NCBI GenBank assembly: GCA_034660175.1 | Contig: JAYEIQ010000006.1 | Coordinates: forward strand, 10,201 to 74,200 | Source of the DNA: Patescibacteria group bacterium | GTDB lineage: Bacteria; Patescibacteriota; Minisyncoccia; Moranbacterales; DUUL01 | Direction of reading: 5' to 3' | DNA length: 64,000 bases | Shown: positions 1 to 64,000 of the stretch, piece by piece | Numbering within the stretch: the first letter of the stretch is position 1 | How the letters are laid out: each line of letters opens with the position of its first letter | Notes under the pieces: model-generated | What the model was told of the DNA's origin: nothing | What the model saw: only the letters and a program-made list of their open reading frames with translations | Database searches by the model: none | Program-made: the position numbers and the translations under genes

Positions 1-823
1 TCGTGTACGTTATTTGAGTATGGAAAGATTCACAAACGAATTGGTTGACGCTATTCAAAAATCAAAGGCTAAAGAATTTAAAAACAATTACATTGATCTC
101 GACATTCTCATTCTAGATGATGTTCAGTTTTTGGCAGGAAAAGAAAAAACACAGGAAGAGTTTTTTCACGTCTTTGAATCACTCTATCAACACGGAAAAC
201 AAATAATTCTCAGCAGCGACAGGGCACCAAAATCCATCCCAACACTCGAGGATCGGCTTCGCTCAAGGTTTGAAGGTGGAATGATGGCAGATGTTGGAAA
301 ACCTGATCTCGAAACAAGAGTTGCAATCATTGGAAAAAAGCTTTTAGAAAAACAATTTGAACTAGACAATGAGATTATTGAATATTTAGCTCAACATATT
401 TATCACAATGTGAGAGAACTTGAGGGAGCATTGAATAAAATTATAGTCACATACCAACTCAGAAACACCAATCCATCTCTTTCGGATGTTGTTGATATGA
501 CAAAAGATGTTATTTCCGTAAACAGACAACAAGAATTGACTCCTAAAAAGATATTAAAATCCGTTGCTGATTTCTATGATGTTAAAATAGATGAAATATT
601 CTCACGTTGTCGCAAAAAAAAGGTGGTTAAACCACGACAGGTGGCTATTTACTTAATGAGAAAAGATATAAATCTTTCATTTCCAGACATTGGACAAACA
701 ATCGGAGGCAGAGACCATTCAACAGCTATTTATGCTTTTGAGAAAATTGAAAAAGAAATTGAAAACAACTCCATATTAGAAGATCAGCTCAAATTTATTC
801 GAGAGAAGTTTATTGACTATTAA
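1..823 (+). CDS. dnaA: Chromosomal replication initiator DnaA. The 5' end is cut by the window edge; only the C-terminal AAA+ and DNA-binding domains are present.
   Basis: The reading frame is open to position 1. The Walker B-like ILILDD motif, a DLETRVAI sensor region and a C-terminal helix-turn-helix domain with a VAIYLMR-like motif are typical of DnaA. It is followed by DnaA boxes and dnaN. Confidence 0.9.
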   Translation, partial: RVRYLSMERFTNELVDAIQKSKAKEFKNNYIDLDILILDDVQFLAGKEKTQEEFFHVFESLYQHGKQIILSSDRAPKSIPTLEDRLRSRFEGGMMADVGKPDLETRVAIIGKKLLEKQFELDNEIIEYLAQHIYHNVRELEGALNKIIVTYQLRNTNPSLSDVVDMTKDVISVNRQQELTPKKILKSVADFYDVKIDEIFSRCRKKKVVKPRQVAIYLMRKDINLSFPDIGQTIGGRDHSTAIYAFEKIEKEIENNSILEDQLKFIREKFIDY

Positions 824-1126
824 AAACCATTTTGTGCTGTTCATAACCTGTGAAAACCTTGTGAATTACTCTAATATATATGTTAATTATATGTGGACAG
901 ACTGTGAATGACTTTATTGAAACAAGAAAACTCAATTTATCCACAAACACATCAACATCTTTCCCTGGAGTTATCTTCAAAACTATCCACATATTTAACA
1001 GCTTGTTTTTAGCTGAAGAAAGGTATACTCTCAGTTTATCCACACAGTTCACACTATAATAGTATTAATAATATTCTTTATATATAAATAATTATATTCA
1101 TTACTATGAGATTTACTTGTAAAACA
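824..1126. promoter_or_regulatory. oriC-like region between dnaA and dnaN, with DnaA boxes TTATCCACA at 936-944 and 1036-1044 and CTATCCACA at 984-992. A near-box on the opposite strand (ATGTGGACAG) lies at about 891-900. An AT-rich unwinding-element-like stretch lies at about 1061-1105.
   Basis: Three direct consensus or near-consensus DnaA 9-mers are read directly from the sequence. Their position between dnaA and dnaN is canonical for an origin. Confidence 0.7.
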
Positions 1127-2257
1127 ATGAATCTTCGAGAGGCTATTGCAAAAGTGGAACGAATAGTTTCAAAACAAACAACACTTCCCATATTGGGAAA
1201 TATATTAATTAGTACTGAAAAGGGAAGATTGTTAATAGCTTCAACTAATCTTGAGATAGCAGTTAAAGTTTATATAGGGGCAAAAATAGAAGAAGAAGGG
1301 CAAGTTACCATTCCTGCCCGTATATTAGGTGGTTTTTTGAATACAATAAAAGATGAAGTTGTTTCTGGAGACTTGAAAGATCTAGAATTAAAAATTTCTT
1401 CTGATAATCATAAAATAAAAATAAAAGGAATAGATGCAAAAGATTTTCCAATTATTCCTGATGTTGAAGGAGAATCATTTTTTTCGGTTTTATCGGATGT
1501 TTTGATAAGGATTATTTCTGGTGTTTTAGTTTCTGTAGCACATAATGATACTCGTCAAGAATTGAATGGTGTTTTTGTTAGGTTTGATAAAGAAAAACTT
1601 ACACTAGCATCAACAGATAGTTTTCGACTTACTGAATTAAAAGTGGATATTGAAAAAAATTCAATAACTAAAGGTTATGACGCTTACAGAGAAAAAAAAT
1701 CAACTATAATAGTTCCAGCTTTAGCTCTTATGGAATTACAAAGAATTGCTGTTAGTGGTGAACATGTTGAATTTACAATTGATCAAAACCAATTATTTAT
1801 TTCCACGAATTCAACGAAAGTTATTTCAAGGTTGATCAACGGAAACTATCCAGAATATAAACAAGTTTTGCCAAAAACATTTGAGATAAATGTGAAATTG
1901 AACAAAGAAGAATTTATTGGTGCGATAAAGATAGCCTCTTTGGTTGCCAACAGTCAGAATGGGGAAGTCCAACTTAAAAGCTCAAAAGACAAAAAACATC
2001 TTATTGTGGCTGCACAATCGATTGACACTGGTGATAATATTTCGAAAATTCCAGCTGAAATAGATGGCGTTGAATTTTCAGTATTATTTAATTGCAGATA
2101 TCTTCTTGAGGGGTTGGGCGGTGTTTTATTTGATGGTGACTTTGTTTTGTTAAAGTTAAACCAGCAAAAATCGCCAGTTATGCTCAAAAGTCTTAATGAT
2201 GAGAGAACAGAGGATACCTCATTTTCATATGTTATTATGCCGATTATCAAAAGTTAA
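1127..2257 (+). CDS. dnaN: DNA polymerase III beta sliding clamp
   Basis: A 376-aa protein from the internal Met (MNLREAI...). It has the three-domain beta-clamp size and sits immediately downstream of dnaA and oriC. Confidence 0.9.
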   Translation: MNLREAIAKVERIVSKQTTLPILGNILISTEKGRLLIASTNLEIAVKVYIGAKIEEEGQVTIPARILGGFLNTIKDEVVSGDLKDLELKISSDNHKIKIKGIDAKDFPIIPDVEGESFFSVLSDVLIRIISGVLVSVAHNDTRQELNGVFVRFDKEKLTLASTDSFRLTELKVDIEKNSITKGYDAYREKKSTIIVPALALMELQRIAVSGEHVEFTIDQNQLFISTNSTKVISRLINGNYPEYKQVLPKTFEINVKLNKEEFIGAIKIASLVANSQNGEVQLKSSKDKKHLIVAAQSIDTGDNISKIPAEIDGVEFSVLFNCRYLLEGLGGVLFDGDFVLLKLNQQKSPVMLKSLNDERTEDTSFSYVIMPIIKS

Positions 2258-2270
2258 ATTTTTCATAAAA

Positions 2271-2561
2271 ATGAAAACATTTCAGGAGGCTCTTGAGAAA
2301 AGAGTTGCAGACACCAAAAAAGTAAAACTTGATAAACACACCATCAAAAAAACAACTCACGATGTTGTTGAAGATTTGTTTGGAAAACTTGGTAAGGGCA
2401 ATGTTGTGGTGGCAGATTGGGGTGAAGGTGTTTTGGTTTTGCAATGCGAAAAGTCTATCTGGAGAACCGAGACAATTTTAAACAAAACAAAGATAATCAA
2501 TGAGGTTAATTCAATTTTTGGGAGCGATGTGGTGTCTGAGTTAAGAGTTAAGGGGGTTTAA
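2271..2561 (+). CDS. DUF721/DciA-like protein, a putative replicative helicase loader
   Basis: About 96 aa with the motif VVADWGEGVLVLQCEKSIWRTE...IINEVNSIFG, which resembles the DUF721 core. Its position next to dnaN is typical of DciA. Confidence 0.45.
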   Translation: MKTFQEALEKRVADTKKVKLDKHTIKKTTHDVVEDLFGKLGKGNVVVADWGEGVLVLQCEKSIWRTETILNKTKIINEVNSIFGSDVVSELRVKGV

Positions 2562-2576
2562 GGAAAATATATAAAT

Positions 2577-4193
2577 ATGGAAAAAATAGACAAAATAGTC
2601 AGCTTTCTTGAAAAAGGTCCACTTTCTATAAGAACGTGGATCGTGTCTTTTGGTGGGATAGTCGCTGCTCGAATTTTGATTGAATCTTTGGTTTTTTCTT
2701 TTGAACAAAAAACATTTGATGAATTTTTGGGGATCATTTTTGGAACAGTTCTGTTTTTTCTTTTTTCTTATATTGTTTTGCTAGTTGTTTTGAGATTTTT
2801 AGTGAAGGAAAAAATTGAGAAACTGGCAAGTGTCTTGCTTTGGGGACAGTGGATGATCATTATACCTCCTATCGTTGATAAGCTTATATTTGGGGATCGA
2901 AAATACTGGAGTTTTTATATTTTTGGTAGTGTGAAAGAGGTCATAATTAAGGGGCTGACTTTTTTTGGTGAAAATCCTTCTTTCGGGATCACGTGGGGAA
3001 CGAGGTTGCTTGTTTTGATTACTGTTGTTGGTTTGGGGTTGTATGTTTTTTATAAAAAAAGAAAAATTGTCTGGTTTTTCATTGGTGCAATATCTGTATA
3101 TTTGGTCTTGTATATTTTGGGTGCATTTCCTAGTTTTGTTAGCTTTGTCATATTGCCTTTTGCTGGTGTTGGTTTGTTTGCAATAGAGGCGGAGGACATT
3201 GCTAAGCAATTTTTAACATCTTTGCAATTGTTTGGAATTGAAAATTCTGGAATAAAAGTTGTTTTGCACTATAAAATGGGTTTGGTCTATAACCCGTTAT
3301 TATTTGTGTTTTCTGTTTTTCTGTTGTTTGTTTCCCGTAGGAGGTGGTTTTTCGCCTTGGCGAAAAATGTTCGTTATCCTCAAATGATCTTTAATTGCGG
3401 TTTGTTTTTTTTGGGTGTTGGTTTGGGTTGGATGAGGTTTCCACAAAACTTCGGCATTGATTTTTTTGAGATGATGGCTTTGGCCAACGCAATATTGGCG
3501 ATTTTTTTTGCTTGGTATTTTTCTGTTGTGGTCAATGATTTAGCGGATATTGAAATTGATCAAATATCCAATCAAGATCGTCCACTGACAAGTGGCGCGA
3601 TCAAGAAAAGCACATATTCTGACTTTGGTTTGATTTTTGCACTTTTTGCACTTCTGTCTTCTTTGGTTGTTTCAAAGGTTTTTTTCTTGATTATTGTTGG
3701 ATATCTTTTGGTTACTTGGGTTTACTCCTCACATCCTTTTCGTTTGAAAAGGTTTGTTCTTGTCTCAAGTATTCTTTCGTCATTTGCATCACTATTTTTT
3801 CTGTTGGGAGGATATTTGTTAATTTCAGATTTTCAAACTTTGCAGTTTTTTCCTTGGAGAATTATTTCTTTCTTGTTCATTGCATACGCATTTCTTATAC
3901 CACTGAAAGACATTAAGGATATAGAAGGAGATCAAGCAAAAGATGTGGAGACCCTTCCTGTTGTGTTAGGAGAAGAAAATGCAAGAATTTTCTTGGGTGT
4001 TGTTTTGTTTGTGAATTATGTTCTTTCTCCTGTGATTGTTGACGAACGTTCTCTTTTTTTGCCAGCTGTTCTTTTTGGTGGAATCAGTTATTGGGTCATA
4101 ACAAACCAAAAACACAAACCAAAAACTTTGCCTTGGTGGGTTTTGGGAATTGTGACAATTTATGGTATGCTTTTAGTGTTGATGATTTTTTGA
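2577..4193 (+). CDS. UbiA-family prenyltransferase domain fused to a roughly 290-aa N-terminal polytopic membrane domain
   Basis: The C-terminal half carries NDLADIEIDQISNQDRP (first Asp-rich motif NDxxDxxxD) and DIKDIEGDQAKD (second Asp-rich motif). Many transmembrane segments run throughout the protein. Confidence 0.6.
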   Translation: MEKIDKIVSFLEKGPLSIRTWIVSFGGIVAARILIESLVFSFEQKTFDEFLGIIFGTVLFFLFSYIVLLVVLRFLVKEKIEKLASVLLWGQWMIIIPPIVDKLIFGDRKYWSFYIFGSVKEVIIKGLTFFGENPSFGITWGTRLLVLITVVGLGLYVFYKKRKIVWFFIGAISVYLVLYILGAFPSFVSFVILPFAGVGLFAIEAEDIAKQFLTSLQLFGIENSGIKVVLHYKMGLVYNPLLFVFSVFLLFVSRRRWFFALAKNVRYPQMIFNCGLFFLGVGLGWMRFPQNFGIDFFEMMALANAILAIFFAWYFSVVVNDLADIEIDQISNQDRPLTSGAIKKSTYSDFGLIFALFALLSSLVVSKVFFLIIVGYLLVTWVYSSHPFRLKRFVLVSSILSSFASLFFLLGGYLLISDFQTLQFFPWRIISFLFIAYAFLIPLKDIKDIEGDQAKDVETLPVVLGEENARIFLGVVLFVNYVLSPVIVDERSLFLPAVLFGGISYWVITNQKHKPKTLPWWVLGIVTIYGMLLVLMIF

Positions 4194-4200
4194 AAAAACT

Positions 4201-4227
4201 TTGCACAAAAAATAATTGTGGTATAAT
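4201..4227 (+). promoter_or_regulatory. Putative sigma70-type promoter with -35 TTGCAC, a 15-nt spacer and an extended -10 TGgTATAAT
   Basis: Read directly from the sequence upstream of the 4311 CDS. Confidence 0.4.
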
Positions 4228-4310
4228 TGGACACAAGAGACATTCAACTGTTTTCAATTGATGATTTTGTGAAAGTTCGCATTTTTTTGATACCAAAAAA
4301 ATAAAAACAA

Positions 4311-5354
4311 ATGAAAAAAATTTTTGAAAAATATTCAAACAAGAAAATCTCTGTTTTTGCAGTGATACTTCTTTTTGCTTGGCTCAATTTTTCATTCGCG
4401 CAGGATGATGAGCTGAATAATTTTGAAGACAGAGACGATGATGGTCTCGCAGACATTGAAGAGGAGACACGTGGAACTGATCCAGACAATCCAGACACAG
4501 ACGGTGATGGATATGGTGATGGGGTTGAAGTTGATGGAGGCTATGATCCTCTTATCCCGGCCCCGGGAGATCGTGTTGGTGAGGACGAGGAAAGCGAAGA
4601 GATAGATAAGGTGAATGTGACAGATATTTATAAGAACATCATTGAAGAATCCAAGGGGAAAGAAATTGATATTTTAAAAGAAGCATTTCTCACCGAAGAA
4701 GGCGTGGTTAGTATTGACGATGAAGATGGAGATGTCTCATTGACTGACGATGATATAGAAGATTTTGTTGCTGAAACTCTCGAAGAGAGTGGTTTGATGA
4801 ATACTGAGATGGAAATGATCGACGAAGAAGATCTCAACATTCTTGATCCGTCCGAAGATGAGGATGCCAAAGAAGTTCTTAGTGAAGAAAAAAAACAAGT
4901 GGAAGAATACTTAATTGAAATCGGATATATTCTCACCGAAAATTATGATTACGTTTCTGGAGATCAAGATGTCTTGACTGGAGACTTGATGGGCCTGATC
5001 ATGGAAATTGGTCTTGATATTGATGAGGGAGATGACTCAAGGGTAAATGAAATGAAAGAAGATGGAAAGGATATTTTTGAGCAACTCAAGGAAATCGAGG
5101 CACCATATGTTCTCAAAGATGTTCATGTGACTGCAATGTCGTTGTTTCAACACATATTGAAACAAGATGAAAATCTTGTGTTTGACAGAGACGATCCTGT
5201 TGGATTGAACCTGTTGATCGGTCAAATCGAGGGTGTTGTGATGGAAGCTGACAGTTTGAGTGAGCAAGTGAACGAAGTGTTACAGCAACATGACATTGAC
5301 ACGATTAACACAGGGGATTATCAAGGTCAAGTTGGTGCAGGTTCCTTTTTCTAA
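4311..5354 (+). CDS. Secreted, highly acidic protein with thrombospondin-type-3-like Ca-binding repeats
   Basis: It has an N-terminal signal peptide (MKKIFEKYSNKKISVFAVILLFAWLNFSFA). It carries the repeat DDDGLADIEEETRGTDPDNPDTDGDGYGDG (DxDxDGxxD). The rest of the protein is Asp/Glu-rich. Confidence 0.5.
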   Translation: MKKIFEKYSNKKISVFAVILLFAWLNFSFAQDDELNNFEDRDDDGLADIEEETRGTDPDNPDTDGDGYGDGVEVDGGYDPLIPAPGDRVGEDEESEEIDKVNVTDIYKNIIEESKGKEIDILKEAFLTEEGVVSIDDEDGDVSLTDDDIEDFVAETLEESGLMNTEMEMIDEEDLNILDPSEDEDAKEVLSEEKKQVEEYLIEIGYILTENYDYVSGDQDVLTGDLMGLIMEIGLDIDEGDDSRVNEMKEDGKDIFEQLKEIEAPYVLKDVHVTAMSLFQHILKQDENLVFDRDDPVGLNLLIGQIEGVVMEADSLSEQVNEVLQQHDIDTINTGDYQGQVGAGSFF

Positions 5355-5393
5355 ATAAAGGGGCAGTCAAGTTTTGTATAATATAGACAAAAA

Positions 5394-6311
5394 ATGCAGT
5401 TTCAAAAACAAAAAAAATACAAGAAAATAATTGCCGCATTTTTATTGGTAACCTTTTTGATGTTTTCTGGAGGTCAGGCAAGGGCTGGTTATTGGTCTGA
5501 GAACTTTAAGGCAAATACCGTGGATACTATGTATGATGAGATTTTGTATGGCATCAAGAAAGTGATTTTGCAGAAAATGAAGCAGTCTGCCGGAAAATCA
5601 GTTAGTGGAAAGATGAGGAGTCTTGCAGCAGGAACGACGGGTAAATCTGGTGTCGTTTCTAACTATGAAGATTTTATTTTTGGTGCATCTCAAAGAGATG
5701 TTGATAATTATGTGACAGACTTTTTTCGAGTTATGCAAACAGGTGGAGTTTCTCCTGAAACAAGGGGTGAGTTGAGAATGATCGAAATAGCAATTCGAAA
5801 CGAATTGGAACCATCTATGCCGGATGATCTTTTTGAGCACAGAATAAATAGTCCAACTCCCAGAAAAGATGTCTTTGACCAAACTGTTGGTGGTGGGAAA
5901 GAGGAGTATTTGGAAATGCAAATGGGTGGGGCTCATCCAGTTGACATTTTTTTTCAGACTGAAAACATGATCTCTGCAAGATTTGAGCAAGAAGCAGTGG
6001 CAAATGAAGCAGAGGCTGTTGCTGGTGGTGGATTTGCAACAGTGATAAATGGGAATAAAGTCGTTCCCGGTTCAGTTATGAAGGATTTGGTTTCAGCTTC
6101 TGAGGAGATGCCAATTCAAATGATTAACAATGCCGGGTCTTGGCAGGAAATCATTGCAACTATGGCTGTTCAGTCTTTGGTTTCTTTTTCAAAACAAGGA
6201 ATAGAGATAGTTTCAAAACCAGCAAAAAATAAAGAAAGAAGAATTCAAAGAAGCAGGACGAATGGAGTTAATGGCGCTCTTGATCAAGTCTATAGTGGTA
6301 TAAACTATTAA
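5394..6311 (+). CDS. Secreted hypothetical protein
   Basis: Signal peptide with an AGY cleavage-like site. No recognisable catalytic motifs. Confidence 0.4.
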   Translation: MQFQKQKKYKKIIAAFLLVTFLMFSGGQARAGYWSENFKANTVDTMYDEILYGIKKVILQKMKQSAGKSVSGKMRSLAAGTTGKSGVVSNYEDFIFGASQRDVDNYVTDFFRVMQTGGVSPETRGELRMIEIAIRNELEPSMPDDLFEHRINSPTPRKDVFDQTVGGGKEEYLEMQMGGAHPVDIFFQTENMISARFEQEAVANEAEAVAGGGFATVINGNKVVPGSVMKDLVSASEEMPIQMINNAGSWQEIIATMAVQSLVSFSKQGIEIVSKPAKNKERRIQRSRTNGVNGALDQVYSGINY

Positions 6312-6326
6312 TGTTCAATTGAAAAA

Positions 6327-8249
6327 ATGTTTTTCAAACAAAACAAAACAAAAAGCATCTTAGCACTTTTATTTCTGGGTGTGTTTCTGAGTTGCTCCTT
6401 TGGCTTTGTTGGTGTGGCTGGAGCTGGAGAAGGGCAAAGAAGAGAACAGGCGCAAGGTACGGGAACTATAACAGATGAAGCCAAAAAGATCCTTAGCAAA
6501 ATTGTTTCTCCTATTTTGGGTGGCATAAAAAAGATAGGAATAGCAATTGTTTCTATTCCTTTGATACTTCTCAGGAAATTGACAGCTGTGTTACTCACGG
6601 TTTCAATGAACACCGTGGACTTAATGCTGAGTGAGGCGATGTATAGTAACGTCTTTTTTTCTCCAGAGGCAAGAACCGCGCTAAACACTGGTTGGGGTTT
6701 GGTGCGTGATTTTGTAAATATGTTCTATGTCTTGATATTGATATTCTTGGCAATTGCAACAATTTTGCGGGTGAATAAGTTCAGTGATAAAAAGCTTTTG
6801 TTGTCGGTGGTGATTAGCGCCTTGTTGGTCAACTTTTCAAAACCTATTGCATTGTTCATTATTGATGCTTCGAATTTGGCTATGAGTTTTTTCATGGGAA
6901 ATATCACAACAACAGGATTAAGCTACACTGAGCTGATGGCCGAGAGAATGAGTTTCTCTAGTCTCTGGGCAGGAAATGTAGGCCAGAGCACTGAGGGAAT
7001 GTTGGTGGTCACGATAAACGAGATTATATTTACTATGATTTTTTCGACAACCTTGTTCGTTTTGGGATTTGCTCTACTTATTCGATTGATCGCTTTTTGG
7101 GTTTTGATCGTACTTTCACCACTTGCATTTTTTTGTCTTGTATTGCCAGGAACATTTTTGAGCGGTTTATACAAAGGCTGGTTGGAAAAAATGGTATACT
7201 GGGCGTTTTTTGGTCCCGTTCTCTTGTTTTTCTTGTGGCTAGCTCTGGTTTTGGTAAATGCATTGACCATAGCAACAATAGCTGCCCCAATACCAGGCAT
7301 CAATCAAACACCAATTTCGTCTGGTGAAGGGTTGAGTGGTTTTGCAATTAATTTTTTCAGACACATTATCCCATTTGCAGCAACCATCTATTTATTATTT
7401 TATGGTTTTGATACATCTCGAAAGATGGCCGAAAGGGCTGGGTCTTCTGTGGGTGGTTTAATGAGAAGAGGAAGTGAATGGATGAACAAAGGGCTCAAAT
7501 ATTCAGCAATAGCTGGAACTGGTGCTGTTGGGGCTATGGGATATGCTGGATATAAGTATGGAAAGAATTATGCAAGTGATGCAAGAACGGCAGCAGAGAA
7601 AAAGCTTTCAGAAAGCGATAGTAGACTTAGAACCTTGACAAAAAAAGGACGTGAGAGGCAATCTGAAGAAAGAGTGGCTAGAATGACTGGCGAAACTGAC
7701 AAACTTGACAGAGACAAGACCAATGAGAGCTATAAAAAAATGAAAGATTCTGGTCAGGCCAAGAATGAGGTGATCAGTAATATTAGCAGTAAAGATAAGC
7801 ATGATGCAGCTGCAGCTGCAAAACTTGCTGCTGAAAAAGGATGGCTTGGAAGTCAGGATGATTATGAAAAGGCAACAAGTGCAACAAGTAAGATAAAACC
7901 AATAAAATATCAATTTGATGAATTAGCAAAGAAGAAAAACCTCAATTCGGTGATTAATTATGATCTCAATACAAAGGCACGTGAATTGGGTCATGCTGAC
8001 GCAAACGCACTTTCCAGTGCTGATCCAACGACAGCAGCGGCTGTATTGGATAAATACATGGCAAACAAAGGTGCTGTTGACTTTGCTGACGAAAAAAGGG
8101 AATTTTTTGACAACGCTATAGTAGCCAAACATTTATCTAACAAGTATGGTTCAGCCACTTCTGATGTTAAGAGTGCTGCTAGAAAAAAGGCAACAGATAA
8201 AATTAGTGATCCAGAAAAACTACAAAGAGTATTGGATATTATCGGATAG
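6327..8249 (+). CDS. Polytopic membrane protein with a C-terminal charged tail, possibly a VirB6/TrbL-like T4SS channel component
   Basis: A signal or transmembrane segment is followed by about 6-8 transmembrane helices (aa ~60-370), then a 270-aa Lys/Ala/Glu-rich hydrophilic tail. The call rests on this architecture plus the neighbouring VirB4. Confidence 0.35.
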   Translation: MFFKQNKTKSILALLFLGVFLSCSFGFVGVAGAGEGQRREQAQGTGTITDEAKKILSKIVSPILGGIKKIGIAIVSIPLILLRKLTAVLLTVSMNTVDLMLSEAMYSNVFFSPEARTALNTGWGLVRDFVNMFYVLILIFLAIATILRVNKFSDKKLLLSVVISALLVNFSKPIALFIIDASNLAMSFFMGNITTTGLSYTELMAERMSFSSLWAGNVGQSTEGMLVVTINEIIFTMIFSTTLFVLGFALLIRLIAFWVLIVLSPLAFFCLVLPGTFLSGLYKGWLEKMVYWAFFGPVLLFFLWLALVLVNALTIATIAAPIPGINQTPISSGEGLSGFAINFFRHIIPFAATIYLLFYGFDTSRKMAERAGSSVGGLMRRGSEWMNKGLKYSAIAGTGAVGAMGYAGYKYGKNYASDARTAAEKKLSESDSRLRTLTKKGRERQSEERVARMTGETDKLDRDKTNESYKKMKDSGQAKNEVISNISSKDKHDAAAAAKLAAEKGWLGSQDDYEKATSATSKIKPIKYQFDELAKKKNLNSVINYDLNTKARELGHADANALSSADPTTAAAVLDKYMANKGAVDFADEKREFFDNAIVAKHLSNKYGSATSDVKSAARKKATDKISDPEKLQRVLDIIG

Positions 8250-8279
8250 CTCAGAATTCGAAATCAAAAAACACAGGAT

Positions 8280-9464
8280 GTGTTGGATATAAATAGTTAT
8301 GCTTTTTTCAAAACGAAGATGGATCAACAAACAAAAGTATCAAGCAGGCAAGCTAGTCCATATTTTGCAAGTGTAAACTTTGAACAAGAAAAAGACACAA
8401 AAGAAGAAAGAACAGAACTCACTCGCAAGTTTATTTCATTGCCAAGGGCAATCAGGTATGGACTTTTAGATTCTGAAACTCGAAAGGGCATTGAAAGGGT
8501 GTCCAATTCTTTTGGTGTAAATGATCAAAACAAGATAGGAGAAATTTCTCGTATGGTGAGGAATGTTTATTTGGAGAAAATTGATAAGAGTGAGATCAAG
8601 AAAGGAGCTCAGGAAAAGATCGCAATAGAATCAGCCAGGCTCGATGAGTTTGTGAAGGAGGTTGATCGAATTGCAAAAAAAGTAAAGCAAAGAGGGGAAG
8701 AAGAGATCGCAGCGGATTCTGAAGAATTACCGATAATTCCAGCGCTTAAAAAATTTGAAAAACTAGGAGGGCAAGAGATAACAGAGGGATTTATTGAGAT
8801 AGAAGTTGATTTAGAAAAGAAGTCTGTTGAGCCAACGATCAGAAATTGGTTGGAAGATTATATTCAAAACAAAGGTGCGCAAGCTCATGACAATCTTGAG
8901 CGAAGTGATTACTTGTATAAATCTGCAAACACTGAACTTCTTTCAACTCAAGAAAGAGACAAGTTGTCCTTTGTTCTTCGTTCCTATGACCTGGACGAGA
9001 CAATTCTTGTGAGCAAGGGTTCCCAGGAGGTTTTCTTTGAAAAAGTTTCTCATGTGGAAAAAAACGGTCAAGTTGAGAAAAGAAAAGAGTCTTCTACAAA
9101 AGCAATCGATCAAAAAAAAGGAGATGAAAAAAACTTTGAGGGTGTTTCTCGTGACCTGAAACAGGGGGATGAGGAGTCAAAAGGACGACAACAGGAATCT
9201 TTTGAAAGAATGATAGGTGAGGAAGATCCAGATGATGAACGAATCAGAAACAAACCTCATGAAATAACTTGGTATGGAAAAAGTTCACCCTTTGATAATT
9301 TGGAAAAGATAGATACAGATTCATTTCAGAAAGGAAGCCAAGAGAAGTTGGAAAACAAGACTACTATAACTGCACAAAAAGAAAACGAAAAGAAAATTGA
9401 CTTTGCTTTGAGTAATAATCCACAGAAAATGAAACATGTTGTTGATCTGAAAAAGGACATTTGA
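8280..9464 (+). CDS. Hypothetical charged, probably disordered protein
   Basis: A 394-aa ORF that is Glu/Lys-rich with no transmembrane segments. It lies inside the T4SS-like cluster. Confidence 0.35.
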   Translation: MLDINSYAFFKTKMDQQTKVSSRQASPYFASVNFEQEKDTKEERTELTRKFISLPRAIRYGLLDSETRKGIERVSNSFGVNDQNKIGEISRMVRNVYLEKIDKSEIKKGAQEKIAIESARLDEFVKEVDRIAKKVKQRGEEEIAADSEELPIIPALKKFEKLGGQEITEGFIEIEVDLEKKSVEPTIRNWLEDYIQNKGAQAHDNLERSDYLYKSANTELLSTQERDKLSFVLRSYDLDETILVSKGSQEVFFEKVSHVEKNGQVEKRKESSTKAIDQKKGDEKNFEGVSRDLKQGDEESKGRQQESFERMIGEEDPDDERIRNKPHEITWYGKSSPFDNLEKIDTDSFQKGSQEKLENKTTITAQKENEKKIDFALSNNPQKMKHVVDLKKDI

Positions 9465-9506
9465 TTTTAGTGGTCTGTTTTTATTGTTTTCTATTGTTGA
9501 ATTTAT

Positions 9507-9923
9507 ATGCGTTTCAATGTTCCACAATTTATTAGTATTGAAGATAAAATAGCCTTTCAACTCACAGCAAAACAGTTAGGTTGGTTTGCTCTTGGCGGGG
9601 TTATTCTTTTTTTTATTTGGCAAGTCGCCATTCCCGCAATATTTTTTGTCTGGGTTTTTATTATAGGCGCATTAGCATTAGCATTTGCATTTGTTAAGCC
9701 CTATGGGATCCCCTTTTTATCTTTTTTGGTTAGCAATGCGAAGTATTTGATTCGTCCAAAGGTTTTGGTTTGGGAGAGAAAGGTAAAAGAACAAAAAGAT
9801 CAAAAAGCCAAACACAAAACATCAACTAGAAAGAAGGCTGGGATCGACAGATTTATGAAAGAGAAAGAGCTAAAAAAGGTGGATGATTTCGCAAGCGTAT
9901 TAGACAAACAAAGCAAAATTTAG
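9507..9923 (+). CDS. Small two-transmembrane membrane protein, possibly a VirB3/PrgI-like component
   Basis: A 138-aa protein with two hydrophobic helices followed by a basic tail. It sits immediately upstream of the VirB4-like genes. Confidence 0.3.
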   Translation: MRFNVPQFISIEDKIAFQLTAKQLGWFALGGVILFFIWQVAIPAIFFVWVFIIGALALAFAFVKPYGIPFLSFLVSNAKYLIRPKVLVWERKVKEQKDQKAKHKTSTRKKAGIDRFMKEKELKKVDDFASVLDKQSKI

Positions 9924-9955
9924 GTTTAAAAATAAAATAAAAGTAGAACAAAAAT

Positions 9956-10660
9956 ATGGCGCTTGATTTTTTGACAAACAATAAAAACAAACAGGAGGAT
10001 CACCAAGGGACAAGCATGCAGGAATATCTGAATGTTGCTGAGATAAAGGATGGTGTGGTTGTTGTGAAAGATGGCTCTCTCAGAGTAGTTTTGGCGGTTT
10101 CTTCGGTGAATTTTGATTTGAAGTCTGACACAGAACAAGAAGCAATTATCTTTGGTTATCAAAGATTTCTCAACGCTCTGGATTTTCCGCTCCAGATCTT
10201 GATTAGCACAAGAAAATTCAACATCAAACCTTATATGCAGATGCTTGAGAAAAAGAAAGAAATAGAAAGGAATACGCTCATGAGAGGACAAATAGAAGAT
10301 TATTTGGTTTTTGTGAAGGAATTGGTTAGTGTCTCAAACATAATGTCAAAATTGTTTTATGTTGTAGTTCCTTTTTATGTTGTGGAGTCAAAAAAAGGTG
10401 GATTTTTCAGTAGGTTCACTGCTTCGTTTAAGGCAAGAAAGGTGCTTTATCAAAAAAGAGAAGAATATGAAACCTATAAAAACCAACTTCTTCAAAGGGT
10501 TGATGAGGTCAAGGAGTCTTTGAGCGGAACAGGAATTCGAATGGTTCAGTTGAACACACAAGAGCTTATTGAACTCTATTATAATTATTATAATCCTTCG
10601 GAGTTTGAACACACCTCAATTCCAGCACTTGAATCTCTTGGTGTTGAGGAGATTCGTTAG
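9956..10660 (+). CDS. VirB4/TraC N-terminal domain-like protein, apparently the separated N-domain of VirB4
   Basis: The motif IKDGVVVVKDGSLRVVLAVSSVNFDLKSDTEQEAIIFGYQRFLNALDFPLQILISTRK matches the conserved VirB4/TrbE N-terminal region. Only 25 nt separate it from the ATPase ORF. Confidence 0.5.
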   Translation: MALDFLTNNKNKQEDHQGTSMQEYLNVAEIKDGVVVVKDGSLRVVLAVSSVNFDLKSDTEQEAIIFGYQRFLNALDFPLQILISTRKFNIKPYMQMLEKKKEIERNTLMRGQIEDYLVFVKELVSVSNIMSKLFYVVVPFYVVESKKGGFFSRFTASFKARKVLYQKREEYETYKNQLLQRVDEVKESLSGTGIRMVQLNTQELIELYYNYYNPSEFEHTSIPALESLGVEEIR

Positions 10661-10685
10661 GAATTTTATAGTTAAAGCTTTATAA

Positions 10686-12575
10686 ATGCCAAGTATACTT
10701 TCAAAATTATTACCAAAAAAACAAGAAGAAAAGGCCAAAGAAAGGGCTGAAGGAGTCCAGGAATTTGAGCAATCAAAGGAGGTGCCAGATGACCTTCTTG
10801 AGCAAGAAAAGTTATATCAAGAAGGCCTTGCTCATGTTTTGGATCTTATTTCTCCTTCAGCAATGGGAGTTTCCAGTTCTCATTTGCAAATAGGTGACGT
10901 GTATTGTCGAACATTGTTCGTTGCAGCATATCCACGCTCTCTTAGCATGGGATGGATGAATCCAATAATTGGAATGGATTTGCCTATGGATGTTGCGATG
11001 TATATATATCCTGTTGACACAGGGGCGATTTTGAAAAAGTTGCGCAAGAAGGTTACTCAAATTCAGTCAGAGATGAATATTGAGGCTGAAAAAGGATTAA
11101 CCAGAGATCCTGTTCTTGAAATGGCATATCACAACGTTGAAAAATTGAGAGACCAATTGCAGGAAGGAATTGAGCGTTTCTTCAAGTTTGGTCTCTATTT
11201 CAATGTGTTTGGCAAAACTCAAGAGAGACTTGAAAAGAACTGTGTTATGCTTGAATCCCTGGTTAATGCTCGATCTGTCTACACCAAAAAAGCGATTTTC
11301 AGAATGAAAGAAGGTTTTGTTTCTTGTATTCCTCTGGGAAAGGATAGAATTGGAAACGGAAATGCACTCAACACCTCTCCTTTGTCCACAACATTCCCTT
11401 TTGTTTCTGCTGATGTAACTTCAAACCAAGGAATCCTTTACGGAATCAACAGACACAACAACTCTTTGATTCTTTTTGACCGGTTCACGATGGAAAATGC
11501 AAATATGGTTGTTTTTGCAAAGTCTGGTGCTGGAAAAAGTTATACTGTAAAATTGGAAATTCTTAGATCGATGATGTTGGGAATCAATGCTATTGTAATT
11601 GATCCAGAAAATGAATATAAATACCTCTCAGAAGCTATTGGTGGTTCCTATCTCAATATTTCTTTGAACACAAAACACCATATCAATCCTTTTGATTTGT
11701 CGGAGGAGAAGGATCGATCCATGAAGGAAATTTATCGTTCAAATGTGGCTAACTTGCTTGGCCTCTTGAAGCTTATGCTCGGAAGACTCACACCAGAAGA
11801 AGAGTCTATTTTGGAGCAGGGTATCCGTGAGGCATATGCCGTACGTGATATTACAGAGAACACTTTAATTGAGGATCTTTCTGCTAGGACTGTGCCAGTT
11901 TTGACAGACCTGTATGAAATTCTCAGAAATATGAAGGGTGCGGAAGATCTAACAATAAGACTTGAGAAGTATACTAAAGGTATTTTTTCTGGTTTTTTGA
12001 ATGAGCGATCGAATATCACATTGGACAATCGATTGGTTGTTTTTAACATCAGAGATTTGGAAGAAGAGCTTCGTCCAATTGCTATGTATATGATCTTGAA
12101 TTTCATTTGGCGAGAAGTGAGAATGAATATTAAGAAAAGAATGATTGTTGTTGATGAGGCTTGGCGAATGATGGAACACGAAGACGCGGCTAGGTTTTTG
12201 TTTTCTGTGGCCAAAAGAATAAGAAAATACTATGGTGGACTTTCAACTATAACCCAAGATATTTCGGACTTCATGGCTTCAAAATATGGCAAGCCAATTG
12301 TTTCAAACTCATCAATTCAACTTTTGATGAAGCAGTCTCAGTCTGCGATTGATGTTATTGCAGACACATTTTATTTAACTGACCGAGAAAAGTATTTGCT
12401 CATGGATTGTGGTGTTGGTGAGGGGATCTTTTTTGCTGGATTGAAGCGTGCTGCTATTCAGGTGGTTGCATCATATGGTGAGGACAAAATAATCACAACA
12501 AATCCAGCCCAAAGACTTAAGATCGAGCGTGAGAAAAAAGAAAAAGAAACTGAGGTAGAAATGGAAAAAAAGTAG
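10686..12575 (+). CDS. VirB4/TraC/TrbE-family type IV secretion ATPase, comprising the central and C-terminal ATPase domains
   Basis: Walker A is FAKSGAGKSYTVK, Walker B is MIVVDEAWRMM, and DPENEY is also present. The N-terminal region (IGDVYCRTLFVAAYPRSLSMGWMNPI) is VirB4-like. Confidence 0.75.
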   Translation: MPSILSKLLPKKQEEKAKERAEGVQEFEQSKEVPDDLLEQEKLYQEGLAHVLDLISPSAMGVSSSHLQIGDVYCRTLFVAAYPRSLSMGWMNPIIGMDLPMDVAMYIYPVDTGAILKKLRKKVTQIQSEMNIEAEKGLTRDPVLEMAYHNVEKLRDQLQEGIERFFKFGLYFNVFGKTQERLEKNCVMLESLVNARSVYTKKAIFRMKEGFVSCIPLGKDRIGNGNALNTSPLSTTFPFVSADVTSNQGILYGINRHNNSLILFDRFTMENANMVVFAKSGAGKSYTVKLEILRSMMLGINAIVIDPENEYKYLSEAIGGSYLNISLNTKHHINPFDLSEEKDRSMKEIYRSNVANLLGLLKLMLGRLTPEEESILEQGIREAYAVRDITENTLIEDLSARTVPVLTDLYEILRNMKGAEDLTIRLEKYTKGIFSGFLNERSNITLDNRLVVFNIRDLEEELRPIAMYMILNFIWREVRMNIKKRMIVVDEAWRMMEHEDAARFLFSVAKRIRKYYGGLSTITQDISDFMASKYGKPIVSNSSIQLLMKQSQSAIDVIADTFYLTDREKYLLMDCGVGEGIFFAGLKRAAIQVVASYGEDKIITTNPAQRLKIEREKKEKETEVEMEKK

Positions 12576-12593
12576 TTTTCTAAAAAAACTAAT

Positions 12594-13139
12594 ATGGATC
12601 AGGAGCAAGAATATTATAGTCAACTTGTGCGTAATCGTAATTTGCACAGAATGGAATTTGCGAAAGAGATGGCAAGTGATTTTTCTGCTGAAAAAGAAGC
12701 ACAAAATAAGAAATATGGAAACTACGCAGATACCGCTCGAACAATGCGAAGAGTTGCTGCTGGTTCAAAGATCAGGGCTCCAATTGAAGCTGTGAATCTT
12801 GGTTTCAAATTGAGACACGAATTGAAACAAGGAGAGGGATCCGCTCTCAAGCTTGCTTTATTTTTTGCTACTGTTATTGATTTTATTGACATCATTCCTG
12901 TTGCTGGTTGGTTGGTAACTTTATTTTTTAAGCCTATTTTGTTCATTATGCTTTGGGGTTATGGAACATGGAAATTAAAATTACTCAGAGCTGTTCTTCT
13001 TATGTTTGATTGTATACCTCTTGTGAACAAGATTCCAATGAGCGTTGCCAGTGTTGTTTACACCTATCATGTGATTAATAAAAGAAAAAAGGAGGCTCGA
13101 AAGGAATTGGATGAATTGCAAAAAGTTTTTGATGTTTGA
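12594..13139 (+). CDS. Hypothetical membrane protein
   Basis: A 181-aa ORF with about three transmembrane helices in the C-terminal half. It lies in the T4SS-like cluster. Confidence 0.35.
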   Translation: MDQEQEYYSQLVRNRNLHRMEFAKEMASDFSAEKEAQNKKYGNYADTARTMRRVAAGSKIRAPIEAVNLGFKLRHELKQGEGSALKLALFFATVIDFIDIIPVAGWLVTLFFKPILFIMLWGYGTWKLKLLRAVLLMFDCIPLVNKIPMSVASVVYTYHVINKRKKEARKELDELQKVFDV

Positions 13140-13182
13140 GAAGAGTTGATTTTGAGAAAAGAAAAATTAAAGATATTTTGAA

Positions 13183-13872
13183 ATGTTTATTATTGCAGAT
13201 AAAAAGAAAACAGAATTGCTTTTGGTGCTGATCGGGTTTGTGGTTATCACATTGCTCATTGAGTTTTTTTTGTCGAAGATTGAAACAGATGGGGTTTGGG
13301 AATGGGCCTTATTATCAATGGTGTTTTTCTTGTTCACTCCTCTGTTCATAGTCAAAAAGCTTTGGAAAAAGACTTTCAAGGAATATTTTTTGTCACTTGA
13401 TGTTTCAATAAAAGCAATTGTTATTAGTCTGACTGCTGTGTTGATTTATGTTGCTGTAATGTGGCTTCTTGTGGTACAATTGAATTGGAGAGGGCATTTG
13501 ACTGTTTCAAGGTGGATTCTCGGAAGTACTGGCTTTTTGTTGTTCGTTGACCTTGTTGTCATGCCGTTTGTGATCTTTGCCAGAGAGTTCTTTTTTAGAG
13601 GTTTTATCTTGAAGTCAGCAGTGGGAGTATTGGGAATGGTTGGTGCAATTGTTTTTCAGTCAATTCTTGCCACTGGATATGATGTCTATATAGGTGGATT
13701 TTCTGATTGGGTGGGTGCTTGGCCTCAGATAGTGTTATTACTATTCTTTAATGCCATGCTTGGGTTTGTTGCTTTGGTAAGCAGGTCAATTATTGTTACA
13801 TCAATAATTTCCTGGGCACATTTTTTGTTTGTCGATCTATTTTTTGCATATCAACTATCAAATTTCAGTTAA
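13183..13872 (+). CDS. Polytopic membrane protein with a weak CPBP (CAAX protease) family resemblance
   Basis: At least six transmembrane helices. AREFFFRGFIL resembles CPBP motif 1 (EExxxR...FRG). Later motifs are poor. Confidence 0.3.
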   Translation: MFIIADKKKTELLLVLIGFVVITLLIEFFLSKIETDGVWEWALLSMVFFLFTPLFIVKKLWKKTFKEYFLSLDVSIKAIVISLTAVLIYVAVMWLLVVQLNWRGHLTVSRWILGSTGFLLFVDLVVMPFVIFAREFFFRGFILKSAVGVLGMVGAIVFQSILATGYDVYIGGFSDWVGAWPQIVLLLFFNAMLGFVALVSRSIIVTSIISWAHFLFVDLFFAYQLSNFS

Positions 13873-13900
13873 TTAAACCTGGATTTGAAAAAAACAAACT

Positions 13901-16768
13901 ATGAAAAAAAACAAAAAAACAAAAAACAGTCTATTTACATTTCCTGTTATTTTGATCGGAGCAATTTTTATGTTTTTCGGTTCAATGGCTTTTGCAGCAG
14001 GAGGAGTAGGCGATGGGGGCGCAGGAACTGATGATGAAGAAGAAAGAAGGGAACAGTGTGTGATCACCGCAAGCAAGGGATCTGTTGTGGACCTGAATGC
14101 AGTAGCTGAATGTATGGAAAATCGTTATGGATATGACAAGGACATGTTGCGTCGAGCCAAAAAGAAAGGGATTTCCCCAGAAATTGATATGCATTTTGAC
14201 AAAACGAACCCATCGGAGGGGCAAGAAGTGACCGCAATGGCAATAGGAAAATATTTTAGAAATGACATAGACGATCTTTATTACACTTGGTACATTAGGC
14301 ACACGGATGCTGCCGGGAATTTCACAAATACCTTAAGCGAAGGAAAGCAGGAGGCGATGGGGATTATTGCCAGAGGAAAATACGATCCAAGATTGTTCGG
14401 TGAGGATTATTCGGCGGATACTGACGGCGACGGTGGTTTTGGTCCTTTTGGCGGATATGATGGGGTTGGAGCCAAGGTAGGCTGGGGAACGGGAGAGTAT
14501 GATGACAGTCCCGATGTTTTGTGGGATGTTCCCAAGATGATCGTTGCTAGTAGTGCCATAACTCGTTGTTACGCTCACAATTTTGGAAACAAATTTGGAT
14601 CAGGAGAGGATGGTAATTCGGGAAGGGACATGATCATTCCTTGTGAGCATGAATGGCCAAATTGTGGAGGTCATATAACTGGAGATGGTAACTTTAGTGC
14701 AGATGAGGAAAGATGCTGGAATACTGATCCAACTAATCCAGACACTGATGGTGATGGAATTCGTGACGAGCTGGACATTATGGGTCTCGGTCAGCAAGAA
14801 TTTACCTGGACCTATCGGGCCGGTGATCATGTGGGAGTTGTTATTGAAGGAACTTCTTTGTCGACTATCAATGAAGGGGGTATGAACTTTGATAACTATG
14901 TTGATTGCGAATGGTCAACTCTCGCTTCTTCTGCTGATGGTTCGATATCTTGCGGTGGTTCGGGAACACGAGATGAAGCTTTGGCTGCATGTCGTGATTG
15001 TCTTCAAGATGATCTGGAGACAATAACAGAAGAGACAACAACAGGAACTGAAACATCAACAGGAACCCAAGACCCAGTGACTGGTGCCACGACTGGAACT
15101 ACTGTTGTAGATATCACAACAGAGGGCACTGAAACGACAGACTTAACCGAGCAAAATAATGGAATAGCTGCCTATGATGCCTGCGAAGAGAGTCTACAGA
15201 GACACTGTATACATCTAGATCCAAACGAGTCGGATGAAGATATCCTGGAGCAGCTTGAAGATGATGGTGCTCTTAACATGGATGGAGCTACCAACGCCTA
15301 TTACAAAATTATGTGGGCGCATCTGGATTTCGTTGGAGAAGGAGATAGGGCGGGGTTCGGTTATAAAGAATCAATCTCTATAGATGAAAAGGGCGAAGAA
15401 CTATTGGAGCCAGCAATTGACTACGCTCCAAAGAACCCACAATATGATAGCATTGACTCTTTGAATTCGGATATCATAACCGTTACAGCAGGCGTGAATA
15501 ATGACAATGTTGATGAGGATTTCTTGTACTACAACTGGAGAGTTCGCAAATGTGTTGCAGATGATCTTTTTGAGTGTCCATATGAAATGACAGGAGCGGT
15601 TGAATGGGAATCTTTCAATCAAGGTTTGGGAGTCAAAAAAATCAAGTTTATTCCGACTTCAGATCTTTTTGAGTCTGGAGAAACTAAGGTTTGGTTGAAG
15701 GTGAATGTGGTTGTTTCTCAACACGAGGATTATGTCGGTGGAGCAGAGCTGGATTTGGAGCAAGATTATTTCCCTGTTGGTGCGATTGACGAAGTGATGA
15801 TGACTGTAACACGAAATGACATGAATTTGAGACTTTTCAGGGCTTTTAACAACGGAGGTACATGGACTGTTGGTGATGAAATTTGTGCAGCAGGTGTATA
15901 TCGAGATATTTGTCCCCTGTATCCTTTTGAAGTTGTCGCTGCTAGGGCAGAAACGCCTTCCGCGGAAATGTTTGCCTGGCAACTCAACGATGAGCAATTG
16001 CAACCTCCTCTAGAGTGTTTGATGAGTTCTGGTTGTAATGTCTATGAAGATACTGTTTTCTTTCCAGTTTTTGGATCAGGAAAATCTCTTGGCACAATCT
16101 CTGCCACGGCCAATGGAATTGGAAATACAAATATAATTTCTCAGAGAATATTCTCTATATTTAATCCTGTTGGTGTGCTTGTTTCAGGAAGTGCAAACTT
16201 GACCCCAACGGAAAGATATGATGGAGCTCCCTCAGAATTTGTGTATGAATCTGCAGCAGGAGAAACTGTGTCGTTGTTTGTTGACTCCTTGATTCCAAGT
16301 TATCTAGATTGGTCGGAAGTGAACATTCAGTGGTATATTAATGGGATACAGGCGTATGATGGAATTGCCTTAGTACCTGATTTTGTTGTAACAAATCCAA
16401 GTTTGAATCTTACAGTTAGTCCTGATAGACGAACAATTTCATTCGTGAATGATGGTCTTTGGGGAAAAGGACTTGAAGTAGCCTGCAGAATTGAAAAGTT
16501 GGTTGATAGTGTAGATTTATTGGAAAGAGGTTGGGCAATAAGAGACAGTCACACGCTTGTTCAAGACACAAATGTGAATGTTAAGGTTGCATTTGATGCC
16601 ACGTTTGAGGCAGCTCCAATTGGAAGCAGAACATTGCAAAAATTTCTTGCATCTTCTTTGCATAATGCTCCACAATACTTGATTTTTATTGTTCGACTTG
16701 CTGTTGCAATGGTTTTGGTCTGGAGTATCTTGTTTGGAGTTTCCTATGCAGTGAAGCTAAATGAATAG
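13901..16768 (+). CDS. Large secreted surface protein with a C-terminal membrane anchor, a putative adhesin or pilus-associated protein
   Basis: A 955-aa protein with a signal peptide (MKKNKKTKNSLFTFPVILIGAIFMFFGSMAFA). It has a TSP3-like motif NTDPTNPDTDGDGIRDELD, a Thr/Gly-rich linker and a C-terminal transmembrane segment (AVAMVLVWSILFGV). A pilin gene follows 3 nt later. Confidence 0.5.
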   Translation: MKKNKKTKNSLFTFPVILIGAIFMFFGSMAFAAGGVGDGGAGTDDEEERREQCVITASKGSVVDLNAVAECMENRYGYDKDMLRRAKKKGISPEIDMHFDKTNPSEGQEVTAMAIGKYFRNDIDDLYYTWYIRHTDAAGNFTNTLSEGKQEAMGIIARGKYDPRLFGEDYSADTDGDGGFGPFGGYDGVGAKVGWGTGEYDDSPDVLWDVPKMIVASSAITRCYAHNFGNKFGSGEDGNSGRDMIIPCEHEWPNCGGHITGDGNFSADEERCWNTDPTNPDTDGDGIRDELDIMGLGQQEFTWTYRAGDHVGVVIEGTSLSTINEGGMNFDNYVDCEWSTLASSADGSISCGGSGTRDEALAACRDCLQDDLETITEETTTGTETSTGTQDPVTGATTGTTVVDITTEGTETTDLTEQNNGIAAYDACEESLQRHCIHLDPNESDEDILEQLEDDGALNMDGATNAYYKIMWAHLDFVGEGDRAGFGYKESISIDEKGEELLEPAIDYAPKNPQYDSIDSLNSDIITVTAGVNNDNVDEDFLYYNWRVRKCVADDLFECPYEMTGAVEWESFNQGLGVKKIKFIPTSDLFESGETKVWLKVNVVVSQHEDYVGGAELDLEQDYFPVGAIDEVMMTVTRNDMNLRLFRAFNNGGTWTVGDEICAAGVYRDICPLYPFEVVAARAETPSAEMFAWQLNDEQLQPPLECLMSSGCNVYEDTVFFPVFGSGKSLGTISATANGIGNTNIISQRIFSIFNPVGVLVSGSANLTPTERYDGAPSEFVYESAAGETVSLFVDSLIPSYLDWSEVNIQWYINGIQAYDGIALVPDFVVTNPSLNLTVSPDRRTISFVNDGLWGKGLEVACRIEKLVDSVDLLERGWAIRDSHTLVQDTNVNVKVAFDATFEAAPIGSRTLQKFLASSLHNAPQYLIFIVRLAVAMVLVWSILFGVSYAVKLNE

Positions 16769-16771
16769 CAA

Positions 16772-17188
16772 ATGAAAACAAAAAAAATATATAAATTTGT
16801 ACGCCTAGTTTTTCTGAGCGCTATTTCTGTAATGGCTCCAATGGTTGTTTTTGCTGGGAGTTATGTAACAAGAGAGCCCATCCCTGGTGCTCCAAGAAGA
16901 AATAATTTTATTGAATATCTTGGAGATTTGTATGGGTTTGGAATCGCAGTGGCTGCCATTTTGGCCATATTTATGATTTCTTTTGGTGCATTTGTCTATA
17001 TTGTTAGTTCTGCGGGAAATTCTGCCAAGATGGGAAATGCTAAGGATATGATTTTTAATGCCATTTATGGTCTCATTATTGCCCTTATAGCCTACTTGAT
17101 CCTCTTTGTTGTTAACCCTGATCTTGTTAGAGGAACGATTGATTCCGTTCCTCCTGCTAGAGACTTTATGACTAATAGAGGGCCTTAG
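16772..17188 (+). CDS. VirB2/TrbC-like pilin-family protein
   Basis: A signal peptide plus two transmembrane helices with a conserved core (GAFVYIVSSAGNSAKMGNAKDMIFNAIYGLIIALIAYLIL). The same core is shared with the eight paralogs at 45.9-50.3 kb. Confidence 0.5.
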   Translation: MKTKKIYKFVRLVFLSAISVMAPMVVFAGSYVTREPIPGAPRRNNFIEYLGDLYGFGIAVAAILAIFMISFGAFVYIVSSAGNSAKMGNAKDMIFNAIYGLIIALIAYLILFVVNPDLVRGTIDSVPPARDFMTNRGP

Positions 17189-17229
17189 CAAAAACATAAA
17201 AGTTTTTAGAACAAAATCAAAACATAAAA

Positions 17230-18360
17230 ATGACAAAGAAAATATTTATTGTTTCAGCTATTATTTTCGCAATAGCAATTAGTGCCTTGATTGTTTCCAA
17301 GGTTTTTTTGTCTGAAAAAGGTTCGTCTAGTTTAAGTATTGATAACCCATTTTCAGATGATGAAGATGATGATGAAAAAGAGGTTGAAAGTCCCAGTGAT
17401 GCAGTTATCTCAAAAGTGCTTGACAGAGAGGTGAAGGGTGTGGTTTTGACTGGCTCAAGCCAACTTATGTTCTATAATGATCAAAAAGTTCTTTCAACAA
17501 ATTTTGAAGGAAAAAAACTCAAGTCGTTGGGTGCGTATCCTTTTGTAAAGGTTCGGGATTTTGATTGGCACCCAAAAAATGAAAAAGCCTTAGTCAATGA
17601 TAACGGCAAGTATTATACCTATTTCCTCAAAGACAACTCTGCTCGTGAATTTGCTCTGAATGCCGATGTTGCCAAATGGGATGTTTTTGGTGATAGAGTT
17701 ATATACAAAAAATATGATGTCAATTCATCAAAGAGGATAATAGGAGTTGTAAATTCATCGGGAGAGGAACAGCGAACTTTGGTCGAAGACCTTCCTTTTA
17801 AGAAAGTTGATTTTACGGTGCCTCAAAAAAAGAACTTTTTTTGCTATTTCCCAACATCGGACAGTTTAGTTAGTGGAAATCTCATTTGTGTTGACGTGAA
17901 AAGCAACGAGCAAAAACAGGTCCACGCTGATTCTTTTGGTGCAGACTACTTGCTCTCACCAAATGGAAAGAAAGTGCTTATTTCATCTGCTCAAAAGAGG
18001 GGTGGAAATAAGCTTATTCTTGGGGTGATGAGCTTGAAAGGGGCTGAATTTCAAGGTTTGAATTTTTCCACTTCGGTTAAAAAGTGTGTTTGGGCAAAAG
18101 ATAGTAAGCACATTTTCTGCGGAGCTATAAATGCTATTCCGGGTCAAGCTGTTATGCCAAATGATTGGGAGAACAAGAAATACTATTCTTCAGACACGTT
18201 TTGGAAGATAAATACTGATAATGGAAAACAAACCAGGCTGATCGATCTTGAACAAACACCTGGTCATCTTGATGGAGCTAACTATTTTCTTGATGAAAAA
18301 GAAAAAAACTTGTTTTTCATTGAAAGAAAGTCAGGTCATCTTTACAAGGTCAGTCTCTAA
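17230..18360 (+). CDS. N-terminally membrane-anchored hypothetical protein with an extracytoplasmic domain
   Basis: A 376-aa ORF with a single N-terminal transmembrane segment. No catalytic motif recognised. Confidence 0.4.
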   Translation: MTKKIFIVSAIIFAIAISALIVSKVFLSEKGSSSLSIDNPFSDDEDDDEKEVESPSDAVISKVLDREVKGVVLTGSSQLMFYNDQKVLSTNFEGKKLKSLGAYPFVKVRDFDWHPKNEKALVNDNGKYYTYFLKDNSAREFALNADVAKWDVFGDRVIYKKYDVNSSKRIIGVVNSSGEEQRTLVEDLPFKKVDFTVPQKKNFFCYFPTSDSLVSGNLICVDVKSNEQKQVHADSFGADYLLSPNGKKVLISSAQKRGGNKLILGVMSLKGAEFQGLNFSTSVKKCVWAKDSKHIFCGAINAIPGQAVMPNDWENKKYYSSDTFWKINTDNGKQTRLIDLEQTPGHLDGANYFLDEKEKNLFFIERKSGHLYKVSL

Positions 18361-19588
18361 TTGTCTGCTTTGTCATCGTAAGATGGCTCAAGAAAAACCA
18401 AAAGAGCACAGCAAGATCATTTTTCCAAAAAGGAACATCGATCATTCCGTGGAATAGAAAGTAAATCAAAATAACAAGTGAAATCGCAACTGACGAGGAT
18501 GCGATTTTTGTTTTAGTTGAGGTGAATGCTTTGAAGTTCAAGAAGAGAATTGCTATTACTGATGCAAGGCCTCCCTCAATCCACAGGTGCAAAAGCATGT
18601 TGTGAGCATGGGGGATTGCCCATTGAGGATATGGAGGAAAGTGAGGTTGATAGTTTAGATATGATATTTGAAAGTTGTTGCTGCCTATGCCAAGAAGTAT
18701 ATGATCAATAAGAATCATTTTACTTGATAGGTATACAGCAATTCTTGAATCAAGGGATGTTGCAGGAACTGATGGTGAGTATTGAATTATTTCCAAGAAA
18801 AGTTCTAGATTAACAATGGTGAACAAAAACAAAAGATTAAAGAAAAGCAGAAATAATGCTAGTCTTTTCGCAGCATAAAAATTAATTTTTAAAAGAAAAT
18901 AGAAAAATAAGGAAACAATGAGTCCGATCCAGGCTCCCATGGAATCAGTTTTAATTAAAGAAAAAAGATTGGCTGCAAGTAATAGTGTGAGAGTTGTTTT
19001 GAATAGCGAGGGGTATTGATTGAAAAACTTGTTCTGCTTTGTTGTTGTCTTGAGCAGGTTAATTCCCAAAAGAATAGCAACTACAAGGAGTGATGCAAAA
19101 AAGTTAGGTGACTCATAAATAAAGTCCAAACGATTATCGAAAGTGAGTCTGTTTGTGATGACAAAAAAATATCCGAAAATACCTTGAAAACTGATGCTAA
19201 CAAAAAGAATCCATTGGATTTTCACAAAAGAAAGAACTCCCTTTTTTGACAGGTTGGCAGCAACGATGCCAAAGAGTATGGGCAATACGACAAAACTTTT
19301 GAGTGTTCCAAGACTGCTAGACCAAGAAGATTTTTCTGCGTTGAACAAAAAAGAAAAGAGGAAAGACAAAAGAAAGGTTGATACAGATATAAAAAAAAGC
19401 TTATTTTTACTTAAGAATATCCCTAGTTCTTTTCTGGAAAAAGCTGATATAGACTTTATAGAGCCGAAAAGAATACAAACAAAAAGAAGAATATCTAAAA
19501 AATTAACACTTCCAATTGATCCAATGGGAAATCTGAAAAAATAGGAAGGTAAAATCAGGAAAGTTAGATAAAAAAGGCTATTCATCAT
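18350..19588 (-). CDS. Wzy_C/O-antigen ligase (WaaL/PglL-like) family membrane protein
   Basis: At least ten transmembrane helices. The C-terminal loop carries AIPHAHNMLLHLWIEGGLAS, matching the H-x-HN...E-x-G motif of the O-antigen ligase / O-oligosaccharyltransferase family. Confidence 0.6.
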   Translation of the reverse strand: MMNSLFYLTFLILPSYFFRFPIGSIGSVNFLDILLFVCILFGSIKSISAFSRKELGIFLSKNKLFFISVSTFLLSFLFSFLFNAEKSSWSSSLGTLKSFVVLPILFGIVAANLSKKGVLSFVKIQWILFVSISFQGIFGYFFVITNRLTFDNRLDFIYESPNFFASLLVVAILLGINLLKTTTKQNKFFNQYPSLFKTTLTLLLAANLFSLIKTDSMGAWIGLIVSLFFYFLLKINFYAAKRLALFLLFFNLLFLFTIVNLELFLEIIQYSPSVPATSLDSRIAVYLSSKMILIDHILLGIGSNNFQISYLNYQPHFPPYPQWAIPHAHNMLLHLWIEGGLASVIAILFLNFKAFTSTKTKIASSSVAISLVILIYFLFHGMIDVPFWKNDLAVLFWFFLSHLTMTKQTIRD

Positions 19589-20825
19589 CTGATTTGAGAG
19601 AAAGTAAAATTAAGAAAAGGGGAAAAACACGTATAGAATAAATTGGAGTTTCGAAAAAAGAGTGGACCAAAAAGATGAGGAATGATGTGGCGAGAAGTTT
19701 TTTGAAAAGAGTAGGTTTTTTGAGAAAGGCAAAAATTGGAGAGAGAACTAAGCAAAACAAAAGAGAGGCACCCAAGATGCCAATTTCAGAACTGAAATCT
19801 AAAAATAAATTGTGCGCATATATTGGATCTCGAAATTGTGAAGTCGGTTGAATGTAACGAGAGAAATTTCCGATGCCAACTCCGCCAAAGGGATGAGTTG
19901 TTGTGATTTCAATCCCCTTTTGCCACATTTCAATTCTTCCTTTATTGGAGCCTTCTTTTGTGTCAAAAGAAGACTCGAGTCTTTGGGTGAGTGGATTTGG
20001 AATGGCAACAATATAGAAAAGGAATGTTGCCAAAACAGTGGTGGCTAGGATGTATTTTTTGATTAAACAGATAGGTTTGCTTGAAAGAAAAAGAAAGATC
20101 AGACCAAAAATCAAAGACAAATAGGCAGCTCTTGAAAAAGCTAGAGCACTTGCGATGAACAAAGTTATTGCAAATGCTAGGTATAACCTCTTTTTCTCTT
20201 TTATGTAAAGATAGACGGTTAATGGAAGAACCATGTTTATGTAGAGTGAAAAGAGGTGTGGGTCTGGAAATGTTCCAAATGTTCGAAGTATTGTTCTTCC
20301 CTGAATATTTACTAGCCAACTTGGGAAAGTAGCCACTATGTCCGAAAAAGTGTTTCCCAAAAAGACAGGAGCAATGAACCTTGAAGCAAGATCAAGTGGA
20401 AAATTTATTCCAAAAATAAATTGTAAACAGAAGACTATTATTGCAAAGACAGAAACAGTAAAACTGCCCCAAGCGAGAATTTTGTAAAGAAACGTTTTAG
20501 TTTCTTCTTTTTGTGTGAGAGCGAAAGAAATAAAATACAGGGGCATAAGAGAAAAAAGAAAAAGTATTTTTCTGGTAGCTCTTTGTTGGTCAATAGCCCA
20601 AAAGATGGAAAGTAGTGACAGAAGGGCAATTCCCAAAAGGAAAAAAAGGCGAATCCTCTTGTCGAGCAGGAAATGTTTTTCTTTCAGTGAATAGGCAAGC
20701 CAAAAAAGAAAGAGTATGGGAACAAAAATCCTCGTTAAAGAAAGGTCAATTCCCTGAGTAGGGTTCAGGGCAAAACTGAAAGGAATGATAGTTACAAAAA
20801 TCCAAAACAATAATTGGGGTTTCAT
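19578..20825 (-). CDS. Wzy_C/O-antigen ligase family membrane protein, a tandem paralog of the upstream gene
   Basis: Polytopic. The motif is DPIYAHNLFLDFSSEIGILGA, the same family motif. It overlaps the upstream paralog by about 10 nt, so the two are co-transcribed. Confidence 0.6.
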   Translation of the reverse strand: MKPQLLFWIFVTIIPFSFALNPTQGIDLSLTRIFVPILFLFWLAYSLKEKHFLLDKRIRLFFLLGIALLSLLSIFWAIDQQRATRKILFLFSLMPLYFISFALTQKEETKTFLYKILAWGSFTVSVFAIIVFCLQFIFGINFPLDLASRFIAPVFLGNTFSDIVATFPSWLVNIQGRTILRTFGTFPDPHLFSLYINMVLPLTVYLYIKEKKRLYLAFAITLFIASALAFSRAAYLSLIFGLIFLFLSSKPICLIKKYILATTVLATFLFYIVAIPNPLTQRLESSFDTKEGSNKGRIEMWQKGIEITTTHPFGGVGIGNFSRYIQPTSQFRDPIYAHNLFLDFSSEIGILGASLLFCLVLSPIFAFLKKPTLFKKLLATSFLIFLVHSFFETPIYSIRVFPLFLILLSLKSDDE

Positions 20826-20977
20826 ATCAAAAAAGCATATAAATAAAAAATTATCAGTTTGCGTTTGTTCATTATGGGCAATTTATTGTTTTTTTGCAAA
20901 AAAAAAGCTACACTGGAGTAGAGTATAGATTATTTCATTTCTATAACTGCCAACAGAGACAATTAATAGACTTTTTT

Positions 20978-21715
20978 ATGTTTAAAAAAAACAAACCACT
21001 TATTAAGCCCAGAAAAGAGACAAACAGTCTTTTCCTGGATATAACAGAAAGTGATCGAAGAGTTGCAATTGAGGATATTATTGGCTCGTCAAGTCCCAGA
21101 AAAAGCTTTTTTGTGATGAGTACAGTTTCCGCAATTTTGTGCACATTGGGAATAATCGAAGGCAATGCTGCTGTTATCATTGGCGGAATGCTTGTTGCTC
21201 CAATGCTATCTCCAGTTTTGGCAATTGCCATGGGGATAGGAATGGCAGATTTCAAGCTCGTTTATAGATCTTTTAGGGTTATTTTATTAGCAATTCTATA
21301 TTCATTGGGATTTTCATTTTTGATGGCGCTCCTTCTGGACAAGCCAGATTCGAACAATCTTAACTCGGAAATGGTGTTAAGGATTGGTGTTTCGCTTGAG
21401 ACTTTGCTCGTTTCTTTGGTTGCTGGAATCGCTGCATCTTTTTCAATTATTCGTTCCGAGCTACACAAATACATGGCTGGAATCGCAATTGCTGTTGCCT
21501 TGATTCCGCCTCTTTCAATGAGTGCAATTGGACTTCGAATGTTGGATCCAAACATATTCTATCAGGCATTCATGCAGTATTTGTTTAGTCTTGGCGGAAT
21601 AATTTTGTCTGCTCTGGTTATTTTTTCGCTTTCCAGGTTTTATGTTTCGCGAAAAAAAGTTGAGGAAGAACTTAAAGAGGAGGAAGAAATGTTGAAAACA
21701 GAAGAGAAGAAATAG
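20978..21715 (+). CDS. DUF389 (TIGR00341) hydrophobic-domain membrane protein
   Basis: The motif AVIIGGMLVAPMLSPVLAIAMGIGMADFKL matches the DUF389 core. The start was chosen at the internal Met (MFKKNK); the ORF extends back to 20894. Confidence 0.5.
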   Translation: MFKKNKPLIKPRKETNSLFLDITESDRRVAIEDIIGSSSPRKSFFVMSTVSAILCTLGIIEGNAAVIIGGMLVAPMLSPVLAIAMGIGMADFKLVYRSFRVILLAILYSLGFSFLMALLLDKPDSNNLNSEMVLRIGVSLETLLVSLVAGIAASFSIIRSELHKYMAGIAIAVALIPPLSMSAIGLRMLDPNIFYQAFMQYLFSLGGIILSALVIFSLSRFYVSRKKVEEELKEEEEMLKTEEKK

Positions 21716-21738
21716 GAGCTAAAAATTGAAAAGAAAAT

Positions 21739-23184
21739 ATGAGCAAAACTTTTTATATCACAACAGCGCTTCCTTATGTGAATGCAAAACCACACATTGG
21801 TTTTGCGAGAGAAATTGTCCAGGCTGATTGTTTGGCTCGTTACCAAAAGCTTCTTGGAAGAGAAGTGTTTTTTAATACTGGGACAGACGAACATGGACAA
21901 AAGATCTATGAAGTTGCTCAGGAAAAAGGAATTGATCCCCAAGCTCATTGTGATGAGTTGTCAAAAACCTTCAAGAGCTTAAAGGGCCTTTTGAATGTTG
22001 ATTATAACAGGTTCATCAGAACTACCGACAAAGACCATATTGAAGCAGCACAGAAATTTTGGAAAATATGCGATGAGGAGGGGTTTATCTATAAGAAAGA
22101 GTATGAGACAAAATATTGTGTTGGATGTGAATTGGAAAAAACTGACTCAGAACTTGTTAATGGAAAATGTCCAGATCATCCCAATAAGCAGCTACAAATA
22201 TCTAATGAGGATAATTATTTCTTCAAATTTTCAAGTTTTCAAGAGAACTTGAATGACTTGTATAAGAATAACCCAGATTTCATTCAACCATCCAAACGTT
22301 ATAATGAAATTAAGAAATTTGTTGAAGGCGGTTTGGAAGACTTTTCAATTTCTCGCTTGAAGGAAAAAATGCCTTGGGGAATTGAGGTTCCTGGAGACTC
22401 TGACCACGTAATGTATGTATGGTTTGATGCTTTGGTGGACTATATCTCAACACTTGATTGGCCAGACGGTAAAAATTTTGAGAAATTTTGGAACAGTTCT
22501 CTGGAAAGAGTTCAGTTCTGTGGCAAGGACAATTTGCGACAACAAAGTGCAATGTGGCAATCAATGCTATTAGCTGTTGGCGTGAAGAATTCTTCGAAGA
22601 TTTTTGTGAATGGGTTTATCAACGTTGATGGGCAAAAAATGAGCAAATCGATTGGAAATGTTATTTTGCCCGAGGAGCTTGTTGATCGTTATGGAACGGA
22701 AGCTACTAGATATCTCCTTTTGTCTTTTGGCTCATTTGGCGAGGACACTGACATTACATGGGAACGGCTTGATGAAAAATTCAATGCAGATTTAGCGAAT
22801 GGAATTGGAAATTTGATTTCAAGAGTGGTGACTCTGTATCAAAAAGCTGAATTTCAAGTTGATTTTGAGAAAAGTAAAAGGGAACCTTTCAAGGACAACA
22901 AAGAACTTGAAAGGTTGTTCAGCATGGGGCGGTTTGATCAAGAACTGAAGAATGTGAAGTCTCTTGCTACCAAATTGGATAAGCAAATCGAACAGGAAAA
23001 GCCATGGGAGCTTGTAAAGACTGAAAAAGAAGCCTTCCGAGAAAGTATTGAAGGTTTAGCAAGAGGTGTTTATTATATCGGACTAAGACTGGAGCCTTTT
23101 ATGCCAGAAACATCAAAAATCATCAAAGAATCACTAGAAAAGAAGGAAAAGGTTGGGCTTTTTCCTCGTTTGGTTCTCAAATAA
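21739..23184 (+). CDS. metG: Methionyl-tRNA synthetase (short form)
   Basis: HIGH-type motif PHIGFA, a KMSKS motif, and a Cys knuckle CVGCE...CPDH. Confidence 0.9.
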   Translation: MSKTFYITTALPYVNAKPHIGFAREIVQADCLARYQKLLGREVFFNTGTDEHGQKIYEVAQEKGIDPQAHCDELSKTFKSLKGLLNVDYNRFIRTTDKDHIEAAQKFWKICDEEGFIYKKEYETKYCVGCELEKTDSELVNGKCPDHPNKQLQISNEDNYFFKFSSFQENLNDLYKNNPDFIQPSKRYNEIKKFVEGGLEDFSISRLKEKMPWGIEVPGDSDHVMYVWFDALVDYISTLDWPDGKNFEKFWNSSLERVQFCGKDNLRQQSAMWQSMLLAVGVKNSSKIFVNGFINVDGQKMSKSIGNVILPEELVDRYGTEATRYLLLSFGSFGEDTDITWERLDEKFNADLANGIGNLISRVVTLYQKAEFQVDFEKSKREPFKDNKELERLFSMGRFDQELKNVKSLATKLDKQIEQEKPWELVKTEKEAFRESIEGLARGVYYIGLRLEPFMPETSKIIKESLEKKEKVGLFPRLVLK

Positions 23185-23604
23185 GACTTGATTTGATTGG
23201 AAGTTTGTTATATCTGTTATATATTTGAGCACTTTAAATACCTTGAGAAAACCTTCAATATATGAAATGAGGCTATTATGATTTTGTTAAGGAATGTTCG
23301 GTTTGTGCTCGTGTTGGGTGTTTATCTGTTATCAAACGTCGTAGCAGTAGCGAATGATTAGGCTGTAGCGGAGTTGGGTGAGATTGTGGAGATTCCTTTG
23401 CTTTGGGCTGGAATTGTGTTTGCAATTGTAGTTGTGTTGTATCATCTCTTTGTACCAAAAGACAAAGATGATGCTAGTTTGAAGAAGGGATATCATTAAA
23501 TTTATAAGGTTGATGAAATAAGTTTAGTGGGTGGATGAGTGAGCACATCATCGGTTCCCAAATAATTATTTCATTTCGTCTAGAAGCAAAACAAAACTTT
23601 TCCT

Positions 23605-24432
23605 ATGATAGACACTCATATTCATCTAGAGTCTGAAGAATATAACGCTGATTGCCAAGAGGTGATCAAGCGGTTTTTTGAAAAGGGAGGAAAGGCACTC
23701 GTCAATGTTGGAGTGAGTGAGGCGAGAATGAAAAAGGCTCAAAAAATCGCCAATAGTGATGAGAGAATATTTGTTGCAATCGGGTTTCATCCCCAGGAGG
23801 GCACTGACTTACAGCGAGCCGGGGAATGTGTGAATTTTGAGGAGATTCTTAAGGATTTTGCACGAGACCATAAGGTTGTGGCTATTGGAGAAATTGGTTT
23901 GGACTATTTTCATCCCAGTGGAAAGGAATTTGATCTGAGAATAACTGAAGAAATCAAAGAAGTTCAAAAAAGGCTATTTGTTACTCAGTTGGAATTGGCA
24001 AGAAAGCTTGATTTGCCTGTTATTGTGCACAGTTGGAACGCAGAAATCGATTGCTGGGAGATTTTGAGTAACTACCTTGACTTGAAAATCGTTTTTCATT
24101 GTTATGGTCGTGGAATAGCACCAGGTTTCACGAAAAAATTGTTGAAATATGAAAATATCAACTTTTCCTTCACTGGAAATGTTACTTTTCCAAAGCCAGG
24201 AAAGTCTGGTGCGGAGCTTTTTGAGCATCTCAAGCTTATCCCTCTGGAAAGAATCATGGTTGAGACTGATGGACCTTTTTTGGCTCCAGTTCCACATAGA
24301 GGAAAGCGCAACGAACCTTTTTTTGTGAAACATATAATTGAAAAAATTGCTCAGGTAAAGGATTTGACAAATGATGAGGTTGAAAAACAAACAGACCAAA
24401 ATGCAATGGATTTTTTTAATTTGAATATTTAG
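23605..24432 (+). CDS. tatD: TatD-family metal-dependent hydrolase/DNase
   Basis: MIDTHIHLE, GEIGLDYFH, VIVHSW and VETDGPFLAP are present. Confidence 0.85.
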   Translation: MIDTHIHLESEEYNADCQEVIKRFFEKGGKALVNVGVSEARMKKAQKIANSDERIFVAIGFHPQEGTDLQRAGECVNFEEILKDFARDHKVVAIGEIGLDYFHPSGKEFDLRITEEIKEVQKRLFVTQLELARKLDLPVIVHSWNAEIDCWEILSNYLDLKIVFHCYGRGIAPGFTKKLLKYENINFSFTGNVTFPKPGKSGAELFEHLKLIPLERIMVETDGPFLAPVPHRGKRNEPFFVKHIIEKIAQVKDLTNDEVEKQTDQNAMDFFNLNI

Positions 24433-24499
24433 AAGACATTGAATGTGTTGAAAAAGTAATTATATAAAAGATCATATAATTTAACAAAGCTGATATCTT

Positions 24500-25633
24500 A
24501 TGAAAATTGCAATTGATTGTGCTGATCTGGATTGTAGTCGGATCGATGGCACAAGAGTCTATATTAAAAACGTTTTGAACTATTTGGGGCAGCTTGCTCC
24601 TAATGATGAGTTTTTGCTCTATCACAAAGGTGATTTCAACCCACTTCTTTTGCCAAAATGGTATCCAAACTATGTCGAGTGCAAAATTCCATACCGATTT
24701 TGGTGGACGCAAACACGTCTAGCGTTTGAGCTCAGAGCTGACAAGCCAGATGTTTGTTGGATGCCCATTCAACAGATTCCCTTCATTGGCCCTAAGGAAA
24801 CGAAATATGTGGTGACAATTCATGATTTGGCTTTTAAGATATTTCCTGACTATTTTTTGAGGGGCGACAGAAGAAAGCTTAACTTTTTTGCGGATACCGC
24901 TATTAAACATGCCGATGGGCTTATTGCTATTTCAGAATCAACAAAAAAAGATATTTTGAAACTTTATCCAAAAACAAATAAAGAAAAGATATCTGTTGTT
25001 CACCATGGTTTCGAGTCTGATCTATTTTCAAAACAATACTCGAATGAGGAAATAGACAGTGTTTTAAAAAAATATAAAATCATTAAGAAGGACAGACACC
25101 CATTCATTTTGTATGTTGGCGCGATTCAACCAAGGAAAGATCTAGTGACATTGGTCAGGGCTTTCGAAAGAATAAAGTACAGAGATGGTAATGACGGGCT
25201 CGAACTTGTTTTGGTTGGTGAGCTAGCATGGAAAGCGGAGAAGACCTTGGTGGCTGTTGAAAATTCTGAATTCAGTAAAGATATTGTCTTAACAGGAAAG
25301 GTCAACTTTAAAGATCTTGGGAAAATCTATCAGGGAGCAAATGTTTTTGCCTTTCCTGCTCTGTATGAAGGCTTTGGAATACCTATTTTAGAAGCTTTTG
25401 CATCCAAAGTTCCTGTTGTTGTGGCTGACAACTCTTCTCTTGTGGAGGTGGGTGGCGAGGCGGTTCAGAAGTTTGAGGGTGGAGATATCAATCAATTTGC
25501 TGATGTTTTGCAAAAAGTGCTCAAAAATTCTATAATAAGAGAAAGAATGATTTCAAAAGGACTTGAAAGAGCAGCACAATTCTCATGGAAAAAATGTGCG
25601 CAGGAGACACTTAATGTCTTAAAAAGCGCTTAA
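24500..25633 (+). CDS. Glycosyltransferase family 4 (group 1 GT)
   Basis: C-terminal EGFGIPILEAFASKVPVV motif (E-x7-E region). Confidence 0.75.
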   Translation: MKIAIDCADLDCSRIDGTRVYIKNVLNYLGQLAPNDEFLLYHKGDFNPLLLPKWYPNYVECKIPYRFWWTQTRLAFELRADKPDVCWMPIQQIPFIGPKETKYVVTIHDLAFKIFPDYFLRGDRRKLNFFADTAIKHADGLIAISESTKKDILKLYPKTNKEKISVVHHGFESDLFSKQYSNEEIDSVLKKYKIIKKDRHPFILYVGAIQPRKDLVTLVRAFERIKYRDGNDGLELVLVGELAWKAEKTLVAVENSEFSKDIVLTGKVNFKDLGKIYQGANVFAFPALYEGFGIPILEAFASKVPVVVADNSSLVEVGGEAVQKFEGGDINQFADVLQKVLKNSIIRERMISKGLERAAQFSWKKCAQETLNVLKSA

Positions 25634-25635
25634 AG

Positions 25636-26586
25636 ATGGAAATCAAAAAAAATATACAACTTAAAGACTATTCAACATTCAAAATTGGCGGACCGGCAAA
25701 GTTTTTTTGTGAAGTGAGAACAATTGAAGATTTGAGTGAGGCTTTGACTTGGGCTCGTGAAAACAAGCAAAGATTTTTCATTTTGGGAGGAGGAAGCAAC
25801 ATTCTTTTTATGGATAAAGGTTTTGATGGTTTGGTTGTAAAAGTTAACAACGAAGAAATAAAAATTGTTAGCAGTAACGAAAATGGTGTAATTGTTAGCT
25901 GTGGAGCAGGGGCAAAATTTTCCAATTTAGTGAAGTTTTCATTGGAAAATAAGTTGTCGGGACTGGAATGGGCCATTGGAGTTCCTGGTGAAGTTGGTGG
26001 AGCTGTTCGTGGCAATGCAGGATGTTTTGGTGGTGAAATGAAGGATGTTGTGAAAAAAGTTGAAGTCTTGAAAATCGAGAAAGGGGAAAAAGAAAAAAAG
26101 GTAGCTTTGTCGAATCAAGAATGCAAATTTGATTATCGCAATAGTATTTTTAAGATGGATCCGAGTTTTGTGATTTGGGATTGTGAACTGGAATTGAAAA
26201 AAGGAGATATCAACAAGAGCAAAAAGGAAATTCATGAGATCATCAAGAAACGCAAAGAGAGACAACCAGCACTTTCCGAATTTCCTTCGATAGGCAGTGT
26301 TTTCAAGAATCCCAAAGCAAACCAAGATGTTATCAGACAGTTTGAAGAAGATAATAATGTGAAGTGCAGAGGTGACAAAGTCCCTGCAGGGTGGATTATC
26401 GAGCAGTGCGATTTGAAAAAGAAGAGGATTGGCGGTGCTATGCTTAGTGATCAACAAGCCAACTTTATTCTCAATATGGGCAATGCAACAGCAGACGACG
26501 TTTTAATTTTGATCAGTCTTGTCAAAATGAAAGTGCGAAACAAATTCAATGTTCAATTGGAAGAGGAAGCGCAGATCGTGATGTGA
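25636..26586 (+). CDS. murB: UDP-N-acetylenolpyruvoylglucosamine reductase
   Basis: FKIGGPAKFF...ILGGGSNILF matches the FAD-binding region of MurB. Confidence 0.8.
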   Translation: MEIKKNIQLKDYSTFKIGGPAKFFCEVRTIEDLSEALTWARENKQRFFILGGGSNILFMDKGFDGLVVKVNNEEIKIVSSNENGVIVSCGAGAKFSNLVKFSLENKLSGLEWAIGVPGEVGGAVRGNAGCFGGEMKDVVKKVEVLKIEKGEKEKKVALSNQECKFDYRNSIFKMDPSFVIWDCELELKKGDINKSKKEIHEIIKKRKERQPALSEFPSIGSVFKNPKANQDVIRQFEEDNNVKCRGDKVPAGWIIEQCDLKKKRIGGAMLSDQQANFILNMGNATADDVLILISLVKMKVRNKFNVQLEEEAQIVM

Positions 26587-26837
26587 TTTTGTGGAGTTTG
26601 ATGACTTGGCTGTCATTGTCTCACAAAAATTTTCAGGAACTGGTCGCTCCAGGTAGTTGTGTCCATTCAACAAGGAAAACCTTCTTGTTTGCTGAACATC
26701 ATGAGTATTTGTATTGCTTTCCACTAAAAATTTATTGTTCACCAACAACAATCAGGTCACATTTGTTTTGAGATCAAATAATTTTCAAAAACTTTTGTAC
26801 TATAGGATGCAGGAGAGTTAAAAAGTAAAAAACAACA

Positions 26838-27176
26838 ATGCCAATGCGCTATTTTTTTGGTTCGACGAGAGTGAATGAGCAGGAGAAGGAATACTTAACG
26901 GAGAAAGTGTTAAGATGTAAAAAATTGCTTAGTAACTATTCCAAGCAGGAACTTTCAGTTGAGGTGGAAGTAGAACAGGATAAAAAGAGTTTTTGGAGAG
27001 TTGAAATGATGATCAGAACTCCACACGAGCTTTTTCGAGTGGACAAACGGGATGGAGATTTTTTCAAAGCAGTTGATCTTGTCAGTGATGTTTTGACGGA
27101 ACAGATTCGCAGAAGCAGAGAAAAGATAAGAGACAGACAGAGAAGAAAAGAGAAGTTGGCAAAAGTAAGATTATAG
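26838..27176 (+). CDS. Ribosome hibernation/RaiA (HPF short form)-like protein
   Basis: Size and charge pattern (VEVEVEQDKKSFWRVEMMIRTPHELFRVDKRDGDFFKAVD) resemble the YfiA/HPF family. Moderate confidence only. Confidence 0.5.
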   Translation: MPMRYFFGSTRVNEQEKEYLTEKVLRCKKLLSNYSKQELSVEVEVEQDKKSFWRVEMMIRTPHELFRVDKRDGDFFKAVDLVSDVLTEQIRRSREKIRDRQRRKEKLAKVRL

Positions 27177-27301
27177 GTTAAAAAGGATATTTAGACAAGG
27201 GTGCTTTTGTAGTGCCTTTGTTTTTTTCTTGATAATCTATTAGTATTCTCATATACTTAAAAAGATATGAATTAAATTTTCTTATTTATATAGCATAAAC
27301 T

Positions 27302-30001
27302 ATGAAATTTATTGAAAAGCTTTTTGGCGGTGCTCAGAACAAGCAGTTGTCTCGAATGCAAGTTGTTGTTGAAAAGATCAATGAACTTGAACCACAGATT
27401 CAGAAGCTGACAGACGAGGAGCTCAAAGAAAAAACCAAACAATTCAAAAAGCAACTAGAAGAAAAGAGGGGCAAAGAAGCGAAGAAAGAACTGGACGAAA
27501 TTCTCCCAGAGGCCTTTGCCGTTGTTCGTGAAGGGGCTCATAGGGTTATCGGAGAGAGGGCCTACGATACTCAATTGATTGGTGCGATGGTTCTCCATCA
27601 TGGAAAAATCGCTGAAATGAAAACGGGGGAAGGAAAAACTTTAGCTGCTGTTTTGGCAGTCTATCTCAATGCTCTGACTGGGAATGGTGTTCACGTGATC
27701 ACTGTGAATGACTATCTTTCCAAACGTGATGCTAATTGGATGGGAAGTATCTATCACTTTCTTGGTTTGTCTACTGCTTGTTTGAATCACGATGTGTCAT
27801 ATCTGTATCAGCCAAAAGTTGTAGATTCCAACGAGGTTAGCGTTGAAATGGAAAATCTCAAAGCAATAACCAGAACAGAAGCATATAAGGCTGATGTTCT
27901 TTATGGAACAAATAACGAGTTTGGCTTTGATTATCTTCGTGACAATATGGCTCAGGACTTAGCTCATCTTGTTCAACGGCCTTTGAATTTTGCAATTGTT
28001 GATGAGGTTGACTCCATCTTGATTGATGAGGCAAGAACTCCACTTATCATTTCTGCTCCGGACACAGAGTCCACAAGGATGTATCAACAATTTGCTCGCT
28101 TGGTTCCAAGACTCAATGAAAATGGAGATTACAACGTTGATGAAAAGCTGAAAAGTGTTGTTTTGACAGCAGAAGGAATATCAAAAATGGAAAAATGGCT
28201 TGGAATTGGAAATATATATGAAACATCGAAAGTTACATATGTTCATCACTTGGAGCAGGCTCTCAAGGCTCATGTTCTGTTCACTCGCGACAGGGATTAT
28301 GTGATAAAAGAAGGGGAAGTTATTATTGTTGATGAGTTTACCGGTCGCATGATGGCAGGTCGTCGCTATAGCGAGGGATTGCATCAGGCAATTGAGGCAA
28401 AAGAGAATGTAAAAGTGCAACGAGAGTCTCGAACTTTGGCTACGATCACGTTCCAGAACTATTTCAGAATGTACGAGAAGCTCTCAGGCATGACTGGAAC
28501 AGCTCTAACCTCAGCTGAGGAGCTTTTCAGGGTGTATGAGCTTGAAGTGACAGAAATTCCAACTAACAAGTCCTTGGCAAGAAATGACATGCGAGACGTT
28601 GTGTATAAGTCGGAAAAGGGGAAATTCAGTGCAATTATTGACGAGATCATGCGACTGCACAACGAAGGACGGCCAGTTTTGGTAGGAACAATTGCAATTG
28701 AGAAGTCAGAATATTTATCGGCAGTTCTTGAAAAAAGGGGAATTGATCATGAAGTTCTCAATGCTAAAAATCATGAACGTGAAGCACAAATAATTTCTAA
28801 GGCAGGACAAAAGGGTGCGGTCACGATTGCAACAAATATGGCGGGAAGAGGAACTGATATCAAACTTGGTGATGGCGTGAGAGAGGTTGGAGGTTTGCAC
28901 ATTCTTGGGACTGAGCGTCACGAAGCCAGACGAATTGACAACCAGCTCAGGGGTCGTGCTGGGAGGCAAGGTGACCCCGGCTCATCACAATTTTTTGTTT
29001 CTTTGGAAGATGAGCTCATGAGACGATTTGGAGGAGATCGAATGGGTGGGATCATGAACAAACTTGGTCTGCCAGAGGATCAACCAATTGAAAACAAAAT
29101 GGTTTCTCGTTCCATTGAATCAGCTCAAGGAAAAATTGAGGGATTCAACTTTGACATGAGAAAAAGGATTTTGGAATATGACGATGTTATGAACAAACAG
29201 CGTGAAACTATATACAAGAAAAGAAAAGAAGCATTGGGAAAAGAAAGTGTTAAAGAAGACATTCGCGCAATGCTTGTTGATGAGGTGGAGTCAATAGTTG
29301 GAGCGCACACTGCGCTTGATGACGAAGATGAGTGGAACGTTGAAGAGATATCTGAAGAAGTTGAAACGCTTTGTGGTGAGGGTTCTTCTGATGTGCATAA
29401 AAAATTGATTGAGATGAAAAGATCAAAAGATTTTTCTCAGAGTGCAGAAAAGAAAAGTGCGATGATCGATCTTTTGGTTGGTCAGGTCAAAAAGATTTAT
29501 GGTGAAAAAGAAAAAGAGCTTGGTTCTGAGCAGCTTCGTGCTGTTGAGAAAAGTTTGATGCTCAGAACAACTGATAGTTTTTGGATGGATCATCTTGAGC
29601 AAATAGAGCGTGTTCGTGAGGGAATTGGTTTCCAGGGATATGGACAGCGTGATCCATTGATAATGTATAAGAAAGAGGCATTCAATTTGTTTCAAGGTCT
29701 TCTTGCAAACATCAATCGCACCATTATCAATGCTCTTTTCAAAATTCAGCTAGTGCCTGCTCGGGAAGCGTCAGCACGAACAAGGGTTCCCGAGAATGTT
29801 TCATACAGTGGAGGAGAGGAAGCTGGACAATTCGAAGGTGGTTCAGAGGTTAGTGATGGCGGTGCAGAAGCTTCTGCGGTAGAAAGGAAGGAAGCAGCTC
29901 CGACAGCACCAATTGTGAATGATGGCAAAAGTGTAGGTCGCAATGATCCTTGTCCGTGTGGAAGTGGGAAAAAGTACAAGAAGTGTCACGGAAAGAACTA
30001 G
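27302..30001 (+). CDS. secA: Preprotein translocase ATPase SecA
   Basis: MKTGEGKTLAAVLAVYLNALTG (Walker A), DEVDSILIDEARTPLIIS, and a C-terminal zinc motif CPCGSGKKYKKCHG. Confidence 0.95.
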   Translation: MKFIEKLFGGAQNKQLSRMQVVVEKINELEPQIQKLTDEELKEKTKQFKKQLEEKRGKEAKKELDEILPEAFAVVREGAHRVIGERAYDTQLIGAMVLHHGKIAEMKTGEGKTLAAVLAVYLNALTGNGVHVITVNDYLSKRDANWMGSIYHFLGLSTACLNHDVSYLYQPKVVDSNEVSVEMENLKAITRTEAYKADVLYGTNNEFGFDYLRDNMAQDLAHLVQRPLNFAIVDEVDSILIDEARTPLIISAPDTESTRMYQQFARLVPRLNENGDYNVDEKLKSVVLTAEGISKMEKWLGIGNIYETSKVTYVHHLEQALKAHVLFTRDRDYVIKEGEVIIVDEFTGRMMAGRRYSEGLHQAIEAKENVKVQRESRTLATITFQNYFRMYEKLSGMTGTALTSAEELFRVYELEVTEIPTNKSLARNDMRDVVYKSEKGKFSAIIDEIMRLHNEGRPVLVGTIAIEKSEYLSAVLEKRGIDHEVLNAKNHEREAQIISKAGQKGAVTIATNMAGRGTDIKLGDGVREVGGLHILGTERHEARRIDNQLRGRAGRQGDPGSSQFFVSLEDELMRRFGGDRMGGIMNKLGLPEDQPIENKMVSRSIESAQGKIEGFNFDMRKRILEYDDVMNKQRETIYKKRKEALGKESVKEDIRAMLVDEVESIVGAHTALDDEDEWNVEEISEEVETLCGEGSSDVHKKLIEMKRSKDFSQSAEKKSAMIDLLVGQVKKIYGEKEKELGSEQLRAVEKSLMLRTTDSFWMDHLEQIERVREGIGFQGYGQRDPLIMYKKEAFNLFQGLLANINRTIINALFKIQLVPAREASARTRVPENVSYSGGEEAGQFEGGSEVSDGGAEASAVERKEAAPTAPIVNDGKSVGRNDPCPCGSGKKYKKCHGKN

Positions 30002-30044
30002 ACATTAAGTGAAAATAAAGCAGTTTACTCGTTGACTATTCAAA

Positions 30045-30069
30045 ATCCAGGCGAAAGCCTGGATTTTTG
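30045..30069 (+). terminator. Rho-independent terminator after secA
   Basis: Hairpin TCCAGGC-GAAA-GCCTGGA followed by TTTTT. Confidence 0.6.
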
Positions 30070-30084
30070 GTTATTCCTTGGAAG

Positions 30085-30124
30085 ATAAAAAAAATAACGT
30101 ACCGTGGTACGTTATTTTTTTTAT
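30085..30124. terminator. Bidirectional terminator-like palindrome
   Basis: AATAACGTAC-CGTG-GTACGTTATT flanked by an A-run and a T-run. Confidence 0.5.
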
Positions 30125-30201
30125 TGCGCAAAGGGGGAAAGTTTTCAAATAAAAAAACATTACAAGGAGGTGGTAACTTCACATTTTATTCACAACAATA
30201 C

Positions 30202-30231
30202 TTGACAAGTTTTTCTCTGTTATGTTATAGT
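30202..30231 (+). promoter_or_regulatory. Putative rRNA operon promoter with -35 TTGACA, an 18-nt spacer and -10 TATAGT
   Basis: Read from the sequence about 520 nt upstream of the 23S 5' end. Confidence 0.4.
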
Positions 30232-30754
30232 TGTTTCTGACGTTCAATGAGGTCTGAAAAGGTTTCATTTGAACACACAGGGGATGGAAACAAATGAGGT
30301 ATATGTTGAATGTGGGAAGCCGCCATAAAAAATATCGATAAGATATACATGCAAAACAAAATCACAGTAACTGAATATTTTAGCGGCTGACAATCAACTC
30401 AGATTTGTTTCGACAAGGCCGCTTTGAGAGCGGTTTTTTGATTGAAAAGTTTTGCGCAAGAAGTTCCATAAAAATCAGGAAAAAGAAGATCTAGCAATAG
30501 GGGTTGGGCAGACGGGTCGTCGCATTGGCGATACTCGCGAAGACTGCTCCCTCTTTTGGTGGATCTTTTGCACAGTCGACAGGCCATTATGTTTTGTGAA
30601 AAAATGAAATGGAACCCTCGGCTCACAACGGATCTCATACTTTGATAATCAAATAGTAGTAGATACATATATCCCATATATATGTATCAAGTAGCAATAA
30701 CAATAGGTTTGCAAATAGTTAAAGTTCAATCTTTGCTATTTGCTAGTCATGTAG

Positions 30755-34054
<3,300 letters not shown>

Positions 34055-34361
34055 TCCAACTGACCATTTTCATTTAGGTTGATAGGAAAAATTGTATATT
34101 TAGCTAGAATATATTGCTTTGGAGTTCAAAAAATTCGCAAATGTATTTAATATACGTAGAGAATTTTTTAAACGAAAAGCATACAGACTGGTTGAAGATG
34201 CGGTTTTTAACATTAATCTAAATGTAAATGGTCAGTATACATGGCTTGGCATTTGAGTTTATACTTTTTTGTATAAGTTCTTCCGCCGGGCTAAATGACT
34301 AGCAATTAAGAAAGATTGAATGAGTTTATATCAAAAGTAAGCTCTTAATTAGATAATTTTG

Positions 34362-34860
34362 TCTTGGTGGTCCTTGTGGGATGGGTACACCTGTTTCTCC
34401 GCTCAAGAAGTGGCGGACAGATATCCCTATATCGTTTTCACTGTGCTTGGTGCTTTTTGCGGAGTGGGTACACCTGTCCTACTTCGTTTCGTCAAGACGG
34501 AACTACGAAGGATAAATTTCCATCCTTTACCACGTACCATTTAAATTCAGTGTCCTTGGTATCTTTTGCGAGAGGGGTACACCTGTTTCCATCCCGAACA
34601 CAGAAGTTAAGTCTCTCAGCGCCGATGGTAGTCGTAAGGCAAGAGTAGGTCGGTGCCAAGGACAGTGGATTTAAATATCAAATGGTATACTGTGGCGAAC
34701 ACAGAAGTTAAGCACTCTGGCGTTGATGGTAGTCACAAGGCAAGAGTAAGTCAATGCCAAGCACAATGCAAACAAGCTGAGCCGACTTGTCTTGCCAAAG
34801 CCAAAGCGAAAGCGTCGGCGGGTGGTAGCCTCAAGGCAAGAGTAGGTTGTCGCCAAGACA
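34362..34860 (+). repeat. Array of decayed partial 5S rRNA copies flanking the intact 5S. Two 5'-half-like copies lie upstream and two 3'-part copies lie downstream.
   Basis: 5'-half copies: CTTGGTGGTCCTTGTGGGATGGGTACACCTGTTTC at about 34362 and CTTGGTGCTTTTTGCGGAGTGGGTACACCTGTCC at about 34445. 3'-part copies: GCGAACACAGAAGTTAAGCACTCTGGCGTTGATGGTAGTCACAAGGCAAGAGTAAGTC at about 34693 and AGCGTCGGCGGGTGGTAGCCTCAAGGCAAGAGTAGGTTGTCGCCAAGACA at about 34811. Confidence 0.6.
34552..34665 (+). rRNA. rrf: 5S ribosomal RNA
   Basis: Contains ...CCTGTTTCCATCCCGAACACAGAAGTTAAG...GCCGATGGTAGT... with terminal helix TCCTTGG/CCAAGGA. Confidence 0.7.
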
Positions 34861-34946
34861 AAGTCATCCCATCAAGGGGTGTTTTTTTGATTTGAGCCAT
34901 TTTTAATGCTATAATTAAGTATTAAATAAAATGTTAAGAAAGTAGC

Positions 34947-35786
34947 ATGGCACAAAGAGATGTTAAGAGATTTTTTATACTGATTGTTTATTTTCTTTTT
35001 CTTTTTCTTTTCTTGTTTGTCGTTTATTTTTTGTTTAAGGCAGATCCATCTTGTTTTGATGGAAAGCACAATCAGGGAGAAGATGCAACTGATTGTGGTG
35101 GTCCATGTGTTCCTTGTTCTGAGATAATAAAGCTTCAGCCGATTAAAATCGAGTCTGTTGAATGGATTCATGATATAGAAAATAAATATGATGTGGTTGC
35201 AGAAGTGGTCAATCCAAATGATGTGTTTGGTGTTGTGATGGTTCGTTATCAGGCAAAAGTGAAAAATGGATCAGAGGGAATGTCTTATGAAAGCAAGTGG
35301 CAGGAGAGTTTTATTTTGCCAGGAGAGTCTAAATATCTTTTTGTTCAAGGGTTTGAAATAGATGCTTCGTTGGGTGATTCTGCGAACATTGAAGTTATAA
35401 TTGACGAAGACTCTGTTGTTTGGGAAAAATTTAAAAGCTATGAAGAACCAAACTTGATCATAAACAATCCAGGCTATGAAGAAGTTAGTGGGGGTGGTGT
35501 TGGTTTTGGAAGAGCATTTGGCACAATCATCAATCGAAGTAATGTTGATCTTGAGATTGTTCGAGTGAAAGTTTTGCTGTTTGATGACAAAGGCAAACTT
35601 CTAGCAGTCAATTCTCAGATCATGAATACATTGACAGCAGGAGAATTTAGGGATTATGTAATAAATTTCCCACACCGTTTTCCTGGATCTGTTTCCAATG
35701 TTAAGGCTTTTCCAGAGTCAAATCCTTTTGATTCAGAAAACTACATTCGTGTTTATGGAAGGCCAGATAAGTGGGACGAGAGGTAG
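34947..35786 (+). CDS. N-terminally anchored extracytoplasmic hypothetical protein
   Basis: A 279-aa ORF with an N-terminal transmembrane segment (ILIVYFLFLFLFLFVVYFLF) and a Cys cluster CGGPCVPC. Confidence 0.4.
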   Translation: MAQRDVKRFFILIVYFLFLFLFLFVVYFLFKADPSCFDGKHNQGEDATDCGGPCVPCSEIIKLQPIKIESVEWIHDIENKYDVVAEVVNPNDVFGVVMVRYQAKVKNGSEGMSYESKWQESFILPGESKYLFVQGFEIDASLGDSANIEVIIDEDSVVWEKFKSYEEPNLIINNPGYEEVSGGGVGFGRAFGTIINRSNVDLEIVRVKVLLFDDKGKLLAVNSQIMNTLTAGEFRDYVINFPHRFPGSVSNVKAFPESNPFDSENYIRVYGRPDKWDER

Positions 35787-35978
35787 ACTGATAAAACAAA
35801 AAGAATAGAAAAGAGGGAATTGTTGCAATAAAGATTTTTTGTTTGACATTTTTTCAAAGTGAGTGTATTCTTTGAGTATAAAAATACAAGTTGAAAACCG
35901 CCGAAAGGCTGTTTTTTAAACCAAGAAACTGTCTAAAAAGCTCATTTTCTGTTACAAATCTCAGGTTCCGGCTACAAA

Positions 35979-36004
35979 TTGTTCATTGCTTGTTGGTGTA
36001 TAAT
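35979..36004 (+). promoter_or_regulatory. Putative promoter for secE-nusG, with a -10 TATAAT carrying an upstream TG
   Basis: GGTGTATAAT at 35995-36004. No good -35 is present. Confidence 0.3.
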
Positions 36005-36097
36005 TATACAATCTCTTTGCAATTCACAATTTTTGCACGGAATCTGGAATTTTCACGACGAAAGAGGCTTATCAGACAGTTTCTGATCAAAAAAGAT

Positions 36098-36280
36098 ATG
36101 AATAAAGCAATATCGTTTGTAAAAGAGGCCTATGTGGAGCTCAAAAAAGTAAATTGGCCATCAAGAAAGCAAACAATCAACTATACTTTGGTTGTTATTG
36201 GTGCAAGCATCGCAGTTGCCGTTTTTCTTGGAATCCTTGATATGTTTTTTTCTTCAGTTATTGAGAAATTTTTGCTTTAA
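36098..36280 (+). CDS. secE: Preprotein translocase subunit SecE
   Basis: A 60-aa protein with one transmembrane helix (VVIGASIAVAVFLGILDMFF) and a KKVNWPS motif. It lies directly upstream of nusG. Confidence 0.7.
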   Translation: MNKAISFVKEAYVELKKVNWPSRKQTINYTLVVIGASIAVAVFLGILDMFFSSVIEKFLL

Positions 36281-36321
36281 GCCTTTTTTGAAGATAAGAG
36301 TAAAAAATAATTTTTTATGTC

Positions 36322-36867
36322 ATGGCAAAACAAACGCAACATCATGGACGAGCATGGTATGTGCTACACACATACAGTGGGTATGAAGACACTGTATCAC
36401 GTAATCTCAAGCAAAGAATAGAATCTATGGGCATGCAAGATAGAATTTTTGATGTGATGGTTCCCAAGGAGAAGAAGATAAAAATCAGAAATGGAAAACG
36501 CTATGTTGTCGAAGAAAGGATATTTCCTGGATATGTGCTGGTGAACATGGTTGTGACTGATGACTCTTGGTATGTGGTGAGAAACACTCCAAACGTGACG
36601 GGATTCATCGGAATGGGAACGACTCCAACTCCTGTTAATCCCAAAGAGATTGGCGGACTCAAGAAAAGAATGGGTGTTCAAGAGCCTAAATACAAAGTTG
36701 ATGTTGCTAAGAATGATTCAGTGAAGATTATTGACGGACCTTTCAAAAATTTCGAAGGTAAGGTTGACGAAGTTGATAACGAGAAAGGGAAAATTAAAGT
36801 GTTAGTGAGTATTTTTGGAAGAGAAACGCCTGTTGAGCTTGATTTTTTGCAAATCAAGAAAGTATAA
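36322..36867 (+). CDS. nusG: Transcription termination/antitermination factor NusG
   Basis: N-terminal NGN domain (WYVLHTYSGYE) and C-terminal KOW (VKIIDGPFKNFEGKV). Confidence 0.9.
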   Translation: MAKQTQHHGRAWYVLHTYSGYEDTVSRNLKQRIESMGMQDRIFDVMVPKEKKIKIRNGKRYVVEERIFPGYVLVNMVVTDDSWYVVRNTPNVTGFIGMGTTPTPVNPKEIGGLKKRMGVQEPKYKVDVAKNDSVKIIDGPFKNFEGKVDEVDNEKGKIKVLVSIFGRETPVELDFLQIKKV

Positions 36868-36905
36868 AGAAACATCAGTAATTCAAATTAGTTAATAACA
36901 AGAAA

Positions 36906-37331
36906 ATGGCAAAGAAAGTAGAAACTATTATCAAATTGCAAATCAGAGCAGGTCAGGCAAATCCAGCGCCTCCAGTTGGTCCTGCATTGGGTCAGCATGG
37001 CTTGAATATTCAAGATTTTTGCACAAGATTCAATGATGCAACAAAGGAACTGGGTGGAGATGTTATTCCTGTAGAAATTAGCGTGTATGATGACAGAAGT
37101 TTTGATTTTGTGCTCAAGTCACCACCAGCAGCAGAGCTATTGAAAAAAGCCGCAAACGTGAAAAAGGGCGCAGCAAACCCGCTGACCGATAAGGTGGGAA
37201 CAGTCACAAAGGAACAAGTCAGAGAAATTGCCGAAAAGAAAATGCAAGATCTGAATGCGAATGACACCAGTGCCGCGATGAAGATTGTTGGAGGAACTGC
37301 TCGATCAATGGGGATAAAGGTAGAAGAATAA
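36906..37331 (+). CDS. rplK: 50S ribosomal protein L11
   Basis: [26 protein letters not shown] is present. Confidence 0.95.
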
Positions 37332-37394
37332 TTAATATAATAACAAGTGGGAGCTCGAGCAATTTATTTGACCTAGCGCAGACCACTAAAGATA

Positions 37395-38072
37395 ATGAGA
37401 AGAGGAAAAAACTACAAGAAAGCGCAGGAATGTTTTGAGCAAATCAAAGCATATTCTGTCGATGAAGCACTTGAGATTTTGTCGAAGTTTCCAAAGACGA
37501 AATTTGACGAATCTGTCGAAGTTCACGTTAGGTTGAATCTTGATTCAAAAAAATCAGATCAGCAAGTAAGGGGAACTGTCAATCTTCCTCATGGAACTGG
37601 CAAAACACTTCGTATCGCTGCCTTTACTGAGACTCAGGTAACAGAAGCGAAAAAGGCTGGTGCCGATTTGGTTGGTGGTGAGGAACTGATTGAAAAAATT
37701 AGCAATGGTAAAGTGGATGATTTTGAAGTTGCTGTTGCAACTCCCGAAATGATGCCAAAGTTAGCGAAAGTTGCCAAAATTCTTGGACCGAAAGGCTTGA
37801 TGCCAAATCCAAAATCAGAAACAGTAGGACTGAAAATTACTCCAATGATAGAAGGTCTCAAAAAGGGAAAAGCAAGTTTCAAGAATGATAATGGCGGAAA
37901 TATTCATCAGGTTGTCGGAAAAAGATCATTTGATGTGGGGCAATTAAAAGAGAACACCGAAGCTTTTTTGAAGAGCATACGAAAGATGAAACCAACAGCA
38001 GTTAAAGGGAAACTAATAAAGAAAGTAACTGTTACTGCAACGATGAGTCCATCAATAACAGTTAAAGCTTAA
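37395..38072 (+). CDS. rplA: 50S ribosomal protein L1
   Basis: [13 protein letters not shown]...[11 protein letters not shown] is present. Confidence 0.95.
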
Positions 38073-38085
38073 ACTATCCAAAACC

Positions 38086-38250
38086 ATGGCACAAGATTTT
38101 CTTATCACAATGAAATGTACAAAGTGTAGCAACAGAAACTACTACACTTACAAAAACAAGAAAAAGATTCAAGAGAAACTTGAATTGAAAAAGCATTGTC
38201 CAAAATGCAAAGCACATACGATTCACAAGGAAACTAAGCTGAAAAAATAA
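38086..38250 (+). CDS. rpmG: 50S ribosomal protein L33 (zinc-ribbon form). It is absent from the supplied ORF track because it is shorter than 60 aa.
   Basis: Hand translation gives [54 protein letters not shown]. This matches the L33 consensus C-x-x-C-x-x-RNY-x-T-x-KNK...LELKK-x-CP-x-C-x-x-HT-x-HKE. Confidence 0.8.
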
Positions 38251-38301
38251 GTATAGTTGATTTTAAGCAACTTGAGCGGGAATAATTTAGACAACGTCCA
38301 T

Positions 38302-38372
38302 GCGGGTGTCGTATAGTGGTAATACGTCGGTCTCCAAAACCGATAACGGGGGTTCGATTCCCTCCACCCGTG
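38302..38372 (+). tRNA. tRNA-Trp (anticodon CCA). No CCA 3' end is encoded.
   Basis: Acceptor stem GCGGGTG/CACCCGT, anticodon loop CTCCAAA, T-loop GGTTCGATTCC. Confidence 0.85.
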
Positions 38373-38376
38373 CAGA

Positions 38377-38413
38377 AAGACAAAAGCCATTCCTTCAGGG
38401 ATGGTTTTTGTCT
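38377..38413 (+). terminator. Long imperfect hairpin after tRNA-Trp, which may act as a terminator
   Basis: AGACAAAAGCCATTCC-TTCAG-GGATGGTTTTTGTCT. Confidence 0.4.
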
Positions 38414-38684
38414 TGTGTTCAAGAGGGAATCGAACGGGCAACAACGAGTCGTGAGCGGAGGCGAACAGATGAGTGCCGCCGGAAGCGGACGAGCTTTCGG
38501 CGTTGCCCTGGACAACGATCTCGCCTTGGGGCGGGAGAGGCGAAATTCCCTCCACTCGTGCATTGAAATTCGAACTGGAAAGAGACTTGGAAAAGGTCTC
38601 TTTTTTGATTCTAATTTTTTAGAGAATAAAAAAACTGTCTTAATGCAATTGTGCCAAAACGGTTTTTGGTTCAAGATTGAAAAA

Positions 38685-39236
38685 TTAGACTCTTTTAAGT
38701 ATAAATTCTTTGAATTTCAGAAGGGCGATTTTTCGCATGGATATTTCATTCTTTTCGTCCGCGGTCATTTCGGCGTATGTTTTGCCATGGCCATCAGGAA
38801 TGAAAATTGGATCATATCCGAATCCGTTTTCTCCTTTCAGGGATTCCGATATTTCTCCCTTGATAGTTCCGGTGAAAGTGAATACCCCGGTTTGGTCAGC
38901 ATAGGCGATACAAGTGCAAACCGAAGCTTTGCGATTTTTCTCGCCGGAGAGAATCTTGAGAATACCTTCAGGCTTGAGATTGTCCAAAAACCATGTGACT
39001 AATGCGCCTGGCAGTCCATTGAGAGTATCAATGCTCATCCCGGTATCATCAACAATAACAGGTGAATTGGTCAACTTGAAAGCTGATAACGCCTTTACTT
39101 TGGCGACTTCTTCCACATCCAGCGATTGGATTTCAAGAATATCCAGATTCTTTGTTGACACGTCAAGTCCAGTTATTGCCACAACCTCTTCGGCTTTTTT
39201 GTTGTTTCCGGTGATAAATAAGATTTTTTTCTTCAT
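38685..39236 (-). CDS. rdgB: Non-canonical purine NTP pyrophosphatase (RdgB/Ham1 family)
   Basis: KILFITGNNKKAEE...VIVDDTGMSIDTLNGLPG...GFGYDPIFIP matches the Ham1/ITPase motifs. The start was taken at the internal Met (MKKKILF). Nucleotide coordinates follow the supplied ORF track. Confidence 0.85.
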   Translation of the reverse strand: MKKKILFITGNNKKAEEVVAITGLDVSTKNLDILEIQSLDVEEVAKVKALSAFKLTNSPVIVDDTGMSIDTLNGLPGALVTWFLDNLKPEGILKILSGEKNRKASVCTCIAYADQTGVFTFTGTIKGEISESLKGENGFGYDPIFIPDGHGKTYAEMTADEKNEISMRKIALLKFKEFILKRV

Positions 39237-39432
39237 AATGTGTTTCCTTTTCTTATTATCTTGAATTGTATTTGCAATAAAGCTTCTTGTCAAAACGGAT
39301 AAGTTTAATGTGCTTGTTTCTTTGATCTGCTCCAGTATTTTCTTGCCAGCCTGTTGTTCTAACTAACCTCTTTTTCGTTTTGACACTAACAGTTTTGTTG
39401 ATATACTAGATAAGTATAAAAATGCCTTATTT

Positions 39433-40059
39433 ATGAAGATATTGGACAGGATAAAACTTGATAGATTTTTCTTCTTGGGGCTTTTTGTTCTTTTCAGCGT
39501 TTTCGCAAATCAATATGTCAATTTTGTTCGTTGGCAAGATCCTTTAGAGATTCTTTGGTTTTGTGATATGACTGCAGTTTTTTTAGGTGCCGGTCTCATT
39601 TTCAGGAGTAAAAAAATTGTAACTCTGACTTTGGTCATGGCCATCCCAGCTCAATTTTTGTGGATTGTAGATTTCTTTTTGGAGCTATTTGGTGATGGAA
39701 TGGGAAGAACTGCTCAGCTCTGGAGTTATGGAGATGTAGTTTTTTGGTTTTCTGTCAATCTTCATGCTGTTCTTATCCCAATTTCTTTTTATGCTGTTTG
39801 GAATCTTGGTTTTGATAAAAAAGTTTTGGGATATGTTTTGGTTTATGTTTTATTATTGTTGGTTGTAACGTATTTAATGACAGAGCCAGTAGAAAACAGG
39901 AATTGTGTTTTCTATGGATGTGATTCTACTGATCCAGGAAGTGGATATTTGAGATACTTTGTTTTTGATTTTCTTATTCCCTGGCAACTTATTTTCATCG
40001 CTAGCTTCATTGTTCAAAAGAAAATCTTTTCTTTGTTGAAGAAAGACAAAAAGATTTAA
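39433..40059 (+). CDS. Hypothetical polytopic membrane protein
   Basis: A 208-aa ORF with 5-6 transmembrane helices. Confidence 0.4.
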   Translation: MKILDRIKLDRFFFLGLFVLFSVFANQYVNFVRWQDPLEILWFCDMTAVFLGAGLIFRSKKIVTLTLVMAIPAQFLWIVDFFLELFGDGMGRTAQLWSYGDVVFWFSVNLHAVLIPISFYAVWNLGFDKKVLGYVLVYVLLLLVVTYLMTEPVENRNCVFYGCDSTDPGSGYLRYFVFDFLIPWQLIFIASFIVQKKIFSLLKKDKKI

Positions 40060-40080
40060 GAGTAGGAGTATTATATAAAC

Positions 40081-40773
40081 ATGAAAAAACTTATACCTCT
40101 ATATATTGTGACTTTCGTAGTTGCTTTTTGTTCTCTTATGTATGAGCTGATTTTGGGTCAGACTCTGAGTGCTTTTTTGGGCAATACTGTTTTGCGTTAC
40201 AGTGTGACAATTGGTTTATACATGATGGCTATGGGATTTGGTGCGATGTTTGCAGAGGGAAAATTTACTGAAAAATCGAAGGAAAGCTTCATGAAAATAG
40301 AGCTAGCACTAACTGTTTTTGGGGGTTTTGTTGTTGTTATTTTCTTCTATTTGAGCTATTGGATCGGTGCAGAAGTGCTCTTTTCCTTCATTGTTCACAG
40401 TTTGATCATAGTAATTGGTGTGCTCACTGGTTTTGAAATACCACTCTTGATTGAAATGATGAAAGATTCGAGTAGCAAGGCTGAGGTTCAGGTTCTCGGC
40501 GTTGATTATCTAGGCGCATTTGTAGCTTCTTTGGTTTTTGCTTTTTTGTTCTACCCGAAGCTCGGATTAGTTAGTGCTGCGTTTATCACTGGAATTTTCA
40601 ATGCTCTTGCCGGTCTTTTGGTTTTCTTCAAGGTAAAGGCAAAAAATGACAAGCGAATAACGATGCGCAAGATCGCCTATTTCCAAGGTGCTTTAGTTTT
40701 GATTCTTCTTTTTTTTCTTCTTAACTCTGACACAATAAATAAATGTTTAATCGAGAGTTATTTAAATAAATAG
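40081..40773 (+). CDS. Membrane-domain-only paralog of the N-terminal domain of the downstream spermidine-synthase-like protein
   Basis: The N-terminus MKKLIPLYIVTFVVAFCSLMYELILGQTLSAFLGNTVLRYSVTIGLYMMAMGFGAMF parallels MSKKLLLIYFVTFVVAACSILYELLLANSISLIAGSTVVWYSVTIGVYLGAMGVGAFY of the next gene. Confidence 0.45.
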   Translation: MKKLIPLYIVTFVVAFCSLMYELILGQTLSAFLGNTVLRYSVTIGLYMMAMGFGAMFAEGKFTEKSKESFMKIELALTVFGGFVVVIFFYLSYWIGAEVLFSFIVHSLIIVIGVLTGFEIPLLIEMMKDSSSKAEVQVLGVDYLGAFVASLVFAFLFYPKLGLVSAAFITGIFNALAGLLVFFKVKAKNDKRITMRKIAYFQGALVLILLFFLLNSDTINKCLIESYLNK

Positions 40774-40777
40774 TTAT

Positions 40778-42661
40778 ATGTCCAAGAAACTTCTATTGAT
40801 ATATTTCGTCACCTTCGTTGTTGCGGCTTGTAGCATTCTTTATGAGTTGTTGCTTGCGAATTCTATTTCTCTTATCGCGGGAAGCACAGTTGTTTGGTAT
40901 AGTGTAACGATAGGTGTCTATTTAGGGGCGATGGGCGTTGGTGCTTTTTACAAAGATAAGATATTTGCTGATACTGAGCTATCACAAAAGCTGTTCAATA
41001 TTGAAGTGATTCTGTCAATTCTGGGAGGGATGGTTGCTGCACTTGTTTCGTTGTCGTATTCTCTTAGTGTCTATTTTATTTCTCTTTATTGGGGCCAAAT
41101 GGCAATTGCCTTTTTCTTTTTTATGGGTATTACCTTGGTTTTTGCAGTAGGCTTTCTTTCTGGAATTGAATTACCGCTCTTGATGGAGATTGGGAATGAT
41201 CTTAATAAAGGAAAAAGAAGGATTTCGAACAGAATTCTTGGCGCTGATTATTTTGGTTCGTTGGCCGGTGCTGTGCTTTTCCCTATTGTTCTTGTTCCAA
41301 ATTTAAGTAGCTATCAAATTGGTTTTATAGTGGCACTGGCAAATGTTGTCATGGCTCTTGTTGTTTTGCTTTCCTTAGCGAGAAAAAAAAATAACACATC
41401 TTCTCGCAAAATAATTGGGTTAATTGTTTTGTTTGTTTTGGTCTTTGGTCTTTTTCGCAGTTGGCAAATCGAACAGTTTTTTGCAAAAAAATACTACTAT
41501 TATCTTGATGCAGGGGAGAGTTTTGGAGCTATTTTTTCAAAAATGAAAGATTATCCAGACATTGAGAGGATTCGTTCACCATATCAGCAAATAGACATTA
41601 TGGAGCCAGTCGAGTTCGGTCCTTCTGATTTTCTGGTTGGTTCATATTTTAACTATGAGAGCAATAATGATATCATTGACGAACGAATGGTATTTCTTAA
41701 TGGTGATTGGCAATTTGCTACATATGTGGAAAGGGTCTATCATGAATATTTTGCACATGTTCCAATGGGAGTTTCTGAGAATGTACCAAAAAAAGTACTC
41801 GTGCTTGGTGGTGGTGACGGGATGTTGATCCGTGAGCTTTTGAAATATTCCGAGATTGGGGAGATTGTGCATGTTGAGCTTGATGGAAAAATGATCGAGT
41901 TGGCAAAACAGCATCCGATCTTGAGCACTGCTAATAAGAATTCACTTCACAATGAAAAAGTGGACACCATTGTTGATGACGCCTTTCGCTATGTCAAGAG
42001 AACTGAAAGAGAATTCGACGCCATTTATATAGATTTTCCCGTACCAGCAGACTATAATATTTCAAAGGTTTATAGCAGGGAGTTTTACTTTTTTGTTGAA
42101 GACTGTTTAGCTGATGATGGTTTTCTTGTGATGTATGCGCCTGGTGTGGGATCATTTTCTGATTTCAACGAGGAAGGAAAGGTTATCCCAAATGAAGAGC
42201 TTTCACCTTGGTTTCAGTATTATCACACACTCAAATCTGCGGGATTTCAGACTATAGTTCCTTATCTTTCGCTCTTGGAAGTTGACAATCCAAACGCTTG
42301 GGAGGTCGCTGGCGAGCTTGTGGATATCCAGGAAGCAGAGGTAAACAAAGGAAAACCGATCGAAGAGATCAATGGATTGACTGAGGAGGAGAGATGGGGG
42401 AGAATTGAAAAGATGGTGCGTGCCCATGTGCTGAGTTTGGCTGAGAGCTTCATAATTGCCAGAAAAGATGAGGTTCATGTGTTCGGAGTTCACGAACATG
42501 ATGTTGAAACGATAATCGGTCCCAAGAGGATTCATCTTGCCTTCGATGTTCCGTTCACTAAGGATGAGGAAGTGAACTGGAGATATGTGAATTCGATAAT
42601 GAAACCAACGTTACCCCATTTTTCTGTTTGGAGAATTCGTTTTCCATACAAGATCAACTGA
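40778..42661 (+). CDS. Spermidine-synthase-like (PABS) aminopropyltransferase with an N-terminal multi-transmembrane domain
   Basis: An N-terminal roughly 200-aa transmembrane domain is followed by VLVLGGGDGMLIRELLKYSEIGEIVHVELDGKMIELAK...DAIYIDFP, the SAM-dependent PABS fold motifs. Confidence 0.7.
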   Translation: MSKKLLLIYFVTFVVAACSILYELLLANSISLIAGSTVVWYSVTIGVYLGAMGVGAFYKDKIFADTELSQKLFNIEVILSILGGMVAALVSLSYSLSVYFISLYWGQMAIAFFFFMGITLVFAVGFLSGIELPLLMEIGNDLNKGKRRISNRILGADYFGSLAGAVLFPIVLVPNLSSYQIGFIVALANVVMALVVLLSLARKKNNTSSRKIIGLIVLFVLVFGLFRSWQIEQFFAKKYYYYLDAGESFGAIFSKMKDYPDIERIRSPYQQIDIMEPVEFGPSDFLVGSYFNYESNNDIIDERMVFLNGDWQFATYVERVYHEYFAHVPMGVSENVPKKVLVLGGGDGMLIRELLKYSEIGEIVHVELDGKMIELAKQHPILSTANKNSLHNEKVDTIVDDAFRYVKRTEREFDAIYIDFPVPADYNISKVYSREFYFFVEDCLADDGFLVMYAPGVGSFSDFNEEGKVIPNEELSPWFQYYHTLKSAGFQTIVPYLSLLEVDNPNAWEVAGELVDIQEAEVNKGKPIEEINGLTEEERWGRIEKMVRAHVLSLAESFIIARKDEVHVFGVHEHDVETIIGPKRIHLAFDVPFTKDEEVNWRYVNSIMKPTLPHFSVWRIRFPYKIN

Positions 42662-42774
42662 CATCGAAATGCTTGAAATAATTTGAGAGAGTGCTATGAT
42701 GGACTGATGCAAAAAAGAAACTTGAAAAATTGGAGCTTACAAGAAATCAATCAAAGTGGCACAAGGAGGACAAT

Positions 42775-43428
42775 ATGTCTATCGAACAGAAGTATCCGTC
42801 AAACGTGACGGCGAAAGGGATGGTGTACTTTTTTATTTTAAAGAACGTTATTTGTCGATTAGTTTGTTGGTTGTGGGTCAGAAAGATAAGTGGAATTGAG
42901 AAAATTCCTCGAAGAGGTCCATTTCTGATTGTGTGCAATCACCAATCTCATCTCGACTTCATGGTGCTCACATTTGCATTCAGATCGATCAGATTTTTGT
43001 CTAGTTTTATCAAGGATGCATACCATGATGTTCCGTGTTTAGATTTCTTTTTGAAGGAGTTGGCTCAGATAAGAGTTGACAGAAACAACAAACTGAAGTC
43101 TATAGATGAGGCTATCAGAGTTCTAAGTGAGAATCATGTTGTTGTTATTTTTCCGGAAGGAACCAGAATAAGATCAGGAAAAATTGGCAAATTTTATCGA
43201 GGGGTTGAGCTAATTATTAAAAATCTTCCTCATGTTCGCATTGTTCCTGTAGGGATCAGCGGAGCAAGAAAGATTTGGTCGCCAAAACATCCATGGCCCA
43301 ACTTCTTTGGTGGAAGGCAAATAACCTTTTCTGTTGGAGACGCAATGGAATTGACTAACTTTGAAGAAATGGACGCAAAACAATTTGCTGATAATGTCAG
43401 AGGAGCGGTGATTTCTCTTGTAAAATGA
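42775..43428 (+). CDS. plsC: 1-acyl-sn-glycerol-3-phosphate acyltransferase (LPLAT family)
   Basis: CNHQSHLDF (HxxxxD) and FPEGTR motifs. A strong RBS AAGGAGGA sits 4 nt upstream of the ATG at 42775. Confidence 0.75.
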   Translation: MSIEQKYPSNVTAKGMVYFFILKNVICRLVCWLWVRKISGIEKIPRRGPFLIVCNHQSHLDFMVLTFAFRSIRFLSSFIKDAYHDVPCLDFFLKELAQIRVDRNNKLKSIDEAIRVLSENHVVVIFPEGTRIRSGKIGKFYRGVELIIKNLPHVRIVPVGISGARKIWSPKHPWPNFFGGRQITFSVGDAMELTNFEEMDAKQFADNVRGAVISLVK

Positions 43429-43450
43429 ATAGTTTCGTGTTTTCTAAATA

Positions 43451-43485
43451 GAGCCCCTGGCAGAATCAATGTCAGGGCTCTTTTT
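43451..43485 (+). terminator. Rho-independent terminator after plsC
   Basis: GAGCCCCTG-GCAGAATCAATGT-CAGGGCTC followed by TTTTT. Confidence 0.6.
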
Positions 43486-43746
43486 ATTTCCTAAAAAGGT
43501 TTAGAACAGCTTTTTTTGTATAAACATAACAAAGACAAAGGTCGAGGGTATAGTCCTTGACAAAACATTGAAAAAATGATATAATAATGCAATTACAATG
43601 AAGATGGGCAGAAAGTGGACTTTCCTTTTGAAAAGCCAAAATCATGCGAGGTCTTTGTTGTAAAGTAGCTTGAAAATTTATTAACCACTCAAATCTACGC
43701 TCACGTGGTACTAGCCACTCACGAGCACAGAAAAGGAGGAAACCAA

Positions 43747-44031
43747 ATGGCAGAGAAGCATTCACTTTCTAGGTTGAAGGATTTTTCTGGTCCGATCACT
43801 AAACCATTCATTGAGAATGGTCGGTGGTGTGGCGTATTTATTGCAACGCTTGTTGAGACAGCAAAGCAAATGAGTCCCAACAAGGCGAAAAATGCAGCAT
43901 ATGAACTTTGTGTCAATGAATGTTTGCATCGAAAAACAGCAGACCACTTTTCTAAATCTTGCAGATTTCTGGCAATCTTAAGAAGAGATTATCCTGTTGA
44001 TTTCTATCAAGTGATTGGTGAAGAAGAATAG
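43747..44031 (+). CDS. Hypothetical 94-aa soluble protein
   Basis: RBS AAAAGGAGGA then ATG. No homology recognised. It shares an upstream leader motif with the next gene. Confidence 0.45.
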   Translation: MAEKHSLSRLKDFSGPITKPFIENGRWCGVFIATLVETAKQMSPNKAKNAAYELCVNECLHRKTADHFSKSCRFLAILRRDYPVDFYQVIGEEE

Positions 44032-44094
44032 TTCCAATCTCACATCTACGCTCACGAGCAATTATTGCTCAAGAGCACGGAAAAGGAGAATGAC

Positions 44095-45141
44095 ATGAAA
44101 ATAATTCAAAAAAGCTTGCTCGTCAGTTTACTCATTATAACAGGTCTAGTCGTGTTTTCGGTCATTTCGTTTTTGTTGAAAGACTGGTATCTGTTCGGAG
44201 GGTCTTCATTCTTAGGACTGGTAACTCTATATTTGACAATTTTCAGAGTGAAAGATGTCTTCATCGCTATTCCCTCCAGTATATTTGTTGGTCGGATAAG
44301 AGGTTTGGACGAAAATAGCTTTTCCATTCCGATCGGAAAACCTTATAAGGAGGGTATCCACTTAAAGCCATTTTGGTGGCGACTGACTTTCGAGTCACGG
44401 AGTGTCAAGCAATTGAAAATTGACAAGCAAGAATATCAGGTTGGTTCTGGCGGAACTGTTCTGGTCAGTGGGCTGGTTCAGTATCGAGTCTCAGATGTCA
44501 CAGGGTATCGGGTTGCGGAAATAGGCCAACAAGAAGTGGTCGATGGAATCTCTTCCGAGGTTGACCAAATCATCATCAAATGCCTGGGAAGAATCCTCTC
44601 TGCTGATGATGTCGCAAAAGGGGATGGGGGTGCTTTGGAAGGTGAAACCAAAATGTCTCTGGATATAGAAGCGAGTGGAGAGGTGAATGTTTTTTCTGGT
44701 ATTGACATCGCTATCCAATCCAAGGCAAAACTGAACATAGAATTGGAAGTGCAGTTTGGAAAAATGGAACTTGACAGTCAAGGCAGAACCAGGAGGCTCT
44801 TCGCTCATGATGTTGCATACGCCGAACAAAGCTATGGAGTGGAAATCCTCAAGGCTAGAATCGACAAGATCGACCCGATCGATGAGATCAAAAAAAGTCG
44901 GGACAATATCCAGGTTGAGAGGTATGAAGTGCGTAGTGAAAAAATTCAGATTGCACACTTTGCAAACAGAGTGGAAGAAACGAAAGATAAACTCGGAATT
45001 GAAACCGAGAGGGCGATTGAGATTGTTATGCTCAACATGAAGCTCACCACCAAAGACATCAAACAATTTCAGGTTGATGGCGTTGCCGGATTGGCGACGT
45101 TGGTCGAGAGTTTTCTCAAGAACAAAGGAGGTAAATTATGA
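44095..45141 (+). CDS. SPFH/band-7 (stomatin/prohibitin-like) domain membrane protein
   Basis: An N-terminal transmembrane segment, then EGIHLKPFWWRLTFESRSVKQLKIDKQEYQVGSGGTVLVSGLVQYRVSDVTGYRV, which resembles the SPFH core. RBS AAAAGGAG. Confidence 0.5.
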   Translation: MKIIQKSLLVSLLIITGLVVFSVISFLLKDWYLFGGSSFLGLVTLYLTIFRVKDVFIAIPSSIFVGRIRGLDENSFSIPIGKPYKEGIHLKPFWWRLTFESRSVKQLKIDKQEYQVGSGGTVLVSGLVQYRVSDVTGYRVAEIGQQEVVDGISSEVDQIIIKCLGRILSADDVAKGDGGALEGETKMSLDIEASGEVNVFSGIDIAIQSKAKLNIELEVQFGKMELDSQGRTRRLFAHDVAYAEQSYGVEILKARIDKIDPIDEIKKSRDNIQVERYEVRSEKIQIAHFANRVEETKDKLGIETERAIEIVMLNMKLTTKDIKQFQVDGVAGLATLVESFLKNKGGKL

Positions 45142-45845
45142 GCAGCATAATTATTAGTTGCATGTTTGTTCTTGTTGCTATTGGGCTGCTCATGTGGGGC
45201 AGAAACTGGAGCAGTTCCGGAGGACTGTCGGTGCTAGACAGAATTAAGAGACTGGGAAGTTTTGTTCGTGTACCCAGTTTTATAAAAAAACTGTCACCGA
45301 TCAGGATAATCAATTTATTTATTGTTGCTGGGTCAGGTGTCATTTTTTTTGGGGGTGTTGCTTACATTCTAAGTGACGTCGGAGGCGTTGATTTGTTTGA
45401 TGCCACCGAGAAGGCAGCACAAAGGGCTCTGGGTAGTAAACCCGCAGCTCAAACAACTCCTGAGGTTCAAATCGACCTGGCAAACCTATTCGATTTGAGC
45501 CAAGAGCGTCGAATGTTGACGCTCAACTGTAGGTATCAAAAGGTCATTTTGACGAGTGACCTGAAGATCCAAGCAACGGGTGGCAAGACATATGCGCTGT
45601 TTGGGTCTGAAGATACAGGGATAGCCAAGGTAAAGCTTGCAAACCTTGGTTATCAAAAAGTTGAAGGGCGACTGGAACGGACAAACACGTTCCTCGTTCT
45701 TCGCAGAGGAAGTATAATTGACTTCCTCGAGGGCGACAGAACTATAAATTTCGTCGCTTCCGGGGGTCACAAGGTGTATCTTGTGCCAAAAACACAAGGT
45801 GCATCTATTGTCTTTTCCTACAAGGAGTTCAAAGGACCCGTGTAG
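45138..45845 (+). CDS. Two-transmembrane membrane protein with a C-terminal soluble domain, possibly an NfeD-like partner of the SPFH protein
   Basis: A 235-aa ORF whose ATGA start overlaps the SPFH stop. The call rests on architecture only. Confidence 0.35.
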   Translation: MSSIIISCMFVLVAIGLLMWGRNWSSSGGLSVLDRIKRLGSFVRVPSFIKKLSPIRIINLFIVAGSGVIFFGGVAYILSDVGGVDLFDATEKAAQRALGSKPAAQTTPEVQIDLANLFDLSQERRMLTLNCRYQKVILTSDLKIQATGGKTYALFGSEDTGIAKVKLANLGYQKVEGRLERTNTFLVLRRGSIIDFLEGDRTINFVASGGHKVYLVPKTQGASIVFSYKEFKGPV

Positions 45846-45860
45846 GAATGAAAAAGAAAA

Positions 45861-45897
45861 GCTCACCTAGCGCAGCGACGCCGGGTGAGTTTTTTTG
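45861..45897 (+). terminator. Rho-independent terminator
   Basis: GCTCACC-TAGCGCAGCGACGCCG-GGTGAGT followed by TTTTTTT. Confidence 0.6.
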
Positions 45898-45912
45898 TTG
45901 GAAAAACTTGTT

Positions 45913-46278
45913 TTATGAAAGAAGATATTCGATGGTGTAGACAATAATCAGTGCGCCACACACAATGGTGACGGCAATGATGGAATAAACAAAATTATGC
46001 TTGGCATTCTCTGCCATGGATGTGCTTCCGAAAGAAAGAAGATACTGAATTCCAGTTACGATGAAGCTGATGATGGAAAGCATCAAGAATACGATTAGAA
46101 TCCAACCAAGAACTGTTGTTGTTACAGTTATGACGGGATTTACTCCTCCAGGATCAGGCAAGCCTGTTCCGTTTGGAATTGCAACAGCGTGAACTGGGCT
46201 GAAAAATCCAAAGACTCCTGCTGTCAGCAAAAAAATAAAGGAAAGTGTGACCAGTGAAAGAAGTTGTTTTTTTCGCAT
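45913..46278 (-). CDS. VirB2/TrbC-like pilin-family protein (paralog 1)
   Basis: The start was taken at the internal MRKKQLL. It has a signal peptide and two transmembrane helices with core GIQYLLSFGSTSMAENAKHNFVYSIIAVTIVCGALII. Confidence 0.5.
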   Translation of the reverse strand: MRKKQLLSLVTLSFIFLLTAGVFGFFSPVHAVAIPNGTGLPDPGGVNPVITVTTTVLGWILIVFLMLSIISFIVTGIQYLLSFGSTSMAENAKHNFVYSIIAVTIVCGALIIVYTIEYLLS

Positions 46279-46295
46279 TTTTTTGTTTTGTTTTT

Positions 46296-46931
46296 TTAAA
46301 CTAAGTCCGCAACGAGTCTGATGATTGAATATGATCCAATTGCAACGGCAAGGCCAATAATGGAATAAACTATCCATTTTTTTGCTCTGCCTGTAACATT
46401 TGGGTCTCCGCCAGACAAAATCAACATGAGACCAGAAGCAACAAATGCTATGACTGCCAGATATGTCAAAACCAGGAGCAACCAAAGCATTATTCTCAGG
46501 AAGATTGAATCAACCATTCCTGGCATTCCCAAACCTAAGAGAGTGAATACTGTGCTGAGAAATGGAATTCCAATCAATGTTGCTATTGTTATGACAATAG
46601 AAAGTGAGGCAAGGGCAACAGCCAAACCGAAAATTGCATAAGTGATCCATCGTTTGGCTCTGCTGGCAAGGTCAGCATTCCCTCCTGAGATGATAAGCAT
46701 TATACCTGCTGCAACAAATGCCATAACAGATAAAAGTGTAAGAACTGAAAACAACCATAGTAGAACAGTTATAAGCACAAGCAAAAAGTCGGTTGTTGGT
46801 AGCATGGATGTGTTCGTGGCAAGGTTTAAACCCGTGTTCCACTGAGCGGAGGCTATGAAAGGTATTGCTAGAAGCGACAGAATGGATGATCCTATCAAAA
46901 GATTACTAAGTTTTTTTTGTATCTTTTTCAT
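46296..46931 (-). CDS. VirB2/TrbC-like pilin-family protein with two tandem pilin domains (paralog 2)
   Basis: Two copies of the core lie in one ORF. The first is AAGIMLIISGGNADLASRAKRWITYAIFGLAVALASLSIV. The second is ASGLMLILSGGDPNVTGRAKKWIVYSIIGLAVAIGSYSII. Confidence 0.5.
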   Translation of the reverse strand: MKKIQKKLSNLLIGSSILSLLAIPFIASAQWNTGLNLATNTSMLPTTDFLLVLITVLLWLFSVLTLLSVMAFVAAGIMLIISGGNADLASRAKRWITYAIFGLAVALASLSIVITIATLIGIPFLSTVFTLLGLGMPGMVDSIFLRIMLWLLLVLTYLAVIAFVASGLMLILSGGDPNVTGRAKKWIVYSIIGLAVAIGSYSIIRLVADLV

Positions 46932-46954
46932 GAAAAAGAGTTTAGTGAGTTATT

Positions 46955-47296
46955 TTAATTTAAAAAATGTTTAATTACATTGATTATCACATAACCTACA
47001 AGAGAAAGGATTATTCCCACTAAGGAAGCCATTCCAGTTTTTCTTGCTCCACCGAGAACATTCTCATCTCCTCCTGCAACGATGAATTTTATTCCAGAAA
47101 AGACAAGTCCTATAAGTGAAGAGAGGAACAATAGAGCAAGAAATACATTCATTGCATCAGTAACTGTGTTAAAAGTTTCTCTTCCCTGAATTGAAAATTC
47201 AGAAGGAGTTTCTTTTGGTTGTTCGACAAACTGTGCGTGCGTTAATAATGGAACAAACAAAAAAGCACAAGAAAAAAGAAGTATTTTTGTTTTCAT
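46955..47296 (-). CDS. VirB2/TrbC-like pilin-family protein (paralog 3)
   Basis: Signal peptide plus the core FSGIKFIVAGGDENVLGGARKTGMASLVGIILSLVGYVII. Confidence 0.5.
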   Translation of the reverse strand: MKTKILLFSCAFLFVPLLTHAQFVEQPKETPSEFSIQGRETFNTVTDAMNVFLALLFLSSLIGLVFSGIKFIVAGGDENVLGGARKTGMASLVGIILSLVGYVIINVIKHFLN

Positions 47297-47437
47297 AGAA
47301 GAAAGTTTTGCTGGTTTTTTGTAATTTTTTTGATTTCGACAAAGACATATTTACTTCATTTTAGCAAACCAGAGTCAAAATAACAAGCCTCGTAAAGAGG
47401 CTTGTTATGTGAGATAGTCTTCCTAGGAAGAAGATCT

Positions 47438-47803
47438 TTATCTGCCTTGGACTGTTGTAGAAAGTGTTTCAGCAACAAAGCGAACTACGATGTAACCTAA
47501 CAATGCAACAACAATTCCAATGATTGAATAGGTGAGCCACTTTCGAGCATCGTCTGCTCGATCTGATCCACCTGCTGTAACGAACATGATTCCAGAAATG
47601 ACGAATCCAATTACAGCAACGAAGGTCAAGATCAAAAGCAACCATTGCAAGACAGTAAAGATAATGCCGGCTATGGTAGAGTTCTGTAGTGCTGTTGTGC
47701 CTCTGTCTCGATCAACGTCAAATTGAGCGCCAACCAAAAGAGGAGCTCCCATTACCAAAGTTGCAACTCCAAAGGCCATCAATTTTTTTGTACTAAGTTT
47801 CAT
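47438..47803 (-). CDS. VirB2/TrbC-like pilin-family protein (paralog 4, copy A)
   Basis: Core ISGIMFVTAGGSDRADDARKWLTYSIIGIVVALLGYIVV. The protein is identical to that of 47959..48324. Confidence 0.5.
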   Translation of the reverse strand: MKLSTKKLMAFGVATLVMGAPLLVGAQFDVDRDRGTTALQNSTIAGIIFTVLQWLLLILTFVAVIGFVISGIMFVTAGGSDRADDARKWLTYSIIGIVVALLGYIVVRFVAETLSTTVQGR

Positions 47804-47958
47804 TGTAACACCTCGCTTTCTAGATTTATTTTTATTTTTCGGATATAAAACTTGACTTGTCCGAATGTTATTTACTTCATTTTAGCAAACCAGAGTCAAA
47901 ATAACAAGCCTCGTAAAGAGGCTTGTTATGTGAGATAGTCTTCCTAGGAAGACTATCT

Positions 47959-48324
47959 TTATCTGCCTTGGACTGTTGTAGAAAGTGTTTCAGCAACAAA
48001 GCGAACTACGATGTAACCTAACAATGCAACAACAATTCCAATGATTGAATAGGTGAGCCACTTTCGAGCATCGTCTGCTCGATCTGATCCACCTGCTGTA
48101 ACGAACATGATTCCAGAAATGACGAATCCAATTACAGCAACGAAGGTCAAGATCAAAAGCAACCATTGCAAGACAGTAAAGATAATGCCGGCTATGGTAG
48201 AGTTCTGTAGTGCTGTTGTGCCTCTGTCTCGATCAACGTCAAATTGAGCGCCAACCAAAAGAGGAGCTCCCATTACCAAAGTTGCAACTCCAAAGGCCAT
48301 CAATTTTTTTGTACTAAGTTTCAT
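47959..48324 (-). CDS. VirB2/TrbC-like pilin-family protein (paralog 4, copy B; 100% identical protein)
   Basis: Identical 121-aa translation to 47438..47803. Confidence 0.5.
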   Translation of the reverse strand: MKLSTKKLMAFGVATLVMGAPLLVGAQFDVDRDRGTTALQNSTIAGIIFTVLQWLLLILTFVAVIGFVISGIMFVTAGGSDRADDARKWLTYSIIGIVVALLGYIVVRFVAETLSTTVQGR

Positions 48325-48384
48325 TGTAACACCTCGCTTTCTAGATTTATTTTATTTTTATTTTTAACACAACTTTTTTGTTTT

Positions 48385-48987
48385 CTAAAAAAATAATGCG
48401 ATTTGCCTGACGAGGATTAATGATCCTGCTGCAATTGCTATCCCAATTATTGAATACTTCATTGCCTTTTTTGCATTCTCTGCCTGAGTAGTTCCTCCTG
48501 CAGCAGCCAAATACATGATGCCACTGACTGTTAGGCCGATTATAGCAAGCATGCCCAAAATTGACAATAAAAAGGAAAGTGCTCTTGTGACAATTTCTGC
48601 GATTGTTGGTGCGGCCGAAAGGTTGGTGGGAATTGTTGTAGTTGGGCTACCATAGATGATTATTTGGATTTCTCGCAGAAAAGATGGTCCCGCCATGGCA
48701 AGCGCAAATCCAACAATAGCTCCTATCATGCACATTTTCGCAGCTGTGACCAGGGATGAGTTTCCTGCTGAAGAAATATAGAGAACTCCCGCAATGACAA
48801 GAAATAAAACAGAAAGAAAGGCGATGACTCCTTGTAGATGTGAAAGAATTGACTGGAAAAAGCCGGTTATTGTTCGATTTGCCATGAAATTAAATGACAC
48901 AGAGGCATGTGCAAAATCACTTGTAAAGAAAAGTGCACTAAACAAAAAAGCAAAGGATGATATTCCGATAATTGTCTTTCTTTTCAT
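48385..48987 (-). CDS. VirB2/TrbC-like pilin-family protein (paralog 5, longer N-domain)
   Basis: Core VSGIMYLAAAGGTTQAENAKKAMKYSIIGIAIAAGSLILV, preceded by an extra hydrophobic hairpin. Confidence 0.45.
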   Translation of the reverse strand: MKRKTIIGISSFAFLFSALFFTSDFAHASVSFNFMANRTITGFFQSILSHLQGVIAFLSVLFLVIAGVLYISSAGNSSLVTAAKMCMIGAIVGFALAMAGPSFLREIQIIIYGSPTTTIPTNLSAAPTIAEIVTRALSFLLSILGMLAIIGLTVSGIMYLAAAGGTTQAENAKKAMKYSIIGIAIAAGSLILVRQIALFF

Positions 48988-49064
48988 AAAACAGTTTTTA
49001 TATTTCTGATTTAATTATAACACATAATTATCCAGGTAAACAAAAGGAGAGACATGCTCCTTTT

Positions 49065-49706
49065 TTAACTTAGTAGTGCAATTACCTGTTTGAGGATGAT
49101 CAAAGAAGCTCCCGCTATGGTTACTGCAAGGATGCTATAGAACATCATGCGCTTGGCAGTTTCGGCGCGCGATGTGTCGCCACCAGCAGAAATATACATT
49201 ATTGCAGAAACAACGAATCCTATAGTTGCTAAGACTCCAATGATTGTAAGAGCAAAGTTCATGATATTCTCAATGATTGTTGCAACAGGGGTCGCTGTTG
49301 AGATCAAACCGGGTCCTCCACCAACTCCACCCGCAGCTATATCCCTGATTTCTCTGAGCAACGATGGGGCGGCAACTGCAATCGCAAAGCCAACAAGTGC
49401 AAAAGTGATGATTGTTTTTGCCAAAGAGACTTGACTTGAATGTCCACCTGATGTGATATAAACAACACCGCCAATCACAATCATAATCACGGCTAACCAA
49501 CCAACAATGCCCTGAACACTGGCTAGAAAATTTGACAGAAGACCGGTGAAACTGTTGACTGTTAGTGGGTTTGGATAGTTTGGTCCAGCGATTGCAAGTG
49601 CTTCATTGAGCGGTATTGAAATCAAGATCAAAGAGAAAACAAAAACAAGAAAAGCGCTCATGGGAAGAATCTGTTTTGTTTTTCTGGATAGCCAGATAAT
49701 TTTCAT
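49065..49706 (-). CDS. VirB2/TrbC-like pilin-family protein (paralog 6)
   Basis: Core VSAIMYISAGGDTSRAETAKRMMFYSILAVTIAGASLIIL. Confidence 0.45.
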   Translation of the reverse strand: MKIIWLSRKTKQILPMSAFLVFVFSLILISIPLNEALAIAGPNYPNPLTVNSFTGLLSNFLASVQGIVGWLAVIMIVIGGVVYITSGGHSSQVSLAKTIITFALVGFAIAVAAPSLLREIRDIAAGGVGGGPGLISTATPVATIIENIMNFALTIIGVLATIGFVVSAIMYISAGGDTSRAETAKRMMFYSILAVTIAGASLIILKQVIALLS

Positions 49707-49744
49707 ATTTTTTTGTTATGGAGAAATATTTTGATTGTAAGATG

Positions 49745-50266
49745 TCAAAATGCACTAGTTGTACTGCAGGTAAAAGAATACCAATTAGCACCTCTTCCTA
49801 ACATTGAATTGCTGTCCGGATTGGCTGACATAAAAAGCAGAAGAGCATATACGATTAACCAGCTTAAGAGAAAAATTGCAAAGCCAGTCAAGGTTTTGGT
49901 TATTACTCCTTTGGCAATTGATTTAAGATTGGTATTTCCAGAAGAAATAACATAGGTGACACCACCCACCGTTAACAAAAACAAAGAAGCAATGATCAGT
50001 AGAGAAAGTAACAGATCGTATATATTTTTCACTAAAATGATGAAATGACAAAGAGTACACGATTGCTGTCCTTCTGCTCCTGCACAGCTGTTGCGCATAC
50101 CACATGGTACAAGTGGATCATTCAGTGTCCAAAATCCGAAACTTGTTCCTTCTGATGGGCATTGAGCGGAGACAATTTGTGGATGCAAAAGAAACAAACA
50201 GAAAGAAAGAACGATCACAAATGAAATGAAAAGTGAGGAAAGTTTAGTTTTTTTTGTAGATGTCAT
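49745..50266 (-). CDS. VirB2/TrbC-like pilin-family protein with a Cys-rich N-terminal module (paralog 7)
   Basis: A signal peptide, then CPSEG...CGMRNSCAGAEGQQSCTLC, then the core TVGGVTYVISSGNTNLKSIAKGVITKTLTGFAIFLLSWLIV. Confidence 0.4.
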   Translation of the reverse strand: MTSTKKTKLSSLFISFVIVLSFCLFLLHPQIVSAQCPSEGTSFGFWTLNDPLVPCGMRNSCAGAEGQQSCTLCHFIILVKNIYDLLLSLLIIASLFLLTVGGVTYVISSGNTNLKSIAKGVITKTLTGFAIFLLSWLIVYALLLFMSANPDSNSMLGRGANWYSFTCSTTSAF

Positions 50267-51639
50267 TTTTCTAGGTAGCTGTCTTTAATAATTAGGGCAT
50301 CAAATCTCGAAGATGCTGTGTCCAGGGCGTCGAGAGATGAAGCTTTTCCTGAAGTGACTTCATCGATCATTTCAACGAATATCTCTTCTACTGCTGAGTC
50401 GTCAGGTTGTTTCCATGTTTTGGCGGTGAGCGACTGATTTGCAAAAACTTCAAAAAACACATCCTCCTTTTGTTCTTCTACAAGGTCTCTTCTCGCTGCA
50501 GGTTTATTTGTTTTTTCAAGATAGTGCTGGGTTGCGTCAAATGTTTCACCAGCCAATGGAGGCAGAGTTACGAACTTGATATAGTCCCAAGCAGCTGCAA
50601 TGCGTTCCTCGTTGGTATAGTTTGCTTCTGCTGGAATTTCTCTATTTCTTGTAACTGCCATTCCCCAATACACACCATAATTAACTTTATTGTCTAGATC
50701 GAGTTGGGGGACTGGAGCGACGTCGAAATTAAGTTTTGGATCACTTTTGTTGAGGCGGTCTTTCCAGTATGAATAGTTGATCATCATAGCAACACGACCG
50801 AAGCGGAAACTGTCAATTGAATAATCCATTTTTGTATTCCATGTGTATACTTCAGAGCTTGCTTGTGAGAACTGAGTGTAGAAATTCAGAGCGTTCACAC
50901 CTGGATTTTCTGTTCCATGATTTGAAACGTTTATTGCTGAGAAGTTTTTGTCTCCTCTATTCATTTTTGAGCCACCCTGCATCATCATCAACATTAAAAT
51001 GTCAGATGACCTGTTGATAGCACCAGGATCTTTAGATCTTCCAAGCGCAATGGCCGAGCGTTCAATGTTACCATATTGATCGATCTTTGTTATGATCTTG
51101 GTTTGATCTCTGACTTCGCTCCATGTTTTTGGAGGTGAACTGATGCCTGATTGATTGAGCAAATCTTTGTTGTAATAAAGTGCAAGGGTGTCGTTATATA
51201 GTGGCATTGCATAGATCTGGTCGTCTTTCACAAAGTCTTCATAAGAGACATCAACAAATGAATTTTTGAACAGTGAAAGTTGTTTCTCGGACTCAGGAAG
51301 AGAAATGATCTTTTCTGAATGTTCAGGAAGCCAAGCACTGTTAAAGAAAACAATATCAGGCCCTTTTCCGCTTGCGAAAGCGTCTATTATCTCTTTTTCG
51401 AATTCTACTGGGTTTTGAGAGAGTTTTTTGTATTTAATTTGGGTTATATTTGGATTGATAATTTTGTACTCCTTGTTTATTCCATGAAATGCGTCAGAGT
51501 CATCAAATACACCCCACACCTCAAGGGATATCTTTTTTGCTCCTTTATCCTTTCTATCTTTGAAGCAACCTGAAAGAACAAAGGTCGCGATAACAAAGAA
51601 AAGGATGCTGATGACACCGAGAATTTTTTTTTGTTTCAT
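50263..51639 (-). CDS. Lipoprotein, an ABC-transporter extracellular solute-binding protein (family 1, sugar/oligosaccharide type)
   Basis: Lipobox LSGC. The size of about 458 aa and motifs (AMPLYNDTLALYYNKDLL) are typical of MalE-like solute-binding proteins. Its stop overlaps the start of pilin paralog 7. Confidence 0.65.
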   Translation of the reverse strand: MKQKKILGVISILFFVIATFVLSGCFKDRKDKGAKKISLEVWGVFDDSDAFHGINKEYKIINPNITQIKYKKLSQNPVEFEKEIIDAFASGKGPDIVFFNSAWLPEHSEKIISLPESEKQLSLFKNSFVDVSYEDFVKDDQIYAMPLYNDTLALYYNKDLLNQSGISSPPKTWSEVRDQTKIITKIDQYGNIERSAIALGRSKDPGAINRSSDILMLMMMQGGSKMNRGDKNFSAINVSNHGTENPGVNALNFYTQFSQASSEVYTWNTKMDYSIDSFRFGRVAMMINYSYWKDRLNKSDPKLNFDVAPVPQLDLDNKVNYGVYWGMAVTRNREIPAEANYTNEERIAAAWDYIKFVTLPPLAGETFDATQHYLEKTNKPAARRDLVEEQKEDVFFEVFANQSLTAKTWKQPDDSAVEEIFVEMIDEVTSGKASSLDALDTASSRFDALIIKDSYLEK

Positions 51640-51721
51640 TTTGTATTTTTGCTTTGAGTTATTTTCTGTTTTTAAAGCAATTCATGTTTTCTTTTCACAA
51701 GTTATTATACCACAAACGTTT

Positions 51722-51759
51722 CAAAAAATAAAAACACAGTCACCGATAGGTGACTGTGT
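51722..51759 (-). terminator. Rho-independent terminator of gyrA (minus strand)
   Basis: Hairpin ACACAGTCACC-GATA-GGTGACTGTGT followed, on the minus strand, by a T-run (TTTTTATTTTTT). Confidence 0.6.
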
Positions 51760-51779
51760 TTGCGCGCTGAATAAAAAAG

Positions 51780-54212
51780 CTACATAACTGTTGTCGCTGC
51801 GACTTTTTCGCCGCTTTTGAGTCTCATGATCTTGACTCCTTGAGTTGATCTTCCAAGAATAGAAATGTCTTTGACTGTGGTTCTGATGATCTGTCCTTTG
51901 TTTGAGCTAGCAATAAGATCTGTCCCTGAAACATCTTCTGTGACGTGAGCAGAAATCAGCCCACCGGTTTTTGAGGTGATGTTGGCTGTTTTGATCCCAC
52001 TTCCTCCTCTTGACTGAACTTTGTATTTTTTTAAGGAAGTTCTTTTGCCGTAGCCTTTCTCGCTGATGACTAGAAGTTCTGGTTTTTTATAGGAATTTCT
52101 AATCACGCTCATGCTGATCACAAAATCATCATTTTTAAGTCTGATCGCTCTGACGCCTGCGGCAGCTCGTCCCATTTGACGAACTTGGGATTCTTTAAAT
52201 CTAATTGATTGTCCATTTTTTGTTGCAATAATAAGGTCATCCTTTGATGAAGTTGTCTCGACCCAACCCAGAGAATCATCTTTTTGAAGTCGGATTGCAA
52301 TGAGACCGGATCGTCTAACCTTTTCAAAATCTTCCAATGGAGTTTTCTTTATTGTCCCATTTACCGTTTGCATGACCATATATCTTGCCTTTGAATCTTT
52401 CGGTATTGTTAGGATTGAGGTGATTTTCTCGCTTGGTGCAATTTGCAGGAAATTCACAATTGCCTGACCCTTGGCGGTTCTTGATGAGGTGGGAATTTCA
52501 TATGTTTTGAGAGAGAACACTTTTCCGGTGTTGGTGAAAAGGAACAACATGTCATGTGTCATTGAGCTGAGAACTTTGTCGACAGCATCACCTTTTTTTA
52601 TCGAACTACCTATCACTCCTGTTCCACCGCGTTTTTGTGTGCGAAAGGTGCCACAAGGGAGTCTTTTGATGTATCCATCTTCAGTCAATGAGATGATTGC
52701 TTCTTCGTTTGCTATAAGATCTTCTTGGGAAAAATCCCCAACAGCGCCTTTGATAATTGCTGTCTTTCTTGGTGTGCCATATTTCTCTTGCAACTCAAAG
52801 AGTTCTTTTTTTATTATGTTCAAAATCTTTTTAGGACTTTTCAGAATATCTTCAAGTTTTTTGATCAACTTTTTTTTCTCTTCAAGCTCATCTTCAATTT
52901 TCTTTCTTTCCAGTCCCGCTAGTGTCTGAAGTTTCATTTCCAGAATTGCTTCAGTCTGAAGGTCTGAAAGAGAAAAGTTTTTAATCAAATTATTGTGAGC
53001 TTCTTCTTTTGTTGGTGATTTTTTGATTGTTGATATGACTTTGTTGATATGATCAAGGGCTTTTTTTAGTCCTTCCAAAATGTGAGCACGTGCCTTCGCT
53101 TTGTTGAGTTCGAATTTCGTTCTTCTGGTGACGATGTTTTGTCTGTGAGAAACAAATTGTTCAATAATCGACTTCAAGTTAAGGATTCTTGGTTCAATCC
53201 CTTCAACAAGCGCAAGCATGTTGAGATGAAAAGTTTTTTGCAACTCTGTTGATGTATAGAGCTTGTTCAAGATTTTTTTTGGAAAGGCATCTTTTTTCAG
53301 GTCAATTACAATGCGGACTCCGTCTTTATCGGATTCATCACGCAGATCTTTGATTCCCATAATTTTTCCATCTTTCACAAGATCTGCAATTTTTGAGACC
53401 AAAGTTGATTTGTTTGTTTGATAGGTGATTTCAGTTATCACAATCTGAAACAAACCTCTCTTTGATTCTACTATATCTGTTTTTGCCCTCGTCACAAGGC
53501 CTCCTCGACCAGTTCTGTATGCTTCAACAATATCTTTTTGGTTGTATAGTGTTCCGCCAGTAGGAAAGTCAGGCGCTTTAATAAACTCAACTAGCTCTTC
53601 AATCGTTATTTCTTTGTTTTCGATATATGCAACAATTCCATCAACTAATTCAGAAAGATTGTGCGGAGGAATATTTGTTGCCATTCCGACTGCAATACCA
53701 ACGGTTCCATTCAAGAGCAATTGAGGAAATTTTGCTGGGAGAAATGATGGCTCTTTTCTTGTTCCGTCATAGTTGTCCACAAAATCAACCGTTTCTTTGT
53801 CAATATCAAAAAGCATTTCTTCTGCTAAAGCTCTCAGGCGTGCCTCTGTGTATCGCATAGCCGCAGGATTGTCACCGTCCATTGATCCAAAGTTTCCTTG
53901 TCCTTCGACAAGCATGTCTCGCAGAGAAAAGTCTTGAGCCATTCGCACCATTGCATAATAAACCGCACTATCACCATGAGGGTGGTATTTTCCCAAAACC
54001 TCTCCAACCACGGTTGCTGACTTGCGGAACTTTGCCGTGTGTTTGAGTCCCAGTCTCCACATTGCATAGAGAATTCTTCTATGGACTGGTTTGAGACCAT
54101 CTCGCACGTCTGGCAGAGCTCTTTGAACAATAACGCTCATTGCATATGACAAATAGGATTCCTCCATTTCTTGAGTGATTGGTCTTTTTTCAATTTTTCC
54201 GATTTCTTCCAT
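51780..54212 (-). CDS. gyrA: DNA gyrase subunit A
   Basis: [29 protein letters not shown] and an active-site Tyr region ([10 protein letters not shown]). C-terminal beta-pinwheel repeats. Confidence 0.95.
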
Positions 54213-54366
54213 AAAAAAGTATTAAGGTATTACAAGTGATAATCCCCTCCAATTAAACGATAACGATAAAGAAACGTTAGAATTGCAAGTCAAGCGTTGC
54301 AATTAATGTTGGTCAAACGATATTTTTTGATTGACCAAAAAAGTGTTCAAATCTAACTTTTTCTTT

Positions 54367-54681
54367 TCACCAAAATTTCCAAAAAGGTTTTTCTTCTTCT
54401 GTCATTTCAGTTTCATCAGTTGACTCTCCTTCTGATCCTGCGCTATGGTTCTTTACTAGTTCTGTGGTGACTGACTCGCTTTGTCTGAGGGAAGGAAGGT
54501 TTTTTTCAAACTCCTGAGCCATCTTGGTTTGATCTTGACTGTAAGGATTAAAGGCTTCACGAATGTTGAAATTTGCGATTATTAACCAAGCAGAGAAGAT
54601 GAACAATCCAATGATTAATGTTGCAACATAGGCTACTCTTTGTCTGTAATGTTCTGATTTTTCGAGGATTCTCTTCATCAT
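54367..54681 (-). CDS. Small single-transmembrane hypothetical protein
   Basis: A 104-aa ORF with one transmembrane helix and an acidic C-terminus. Confidence 0.3.
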   Translation of the reverse strand: MMKRILEKSEHYRQRVAYVATLIIGLFIFSAWLIIANFNIREAFNPYSQDQTKMAQEFEKNLPSLRQSESVTTELVKNHSAGSEGESTDETEMTEEEKPFWKFW

Positions 54682-54732
54682 TTGATTGGGTTTAAGTTAT
54701 TAGTTTTATATTTTTAATATTTTTCTATCAAA

Positions 54733-55392
54733 TTAACTATTTACAATGTTTAAAATTACAAGTTTGTTTTCAATATCTTCGAGGTCCTTTTTTTTGATGT
54801 TGAGTTTTGACTCGCCATTTGTTTTTGTTCCGAATTCTTTGCAAAAAGCTTTTTCATCTTCTATGTCAACTTTCAAACCTTTGACCTTGTAATGCATAGG
54901 GATTATGATCTTTGGTTCCAGTTGCCCGACGACTTTTTCTGCTTGCTCGGCGTCAATTGTATAAACCCCACCAACAGGAATCATCAAAACATCTATCTTT
55001 CCAATTGCTTCAACTTGAGATTCGCTCAAAAGATGTCCAAGATCACCCAAGTGACAGATTTGCAAATCCTCGCTTTCAATCACAAAAATTGTATTTCGTC
55101 CTCTTTCAGAACCTTTGGAGTTGTCGTGAAAAGAATCAAATCCCTCAATGTGGACGTTTTTGATCGAATATTCTCCGGGTGCATTGACTTCAAAGAAGTC
55201 TCCTTTGAGTAGCGAAGTATTGTTGTGGTCGCTGTGAGAGTGAGACACTGTCACAATATCAGCTTGTCCTTGTGGTGGACGAAGTCCAACTGACTTATCG
55301 AACGGATCTGTAAAAATAATGACTTCTTCATTGCCTCGCTTTGGTTTTGTTTGAATTTTAAAACATGAGTGACCATACCAAGAAATATTCAT
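54733..55392 (-). CDS. MBL-fold metal-dependent hydrolase (UPF0173-like)
   Basis: IIFTDPFD...TVSHSHSDHNN (H-x-H-x-DH motif). Confidence 0.7.
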   Translation of the reverse strand: MNISWYGHSCFKIQTKPKRGNEEVIIFTDPFDKSVGLRPPQGQADIVTVSHSHSDHNNTSLLKGDFFEVNAPGEYSIKNVHIEGFDSFHDNSKGSERGRNTIFVIESEDLQICHLGDLGHLLSESQVEAIGKIDVLMIPVGGVYTIDAEQAEKVVGQLEPKIIIPMHYKVKGLKVDIEDEKAFCKEFGTKTNGESKLNIKKKDLEDIENKLVILNIVNS

Positions 55393-55624
55393 ATCTTTTT
55401 CTTTTTTAGTTCAAGCTACTTATCCCTCCAAATGAAGTCAGATCTTTGTTGAAGATGCTCTTTTATTACTATCTAATCTTATCATATTCAAGTCAGGTTG
55501 TCTATCGGGTATTTTACTGAAAAAGCCTTTTGGCACGGATAAACTATTGTCTCAAATGTTGACTTTTCTTGGATAAAAAAGTAGAATGTCAAGAGTCAGA
55601 TTTCATTTGTCAAATGACCGAAAA

Positions 55625-55698
55625 CGGAGTGTGGTGTAGCGGTAGCACGAGCGCTTTGGGAGCGTTTAGTCTGGGTTCGACTCCCAGCACTCCGACCA
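55625..55698 (+). tRNA. tRNA-Pro (anticodon TGG) with an encoded CCA end
   Basis: Acceptor stem CGGAGTG/CACTCCG, anticodon loop TTTGGGA, T-arm CTGGGTTCGACTCCCAG, 3' ACCA. Confidence 0.8.
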
Positions 55699-55785
55699 AA
55701 TTCGGCTCTGATTCCCAGGGCTTTTTTTGTTGATTTTTTTGTGTCGTGTTGTATTATTGCCCAACAAGTTCTCACCATTTAAAAT

Positions 55786-57039
55786 TTACTTTTCTGCAGC
55801 GTTGGTTCCAGCAGCAAAGCCTGTGCTCCAACAAATCTGAAGATTGAAGCCGCCAGTTGGTCCATCCAAGTCCAAAATTTCTCCGGCAAAAAATAAGTTC
55901 TCTATTTTTCGTGAACGCATCGTCTTGGAATCGACTTCACGGAGATCAACTCCGCCACTAGTAATGATAGCCTGATCGAAACCTGCAAGTTCTTTCACTT
56001 CGAAGGTCAGTTCCTTCAGAAGATGTGCAATCTTCTTTCTTTCGGTTTTGTCTATCGAGTGAAGTTTTTTGTCTGGTTTTATTTGAGAAAGTTTGATGAA
56101 TACGTCAATCATTTTTTTTGGCAATAAAGAGGGCAGATAGTTTTTGAAATCTTTTTTAGCCTCAGTTTCTAAGTCTCTTTGTAGTCGTTTGTCTAGTTTT
56201 GTCCAGTCTAAAGCTGGTTTGAGGTCTATTTTCACAAGAACTTTTCCTTTTCTCAGAAGCTTTCCAATTTCTTTGCTCACATCAAGAACAATTGGACCGC
56301 TGATTCCTTGGTGAGTGAAGAGCATTTCACCGAAACGAGATTGTCGTTTTTTGTTGTCTTGAAAAACATTCAATTGCACATTTTTCAGTGAGAGTCCTTG
56401 CAATTGCTTTGCCCAAGACCCTTTTGTCACAAGTGGCACAAGAGCGGGGGATGGGGGAATGATTGTGTGGCCAAGTTTATTTGTCCATTCATATCCATCA
56501 CCAGTTGATCCAGTCGAGGAATAGCTTTTTCCTCCAGTGCAAATAATGAAATTTTTTGCACAAATTTTTCCTTTTGCAAAGTTCACGCTTTCGATCTTTT
56601 CATCTTTTGTGCTCAATTCCTTGATCTTTTTTCCGCTTTTGATCTCCACATTGAATTTTTGAAGATTGTTTCTGAGCACATCAACAACATCATTTGCATT
56701 ATTGCTGACAGGGAACACTCTTCCGCCACGTTCAGTTTTTGTTTCAAGTCCATTCTGCTTGAAAAAGGTTGTCACATCTTTTGGTCCAAAATTGTTTAAA
56801 GATGAGAAAAGAAATTTTCCATTTTTTCCCAATTTTGATATGAAATCTTGATCAGAATATTTAGCGTTGGTAATGTTGCAGCGTCCTTTTCCAGTCATGA
56901 GCAGTTTTTTTCCAAAAAGTCTGTTTTTTTCGATCAAAACAACGCTTGCACCAAGTTTTGCAGCACGTATTGCGGCCATCATTCCTGCGGGTCCTGCTCC
57001 AATAACAGCGACATCAAATTGTTTGTTTGTTGTTTTCAT
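55786..57039 (-). CDS. HI0933-family (BaiN-like) NAD(P)/FAD-dependent flavoprotein
   Basis: FDVAVIGAGPAGMMAAIRAAKLGASVVLIEKN...GKGRCNITN matches the TIGR00275 family signature. Confidence 0.8.
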   Translation of the reverse strand: MKTTNKQFDVAVIGAGPAGMMAAIRAAKLGASVVLIEKNRLFGKKLLMTGKGRCNITNAKYSDQDFISKLGKNGKFLFSSLNNFGPKDVTTFFKQNGLETKTERGGRVFPVSNNANDVVDVLRNNLQKFNVEIKSGKKIKELSTKDEKIESVNFAKGKICAKNFIICTGGKSYSSTGSTGDGYEWTNKLGHTIIPPSPALVPLVTKGSWAKQLQGLSLKNVQLNVFQDNKKRQSRFGEMLFTHQGISGPIVLDVSKEIGKLLRKGKVLVKIDLKPALDWTKLDKRLQRDLETEAKKDFKNYLPSLLPKKMIDVFIKLSQIKPDKKLHSIDKTERKKIAHLLKELTFEVKELAGFDQAIITSGGVDLREVDSKTMRSRKIENLFFAGEILDLDGPTGGFNLQICWSTGFAAGTNAAEK

Positions 57040-57268
57040 ACAGGTTGTTTGTTGAGTGGTTGTTGTTTCACAAAAACTTTAGATACTGGTCGCTCCAGCA
57101 TGTTGAGAGTGAAGCAAAGAATAAGTTTAGATGTATTTTTGTGATAATGCAAGCTTTTCTATTATTCACTCTAAAAGTTGTTGCTCAGCAACAACTACTC
57201 AACATCATAATAATCAGAAAGTTCTCGAAGAGATTTCTCTGTTTGGTTCTGTGAATAGAGTACCTGGA

Positions 57269-58267
57269 CTAAATTACAAATCCCAATTTTTCTTTCACTT
57301 CTTTCATCTTCTGCTCTGCTTTTGGCGCCAAATGTTCTGTTCCTTGTTCCAGGATCATTTTGACGTCTGCGTCAGGAATCTCATGATATGTTTTTTGGAA
57401 AGGTGAAATGAATTCGATCACTGCCTGAGCCAGGCTTTCCTTGAAATCACCATATCCTTTTCTTTCAAATTCTTGTGCAATATTTATTGGTTGTGAATTT
57501 GTCACCAAGGCAAAGATGTTCAGTAGATTTTTGATAGCGGGTTTATCATCGGAATATTCAATTTCACTTCCACTGTCGGTGACTGCCTTTTTGATCTTTT
57601 CTCTGATCTCATCTGGGCTGTCCAACAGATTAATTTTGTTATATTTGGAATCAGCTGATTTGGACATTTTGTTTTTTGGGTTATCAAGGCCCATGATGCG
57701 CATTCCTTCTTTGACCACGTGAACTTCAGGGATAACAAAAGTATCACCAAAATTGTTGTTGAATCTTTTGGCCAATGTGCGAGCAATTTCTACATGTTGA
57801 GTTTGGTCTTCTCCAACAGGGACCAAATCTGTATCATGTAAAATGATGTCAGCTGCCATGAGCACGGGATAATTTAGGAGACCTGCGGGCACACTTTTTC
57901 CGCTAGTTTTGTCTCTGGAGCCGGTTTTGTCTTTAAATTGGGTCATTTTGAATAATTCTCCGGTTTTGGTAATTGTGTTGAGGATCCACATTAATTCGCT
58001 GTGTTGGGGGAGATGAGATTGAACAAAAATAGTGGCTTTGTCTGGATCGATGCCTGCAGCCAAATATATTTTTGCAACTTCAATTGTTTTCTTTTCCAGC
58101 TCTTGGGGGTCTTGAGGGACAGTGATCGCGTGCAAATCACCAACACAAAAAACTGACTTGTACTCATCTTGTAACTTCACCCAGTTTTTGATCGCACCGA
58201 GATAGTTGCCAATGTGCAAATTTCCGGAAGGCTGAACACCGGAAAAAATTCTTTTTTGATCTGTCAT
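57269..58267 (-). CDS. trpS: Tryptophanyl-tRNA synthetase
   Basis: IFSGVQPSGNLHIGNYLG (HIGH) and KMSKS motifs. The size of 332 aa fits TrpRS. Confidence 0.9.
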   Translation of the reverse strand: MTDQKRIFSGVQPSGNLHIGNYLGAIKNWVKLQDEYKSVFCVGDLHAITVPQDPQELEKKTIEVAKIYLAAGIDPDKATIFVQSHLPQHSELMWILNTITKTGELFKMTQFKDKTGSRDKTSGKSVPAGLLNYPVLMAADIILHDTDLVPVGEDQTQHVEIARTLAKRFNNNFGDTFVIPEVHVVKEGMRIMGLDNPKNKMSKSADSKYNKINLLDSPDEIREKIKKAVTDSGSEIEYSDDKPAIKNLLNIFALVTNSQPINIAQEFERKGYGDFKESLAQAVIEFISPFQKTYHEIPDADVKMILEQGTEHLAPKAEQKMKEVKEKLGFVI

Positions 58268-58512
58268 TTTAAGAGTCCTTTATTTGTTTAATAAAAACTT
58301 ACTGAGTTGTTGATTTTTTCTTTGTTGATTTCGTTTTAATCGTGACGACAAATTTACGCTCAATCAAATAAAGAAAAAACAACAAATCAGTGACTAAAGA
58401 CGTGGAGACAAACATTTATATTCTAATCATAATAAACTTGTTGTCGTTTTGCAACAAAACAGTTCATTTTAGGGATTGGTTGTGTTACAATAATATCGAA
58501 ACTAACACATAT

Positions 58513-59634
58513 ATGTATAAAAACATGGATCAACAAATAAACCCAGAAAAAAACGTTCCACAAACAAGTTCGTCACAACCAAGCGAATCGTGGACCAGTG
58601 AATACTACAAGGCAATAAAAGCGGGACTCGCAAGAGTGTGGTTGAATAAATACCTTTGGTTTTGGGGAATTTTCATACCTGGAGCAGGTGCCAGTTTCAA
58701 TTTTGGCAGTCAAGGTGAGATGGATGAGGAAGAACTGAGTGGCAAGGCACAAGAGTTTTTTCAGGAAGCAACAGGCTTTCTCTCAGAATACATTATCTGG
58801 ATAGCTCTTGGGGTTTTGGTCCTTCTGCTCATGGGAATTCTGTTTTGGACGTTGTCTGCAGTTGCACGCAGTGGTGTCATTCAAGCACTCGAAGCTTTGC
58901 AAAATCCAAAAGAAGGAGCAACATATGATTTCAAAGGTGTTTGGAGGGCGGGAAAACAACGATTTTTGCAGATCATGTTGATTGACGTCGTGATAGGGTT
59001 TTCGATGTTGCTTATCATGATTGTTTTGGTATCTCCAATTGTTTTGACTTTTTTTCAGGGAAAAGTTTTTGGTGGAATAATGCTAGCGCTGTTGGCTATT
59101 GTGATCTATATCCCGCTTGTTTTGCTGGCAGTATTTTTGAAACAGGTCGGGGCGATTGTTACCACTTTGTCAAAAATGGATGCAGTCAAATCGCTTGAAG
59201 TTTCATATTTCTATGTTAGGGGAAACATTAGGGAGGTCTTGAAGATGCTTCTGTCTTTGGTGGTTCTGGGTGTTGTTCAGGGCATCGCTACGTTCATTGT
59301 GATCTTTCCATTTATTGTGATCGTGATTGGCATTTCACTAATCTTTGTTGGTTTTTCAGGTGGGGACATTTTCTCTGATCCTTTTGGGAATCCTGTGTTG
59401 ATAATTGTTGTTGGTTTCATCGCTTTGTGTTTGGTGGTTTTGCTTTTGGTTATGAAGTCAATCTTCACTTTGTGGTTACAGGACTTATGGATATGGTGGA
59501 CAAAAAGAGTTGGTTCTGTTTTTGTCAAGGAAGCTGATTCACAGGAAACTGTGATTGAACAGTCCGTTAAAGGTGAAGTTTTGACAGGAGTTAAAGAGAA
59601 CAGAGCCGAAGAAACAATCGAAAACTCCAAGTGA
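58513..59634 (+). CDS. Hypothetical polytopic membrane protein. The start is uncertain: the ORF opens at 58390 and Met codons lie at 58513 and 58525.
   Basis: About 6 transmembrane helices and a Gly-zipper-rich C-terminal hydrophilic tail. Confidence 0.4.
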   Translation: MYKNMDQQINPEKNVPQTSSSQPSESWTSEYYKAIKAGLARVWLNKYLWFWGIFIPGAGASFNFGSQGEMDEEELSGKAQEFFQEATGFLSEYIIWIALGVLVLLLMGILFWTLSAVARSGVIQALEALQNPKEGATYDFKGVWRAGKQRFLQIMLIDVVIGFSMLLIMIVLVSPIVLTFFQGKVFGGIMLALLAIVIYIPLVLLAVFLKQVGAIVTTLSKMDAVKSLEVSYFYVRGNIREVLKMLLSLVVLGVVQGIATFIVIFPFIVIVIGISLIFVGFSGGDIFSDPFGNPVLIIVVGFIALCLVVLLLVMKSIFTLWLQDLWIWWTKRVGSVFVKEADSQETVIEQSVKGEVLTGVKENRAEETIENSK

Positions 59635-59657
59635 GATCTATTGAATAAGAAAACAAA

Positions 59658-60632
59658 ATGATAGAAATATTCTTGTGGGCTTTGCTGTTTGTGGCAAGCC
59701 TCTCAATTTTACTCAAAGCATCCAACATTTTCACTGATTCTGCTGAAGAAATAGGCTACTTTTTCAAGTTGCCCGCTTTCGTCATTGGTGTGACCATCGT
59801 TGCTTTTGGAACTTCCTTGCCAGAGCTTATTTCATCAATTTTTGCTGTTATCCAAGGATCTTCAGAAATTGTTAGTGGTAATGTTGTTGGTTCAAATGTC
59901 ACTAATATTTTTCTTGTCTTGGGAGTTGCCGCAATTGTTGCCAAGAAGATCAAAGTGAATCATGAGATCATCAATGTTGATTTGCCAATTTTGATGGCAT
60001 CTGCTTTTTTGTTAGGACTCACGACTTTGGATGGAAAGTTTACTTTTGTTGAAGCACTGCTTTGTCTTGTTGGTCTGACTATCTATCTTTTTCACACAGT
60101 AACGGTTAAGAAAATTGTAGGGAAAGAAGATGATGCCATGGAGAAAGATTTGAAGAAAGAATTTAACGAGATCAAATTCAAAGAATTTCCCGTAAAAAGC
60201 TTGGTGATGCTTTTGGTCAGCATGAGTTTTTTATTTATCGGTGCAAAATATACGATTGATTCTGCAGTGAAACTCTCTGAAATTTTGAATATTGGCAAAG
60301 AAGTGATAGCTGGAACAGTGATTGCTCTTGGAACATCGTTTCCTGAGTTGGCAGTAAGCTTTGCTGGTGCTCGTAGGGGCAAAGCAGACATTGTTGTGGG
60401 AAATGTTTTGGGGTCTAATATTTTCAATTCCTTGGGTGTGATGGGTGTTGCTGGGCTTTTTGGTGTTATTGTAGTTCCAGTGAGTATTTTGACTTTTGGT
60501 TTGCCGATCTTAGTTATTGCAACGATATTGTATCTATTTGTCACACAAGACAAGGAAATCACTCGTTGGGAAGGAAGCTTTTTGATTATTTTGTATATTT
60601 TTTATGTTGGAAAATTGCTTGGGTTTGTATAA
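59658..60632 (+). CDS. Ca2+/cation antiporter (CaCA family, YrbG-like)
   Basis: Two alpha-repeats: GTSLPELISSI...GNVVGSNVTNIF and GTSFPELAVSF...GNVLGSNIFNSL. Confidence 0.8.
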   Translation: MIEIFLWALLFVASLSILLKASNIFTDSAEEIGYFFKLPAFVIGVTIVAFGTSLPELISSIFAVIQGSSEIVSGNVVGSNVTNIFLVLGVAAIVAKKIKVNHEIINVDLPILMASAFLLGLTTLDGKFTFVEALLCLVGLTIYLFHTVTVKKIVGKEDDAMEKDLKKEFNEIKFKEFPVKSLVMLLVSMSFLFIGAKYTIDSAVKLSEILNIGKEVIAGTVIALGTSFPELAVSFAGARRGKADIVVGNVLGSNIFNSLGVMGVAGLFGVIVVPVSILTFGLPILVIATILYLFVTQDKEITRWEGSFLIILYIFYVGKLLGFV

Positions 60633-60693
60633 CTGCAAGAGGTGACGTTTGCTTGGAGTATGCTCCAGGCAAAACAAAAACAAAATAAAAAAA

Positions 60694-60720
60694 GGCACGG
60701 AAGTTTCCGTGCCCTTTTTT
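60694..60720. terminator. Bidirectional rho-independent terminator between convergent genes
   Basis: GGCACGG-AAGTTT-CCGTGCC with an A-run upstream and a T-run downstream. Confidence 0.65.
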
Positions 60721-60755
60721 GTTATGGTTATTTTATAAACCAAAACAATGATTGT

Positions 60756-62327
60756 TTAATTTACGTGAGTGCTGAGTTGCGTTGCAGTACCAACACCAGA
60801 GAAGGTGTAAAATCTTCTAGGATTTGCATTGCAATAAGTTTGCAATGCAGAAATTGTTTTTGCTCCTGTGTGAGATATCGCAATTTGCATCGCTTCTTTG
60901 TCCTTTCGCATGCACTTTCTGGTTGGTCCTCTATGAAGAACTTTTCCAGCTATCCCTTCAGGAACTGTTTTTCTGTGTCCCTTCTGAATGTAGCGATCGT
61001 CCAACCTCTTTTTTAAAGCTTCAGGAGAGGCCATTCCTTCATAGTCAACATAATCTTCACCCTCTCTTCTTTTTTGGCCGGAGATCGATTCGGAAAATGC
61101 GACCACCCACTTTCCAGCCATTACTCCGTCGGCTCCTGCTCCAAGGGCAACAACGGCTTGACCAGTTCCTGGAATTCCGCCATCCGCGATTATTGCAGCA
61201 GCATATTTGCCAGACTTTTTTAGTTGCAATTTTGTATATGCTGCTTCTCGCAGATTGGTGAATAGGGGAACACCAATTCCAGTTAGATTTGAGGTTGTGC
61301 AGATGGATCCGCAGCCAATACCAAACTTGACGGCATCAACTTTTGCTCCACCAACTTCGAGCATGCACATTTTGACATAGCCATCAACATCGGCAACATT
61401 GCCAGAAATAACTGTTGGTTTCGTGATGTCTCTTTTTTTTGCAAAATGGGCGACAGTTTCCAAGACACTTGCTGTTTGAGATAGCACTTCTTTGCAATTT
61501 CCATGACTTGTGTCGACAACAACAGAGCCAACGCCCATTTCAAGAGCGGGAATTAATCGTTGATTGATGTCTTCGGGTGAGGCTCCAATAGACATCCCAA
61601 CTAGTGGTCTGTCATTGAAAGTTGTTTGATTTTCAGCCAATACGTCTTTCATGAAATAGAGGCCATAGAACTTTCTGTTTTTATCGACAAGAGGAAGAAC
61701 GTTACAATATGGTTCCTTGATTAACCTTTCTTTGATCTCGGCAAACGGTGTACCGACATACGCAACTTTCAGATCTTGGAATTTCACCATCCATTTTTTT
61801 ATTGGTTCCTGGGCGTGTTTTTCATTGAAAGCAATGTTGTCAGTGAAAACCAGCCCACTCAAAAGTCCTTTATTGGTGAGTACTGGAATGACGCTGCGGC
61901 TGTGTCTAGACAAAATTCTTTCAGCTGTCGCAACCTTGTCACCGAGGCGTACTAATTTTGGTGTTCCAACCAGACAGTTTTCAGCATTCAAAGCTTGCTC
62001 TATCCAGTCCAACTGAATTTGAGGACTTGGTTCGCGGAATATAGTTCCGACTGCTCCACATTGTCCAGCGTGAATTGCAAGCAAGCCATCGGTTACTGTA
62101 CTCATTGGTGCTGTGATGAGAGGGAAGTTGAGTTGCATGTTTCCGATCGTTGTGCTCAAATCAACTTCGTGAGGCAGAATGTCTGAGTATCCAGGCATGA
62201 TCTTTATTTCATCAAGAGTCATCCCAATTTCAGGCATTGTCACGAAAGGTAATCTAAAGATGTTTGGATATAAGTTTTCATAGATTTCGTTAACGAACTG
62301 ATTGGGGTTGAAGTTTCTGTTTGCCAT
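60756..62327 (-). CDS. guaB: Inosine-5'-monophosphate dehydrogenase with a CBS pair
   Basis: Catalytic loop FGIGCGSICTTSNLTGIGVP and NADPH/IMP-binding barrel motifs. The start was taken at MANRNF (62327). Confidence 0.85.
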   Translation of the reverse strand: MANRNFNPNQFVNEIYENLYPNIFRLPFVTMPEIGMTLDEIKIMPGYSDILPHEVDLSTTIGNMQLNFPLITAPMSTVTDGLLAIHAGQCGAVGTIFREPSPQIQLDWIEQALNAENCLVGTPKLVRLGDKVATAERILSRHSRSVIPVLTNKGLLSGLVFTDNIAFNEKHAQEPIKKWMVKFQDLKVAYVGTPFAEIKERLIKEPYCNVLPLVDKNRKFYGLYFMKDVLAENQTTFNDRPLVGMSIGASPEDINQRLIPALEMGVGSVVVDTSHGNCKEVLSQTASVLETVAHFAKKRDITKPTVISGNVADVDGYVKMCMLEVGGAKVDAVKFGIGCGSICTTSNLTGIGVPLFTNLREAAYTKLQLKKSGKYAAAIIADGGIPGTGQAVVALGAGADGVMAGKWVVAFSESISGQKRREGEDYVDYEGMASPEALKKRLDDRYIQKGHRKTVPEGIAGKVLHRGPTRKCMRKDKEAMQIAISHTGAKTISALQTYCNANPRRFYTFSGVGTATQLSTHVN

Positions 62328-62530
62328 TAAACGTTCTCCCTTTTGAGATTTGAAGATGATTGATAGTTGACTTATTGACAAGGTGCTTTGTTTTTTAGAA
62401 AAAGGCAAAACACCTCCAGAAGAGGTGTCTATGCTTTTCGCTATGTTATTGGTGTTTTGACCTTTTGTCAAGTTGTGATCATTTCAACAAAAAACGTTCC
62501 CAAGCAAACCCGGAGATATTTTCTGTAATG

Positions 62531-62604
62531 TGGGCGCTATAGGACTCGAACCTATGACCCTCTCGGTGTAAACGAGATGCTCTAGCCAACTGAGCTAAGC
62601 GCCC
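62531..62604 (-). tRNA. tRNA-Val (anticodon TAC)
   Basis: The reverse complement reads GGGCGCTTAGCTCAGTTGGCTAGAGCATCTCGTTTACACCGAGAGGGTCATAGGTTCGAGTCCTATAGCGCCCA. Confidence 0.8.
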
Positions 62605-62707
62605 GATAAAATATTATATCAAATATAATATCAAAAAAACAGAATACTAAATAGAGAATAATCGTGAAGCGAAGTTGGAAACTGCCTGCCCCGTAGCACT
62701 TTGTGTG

Positions 62708-62790
62708 TGGGGACGGAGAGACTTGAACTCTCATGCTCATACGAGCCACGGCCCTCAACCGTGTGTGTATACCAATTCCACCACGTCCCC
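62708..62790 (-). tRNA. tRNA-Leu (anticodon GAG) with a long variable arm
   Basis: The reverse complement reads GGGGACGTGGTGGAATTGGTA...CACGGTTGAGGGCCGTG...GAGTTCAAGTCTCTCCGTCCCCA. Confidence 0.8.
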
Positions 62791-63004
62791 AGTGATTTAT
62801 ATTGTAATGAATAACAGCATTAAGTAATATTTTGAGTGTAGACAGAAAGTGCTACGGGGTGAATATACCAATTCCACCATATCCTCGAACTAAATTTTTA
62901 ATTTACAATTTTTAATTTTAAATGAAGCTCAGGGCTTTCAAAATCAAACAGCGTTTTCCAGTGCAAAAACTATCAACATTTAATTCTTTTGGAATAGGTA
63001 AGAC

Positions 63005-63469
63005 CTATTTTTTCTTTTCTTCTTTTTTGACTTCTTCCATCCCATTCTTTTTTGCAGGTTTCTTGTTTTCGGTTTTGGTTTCTTTTTTGACTTCTTCAGC
63101 GAACTTTTTCTCATCTTCTGTTATATCAACAGCTTTCATTTTTGCTCCACGTCCTGAGCGCTCTCTCATGTAATAGATCTTTGATCGGCGAACTTTGCTG
63201 TGACGAAGAAGGTCAATTTTCTCGATTGTTGGCAAATGAATAGGGAAGGTTGCTTCAACCCCAACTTTACCTGATTCTCGTCGAACGGTGATTGTTGGTG
63301 AGGAGCTTTGCTTTCCTTTGATTGCAATAATCAAGCCTTTAAAAATCTGGATGCGCTCTTTGTCACCTTCTTGAATTCTTTTGTGAACACGAACAATGTC
63401 CCCAACTCTCAATGTTGGAACTTTGTTTTTTTGTTGCGATTTATTGAAATCAATTATTTTTTGATTCAT
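63005..63469 (-). CDS. rplS: 50S ribosomal protein L19 with a Lys/Glu-rich C-terminal extension
   Basis: VPTLRVGDIVRVHKRIQEGDKERIQIFKGLIIAIKG is the L19 core. A roughly 40-aa KKE-rich tail follows. Confidence 0.9.
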   Translation of the reverse strand: MNQKIIDFNKSQQKNKVPTLRVGDIVRVHKRIQEGDKERIQIFKGLIIAIKGKQSSSPTITVRRESGKVGVEATFPIHLPTIEKIDLLRHSKVRRSKIYYMRERSGRGAKMKAVDITEDEKKFAEEVKKETKTENKKPAKKNGMEEVKKEEKKK

Positions 63470-63620
63470 TTGGACATTTTATAGGTTATCTGTAGAGTAT
63501 AATAAAAATACTTTATCAAGAATATCTCATTTTTTTGTCTGAGTCAAGGCTTTATTTTCGAAAAAATACCTTTCTTGAGGTGATTCGAATTTTTCTTGTT
63601 TCTGTGGTATTATTAAATAG

Positions 63621-63950
63621 TTGAAAGAGGTCTTATCTTCAAACATGAAAAGAAAACAAAAAAAATCAATAGAAACTGAACAAATCATATTTTCTGGTAT
63701 ATTGTTGGCTGTGGGAATTTTTGTGATCTCATTTTTCACTCTCACGATGTTGAGAATTGGAATTGAAGGGAGAGATGACTATATCTTGAAGACTCAAACG
63801 GTTCAAAACAATCCACAGCAGATAACAACAACATCTACATCAACAGGTCGTGGTTCTGCACAAACATTGATTTTTGCTGGTGCTTTAACTTTCAGTGTGT
63901 TAGGTGGAGTGATCTTTCTCGGTTTGAAAATAAACGACAAATATAACTAA
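63621..63950 (+). CDS. Small two-transmembrane hypothetical protein
   Basis: A 109-aa ORF with two hydrophobic helices and a Thr/Ser-rich linker. A terminator hairpin follows at 63971-64000. Confidence 0.35.
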   Translation: MKEVLSSNMKRKQKKSIETEQIIFSGILLAVGIFVISFFTLTMLRIGIEGRDDYILKTQTVQNNPQQITTTSTSTGRGSAQTLIFAGALTFSVLGGVIFLGLKINDKYN

Positions 63951-63970
63951 CACAACATCTTATTTTTTCA

Positions 63971-64000
63971 AAAAGCACTTCTTTCAAGAAGTGCTTTTTT
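63971..64000 (+). terminator. Rho-independent terminator
   Basis: AAGCACTTCTT-TCA-AGAAGTGCTT followed by TTTTTT. Confidence 0.55.

Follow-up and report, generated by a model that had tools for sequence, protein, structure and literature searches.

The window, that is, the whole 64-kb stretch of DNA analysed here, contains a cluster of 12 tightly packed genes, all on the plus strand (4311-18360). This cluster very probably represents a chromosomally fixed type IV secretion system (T4SS) of Patescibacteria in the Paceibacteria/Moranbacteria arrangement, derived from monoderm (MPF-FATA-type) conjugation machinery and no longer conjugative. It encodes a translocon set composed of a VirB6-like channel protein, a PrgI/VirB3-like protein, a TrsD N-domain protein and a VirB4 ATPase. 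VirB2-like pilins are encoded by one gene here and by eight genes in a remote array, and conserved exported accessory proteins accompany the set. The system itself, which the majority of ultra-small Patescibacteria (CPR) possess close to the origin, is already known from papers of 2023 to 2025 (Wang 2023, PMC10633639; Quiñonero-Coronel 2025, PMC12102498). What is added here is the g12 propeller, the remote pilin array, the co-conserved accessory families and the recognition of g10 as an expanded Ig-like adhesin. An earlier note on this DNA had described a T4SS-like machine such as has been reported for ultra-small episymbionts, which corresponds to the Patescibacteria T4SS (PMC10633639, PMC12102498); the observation was confirmed, and our results support its reading as essentially right. 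The features are listed in the table.

Table. Genes of the T4SS cluster, the preceding origin region and the remote pilin array
Feature	Coordinates	Strand	Description	Evidence
dnaA	14-823		partial; upstream of cluster	
dnaN	1106-2257		upstream of cluster	
DciA	2196-2561		upstream of cluster	
g01	4311-5354	+	secreted or anchored acidic protein, TSP3-type Ca-binding repeat; first cluster gene	
g02	5394-6311	+	exported or N-terminally anchored all-helical protein, large undescribed family	
g03	6327-8249	+	VirB6/TrbL-like polytopic membrane protein ("extended VirB6")	family-level match
g04	8280-9464	+	hydrophilic protein, fast-evolving, in the slot between VirB6-like and PrgI	
g05	9507-9923	+	PrgI family, small, two TM segments, VirB3-like membrane partner of VirB4	Pfam
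g06	9956-10660	+	TrsD/TraD-type, free-standing homologue of the VirB4 N-terminal region, 234 aa	NCBIfam
g07	10686-12575	+	VirB4 ATPase, signature motor of type IV secretion	HMM, PDB, Walker motifs
g08	12594-13139	+	small membrane protein with hydrophilic N-terminal half, just downstream of virB4	
g09	13183-13872	+	six-TM protein, weak resemblance to CPBP/Rce1 intramembrane proteases	PF02517
g10	13901-16768	+	955-aa surface protein, predicted adhesin-like	AF2 model, Foldseek, hhalign
g11	16772-17188	+	VirB2-like T4SS pilin, signal peptide and two TM helices	PF18895
g12	17230-18360	+	membrane-anchored TolB-like (PD40) beta-propeller protein	family profile
Pilin array, eight genes	45913-50266	-	remote pilin array	PF18895 matches and sequence
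Array genes	49745-50266, 49065-49706, 48385-48987, 47959-48324, 47438-47803, 46955-47296, 46296-46931, 45913-46278	-		

The eleven open reading frames from 4311 to 17188 that the earlier note had placed just after the origin were found at these coordinates, with intergenic gaps of 3 to 43 nt. The cluster starts ~3 kb past the origin region, with dnaA, the DnaA boxes and dnaN lying 2-4 kb upstream; DciA and a UbiA-family gene also precede it. Positions 937-1044, between dnaA and dnaN, hold two perfect DnaA boxes, the sole perfect ones in the window, and a third with a single mismatch. The best promoter-like site of the region (4200-4227, TTTGCA-16-TATAAT with TG) lies ahead of g01. Promoter and terminator scans gave counts at chance level, and this site alone was positionally sensible.

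We compared the cluster with the 80 loci closest by VirB4, whose VirB4 proteins were 46-82% identical; counts per gene are given out of the 42 or 46 loci with enough flank. The loci were labelled as Patescibacteria MAGs or unclassified bacteria, except for three labelled Bdellovibrionales. The genes were co-conserved in nearly unchanged order across the 80 loci, with ten gene families showing a conditional conservation of 32/46 to 42/42, and in 30 of the 46 loci dnaN was at most 10 kb away. The kept order, often beside dnaN, indicates that the cluster is part of the chromosome and passed on vertically, rather than being a mobile element. A reading as an integrated conjugative element of the Gram-positive type, or its decaying remnant, that moves DNA between cells would account for VirB4, PrgI and TrsD, which are components of monoderm conjugation systems, and relaxases were indeed found in 103 Patescibacteria genomes (PMC12102498). 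However, the same order and place beside dnaN/oriC recur in many divergent lineages, the genes are all intact and closely packed, and the GC content and skew of the cluster are like those of the surrounding genome. Furthermore, no relaxase, coupling ATPase or integrase was found in the 64-kb window, and in the published VirB4 tree the protein is inherited within classes and hardly ever passed from one to another (PMC12102498). We consider the conjugative element highly improbable, and a mobile-element reading was rejected on synteny, host-like composition and the lack of mobility genes in the window.

The assignment of g07 to VirB4 was supported by several lines of evidence. It scored 356 bits (cutoff of 325) against NF045971, the "VirB4-like conjugal transfer ATPase, CD1110 family", covering positions 155-728 of the 752 in the model, and its Pfam matches were P-loop_TraG (1.8e-29) and CagE_TrbE_VirB (1.3e-3). 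The best solved relative was the C-terminal domain of Thermoanaerobacter VirB4 (PDB 4ag5, 1.2e-43), and TrwK was also matched (5e-6). Both findings that the earlier note had named as refuting its reading, a non-T4SS P-loop family for this ATPase and neighbours from unrelated, well-characterised families with no co-conservation, were looked for, and the outcome favoured the note. Its Walker A (AKSGAGKS, residues 278-285) and Walker B (IVVDE) motifs, both mentioned in the earlier note, are intact, and this Walker A was the only convincing one in the window in a pattern scan. The other match of the scan, AAGTTGKS, lies in the secreted, helical g02. The best curated models and the best PDB match of g07 are Firmicute/Mollicute types. 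Its HMM class and the labels of its closest relatives suggest that it may belong to the Patescibacteria clade of VirB4. Among 3,035 Patescibacteria genomes, 2,417 were found to have VirB4, as a monophyletic clade nested in MPF-FATA (PMC12102498).

The preceding gene, g06, matched the NCBIfam TrsD model (NF041427, 6.6e-8) and its alignments covered positions 85-231 of the 894-position Mycoplasma ICE VirB4 model and 11-98 of the 752-position CD1110 VirB4 model, with all scores under the NCBI curated cutoffs. It thereby tiles the N-termini of VirB4 models with no overlap with the g07 match, consistent with its earlier description as a VirB4 N-domain ORF. In 42/42 loci g06 is a separate ORF directly upstream of virB4. 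The "split VirB4" of the earlier note is therefore more aptly called a TrsD + VirB4 pair that is conserved as such, and not a gene that was split recently.

The small two-TM protein and the polytopic protein listed in the earlier note were identified with different strengths. The small protein g05 scored 39.1 bits against PF12666 PrgI (gathering score of 27), with a further match to TcpE (2e-4), and was present in 42/42 loci. The window's own g03 protein gave no Pfam match; it has ~7 hydrophobic segments followed by ~240 hydrophilic residues that form a long charged C-terminal tail. Its likeness to VirB6/TrbL is supported at the family level, where 13 of 44 members matched PF04610 TrbL/VirB6 (best 6e-8) and the top PDB match of the family profile was TrwI of R388, a VirB6 protein (7o3v_F, E 1.1e-3, 250 positions). 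It was present in 41/42 loci. An SLT_L match in the g03 tail (E 0.008) was treated as chance.

The pilin g11 matched PF18895 T4SS_pilin at 1e-4, its 22.8 bits falling short of the gathering score of 26.6, and the Mbov_0395 pilin-like model at 2.4e-3. The identification as a TrbC/VirB2-like pilin was borne out by its family, in which 43 of 47 members matched PF18895 (best 9e-14) and 5 matched TrbC/VirB2, and g11 was present in 43/46 loci. Since the window's own proteins fall below the Pfam thresholds, the assignments of g11 and g03 rest on their families. The remote array, which we regard as a second locus belonging to the same T4SS, gave PF18895 scores of up to 60.5 bits. Five of its genes exceeded the gathering score, 49745-50266 and 45913-46278 scored just under it, and 46955-47296, which had no Pfam match, was called pilin-like from its sequence. 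One array pilin also matched TrbC/VirB2 (3e-4). The array includes three two-domain proteins, two identical copies and a 521-bp tandem duplication of 99-100% identity. Multi-gene pilin arrays have been described for Patescibacteria (PMC12102498).

The co-conserved accessory families are the TSP3 protein, the helical g02, the soluble g04, the small membrane protein g08 and the Ig-like adhesin. Of the first two gene products, which had both been described as acidic proteins with Ca-binding repeats, g01 fits this description: it has an N-terminal hydrophobic segment, a pI of 4.1, 29% D+E, a TSP3_bac match (E 0.007; 11 of 24 family members, best 1.4e-14) and a C-terminal domain without assigned function, and it occupies the first cluster position in 35/42 loci. 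However, g02 has a pI of 6.8 and no TSP3-type repeat was found in it. Word-indexed searches gave only 5 and 8 homologues of g02, and an exhaustive HMMER search was then used; its family comprises at least 810 sequence clusters, and no solved-structure relative was found for it. As the single plausible candidate for a VirB8-like scaffold, g02 was modelled; the model was a predicted helical bundle, and the fold search gave no match to VirB8 or VirB5. The hydrophilic g04, which was left out of the earlier gene list, showed no TM segment, and its family had neither Pfam nor PDB matches. Its GTG start is uncertain, with an ATG 13 codons downstream. The slot is filled in 36/42 loci, and in other Paceibacteria it is held by a related family (hhalign 92%, E 5e-7, 102 columns).

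Two membrane proteins, rather than the three counted earlier, lie between VirB4 and the 955-aa protein. The first, g08, has its TM segments confined to the C-terminal half; its family had neither Pfam nor PDB matches, and its slot was filled in 32/46 loci, with related small membrane proteins in relatives (hhalign 89-98%). The second, g09, was found in 6/46 loci, all close relatives, and is a lineage-specific addition of Moranbacteria-like genomes. An active CPBP protease was rejected for g09, as its score against the Rce1-like PF02517 (E 5.4e-4, 20.6 bits) was under the cutoff of 22.4 and its catalytic motifs looked degenerate by eye, with only a degenerate first motif (REFFFRG) and non-canonical His motifs.

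The large protein g10 has hydrophobic segments at both ends. Its N-terminal part consists of a signal peptide, a domain with a TSP3 Ca-binding repeat and a Thr-rich linker, and the remainder comprises tandem Ig/cadherin-like beta-sandwich domains and a C-terminal membrane anchor. We found 96 homologues, mostly from Moranbacteria and some with PF02412 TSP_3; the family profile gave no PDB sequence match. Foldseek matches of the AF2 model (pLDDT 78) included protocadherins, the Ig-like domains of PrgB (8beg, 5.9e-8), Hoc and S-layer proteins. In other Paceibacteria the slot of g10 is held by an Ig/PKD-like protein of ~330 aa, with which residues 666-865 align (hhalign 94.7%, E 6e-8, 167 columns); g10 is an expanded form of this co-conserved adhesin. 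The cluster had been thought to end with the pilin gene at 17188. However, the next gene, g12, adjoins the pilin gene in 39 of 46 loci and is the twelfth conserved cluster gene and the partner of g11. Its product has an N-terminal TM segment; the family profile matched TolB structures at 2.5e-17, and family members match PD40.

No VirD4, VirB11 or relaxase was present in the window, as judged from a P-loop scan and inspection of the ORFs and in agreement with the earlier note, and there was no second P-loop ATPase. The module of relaxase, oriT and VirD4/TcpA-type coupling protein that marks conjugative monoderm systems was thus not found in the window. Outer-membrane core proteins (VirB7/9/10), VirB11 and VirB5 gave no Pfam or NCBIfam matches, and the same models detected no VirB1-like hydrolase or NTF2 (VirB8-like) domain in the cluster proteins. 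In most Patescibacteria genomes, T4CP homologues lie far from virB4 (PMC12102498). Because a coupling protein may likewise be encoded elsewhere in the genome, transfer of DNA or effectors could still take place.

The function of the cluster is probably that of a host-contact pilus or conduit. A homologous cluster and its pilins are essential for the epibiotic growth of S. epibionticum (PMC10633639). How the pilus is assembled, what the accessory proteins do, and what is carried in which direction can be proposed as follows. VirB4 hexamers would dock on the membrane via PrgI and VirB6-like subunits, with TrsD supplying the N-domain that is missing from VirB4. The hexamers would then pull Sec-inserted pilins out of the membrane and polymerise them into a tubular, wall-crossing pilus, and the 955-aa Ig-like adhesin, the acidic Ca-binding protein, g02 and the anchored beta-propeller may build, or lend stability to, the base that spans the wall and the end that meets the host. 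The pilus would contact or penetrate the host cell and act as a conduit for macromolecule exchange, for which acquisition of host material seems the likeliest direction. A bolder proposal, that the accessory set (TSP3 protein, g02, Ig-like adhesin and TolB-like propeller) replaces VirB1/VirB5/VirB8 as an undescribed wall-spanning base and tip of a monoderm VirB2-type pilus importing host RNA or macromolecules, strikes us as improbable.

A more specific version of the conduit idea is a nucleic-acid import machine like H. pylori ComB or archaeal Ced, in which the pilus and VirB4 draw host or environmental DNA/RNA into a cell unable to make nucleotides. We hold this as a tentative possibility. 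Patescibacteria lack nucleotide synthesis, and in S. epibionticum the competence system is dispensable and the T4SS essential (PMC10633639, PMC11665869). The cultivated Minisyncoccota/Patescibacteriota strain OT8 is reported to take up host RNA and to show tubular structures that may be T4SS pili according to the authors (bioRxiv 10.64898/2026.06.21.733656); however, the link between T4SS and RNA uptake in OT8 is a suggestion, and the transport direction a proposal. The window's lack of a recognisable export-type coupling protein or relaxase would also suit import, as would the similarity of g07 to CedB (32.7 bits, 3e-8; cutoff of 700) and CedD (27.1 bits, 1.6e-6; cutoff of 600). However, these scores are far below the cutoffs and reflect generic P-loop similarity, g07 did not reach the equivalog level of a CedB/ComB4-type ATPase, and no nucleic-acid-binding or nuclease component was recognisable in the cluster.

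Export of effectors or toxins to the host cell is rather unlikely. Sec-exported substrates, as thought for Bordetella Ptl, would need no coupling protein; T4SSs without a T4CP do exist, such as Ptl and Brucella VirB (PMC12857230), the signal-peptide proteins g01 and g02 could be cargo, and protein export was one option suggested by Wang et al. (PMC10633639). However, across lineages these exported proteins are conserved along with the machinery and in a fixed order, a pattern that fits structural parts better than effectors with fast turnover, and they showed no toxin or enzyme domain. An organelle for adhesion only, with the pilus and the Ig-like, TSP3 and propeller proteins attaching the cell to its host and nothing passing through, is less likely still. 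The tandem Ig/cadherin-like domains and Ca-binding repeats are adhesin-like folds, and variable pilin arrays resemble antigenic or host-range variation (PMC12102498), but type IV pili already serve attachment and motility in Patescibacteria (PMC11623550, PMC12857230), and the retention of a VirB6-like channel protein, VirB3 and VirB4 in genomes of <1 Mb suggests translocation.

Among the recently recognised members of the T4SS superfamily, that of Patescibacteria is considered one of the most intriguing: machinery of Gram-positive type is combined in it with pilins of Gram-negative type, and the sole species tested depends on it for epibiotic growth. The present locus brings no new principle; it is a clean and complete example of the Paceibacteria/Moranbacteria arrangement. 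Its unannotated co-conserved partners, namely g01, g02, g04, g08, the Ig-like protein and the TolB-like propeller, are concrete targets for structural and genetic studies of VirB2 pilus construction in a monoderm and of the material transported.

Like H. pylori ComB and archaeal Ced, the cluster has a VirB4-family ATPase without a relaxase or coupling protein, and inward transport has been proposed; however, no CedA-like or ComB-specific components were identified, the CedB/CedD scores lie far under the family cutoffs, and an import function of this cluster is speculative. With the Gram-negative VirB/D4 systems (A. tumefaciens VirB, R388 Trw) it shares a VirB2-like pilin and VirB3-, VirB4- and VirB6-like proteins, the g03 profile finding TrwI, whereas VirB5, VirB7-VirB11 and VirD4 are not in the window and the cell is thought to be monoderm. 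The monoderm MPF-FATA conjugative T4SSs (pCF10 Prg/Pcf, pIP501 Tra, pGO1/pSK41 Trs, C. difficile CTn elements and Mycoplasma ICEs) have in common with it a VirB4 of the CD1110 model type, here above the cutoff, PrgI, a TrsD-type N-domain protein, a VirB6-like polytopic protein and the absence of an outer-membrane core, and the Ig-domain surface adhesin g10 recalls PrgB. In contrast to these systems, the window holds no relaxase, coupling protein, recognisable VirB1-like hydrolase or VirB8-like protein, VirB2-like pilins, lacking in Gram-positive systems, are present, and the cluster is fixed in the chromosome instead of mobile.

The Saccharibacterial cluster differs in having a lysozyme, an NTF2-like protein and two VirB6-like proteins; the locus here has instead the acidic TSP3 protein, g02, the soluble g04, g08, the 955-aa Ig-like adhesin, the CPBP-like protein and the TolB-like propeller, accessory components that are not discussed in the text of the Wang 2023 and Quiñonero-Coronel 2025 papers. 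In Patescibacteria, TrsD, PrgI, VirB6 and VirB2-like pilins were found near virB4, relaxases were rare and the locus lay near dnaA/dnaN (PMC12102498). The cluster agrees with the T4SSs of this clade (PMC12102498; S. epibionticum SEML1_0006-0019, PMC10633639) in the absence of a relaxase or T4CP nearby, the chromosomal location next to dnaA/dnaN, and the combination of VirB4 with a separate TrsD ORF, PrgI/VirB3, a VirB6-like protein and PF18895 pilins, including arrays.

The first kilobases of the window hold dnaA, dnaN, a DciA-family gene and a gene for a UbiA-family membrane protein. The dnaA-dnaN spacer contained three DnaA boxes, two perfect (TTATCCACA) and one with a single mismatch. Because no other perfect box was present in the 64-kb window, this region is likely oriC. 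[quoted passage not shown] The UbiA prenyltransferase domain occupied residues 301-507 of its protein, joined to an N-terminal, polytopic stretch of ~300 aa, and this gene was syntenic with the T4SS cluster in the closest relatives only (loci L001, L002 and L005).

Coordinates of the principal features in the window
Feature	Position	Strand	Basis or remark
dnaA, partial	14-823		window start
DnaA boxes, likely oriC	937-1044		dnaA-dnaN spacer
dnaN	1106-2257		
DciA-family gene	2196-2561		
UbiA-family membrane protein	2577-4193		
T4SS cluster, twelve ORFs	4311-18360	+	gaps of 3-43 nt
VirB4, 629 aa	10686-12575	+	NF045971, P-loop_TraG, 4ag5, TrwK, Walker motifs
g12, membrane-anchored TolB-like β-propeller	17230-18360	+	N-terminal TM; family profile
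Two Wzy_C / O-antigen-ligase-like proteins	18350-20825	minus	tandem, polytopic membrane proteins
23S rRNA	30757-34056		3300 nt
5S rRNA	34555-34661		~500 nt downstream of 23S
Two adjacent membrane proteins	40081-42661		N-terminal TM domains alike
Array of eight pilin-like genes	45913-50266	minus	PF18895

All eleven ORFs previously listed for the cluster are real, but its end at 17188 was placed too early, as a twelfth gene (g12) follows. A promoter-like site at 4200-4227, from which the cluster may be transcribed as one operon, precedes the first gene, although such sites were no more numerous than expected by chance. This gene lies directly 3' of the pilin gene, a position kept in most related loci, and its family profile matched TolB β-propellers (2.5e-17). 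The T4SS literature compared made no mention of a TolB-like propeller next to a pilin. The Wzy_C / O-antigen-ligase-like pair is convergent with the cluster end and overlaps its last gene by 11 nt.

The 629-aa protein was confirmed as VirB4. It scored 356 bits against the NCBIfam model NF045971 (VirB4-like conjugal transfer ATPase, CD1110 family; cutoff 325), matched Pfam P-loop_TraG (1.8e-29), the Firmicute VirB4 C-terminal domain crystal structure 4ag5 (1.2e-43) and TrwK (5e-6), and had intact Walker A (AKSGAGKS) and Walker B (IVVDE) motifs. The 234-aa ORF upstream matched TrsD/TraD (6.6e-8) and also the N-terminal 100-230 positions of full-length VirB4 models. Since the 629-aa protein spans positions 155-728 of 752 in the CD1110 VirB4 model and the 234-aa ORF covers the N-terminus, the pair together make up a complete VirB4. 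The "split VirB4" is an ancient and fixed arrangement, because TrsD was a separate ORF in every case. The other proposed T4SS parts were also borne out, the small two-TM protein directly and the VirB6-like protein and pilin through their families. The 138-aa protein with two TM segments is a VirB3-like PrgI (39 bits, gathering score 27). The 640-aa polytopic protein itself had no Pfam match; TrbL/VirB6 was matched by 13/44 of its aligned relatives from related loci (best 6e-8), and the top PDB match of its family profile was R388 TrwI (VirB6; E 1.1e-3). The 138-aa pilin scored slightly under the PF18895 threshold, but 43/47 of its orthologues matched this family and five matched TrbC/VirB2.

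One VirB4 scan of species-representative genomes yielded 80 related loci with VirB4 identities of 46-82%. They were labelled as Patescibacteria MAGs (Moranbacteria, Paceibacteria, Giovannoni-, Kaiser-, Nomura-, Ryan-, Sungbacteria and others) or unclassified bacteria, except for three. These three (L003, L005 and L006, "uncultured Bdellovibrionales") had VirB4 proteins 68-71% identical and synteny of the Moranbacteria type, and are probably mislabelled Patescibacteria MAGs. Every window protein was compared with all ORFs of the 80 loci by BLASTP and iterated profile searches, and the ORFs filling the remaining gaps were then clustered. Gene order proved to be co-conserved and near-invariant: g01, g02, VirB6-like, soluble protein, PrgI, TrsD and VirB4, followed by a small membrane protein, an Ig-like protein, the pilin and the β-propeller protein, with dnaN ~4 kb further on. 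In the loci whose flank extended for 7 kb or more, per-gene counts ranged from 32/46 to 42/42: the families of g01 (35/42), g02 (34/42), the VirB6-like protein (41/42), g04 (36/42), PrgI and TrsD (42/42 each), g08 (32/46), the Ig-like protein or g10 (34/46), the pilin (43/46) and the propeller (39/46). dnaN lay within 10 kb in 30/46.

When the window was scanned in six frames for Walker A, VirB4 was the single convincing P-loop protein; the other pattern match (AAGTTGKS) fell within the secreted helical protein g02. Reading of all ORFs of at least 150 aa in the window revealed no relaxase, coupling protein or integrase, in agreement with the earlier report of no VirD4 or relaxase. An ICE remnant was among the readings weighed; the cluster is a vertically inherited chromosomal system, not a mobile element.

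Several accessory proteins accompany this machinery. The very acidic g01 carries bacterial TSP3 Ca-binding repeats, matched by 11/24 of its relatives. No known relatives were found for g04 and g08, and g09, confined to the closest relatives, weakly resembled CPBP proteases. The 955-aa surface protein g10 had 96 homologues, mostly in Moranbacteria. Its AF2 model (pLDDT 78) has an N-terminal domain predicted with confidence, a linker that is disordered and rich in Thr, tandem β-sandwich domains and a C-terminal TM helix, with Foldseek matches to cadherins, Ig-like domains of the pCF10 adhesin PrgB, Hoc and S-layer proteins. Because residues 666-865 align with a ~330-aa Ig/PKD-like protein at the same position in other Paceibacteria (profile comparison: 94.7%, E 6e-8), g10 is its expanded orthologue.

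The remote pilin array is probably part of this T4SS. Five of its genes passed the PF18895 gathering score, two were slightly under it, and one (46955-47296), without a Pfam match, was called pilin-like on sequence alone. Three encode two-domain proteins, and two (47438-47803 and 47959-48324; 121 aa each) are identical, resulting from a 521-bp tandem duplication. Duplicated pilin, or pilin and propeller, pairs also occurred inside the cluster of related loci (L040, 13264-17232; L078, 2926-5947; L064, 13349-15000), which suggests that the paired pilin and propeller genes are duplicated together.

Elsewhere in the window, the 23S rRNA match contained ~375 nt of insertions, given its span against a 2925-position model; none of the group I intron models scored as high as its gathering threshold. 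The rRNA genes appear unlinked, as no 16S rRNA was present in the window and secA lies upstream. The second of the two adjacent membrane proteins (627 aa), as read from its sequence, carries a putative spermidine-synthase-like methyltransferase domain.

Established T4SS biology (the R388 structure and VirB4-driven pilin extraction) suggests how a locus of this gene content, conserved across lineages, chromosomal, origin-proximal and with no conjugation genes nearby, would operate. A VirB6/VirB3/TrsD/VirB4 membrane complex would polymerise VirB2-like pilins into a tube, exported accessory proteins would make up a wall-spanning base and host-contact end, and the organelle would mediate exchange of macromolecules with the host. 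A dedicated nucleic-acid importer, an effector exporter and a role in adhesion only were weighed as rivals; the exchange would most likely serve acquisition of host material.

The interpretation as a T4SS-like machine of ultra-small episymbiotic bacteria is supported, and the finding is real. Quiñonero-Coronel et al. 2025 (PMC12102498) detected VirB4 in 2,417/3,035 Patescibacteria genomes and placed it as one monophyletic clade inside the MPF-FATA class of monoderms. The same study reported TrsD, PrgI/VirB3, VirB6 and PF18895 pilins, some of them in arrays of 2-11 genes, near virB4, which in Paceibacteria is frequently near dnaA/dnaN; relaxases were almost absent and T4CP homologues usually far from virB4. 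In a 2025 review these systems are called unique among monoderms because they are essential and may form pili (PMC12857230), and a 2026 preprint on a cultivated Minisyncoccota/Patescibacteriota representative described tubular structures, maybe T4SS pili, and host RNA uptake (bioRxiv 10.64898/2026.06.21.733656). The system itself has thus already been described, and this locus is a further example, to which our analysis adds a later end of the cluster, the pilin array further along the window and a catalogue of co-conserved partners of unassigned role. Wang et al. 2023 (PMC10633639) showed by Tn-seq that S. epibionticum requires the homologous cluster, SEML1_0006-0019, together with its pilins for epibiotic growth. 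In the supplementary annotation of that study, the cluster includes a lysozyme, an NTF2-like protein and two VirB6-like proteins; the propeller, TSP3 and g02-like proteins of the present cluster are absent from it, so the accessory set is lineage-specific.

Follow-up and report, generated by a model that had tools for sequence, protein, structure and literature searches.

How does an intact 5S rRNA gene come to lie among pieces of other 5S genes, and which of these sequences would give rise to the mature RNA? The question is raised by a locus of about 500 nucleotides in the window, i.e., the whole 64-kb stretch of Patescibacteria DNA analysed here (G+C ~37%). The window looks Moranbacteria-like, genomes of that group giving the best NusG matches. 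The gene order is secA, 23S (16S being absent between the two), a single bona fide 5S and a terminator-like hairpin, 3' of which lie the genes for a 279-aa membrane protein, secE, nusG, L11 and L1. A terminator/promoter scan found no terminator-like site on the + strand between the 23S start and 34865; the sole one is that at 34865, and the promoter-like site of the next gene follows directly after it. Because the stretch from the 23S gene through the last 5S-derived piece lacks such a site, the entire locus should be part of the rRNA transcript, at its 3' end. Related genomes were arranged in a species series from homologues of the downstream protein: ((window, L190 87%), L193 74%), L192 68%, then L194, L195 and farther genomes. 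In L190 and L193, the terminator and promoter-like elements are placed as in the window.

Five 5S-derived pieces occur on one strand, in the order A (5S positions 1 to ~42), B (1-37), the intact gene, C (43-end) and D (~71-end). In the following list, A and D are assigned to an outer shell and B and C to a middle shell, both enclosing the intact inner gene.

30757-34056, + strand: 23S rRNA gene, full length (Rfam RF02541, 2531.7 bits), at the head of the transcription unit containing the nest
34361-34400, + strand: A, 5' part of the outer shell, from the helix I 5' strand to loop C (nhmmer); helix II strand mutated
34401-34433, + strand: X1, filler between A and the middle unit, with a small hairpin TCCGC...GCGGA that was read earlier as helix III
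34434-34479, + strand: 5' flank (34434-42) and B (34443-79), 5' half of the middle shell, ending in loop C (nhmmer)
34480-34525, + strand: X2, a 37-nt hairpin-forming insert (34480-34516; hairpins in the MFE fold), then TTTCCATCC (34517-25)
34526-34551, + strand: 5' arm of the processing-type extended stem around the intact unit (inverted repeat I2)
34552-34663, + strand: intact inner 5S of the short Parcubacteria type with truncated helix IV (Rfam match 34555-34661)
34664-34695, + strand: 3' arm of the same extended stem (I2), ending exactly where the middle shell resumes at CGAAC
34696-34777, + strand: C (34696-34764) and 3' flank (34765-77), 3' two-thirds of the middle shell, starting at CGAAC in loop C and reaching the helix I 3' strand (nhmmer)
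34778-34816, + strand: X3, filler in the outer shell, including a GCCAAA simple repeat (x3.3; TRF) and a tract CGAAAGCG common to a relic in L192
34817-34859, + strand: D, 3' domain of the outer shell, helices V-IV and the helix I 3' strand (nhmmer, covariance model)
34865-34888, + strand: intrinsic-terminator-like hairpin (34865-81) and T-run closing the rRNA transcription unit (terminator/promoter scan)

The pieces were recognised with an nhmmer profile for which the 5S genes of eight relatives were the sole input, searched against all 64 kb on both strands. Exactly five matches with E<1 were obtained: the intact gene (E 9e-34), C (34695-34763, profile positions 43-111, E 1e-15), D (34819-34858, positions 71-110, E 4e-6), B (34445-34478, positions 3-36, E 7e-5) and A (34362-34400, positions 3-44, E 9e-5). 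A repeat search recovered the 5S 5' segment three times in register (34354-94, 34437-77 and 34546-86; 68-78% identity) and the 3' segment three times in register (34619-67, 34720-68 and 34816-64; 67-82% identity), together with a second exact copy of CGAACACAGAAGTTAAG at 34696-34712. A first-pass annotation, made from the sequence alone, had claimed four partial 5S-derived copies around an intact 5S, with two 5' parts upstream and two 3' parts downstream. The lineage-profile matches of the four (E 1e-15 to 9e-5) bear this out, and both nhmmer and the repeat search confirm the positions. The check named there for the fragments' 5S similarity, covariance-model scoring, gave 30.5 bits for C (E 5e-7), 21.6 bits for D (E 8e-5) and 12 bits for A (E 0.016) with a model from the same eight relatives. 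The helix-III-like segment that had been read next to the first 5' copy, TCCGCTCAAGAAGTGGCGGA (within 34398-34433), did not hold up; it is without significant 5S similarity, 1688 of 5000 shuffles scoring at least as well. The general Rfam model, even at E<=10, detects the intact gene alone and leaves A, B, C and D unmatched, and the locus therefore passes for an ordinary 5S in annotation. Taken singly, each of the four falls below the RF00001 gathering threshold; they are 5S-derived by the lineage profile and model only and are not standalone genes.

Judging from its sequence, the innermost gene is probably the working one. It scores 76.7 bits against RF00001 (gathering score 38) over model positions 1-120 and 126.8 bits against lineage model R1, and 35/35 model pairs form. 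Its nearest type is that of L195 (91% overall); where L190 and L195 differ, its sites favour L195 by 9:5. The flanks of the inner unit resemble those of L195 and L192, and the 18-nt sequence TCGGTGCCAAGGACAGTG, made up of the inner 5S end and the first bases of the 3' flank, is identical to the relic in L192. The two arms of its extended stem form the inverted repeat I2 (34528-59 with 34656-87, 32 nt, 78% complementary), and comparable stems surround the single 5S of relatives. As this long closing stem has been kept, like that of the relatives, the inner gene is the likely source of mature 5S.

The middle shell has a different affinity. B matches the 5S of L003 at 31/34 positions, and BLAST aligned it to L003 3015-3056 at 88% with 7 nt of flank included; C is 86% identical to L003 3065-3144, with 11 nt of flank included. 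Where L190 and L003 differ, the diagnostic sites of the middle shell stand 17:5 for L003. In 5S coordinates B (profile 3-36) and C (43-111) are abutting halves, ~6 positions apart. Once joined, they retain 31/32 scorable pairs (helix I 11/12, II 7/7, III 5/5, V 5/5, IV 3/3), i.e., the pairing of the middle shell is intact. Helix II (GGAGTG/CACTC) is that of L003; compared with the inner gene (AGAGG/TCTCT), its changes are fully compensatory. With the insert removed, all five helices could form, and the loop A/loop E sequences GATGGTAG...AGAGTAAG are present as in L003. The flanks are likewise L003-like and complementary to each other, forming the flank stem I3 (34434-50 with 34757-73, 88% complementary). 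B terminates at ...CACCTGTCC, and loop C (CCCAUCYCGAAC) is not contiguous, as a 216-nt insert separates ...CCATCC from CGAAC. A possible displaced remnant of this loop is TTTCCATCC, a 9-mer identical to 5S loop C, for which 117/5000 shuffles score as well.

The outer shell points instead to the closest relatives. A matches the L190 5S at 33/36 positions and D at 35/39, and the diagnostic sites where L190 and L195 differ are 13:0 for L190. The similarity continues beyond the gene: the upstream flank of A also aligns with L190 (34238-34397 with L190 1159-1309, 84%), and D is 91% identical to L190 1346-1391, extending into the common 3' flank. Since the 5' flank, helix I, 3' flank and terminator of the 5S of L190 and L193 align with A and D, the outer shell is the resident gene and the orthologue of the one 5S that these closest relatives have; in the lineage of the window it has been interrupted. 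Among its pairs, helix I is complete (11/11) and helices IV and V are kept; helix II retains only 2/5, and the shell is considered decayed for this reason. The end of A likewise falls in loop C. The exact insertion site in the outer shell is uncertain, because its interior (34401-33 and 34778-816) is unrecognisable. The covariance model offers an alternative in which D is a self-contained copy with TGTCTTGCC (34788-96) as its own helix I strand. The TGTCTTGCC/TTGTCTTG 8-mer in X3 was rejected as a 5S match, 532/5000 shuffles being as good. A pairing of A with CGTCAAGACG at 34490-99 (covariance model, E 0.016) was also dropped because it interleaves with the far better supported pairing of B and C.

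By these comparisons, the three levels have three distinct affinities, and both halves of each level agree; because the 5S is short, each lineage assignment rests on 10-25 sites. Three inverted repeats are likewise nested, 34333-67/34853-87 enclosing 34434-50/34757-73, which encloses 34528-59/34656-87. The layout is thus very probably nested as A[B[5S]C]D. The pairing of the 5S structure was evaluated on an alignment of 11 sequences, in which 96.8% of cells are paired and 14 pairs are changed on both sides; 0/500 shuffles reach this support, and sliding the partner columns by 1-3 positions leaves 30-44% paired. In duplex calculations A and D reach -22.9 kcal/mol, compared with about -11 with non-cognate partners, and B and C reach -21.4. 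B with the 3' strand of the inner gene gives -25.4 kcal/mol, slightly better than with C (helix I and flank only). The first-pass suggestion that the copies act as processing stems with the mature 5S therefore survives in part: B can pair with the inner 3' strand, but the halves pair mainly with their cognate partners (A-D and B-C).

Folding of the whole region was less specific. The nest region folds well below shuffled controls (z -7.4), but a constrained nested model reaches -170.7 kcal/mol compared with -190.8 for the MFE, and the nested 5S-like fold is hence not favoured (20 kcal/mol worse). The MFE structure contains the A-D stem as well as the inner 5S and the stem that closes it, and it pairs A with sequence of the B region; the B-C pairing is not in the MFE, and a two-piece cofold of B and C did not yield the 5S fold. 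Folding energy is neither proof nor exclusion of the nested fold, and the structural claim rests on comparative evidence. If paired, the halves would enclose the intact gene and its 32-nt-arm stem.

These observations suggest a gene that was repeatedly replaced from within. An ancestral resident 5S (A and D) would have taken up a complete L003-like unit in or near loop C, the inserted unit consisting of the gene and 10-30 nt per side that form an extended stem. The middle unit would then have been interrupted in loop C by a third complete unit, of the L195/L192 type. The units may have had a lateral or a paralogous source. Each insertion would have destroyed the host gene and at the same time supplied a working replacement. 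Most CPR genomes carry a single 5S gene (Tsurumaki 2022, PMC9297842), and as this genome probably also has a single one, an insertion would be survivable only with a replacement gene. Today, the 23S-5S transcript would end with the whole 500 nt, and the innermost gene would mature via its own stem. The split shells would be relics without function, their halves able to pair around the inner gene, the middle one structurally whole and the outer one decaying. The nest is preferred over tandem duplication because the insertion of units accounts for halves that abut and for affinities and flanks that match. An origin by insertion rather than by duplication is accordingly considered likely, and the full account, in which the shells are relics, is put at slightly better than an even chance. 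A layout of a gene within itself is without earlier report for 5S.

The locus was also compared in related genomes, as proposed at first pass. L190 and L193 each have one plain, uninterrupted 5S. In L192, a D-like relic adjoins the same terminator and gene, and the contig begins inside the relic. Its positions 1-22 are identical to 34806-34827 at 19/22 sites, with derived bases in common with D (CGAAAGCG..GGCGGGTGGTA), and the alignment of the two relics scores 43 (shuffles average 13.9); the L192 relic has lost the invariant loop E bases. L190 and L193, although closer to the window, lack the D-type relic that L192 has, which implies either that an older nest collapsed twice or that relic-bearing DNA was transferred laterally. 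Recombination between direct repeats could be a route to such collapse. A comparable arrangement was found in L207, whose neighbouring protein is 40% identical. Here, a 338-nt spacer separates the 23S from an intact 5S (464-585), which is closed by a 20-nt-arm stem of its own and flanked by 5S relics on either side. On the upstream side lie TCTTGCGACAGGGCAA, which matches the intact gene's 5' region at 81% identity, and a GCGGACAGGC strand that pairs with GCCTGTCTGC downstream. The downstream side carries a relic starting at CGAAC (93% over 14 nt) and a copy of the 3' domain (682-728, 87%, E 4e-9). This downstream part is identical in contigs from three datasets, the two contigs other than that of L207 agreeing exactly over whatever they cover.

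The full three-level nest is found in one genome only. A metagenome scan for GGTACACCTGT N70-100 GGTACACCTGT returned 108 loci, all of them unrelated tandem repeats without 5S. A GTDB scan with NusG yielded 80 Moranbacteria-type loci, of which three only have a 5S upstream, all plain. The GC-rich 5S flanks of L194 had seemed A-like and D-like by eye and were discarded as candidates, being unsupported by the covariance model or an nhmmer self-search. The junctions of the inner unit in the middle shell, of L207 and possibly of the middle unit in the outer shell are compatible with a common spot, ...CCAUCC/CGAAC. It is conceivable, although distinctly improbable, that the 5S unit is a self-replacing cassette that enters loop C at this spot and moves between Patescibacteria lineages, with the middle shell persisting, once the inner gene is excised, as a two-piece 5S. 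If such a shell persists, one transcript would give rise to more than one kind of 5S.

Duplication provides another route to the same inventory of pieces. In this explanation, four partial tandem duplications, each having an end within the gene, or the decay of an array, would have produced A, B, C and D, which then drifted. Such duplications would by their nature leave 5' parts on the upstream side and 3' parts on the downstream side, with one intact gene preserved throughout. Ancestral flanks would remain on the outermost copies, as found in comparison with L190, and D is readable as a copy with an internal deletion, following the covariance-model alternative. Moreover, 5S remnants beside a functional 5S are known in Firmicutes and Pseudoalteromonas (PMC7812874). 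However, partial duplication predicts the flank of the functional gene on each relic, whereas the flanks are unrelated beyond ~5 nt and the bodies are 67-87% identical; the 5' flank of B and the 3' flank of C instead pair with each other and resemble those of L003. A passage from outer to middle to inner copy would further require helix II to switch to the L003 type and then revert to that of L190, and B and C abut within ~6 5S positions. The 5' parts are spaced at 83 and 109 nt and the 3' parts at 101 and 96 nt, with unrelated flanks, and Tandem Repeats Finder found no array with a 5S-sized period. With no such period, flanks unshared beyond ~5 nt and cognate pairs around the gene, the degenerated tandem 5S array put forward at first pass is not supported, and partial duplication is unlikely. 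Nor does an assembly artefact offer a ready explanation. A metagenome-assembled genome whose three units resemble the 5S of three lineages might be expected from an assembler joining the 5S genes of co-occurring strains, but an independent Logan contig (run SRR26901924) is identical over 33915-37808 (3.9 kb), the whole nest included. The longest exact repeat between copies is 17 nt, judged to be under the usual assembler k-mers, the junctions do not lie at shared sequence, and the halves break off cleanly in loop C, the filler between them being unique. The comparable L207 arrangement is also partly confirmed by identical contigs from two further datasets. A chimera is extremely improbable.

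The insertion account itself leaves room for shells that are functional RNA, whether as a selected, extra-long scaffold for processing or stability of the 5S precursor, as a split two-piece 5S, formed by the middle shell after cleavage of the inner unit and able to enter ribosomes, or, if the RNA stays uncleaved, as a giant expanded 5S. Several features would fit such a role. The middle shell keeps its 31/32 pairs and an intact loop E sequence, and all 11 outer helix I pairs have been kept. A and D together differ from L190 at 7/75 positions (~9%), while the adjacent alignment including the spacer is ~16% diverged. A D-type relic persists in L192, and the 5S-flanking sequences of L207 are GC-rich and extensively complementary (e.g., 421-433 with 647-659), with a flanking helix II sequence wholly unlike that of the intact gene and equally complementary. 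The region as a whole is far more stably folded than shuffled controls (z -7.4 and -5.9), and the insert lies at an expansion-tolerant 5S site (PMC7812874). On the other hand, the conserved loop C is partly displaced or lost in the middle shell, the outer helix II is down to 2/5 pairs, the L192 relic lacks the invariant loop E bases, and the closest relatives manage with a plain 5S. The pairing of the middle shell may be inherited from its period as a working gene, and known prokaryotic 5S expansions do not exceed 109 nt (PMC7812874). Functional shells are thus rather unlikely.

Expansions of bacterial 5S rRNA provide the closest framework for such a structure. Stepanov and Fox described expansions of 13-109 nt, regarded loop C positions 34-37 as offering them the least obstruction and proposed lateral spread of the inserts (PMC7812874). 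Like these expansions, the nest has a helix-closed module set into a 5S core that is otherwise intact, and the site, loop C, is exposed at the surface. Unlike them, the insert measures 216 nt (the known maximum being 109) and comprises an entire 5S together with a processing stem. The nesting also recurs at a second level, the host loop C is partly displaced, and the host gene is probably no longer working. With regard to the criteria used for expansions, the insert site in loop C and the 32-nt-arm closing stem are present; an expansion should, however, lack complementarity to the core, and this insert can pair with the core, as B could with the inner 3' strand, because it is homologous to it. 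The remnants described in the same study are truncated 5S-like sequences adjoining a functional 5S, as here, and recombination between such remnants and genes has been discussed (PMC7812874). Those remnants, however, lie downstream, each behind a terminator, and are thought to be untranscribed, whereas the relics of the nest lie on both sides as matching enclosing halves and 5' of the only terminator. The nest is a variant of the known 5S expansion segments and 5S remnants and not a new kind of system.

Interrupted rRNA genes are common in this group of organisms. In CPR bacteria, inserts have been found in 48% of 16S and 82% of 23S genes, and 0/645 5S genes had an insert of >=100 bp (Brown 2015 as cited in PMC9297842; Tsurumaki 2022, PMC9297842; Tsurumaki 2024, PMC11270868). 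The nest shares with these cases the organism group and the interruption of an rRNA gene; in contrast to them, it contains no intron, homing endonuclease or ORF, and the insert is a copy of the same gene. A further parallel comes from helical inserts at the tips of rRNA helices. The intervening sequences of bacterial 23S rRNA are cut out by RNase III without religation, which leaves the rRNA fragmented but working. Excision of the inner unit would similarly leave two base-paired pieces of the host. Intervening sequences of this type are not known for 5S, and in the nest the excised piece would itself be the predicted functional rRNA, which sets it apart from the 23S cases. Self-nesting is familiar from twintrons and from transposons inserted into their own copies. 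As in those elements, a unit lies in a copy of itself, repeatedly and in one orientation; unlike them, the nest has no transposase, integrase or intron core, and the mobility of a 5S unit is only putative. A mobile element (MITE, IS or intron) was considered for the 178-nt hairpin or the units and rejected, there being no further copies in the 64-kb window or the compared loci. At the locus itself, no Rfam intron, transposase, integrase, typical terminal repeats or clear target-site duplication was found.

If the proposed history is correct, the locus would represent the first 5S insertion in CPR and, with 216 nt, the largest known insert in a prokaryotic 5S, about twice as long as the 109 nt known before. 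Growth of rRNA via the insertion of folded modules figures in models of ribosome evolution, and the nest would offer a present-day, datable case of such growth by insertion into a loop. The three affinities would point to lateral replacement of 5S among related ultra-small bacteria. The nest would also pose a question for RNA processing, namely how a 5S is freed from its precursor when homologous strands within it compete as pairing partners. In their survey, Stepanov and Fox discarded oversized 5S entries with 'internal sequence duplication' (PMC7812874). Surveys that do so would miss loci of this kind, of which standard 5S models detect the inner gene only. Protein annotation is affected as well. 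The ORFs within the nest are spurious only, and a protein database searched with the one across C and D, for the same mis-called ORF in related nests, returned the self-match only; in the NCBI annotation, this ORF stands as the spurious protein U9O20_01335, spanning relics C and D.

Relics derived from 5S rRNA are found on both flanks of an intact 5S in a distant relative (L207, 300-760; see also L208 and L209). The L207 flanks have a high GC content and extensive complementarity, and additional small hairpins such as CCGCCTTTGGCGG and CCGCCAAAGGCGG occur in them. In the closer relative L192, the contig begins within a degenerate 5S 3' domain (1-60); the 5' end of this relic is similar to D, the 3' portion of the outer shell in the window, and its 3' end is identical over 18 nt to the inner 5S of the window. 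Another relative, L194, carries an ordinary 5S between GC-rich, hairpin-forming sequences (150-520) in an otherwise AT-rich genome, and no derivation of these flanks from 5S was detectable.

Within the outer shell, a simple repeat of GCCAAA (3.3 copies, window 34794-34813) adjoins a CGAAAGCG tract, which is common to the window and the L192 relic. On the other side of the shell, the helix II strand of the 5' portion A (34378-34394) carries three changes specific to this copy (GCGAGAGGGG to GTGGGATGGG), which create a GGGATGG motif perfectly complementary to CCATCCC in loop C of the intact 5S (34579-34595). This complementarity could be due to chance or could provide a useful pairing.

Two open reading frames cross the relics, one of 94 aa (34364-34648) and one of 80 aa (34653-34895), and across the L207 5S locus an ORF of 147 aa is called on the opposite strand. 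The 80-aa frame is annotated at NCBI as the hypothetical protein U9O20_01335; a search for homologues among 5.8 billion proteins returned only the self-match, and the gene call is therefore spurious.

The preceding 23S gene (30757-34056) spans 3300 nt versus 2925 nt for the model and thus holds approximately 375 nt of extra sequence; such additions inside 23S genes are common in CPR. On its 5' side (window 27302-30757), the 16S gene is absent and the neighbor is secA, indicating that the rRNA genes are unlinked in this genome. Directly 3' of the 23S end lies an imperfect hairpin of 178 nt (34059-34236). This hairpin is missing in the closest relative, L190, and no further copies were found in the 64-kb window or in the compared loci of relatives. 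Its two arms are similar to those of the stem around the intact 5S (47/2000 and 19/2000 in shuffle tests), and the hairpin and the stem of the inner unit may share a common origin.

Follow-up and report, generated by a model that had tools for sequence, protein, structure and literature searches.

On the minus strand of a patescibacterial genome, at positions 45913 to 51639 of a 64,000-nucleotide stretch of DNA (here called the window), lies what is likely an operon for a solute-binding lipoprotein (SBP) and a fixed set of eight T4SS pilin-family proteins with different roles. An earlier note on this DNA had described eight small tandem paralogs downstream of an SBP lipoprotein gene, and this arrangement was confirmed, all nine genes lying on one strand and the eight small ones belonging to one family (PF18895). 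The region is probably a single operon with internal terminators.

Layout of the probable operon and family membership

The SBP gene (50263 to 51639, minus strand) comes first. It is followed on the same strand by P1 (49745 to 50266; 173 aa), a single-core pilin-like gene with a Cys motif; the double, two-hairpin pilins P2 (49065 to 49706; 213 aa) and P3 (48385 to 48987; 200 aa); the single-core pilin P4 (47959 to 48324; 121 aa) and P5 (47438 to 47803; 121 aa), which encodes an identical protein; the divergent single-core pilin P6 (46955 to 47296; 113 aa); the double pilin P7 (46296 to 46931; 211 aa); and the last gene, the single-core pilin P8 (45913 to 46278; 121 aa). P8 had been listed as an ORF of 45913 to 46485 with a TTG start; this candidate was rejected, as it would overlap P7 by 190 nt, and the ATG at 46278 is a plausible start instead. 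A terminator with a 13-bp stem and a T-run (51732 to 51761, minus strand) sits between gyrA and the SBP gene, indicating that the latter opens a new transcription unit, and a terminator-like hairpin with a U-run (45857 to 45894, minus strand; -17.4 kcal/mol, z = -3.3) lies 3' of P8. The SBP gene ends within the start of P1, the two sharing the 4 nt (ATGA) noted earlier; this overlap, together with the gyrA/SBP terminator and conserved adjacency, makes co-transcription of the SBP and pilin genes plausible. Scores in a consensus promoter scan were not above shuffled expectation.

Two Pfam models bear on the identity of the eight proteins. The T4SS_pilin model PF18895 (gathering cut-off, 26.6 bits) is exceeded by P2 (60.5 bits), P3 (57.8 bits), and P7 (30.2 bits), each over two stretches, and by P4 (30.6 bits) and P5; P8 (25.7 bits), P1 (20.6 bits), and a ninth family member, P9 (22.8 bits), fall below it, and P6 has no Pfam match at all. 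The TrbC/VirB2 model PF04956 (cut-off, 27.9 bits) is reached by no window protein, P7 being the sole match with 21.4 bits. PF04956 is, however, matched by 6 of 41 P2-family relatives (best E value, 2.8e-10), which shows superfamily kinship via relatives rather than direct membership. Relatives carry the NCBI names "pilin" or "TrbC/VirB2 family protein." Run against the 721 window ORFs, a core-derived HMM retrieved exactly the eight array ORFs and P9, all with at least 82 bits, the next-best ORF scoring 5.8 bits. Leave-one-out HMMs gave E values of no more than 2e-11 for each of the nine members (P8, 5e-16; P6, 5e-14; P1, 1.7e-12; P9, 1.8e-11), thereby tying the subthreshold members P1, P6, P8, and P9 to the family. 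The likeness of the nine ORFs is neither chance nor general transmembrane composition.

Topology agrees with this placement. Each protein has a basic N terminus, a hydrophobic stretch, an AxA-type site, and then one or more hydrophobic hairpins with an A-K/R loop (cleavage sites were read by eye, and hydropathy was taken from the sequence), in agreement with the cleavable signal peptide and the pair of hydrophobic helices flanking a short basic loop that are expected of a TrbC/VirB2 pilin. AF2 models show a signal helix and four long helices for P2 (pLDDT 80) and a hairpin at residues 40 to 76 and 82 to 119 for P4 (pLDDT 70), consistent with the signal peptide and two-transmembrane core ascribed to all members. 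Fold searches returned only generic helical-hairpin matches, and a profile search of PDB sequences returned none. The motif GG...AK(K/R)...Y-x-I-I-G proposed for the core shrinks on alignment: across 11 cores (10 distinct array cores, P4 and P5 counting as one, plus that of P9), invariance is confined to a single G and to the A of the A-K/R pair, and Y-S-I-I-G/A is present in 5. Core identity between paralogs is 14 to 46%, in line with the divergence noted before, the exception being the identical P4 and P5. The PF18895 matches, the relatives that reach PF04956, and the VirB4/PrgI T4SS in the same window support placing the array genes in the VirB2/TrbC-like T4SS pilin family.

The T4SS cluster and the solute-binding protein

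That T4SS is encoded about 30 kb from the array in an origin-proximal cluster (6327 to 18360, plus strand) with dnaA and dnaN immediately upstream, matching the published Paceibacteria layout. Its genes, all on the plus strand, encode a seven-segment membrane protein (6327 to 8249; VirB6-like by topology only), PrgI/VirB3 (9507 to 9923), a TraC-like protein (9956 to 10660), VirB4 (10686 to 12575; P-loop_TraG, 103 bits), a 955-aa anchored surface protein (13901 to 16768), and P9 (16772 to 17188), the homolog already reported at 16772, which the core HMM recovered. A VirB4-type system with VirB4, PrgI, and a TraC-like protein thus accompanies the pilin family in the same genome and holds one of its members. 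The best relative of P9 among the fetched loci is likewise a pilin in a T4SS cluster (locus L013). Neither a relaxase nor a coupling protein was found in the window, and the Pfam-scanned window ORFs included no recognizable VirB5, VirB7, VirB9, or VirB10.

The SBP has the domain and lipid anchor signal of a family 1, carbohydrate-type ABC solute-binding protein: it matches PF01547 (SBP_bac_1) with 81 bits and also PF13416, and carries the lipobox LSGC at residues 21 to 24, a lipobox being present in 112 of 119 homologs. The nearest solved structures, 4r9f and 5ysb, are oligosaccharide-binding SBPs. An SBP 36 to 55% identical precedes or adjoins the pilin array in all 14 informative related loci, and this adjacency spans two different flanking contexts. 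Pfam scans of 59 ORFs of the 64-kb window revealed neither an ABC permease nor an ABC ATPase, and in the eight related loci for which gene and Pfam tables were at hand, no called gene beside the SBP was an ABC permease; for seven further genome loci (L003 to L009), the screen covered pilin cores and a few window proteins. The SBP may serve an ABC importer encoded elsewhere in the genome; we propose that it is a dedicated partner of the array.

Divergence of the paralogs and alternative readings

Three ORFs, P2, P3, and P7, hold two cores, giving 11 cores in eight ORFs; the earlier note was right about P7 and had taken it for the only one. P2 and P3 correspond core by core (P2a to P3a, 45%; P2b to P3b, 44%), indicating that P3 is an old paralog of P2, which has 63 homologs with a median length of 211 aa. 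The halves of P7 are 46% identical, and no double-core ortholog of it was found among the fetched related loci, indicative of a lineage-specific internal duplication. P1 has five Cys in its mature N-region, as expected of the Cys-rich N-module described for one paralog, and a sixth near the C terminus that lies outside such a module; its conserved motif is LVPCG...C-T-L-C-H before helix 1 and W..F.C after helix 2. The P1 class, with its conserved CxxCH motif, comprises 1880 cluster representatives at E values of no more than 1e-10, and in other genomes it is fused to SLT, NlpC/P60, SLT_3, 3D, Amidase_6, and CARDB domains (locus L010 holds an example). P1 is the bare form of a class that elsewhere carries large extracellular domains, often of cell wall hydrolase or adhesion type.

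P4 and P5 arose by tandem duplication (47348 to 48353) of a 485-nt unit, copy A (47348 to 47832) holding P5 and copy B (47869 to 48353) holding P4, with a period of 521, a 36-nt spacer, and two mismatches at 47432 to 47433. Each copy consists of a ribosome-binding site, the gene, and two strong 3' hairpins, the second followed by a U-run and terminator-like (47870 to 47958 after P4, with an RNA fold of -35.9 kcal/mol and z = -7.5; 47349 to 47437 after P5; both minus strand). Ribosome-binding-site matches of at least 6 nt precede just 3 of 53 window genes: P4 (GAGGTG), P5, and, outside the array, the convergent neighbor at 45138 to 45845, with an 8-nt match (AAGGAGGT). A terminator is present after all nine P4/P5 orthologs, and a (G)GAGGTG site occurs in six of them within the 30 nt upstream that were inspected; in the remaining three, only the 5' half of the site is visible, given where the ORF was called to start. 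From these translation and termination signals, P4/P5 is probably the major pilin.

Could the identical pair be an assembly artefact, the true array having seven genes? The copies are identical across their coding part, whereas the published maximum for identity within an array is 54% (PMC12102498). Nevertheless, they differ at two positions and have distinct outer junctions, P4-like gene pairs (40 to 61% identical) occur in other lineages, and an independent Logan unitig (48324 to 53133 of the window) ends 30 nt inside copy B, breaking exactly at the repeat edge as short reads do at a real repeat; we consider an artefact quite unlikely. Another question is whether the paralogs are interchangeable surface variants for antigenic or host-range variation, as the earlier note expected, as has been proposed for the VirB2 arrays of Anaplasma and Bartonella, and as PMC12102498 itself raises for Patescibacteria. 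Paralog identity is low, and on the same contigs pilins (35 to 55% identity) diverge moderately faster than the SBP (about 54%), with gyrA at 71%. Yet for each of P1, P2, P3, P4/5, and P8, a positional ortholog in another genome outscores every window paralog, the positional orthologs of P6 being weak, and the same gene order (P1 class, two double pilins, then single pilins) recurs in related genomes. With positional orthologs for the majority of its genes, the array is best read as a long-established, fixed set of specialized subunits. The sole recent events are the duplication behind P4 and P5 and the doubling of P7 in this lineage; these two are also the exceptions to the finding that orthologs outscore paralogs, which is the reverse of the lineage-specific expansion, with paralogs closer to each other than to orthologs, that marks Anaplasma/Bartonella-type arrays. 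Neither recombination machinery nor invertible, shufflon-like repeats were found, the expression signals single out one member, P4/P5, and the pilin series in the T4SS locus of Southlakia epibionticum is essential as a whole (Wang et al. 2023, PMC10633639), which suggests that members are not redundant. Variation of this kind is therefore an unlikely explanation, and the claim is not upheld.

A different reading makes the hairpin proteins not filament subunits but components that stay in the membrane and serve uptake or sensing in a complex whose receptor is the SBP. In its favor are the conserved SBP adjacency without a called permease gene beside it, the score of P4 against the TctB model (29.1 bits, precisely the cut-off), some relatives that graze the DctQ model, and published proposals that the patescibacterial T4SS acts in import. 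The TctB and DctQ matches, however, are at or below threshold and coincide with hydrophobic helices, which can score through composition alone. Moreover, the array proteins are T4SS_pilin/TrbC family members with predicted cleavable signal peptides, one of the family sits inside the T4SS cluster, and an array without an SBP exists (locus L012), making this reading very improbable.

Comparison with known systems and proposed role

Arrays of this kind have already been published (PMC12102498 and PMC10633639, 2023 to 2025), with 441 VirB2-like arrays of 2 to 11 genes reported in Patescibacteria (Quinonero-Coronel et al. 2025, PMC12102498). That study defines an array as at least two pilin genes, in tandem or with one nonpilin gene between them, in a Patescibacteria genome with VirB4; here, eight consecutive genes share the window with VirB4. 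The phylum-level group, PF18895, tandem divergent paralogs, and an MPF-FATA-like T4SS near dnaA/dnaN are common to both, as is the lack, within the window, of any relaxase or coupling protein that could be found. Unlike the published arrays, this one lies away from its T4SS cluster, has an SBP lipoprotein at its head and three double-hairpin genes, and contains a pair with 100% rather than at most 54% identity. The nearest related loci are from Moraniibacteriota, and the source bacterium, one of the ultrasmall Patescibacteria, is Moranbacteria-like (Parcubacteria group), unlike Microgenomatia and Saccharimonadia, in which arrays are said to be most abundant (PMC12102498). Neither the SBP-array pairing nor the fused double pilins were found described in the literature searched, including PMC12102498 and PMC10633639. 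Anaplasmataceae and Bartonella, also host-dependent bacteria with reduced genomes, have several tandem VirB2 paralogs, read as variation for immune evasion (cited in PMC12102498), but the paralogs here are old and positionally conserved.

Like the array proteins, conjugative TrbC/VirB2 proteins (PF04956) are made as small precursors with a signal peptide and two hydrophobic helices around a short basic loop, and their genomes likewise encode a VirB4-type ATPase. The Agrobacterium VirB2 precursor has 121 aa, the same as P4. Unlike diderm TrbC/VirB2 systems, the host is monoderm, the PF04956 threshold is missed, and VirB5, VirB7, VirB9, and VirB10 were not recognized in the Pfam scan of window ORFs. 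The T-pilin and RP4 TrbC undergo head-to-tail cyclization, in contrast to the covalent tandem subunits seen here. The Mbov_0395 family of pilin-like conjugal transfer proteins (Mycoplasma ICEs, NCBIfam NF045849) likewise comprises small hairpin proteins from a monoderm T4SS; weak matches to it come from P3, P4, P8, and P9 (E values of 3e-4 to 2e-3; 17 to 21 bits versus a cut-off of 40), offering a possible lead on origin and not membership. SBPs tied to a T4SS are known in PrgZ/TraC, the pheromone-binding proteins of enterococcal plasmids, and in Agrobacterium ChvE, which sense partner or host by way of Opp permeases or the VirA kinase. The SBP here is likewise an extracytoplasmic protein of the binding type with a link to T4SS genes, in its case through adjacency to pilin genes, and differs in belonging to another SBP family, family 1 of carbohydrate type, encoded directly before pilin genes.

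For the fixed set of specialized subunits that we favor, we infer pilus assembly from homology. Each pilin-family protein would be exported by Sec and lose its signal peptide, and the remainder would lodge in the membrane as a hairpin of helices whose basic A-K/R loop faces the cytoplasm. The distant VirB4/VirB3/VirB6-like machine would then extract and polymerize the hairpins into a pilus or conduit toward a host cell. P4/P5 would be the abundant major subunit, its gene dose doubled here, with P2 and P3 as covalent double subunits, P6, P7, and P8 as minor subunits, and P1 as the Cys-motif member of a class that displays cell wall hydrolase or adhesion domains in other genomes. Our best guess for the SBP is that it binds a host-surface or cell wall-derived glycan at the contact site.

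Gene layout and family identity

On the minus strand of the window, a gene for a solute-binding lipoprotein (SBP; 50263-51639, 458 aa) is followed by eight small pilin genes: P1 (49745-50266, 173 aa), P2 (49065-49706, 213 aa), P3 (48385-48987, 200 aa), P4 (47959-48324, 121 aa), P5 (47438-47803, 121 aa), P6 (46955-47296, 113 aa), P7 (46296-46931, 211 aa), and P8 (45913-46278, 121 aa), the last most plausibly starting at 46278. A terminator after gyrA lies ahead of the SBP gene (51732-51761, minus strand), the SBP stop codon and P1 start overlap by 4 nt (ATGA), and a terminator-like hairpin stands directly 3' of P8. Consensus promoter counts did not exceed those in shuffled sequence, and hence no internal promoters are claimed. 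Judged from sequence, the SBP gene and P1 to P8 form a genuine pilin operon with clear limits, of a type already known from Patescibacteria. A further gene, convergent on the array (44065-45141), encodes a protein of 358 aa that Pfam does not match; homologs occur just after the array in two related loci, L006 (35% identity) and L009 (28%), so that the gene is possibly one more conserved neighbor.

An HMM derived from the hydrophobic two-helix core matches exactly P1 to P8 and a ninth member, P9 (16772-17188, plus strand), among the 721 ORFs of the window, each with at least 82 bits. The next-best ORF reaches 5.8 bits, despite several polytopic membrane proteins in the window, and leave-one-out profiles recover every member (E ≤ 2e-11), so the likeness within the family exceeds chance. 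The TrbC/VirB2-type pilin assignment made in the earlier note holds: P2, P3, P4, P5, and P7 match PF18895 (T4SS_pilin) above threshold, and relatives of P2 reach PF04956 (TrbC/VirB2) with a best E value of 2.8e-10. P8, P9, and P1 fall just under the PF18895 threshold, P6 does not match it, and within the window PF04956 gives a subthreshold match to P7 (21.4 bits). Some relatives are labeled "pilin" or "TrbC/VirB2 family protein" by NCBI. Weak matches (17 to 21 bits, cutoff 40) to NF045849, the Mbov_0395 pilin-like conjugal transfer protein of Mycoplasma ICEs, come from 47959-48324, 48385-48987, 45913-46278, and 16772-17188, a hint that small hairpin proteins may already have been present in monoderm T4SSs, which bears on the origin of patescibacterial pilins. 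P4 also scores exactly at the Pfam cutoff for TctB (29.1 bits), a small subunit of tricarboxylate transporters that depend on an SBP; hydrophobic composition probably explains this match, though it is curious beside an SBP gene.

Every array protein has a basic N terminus, a hydrophobic signal stretch, and an AxA site, directly followed by Gln in four of the eight, and past the signal region one or more hydrophobic hairpins with a short loop bearing an invariant A-K/R. The core motif proposed earlier varies at every position except one G and the A of the A-K/R pair. AlphaFold models show long helical hairpins, with four helices in P2 (pLDDT 80) and two in P4 (pLDDT 70). Since thousands of unrelated structures match a helical hairpin, fold searches gave no useful information, and the profile of the double-pilin family, in which one ORF carries two cores, found no match among PDB sequences.

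Pilin classes within the array

The tandem cores described for P7 are confirmed, but P7 is not alone: P2 and P3 are double as well, giving 11 cores in 8 ORFs. The first cores of P2 and P3 are 45% identical and the second cores 44%, suggesting that the double architecture is older than the split between the two genes. In P2 the linker has 14 residues. The two cores of P7, in contrast, are closest to each other (46% identity), and no double-core ortholog of P7 was found in the related loci, suggesting a separate, younger internal duplication. Nothing relevant to fused VirB2 was found in the literature searched.

P4 and P5 are identical in protein sequence and lie in tandem copies of a 485-nt stretch (47348-47832 and 47869-48353) that differ at two positions, both within the 3' hairpin and neither affecting the coding sequence. 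Since the duplication spans the whole P4 unit, gene dose is doubled. Shine-Dalgarno sequences are rare in the window, with a match of at least 5 nt in 7 of 53 genes and of at least 6 nt in three. Two of these three are P4 and P5 (GAGGTG, 7 nt upstream of the ATG); the third, with the longest match (8 nt), is a convergent neighbor outside the array (45138-45845). Two strong hairpins also lie 3' of each copy of the gene, and a U-run accompanies the second (-35.9 kcal/mol, z = -7.5). An intrinsic terminator is present in all nine P4 orthologs examined and a (G)GAGGTG site in six of them, the called start cutting the 30-nt view in the other three. Such signals may mark an abundant structural subunit, which makes P4/P5 the candidate major pilin. 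Older adjacent P4-like pairs, 40 to 61% identical, occur in other lineages (L012, 8655-9499; L015, 10828-11664; L016, 9780-10615; L017, 9110-9984), suggesting that the putative major pilin was duplicated repeatedly or that the duplication is old; among the pairs seen, only that of the window is identical.

P1 represents a different class. Its orthologs share an invariant P-C-G...C-T-L-C-H just ahead of helix 1, which puts CTLCH on the external face immediately N-terminal to that helix, and an invariant W..F.C past helix 2. A P1-class profile searched against 1.84 billion representatives retrieved 1880 clusters at E ≤ 1e-10; lengths range from 132 to 965 aa in the best 150 of these, and the pilin module can be N-terminal, C-terminal, or central in the protein. 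CxxCH is kept in 144 of the 149 top representatives (P0195-P0343). Classically this motif serves to attach haem c, and Patescibacteria are said to lack respiratory chains; here it could equally be a site for a metal or a disulfide. Nothing relevant to CxxCH in Patescibacteria was found in the literature searched. Among 97 long members, 78 match T4SS_pilin and 11 carry cell wall hydrolase domains (SLT, 4; NlpC/P60, 3; SLT_3, 2; 3D, 1; Amidase_6, 1), several have CARDB or Ig-like domains, and most extensions have no Pfam match. In locus L010 a pilin-SLT fusion gene (5225-6280) directly follows the SBP gene; window P1 is the bare form, without extension. These architectures suggest that the P1 class may be a minor pilin presenting enzymes or adhesins, and a pilin-hydrolase fusion would in effect link an anchor of VirB2 type with an enzyme of VirB1 type, an arrangement for which no description was found in the T4SS literature examined. 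Two further members (L004, 11415-13595; L007, 4934-6604) have C-terminal extensions that, without a Pfam match, show S-x-H-x-x-G...V-D and H-x-H-like motifs, by eye recalling LAS/M15 zinc peptidases, possibly zinc D,D-peptidases.

Variation and specialization of the paralogs

Are the paralogs a surface family possibly variable in antigenicity or host range, as first supposed, or a fixed set of subunits? We compared the array with eight related genome loci found via the SBP and with others found via pilin and SBP homologs. The window paralogs are only 14 to 46% identical to each other, so that synonymous sites among them are saturated, and relative to L004 and L006 the pilins (35 to 55% identity) and the SBP (about 54%) are less conserved than gyrA (71%); pilin divergence thus appears fast, yet not hypervariable. 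For P1, P2, P3, P4/P5, and P8, a positional ortholog elsewhere outscores any window paralog (P2, 162 to 207 bits against orthologs versus 138 against P3; P1, 119 to 140 versus 42 against window paralogs). The gene order SBP, P1 class, two double pilins, and single pilins recurs in L004, L006, L008, and L020, and a scan for shufflon-like switching found terminator palindromes only and no invertible repeats. These results speak against the antigenic or host-range proposal and favor old, specialized, co-assembling subunits.

The probable SBP partner and the T4SS setting

The SBP has a lipobox (LSGC) and matches PF01547 and PF13416; its closest solved relatives are the oligosaccharide-binding proteins 4r9f and 5ysb, and all NCBIfam equivalogs score far under cutoff. 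An SBP gene, 36 to 55% identical to that of the window, lies ahead of or beside a T4SS_pilin array in all 14 informative related loci (seven from the genome scan plus L010, L015-L017, and L018-L020; an eighth genome-scan contig stops right after the SBP gene), in two flanking contexts: gyrA-SBP-array and methyltransferase-SBP-array-NusA. Many P2 and SBP homologs have the same contig size across two hit tables, with contigs down to 2.4-3.5 kb. An array without SBP also exists (L012). No ABC permease or ATPase was found beside the SBP in the eight loci with gene and Pfam tables or in a Pfam scan of 59 ORFs of the window. A functional partnership of the SBP with the pilin array is likely; no description of such a link was found in the literature searched. 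Its role, whether host-contact glycan recognition, capture of released sugars, or pilin handling, is a guess.

The window, from a "Patescibacteria group bacterium" MAG whose nearest loci belong to Candidatus Moraniibacteriota, starts within dnaA/dnaN and has a monoderm-type T4SS cluster at 6.3-18.4 kb encoding a 7-segment membrane protein, PrgI/VirB3, a TraC-like protein, VirB4, a 955-aa anchored surface protein, and P9, a layout matching that published for Paceibacteria. The 955-aa protein (13901-16768), with a signal peptide, a single C-terminal anchor, and no Pfam match, ends 3 nt before P9 and may be a partner of the T4SS as a surface protein or adhesin. Two adjacent Wzy_C (O-antigen ligase-like) membrane proteins directly follow the cluster (18350-20825, minus strand). 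Elsewhere, the 23S rRNA gene (30757-34056) has 3300 nt against a 2925-position model, about 375 extra bases that would be an insertion or an intron of the sort often described for CPR; a 5S rRNA gene (34555-34661) follows, SecA lies upstream, and no 16S rRNA gene is adjacent, so the rRNA genes look unlinked.

A search of 3,035 Patescibacteria genomes with PF18895 and PF04956 found 441 arrays of 2 to 11 VirB2-like genes in 383 assemblies, with a mean identity of 25% and a maximum of 54% (Quinonero-Coronel et al. 2025, PMC12102498), and a predicted pilin series in the T4SS locus of Southlakia epibionticum is essential (Wang et al. 2023, PMC10633639). Because such arrays are already published, the core of our finding is a further example, and the locus adds no new kind of system. 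Four useful details, all drawn from sequence comparison, are apparently undescribed: an SBP partner conserved across loci, double pilins with covalently joined cores, a candidate for the major pilin, and a P1 class that bears hydrolases. Recent reviews consider the patescibacterial T4SS essential for the epibiotic lifestyle with its function completely unknown, and a 2025 review singles it out as the first T4SS of a monoderm that may assemble a pilus of conjugative type. A bolder reading, which we consider rather unlikely, is that the locus represents a distinct conserved module of the Parcubacteria group, in which a carbohydrate-binding lipoprotein would work directly with a heteropolymeric T4SS filament. 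The lipoprotein might, for example, recognize or capture glycans of the host envelope where the cells make contact, or chaperone pilins; the filament would combine one major pilin, covalently fused double pilins as an alternative to pilin cyclization, and a CxxCH class presenting cell wall hydrolases or adhesion domains. The array offers testable handles: a candidate major pilin for purification or labeling, double pilins that constrain subunit packing, a pilin class bearing cell wall hydrolases, and an accompanying binding protein that could indicate the ligand or host structure involved. If the module reading were true, the otherwise functionless patescibacterial T4SS would gain a concrete host-piercing or feeding apparatus.
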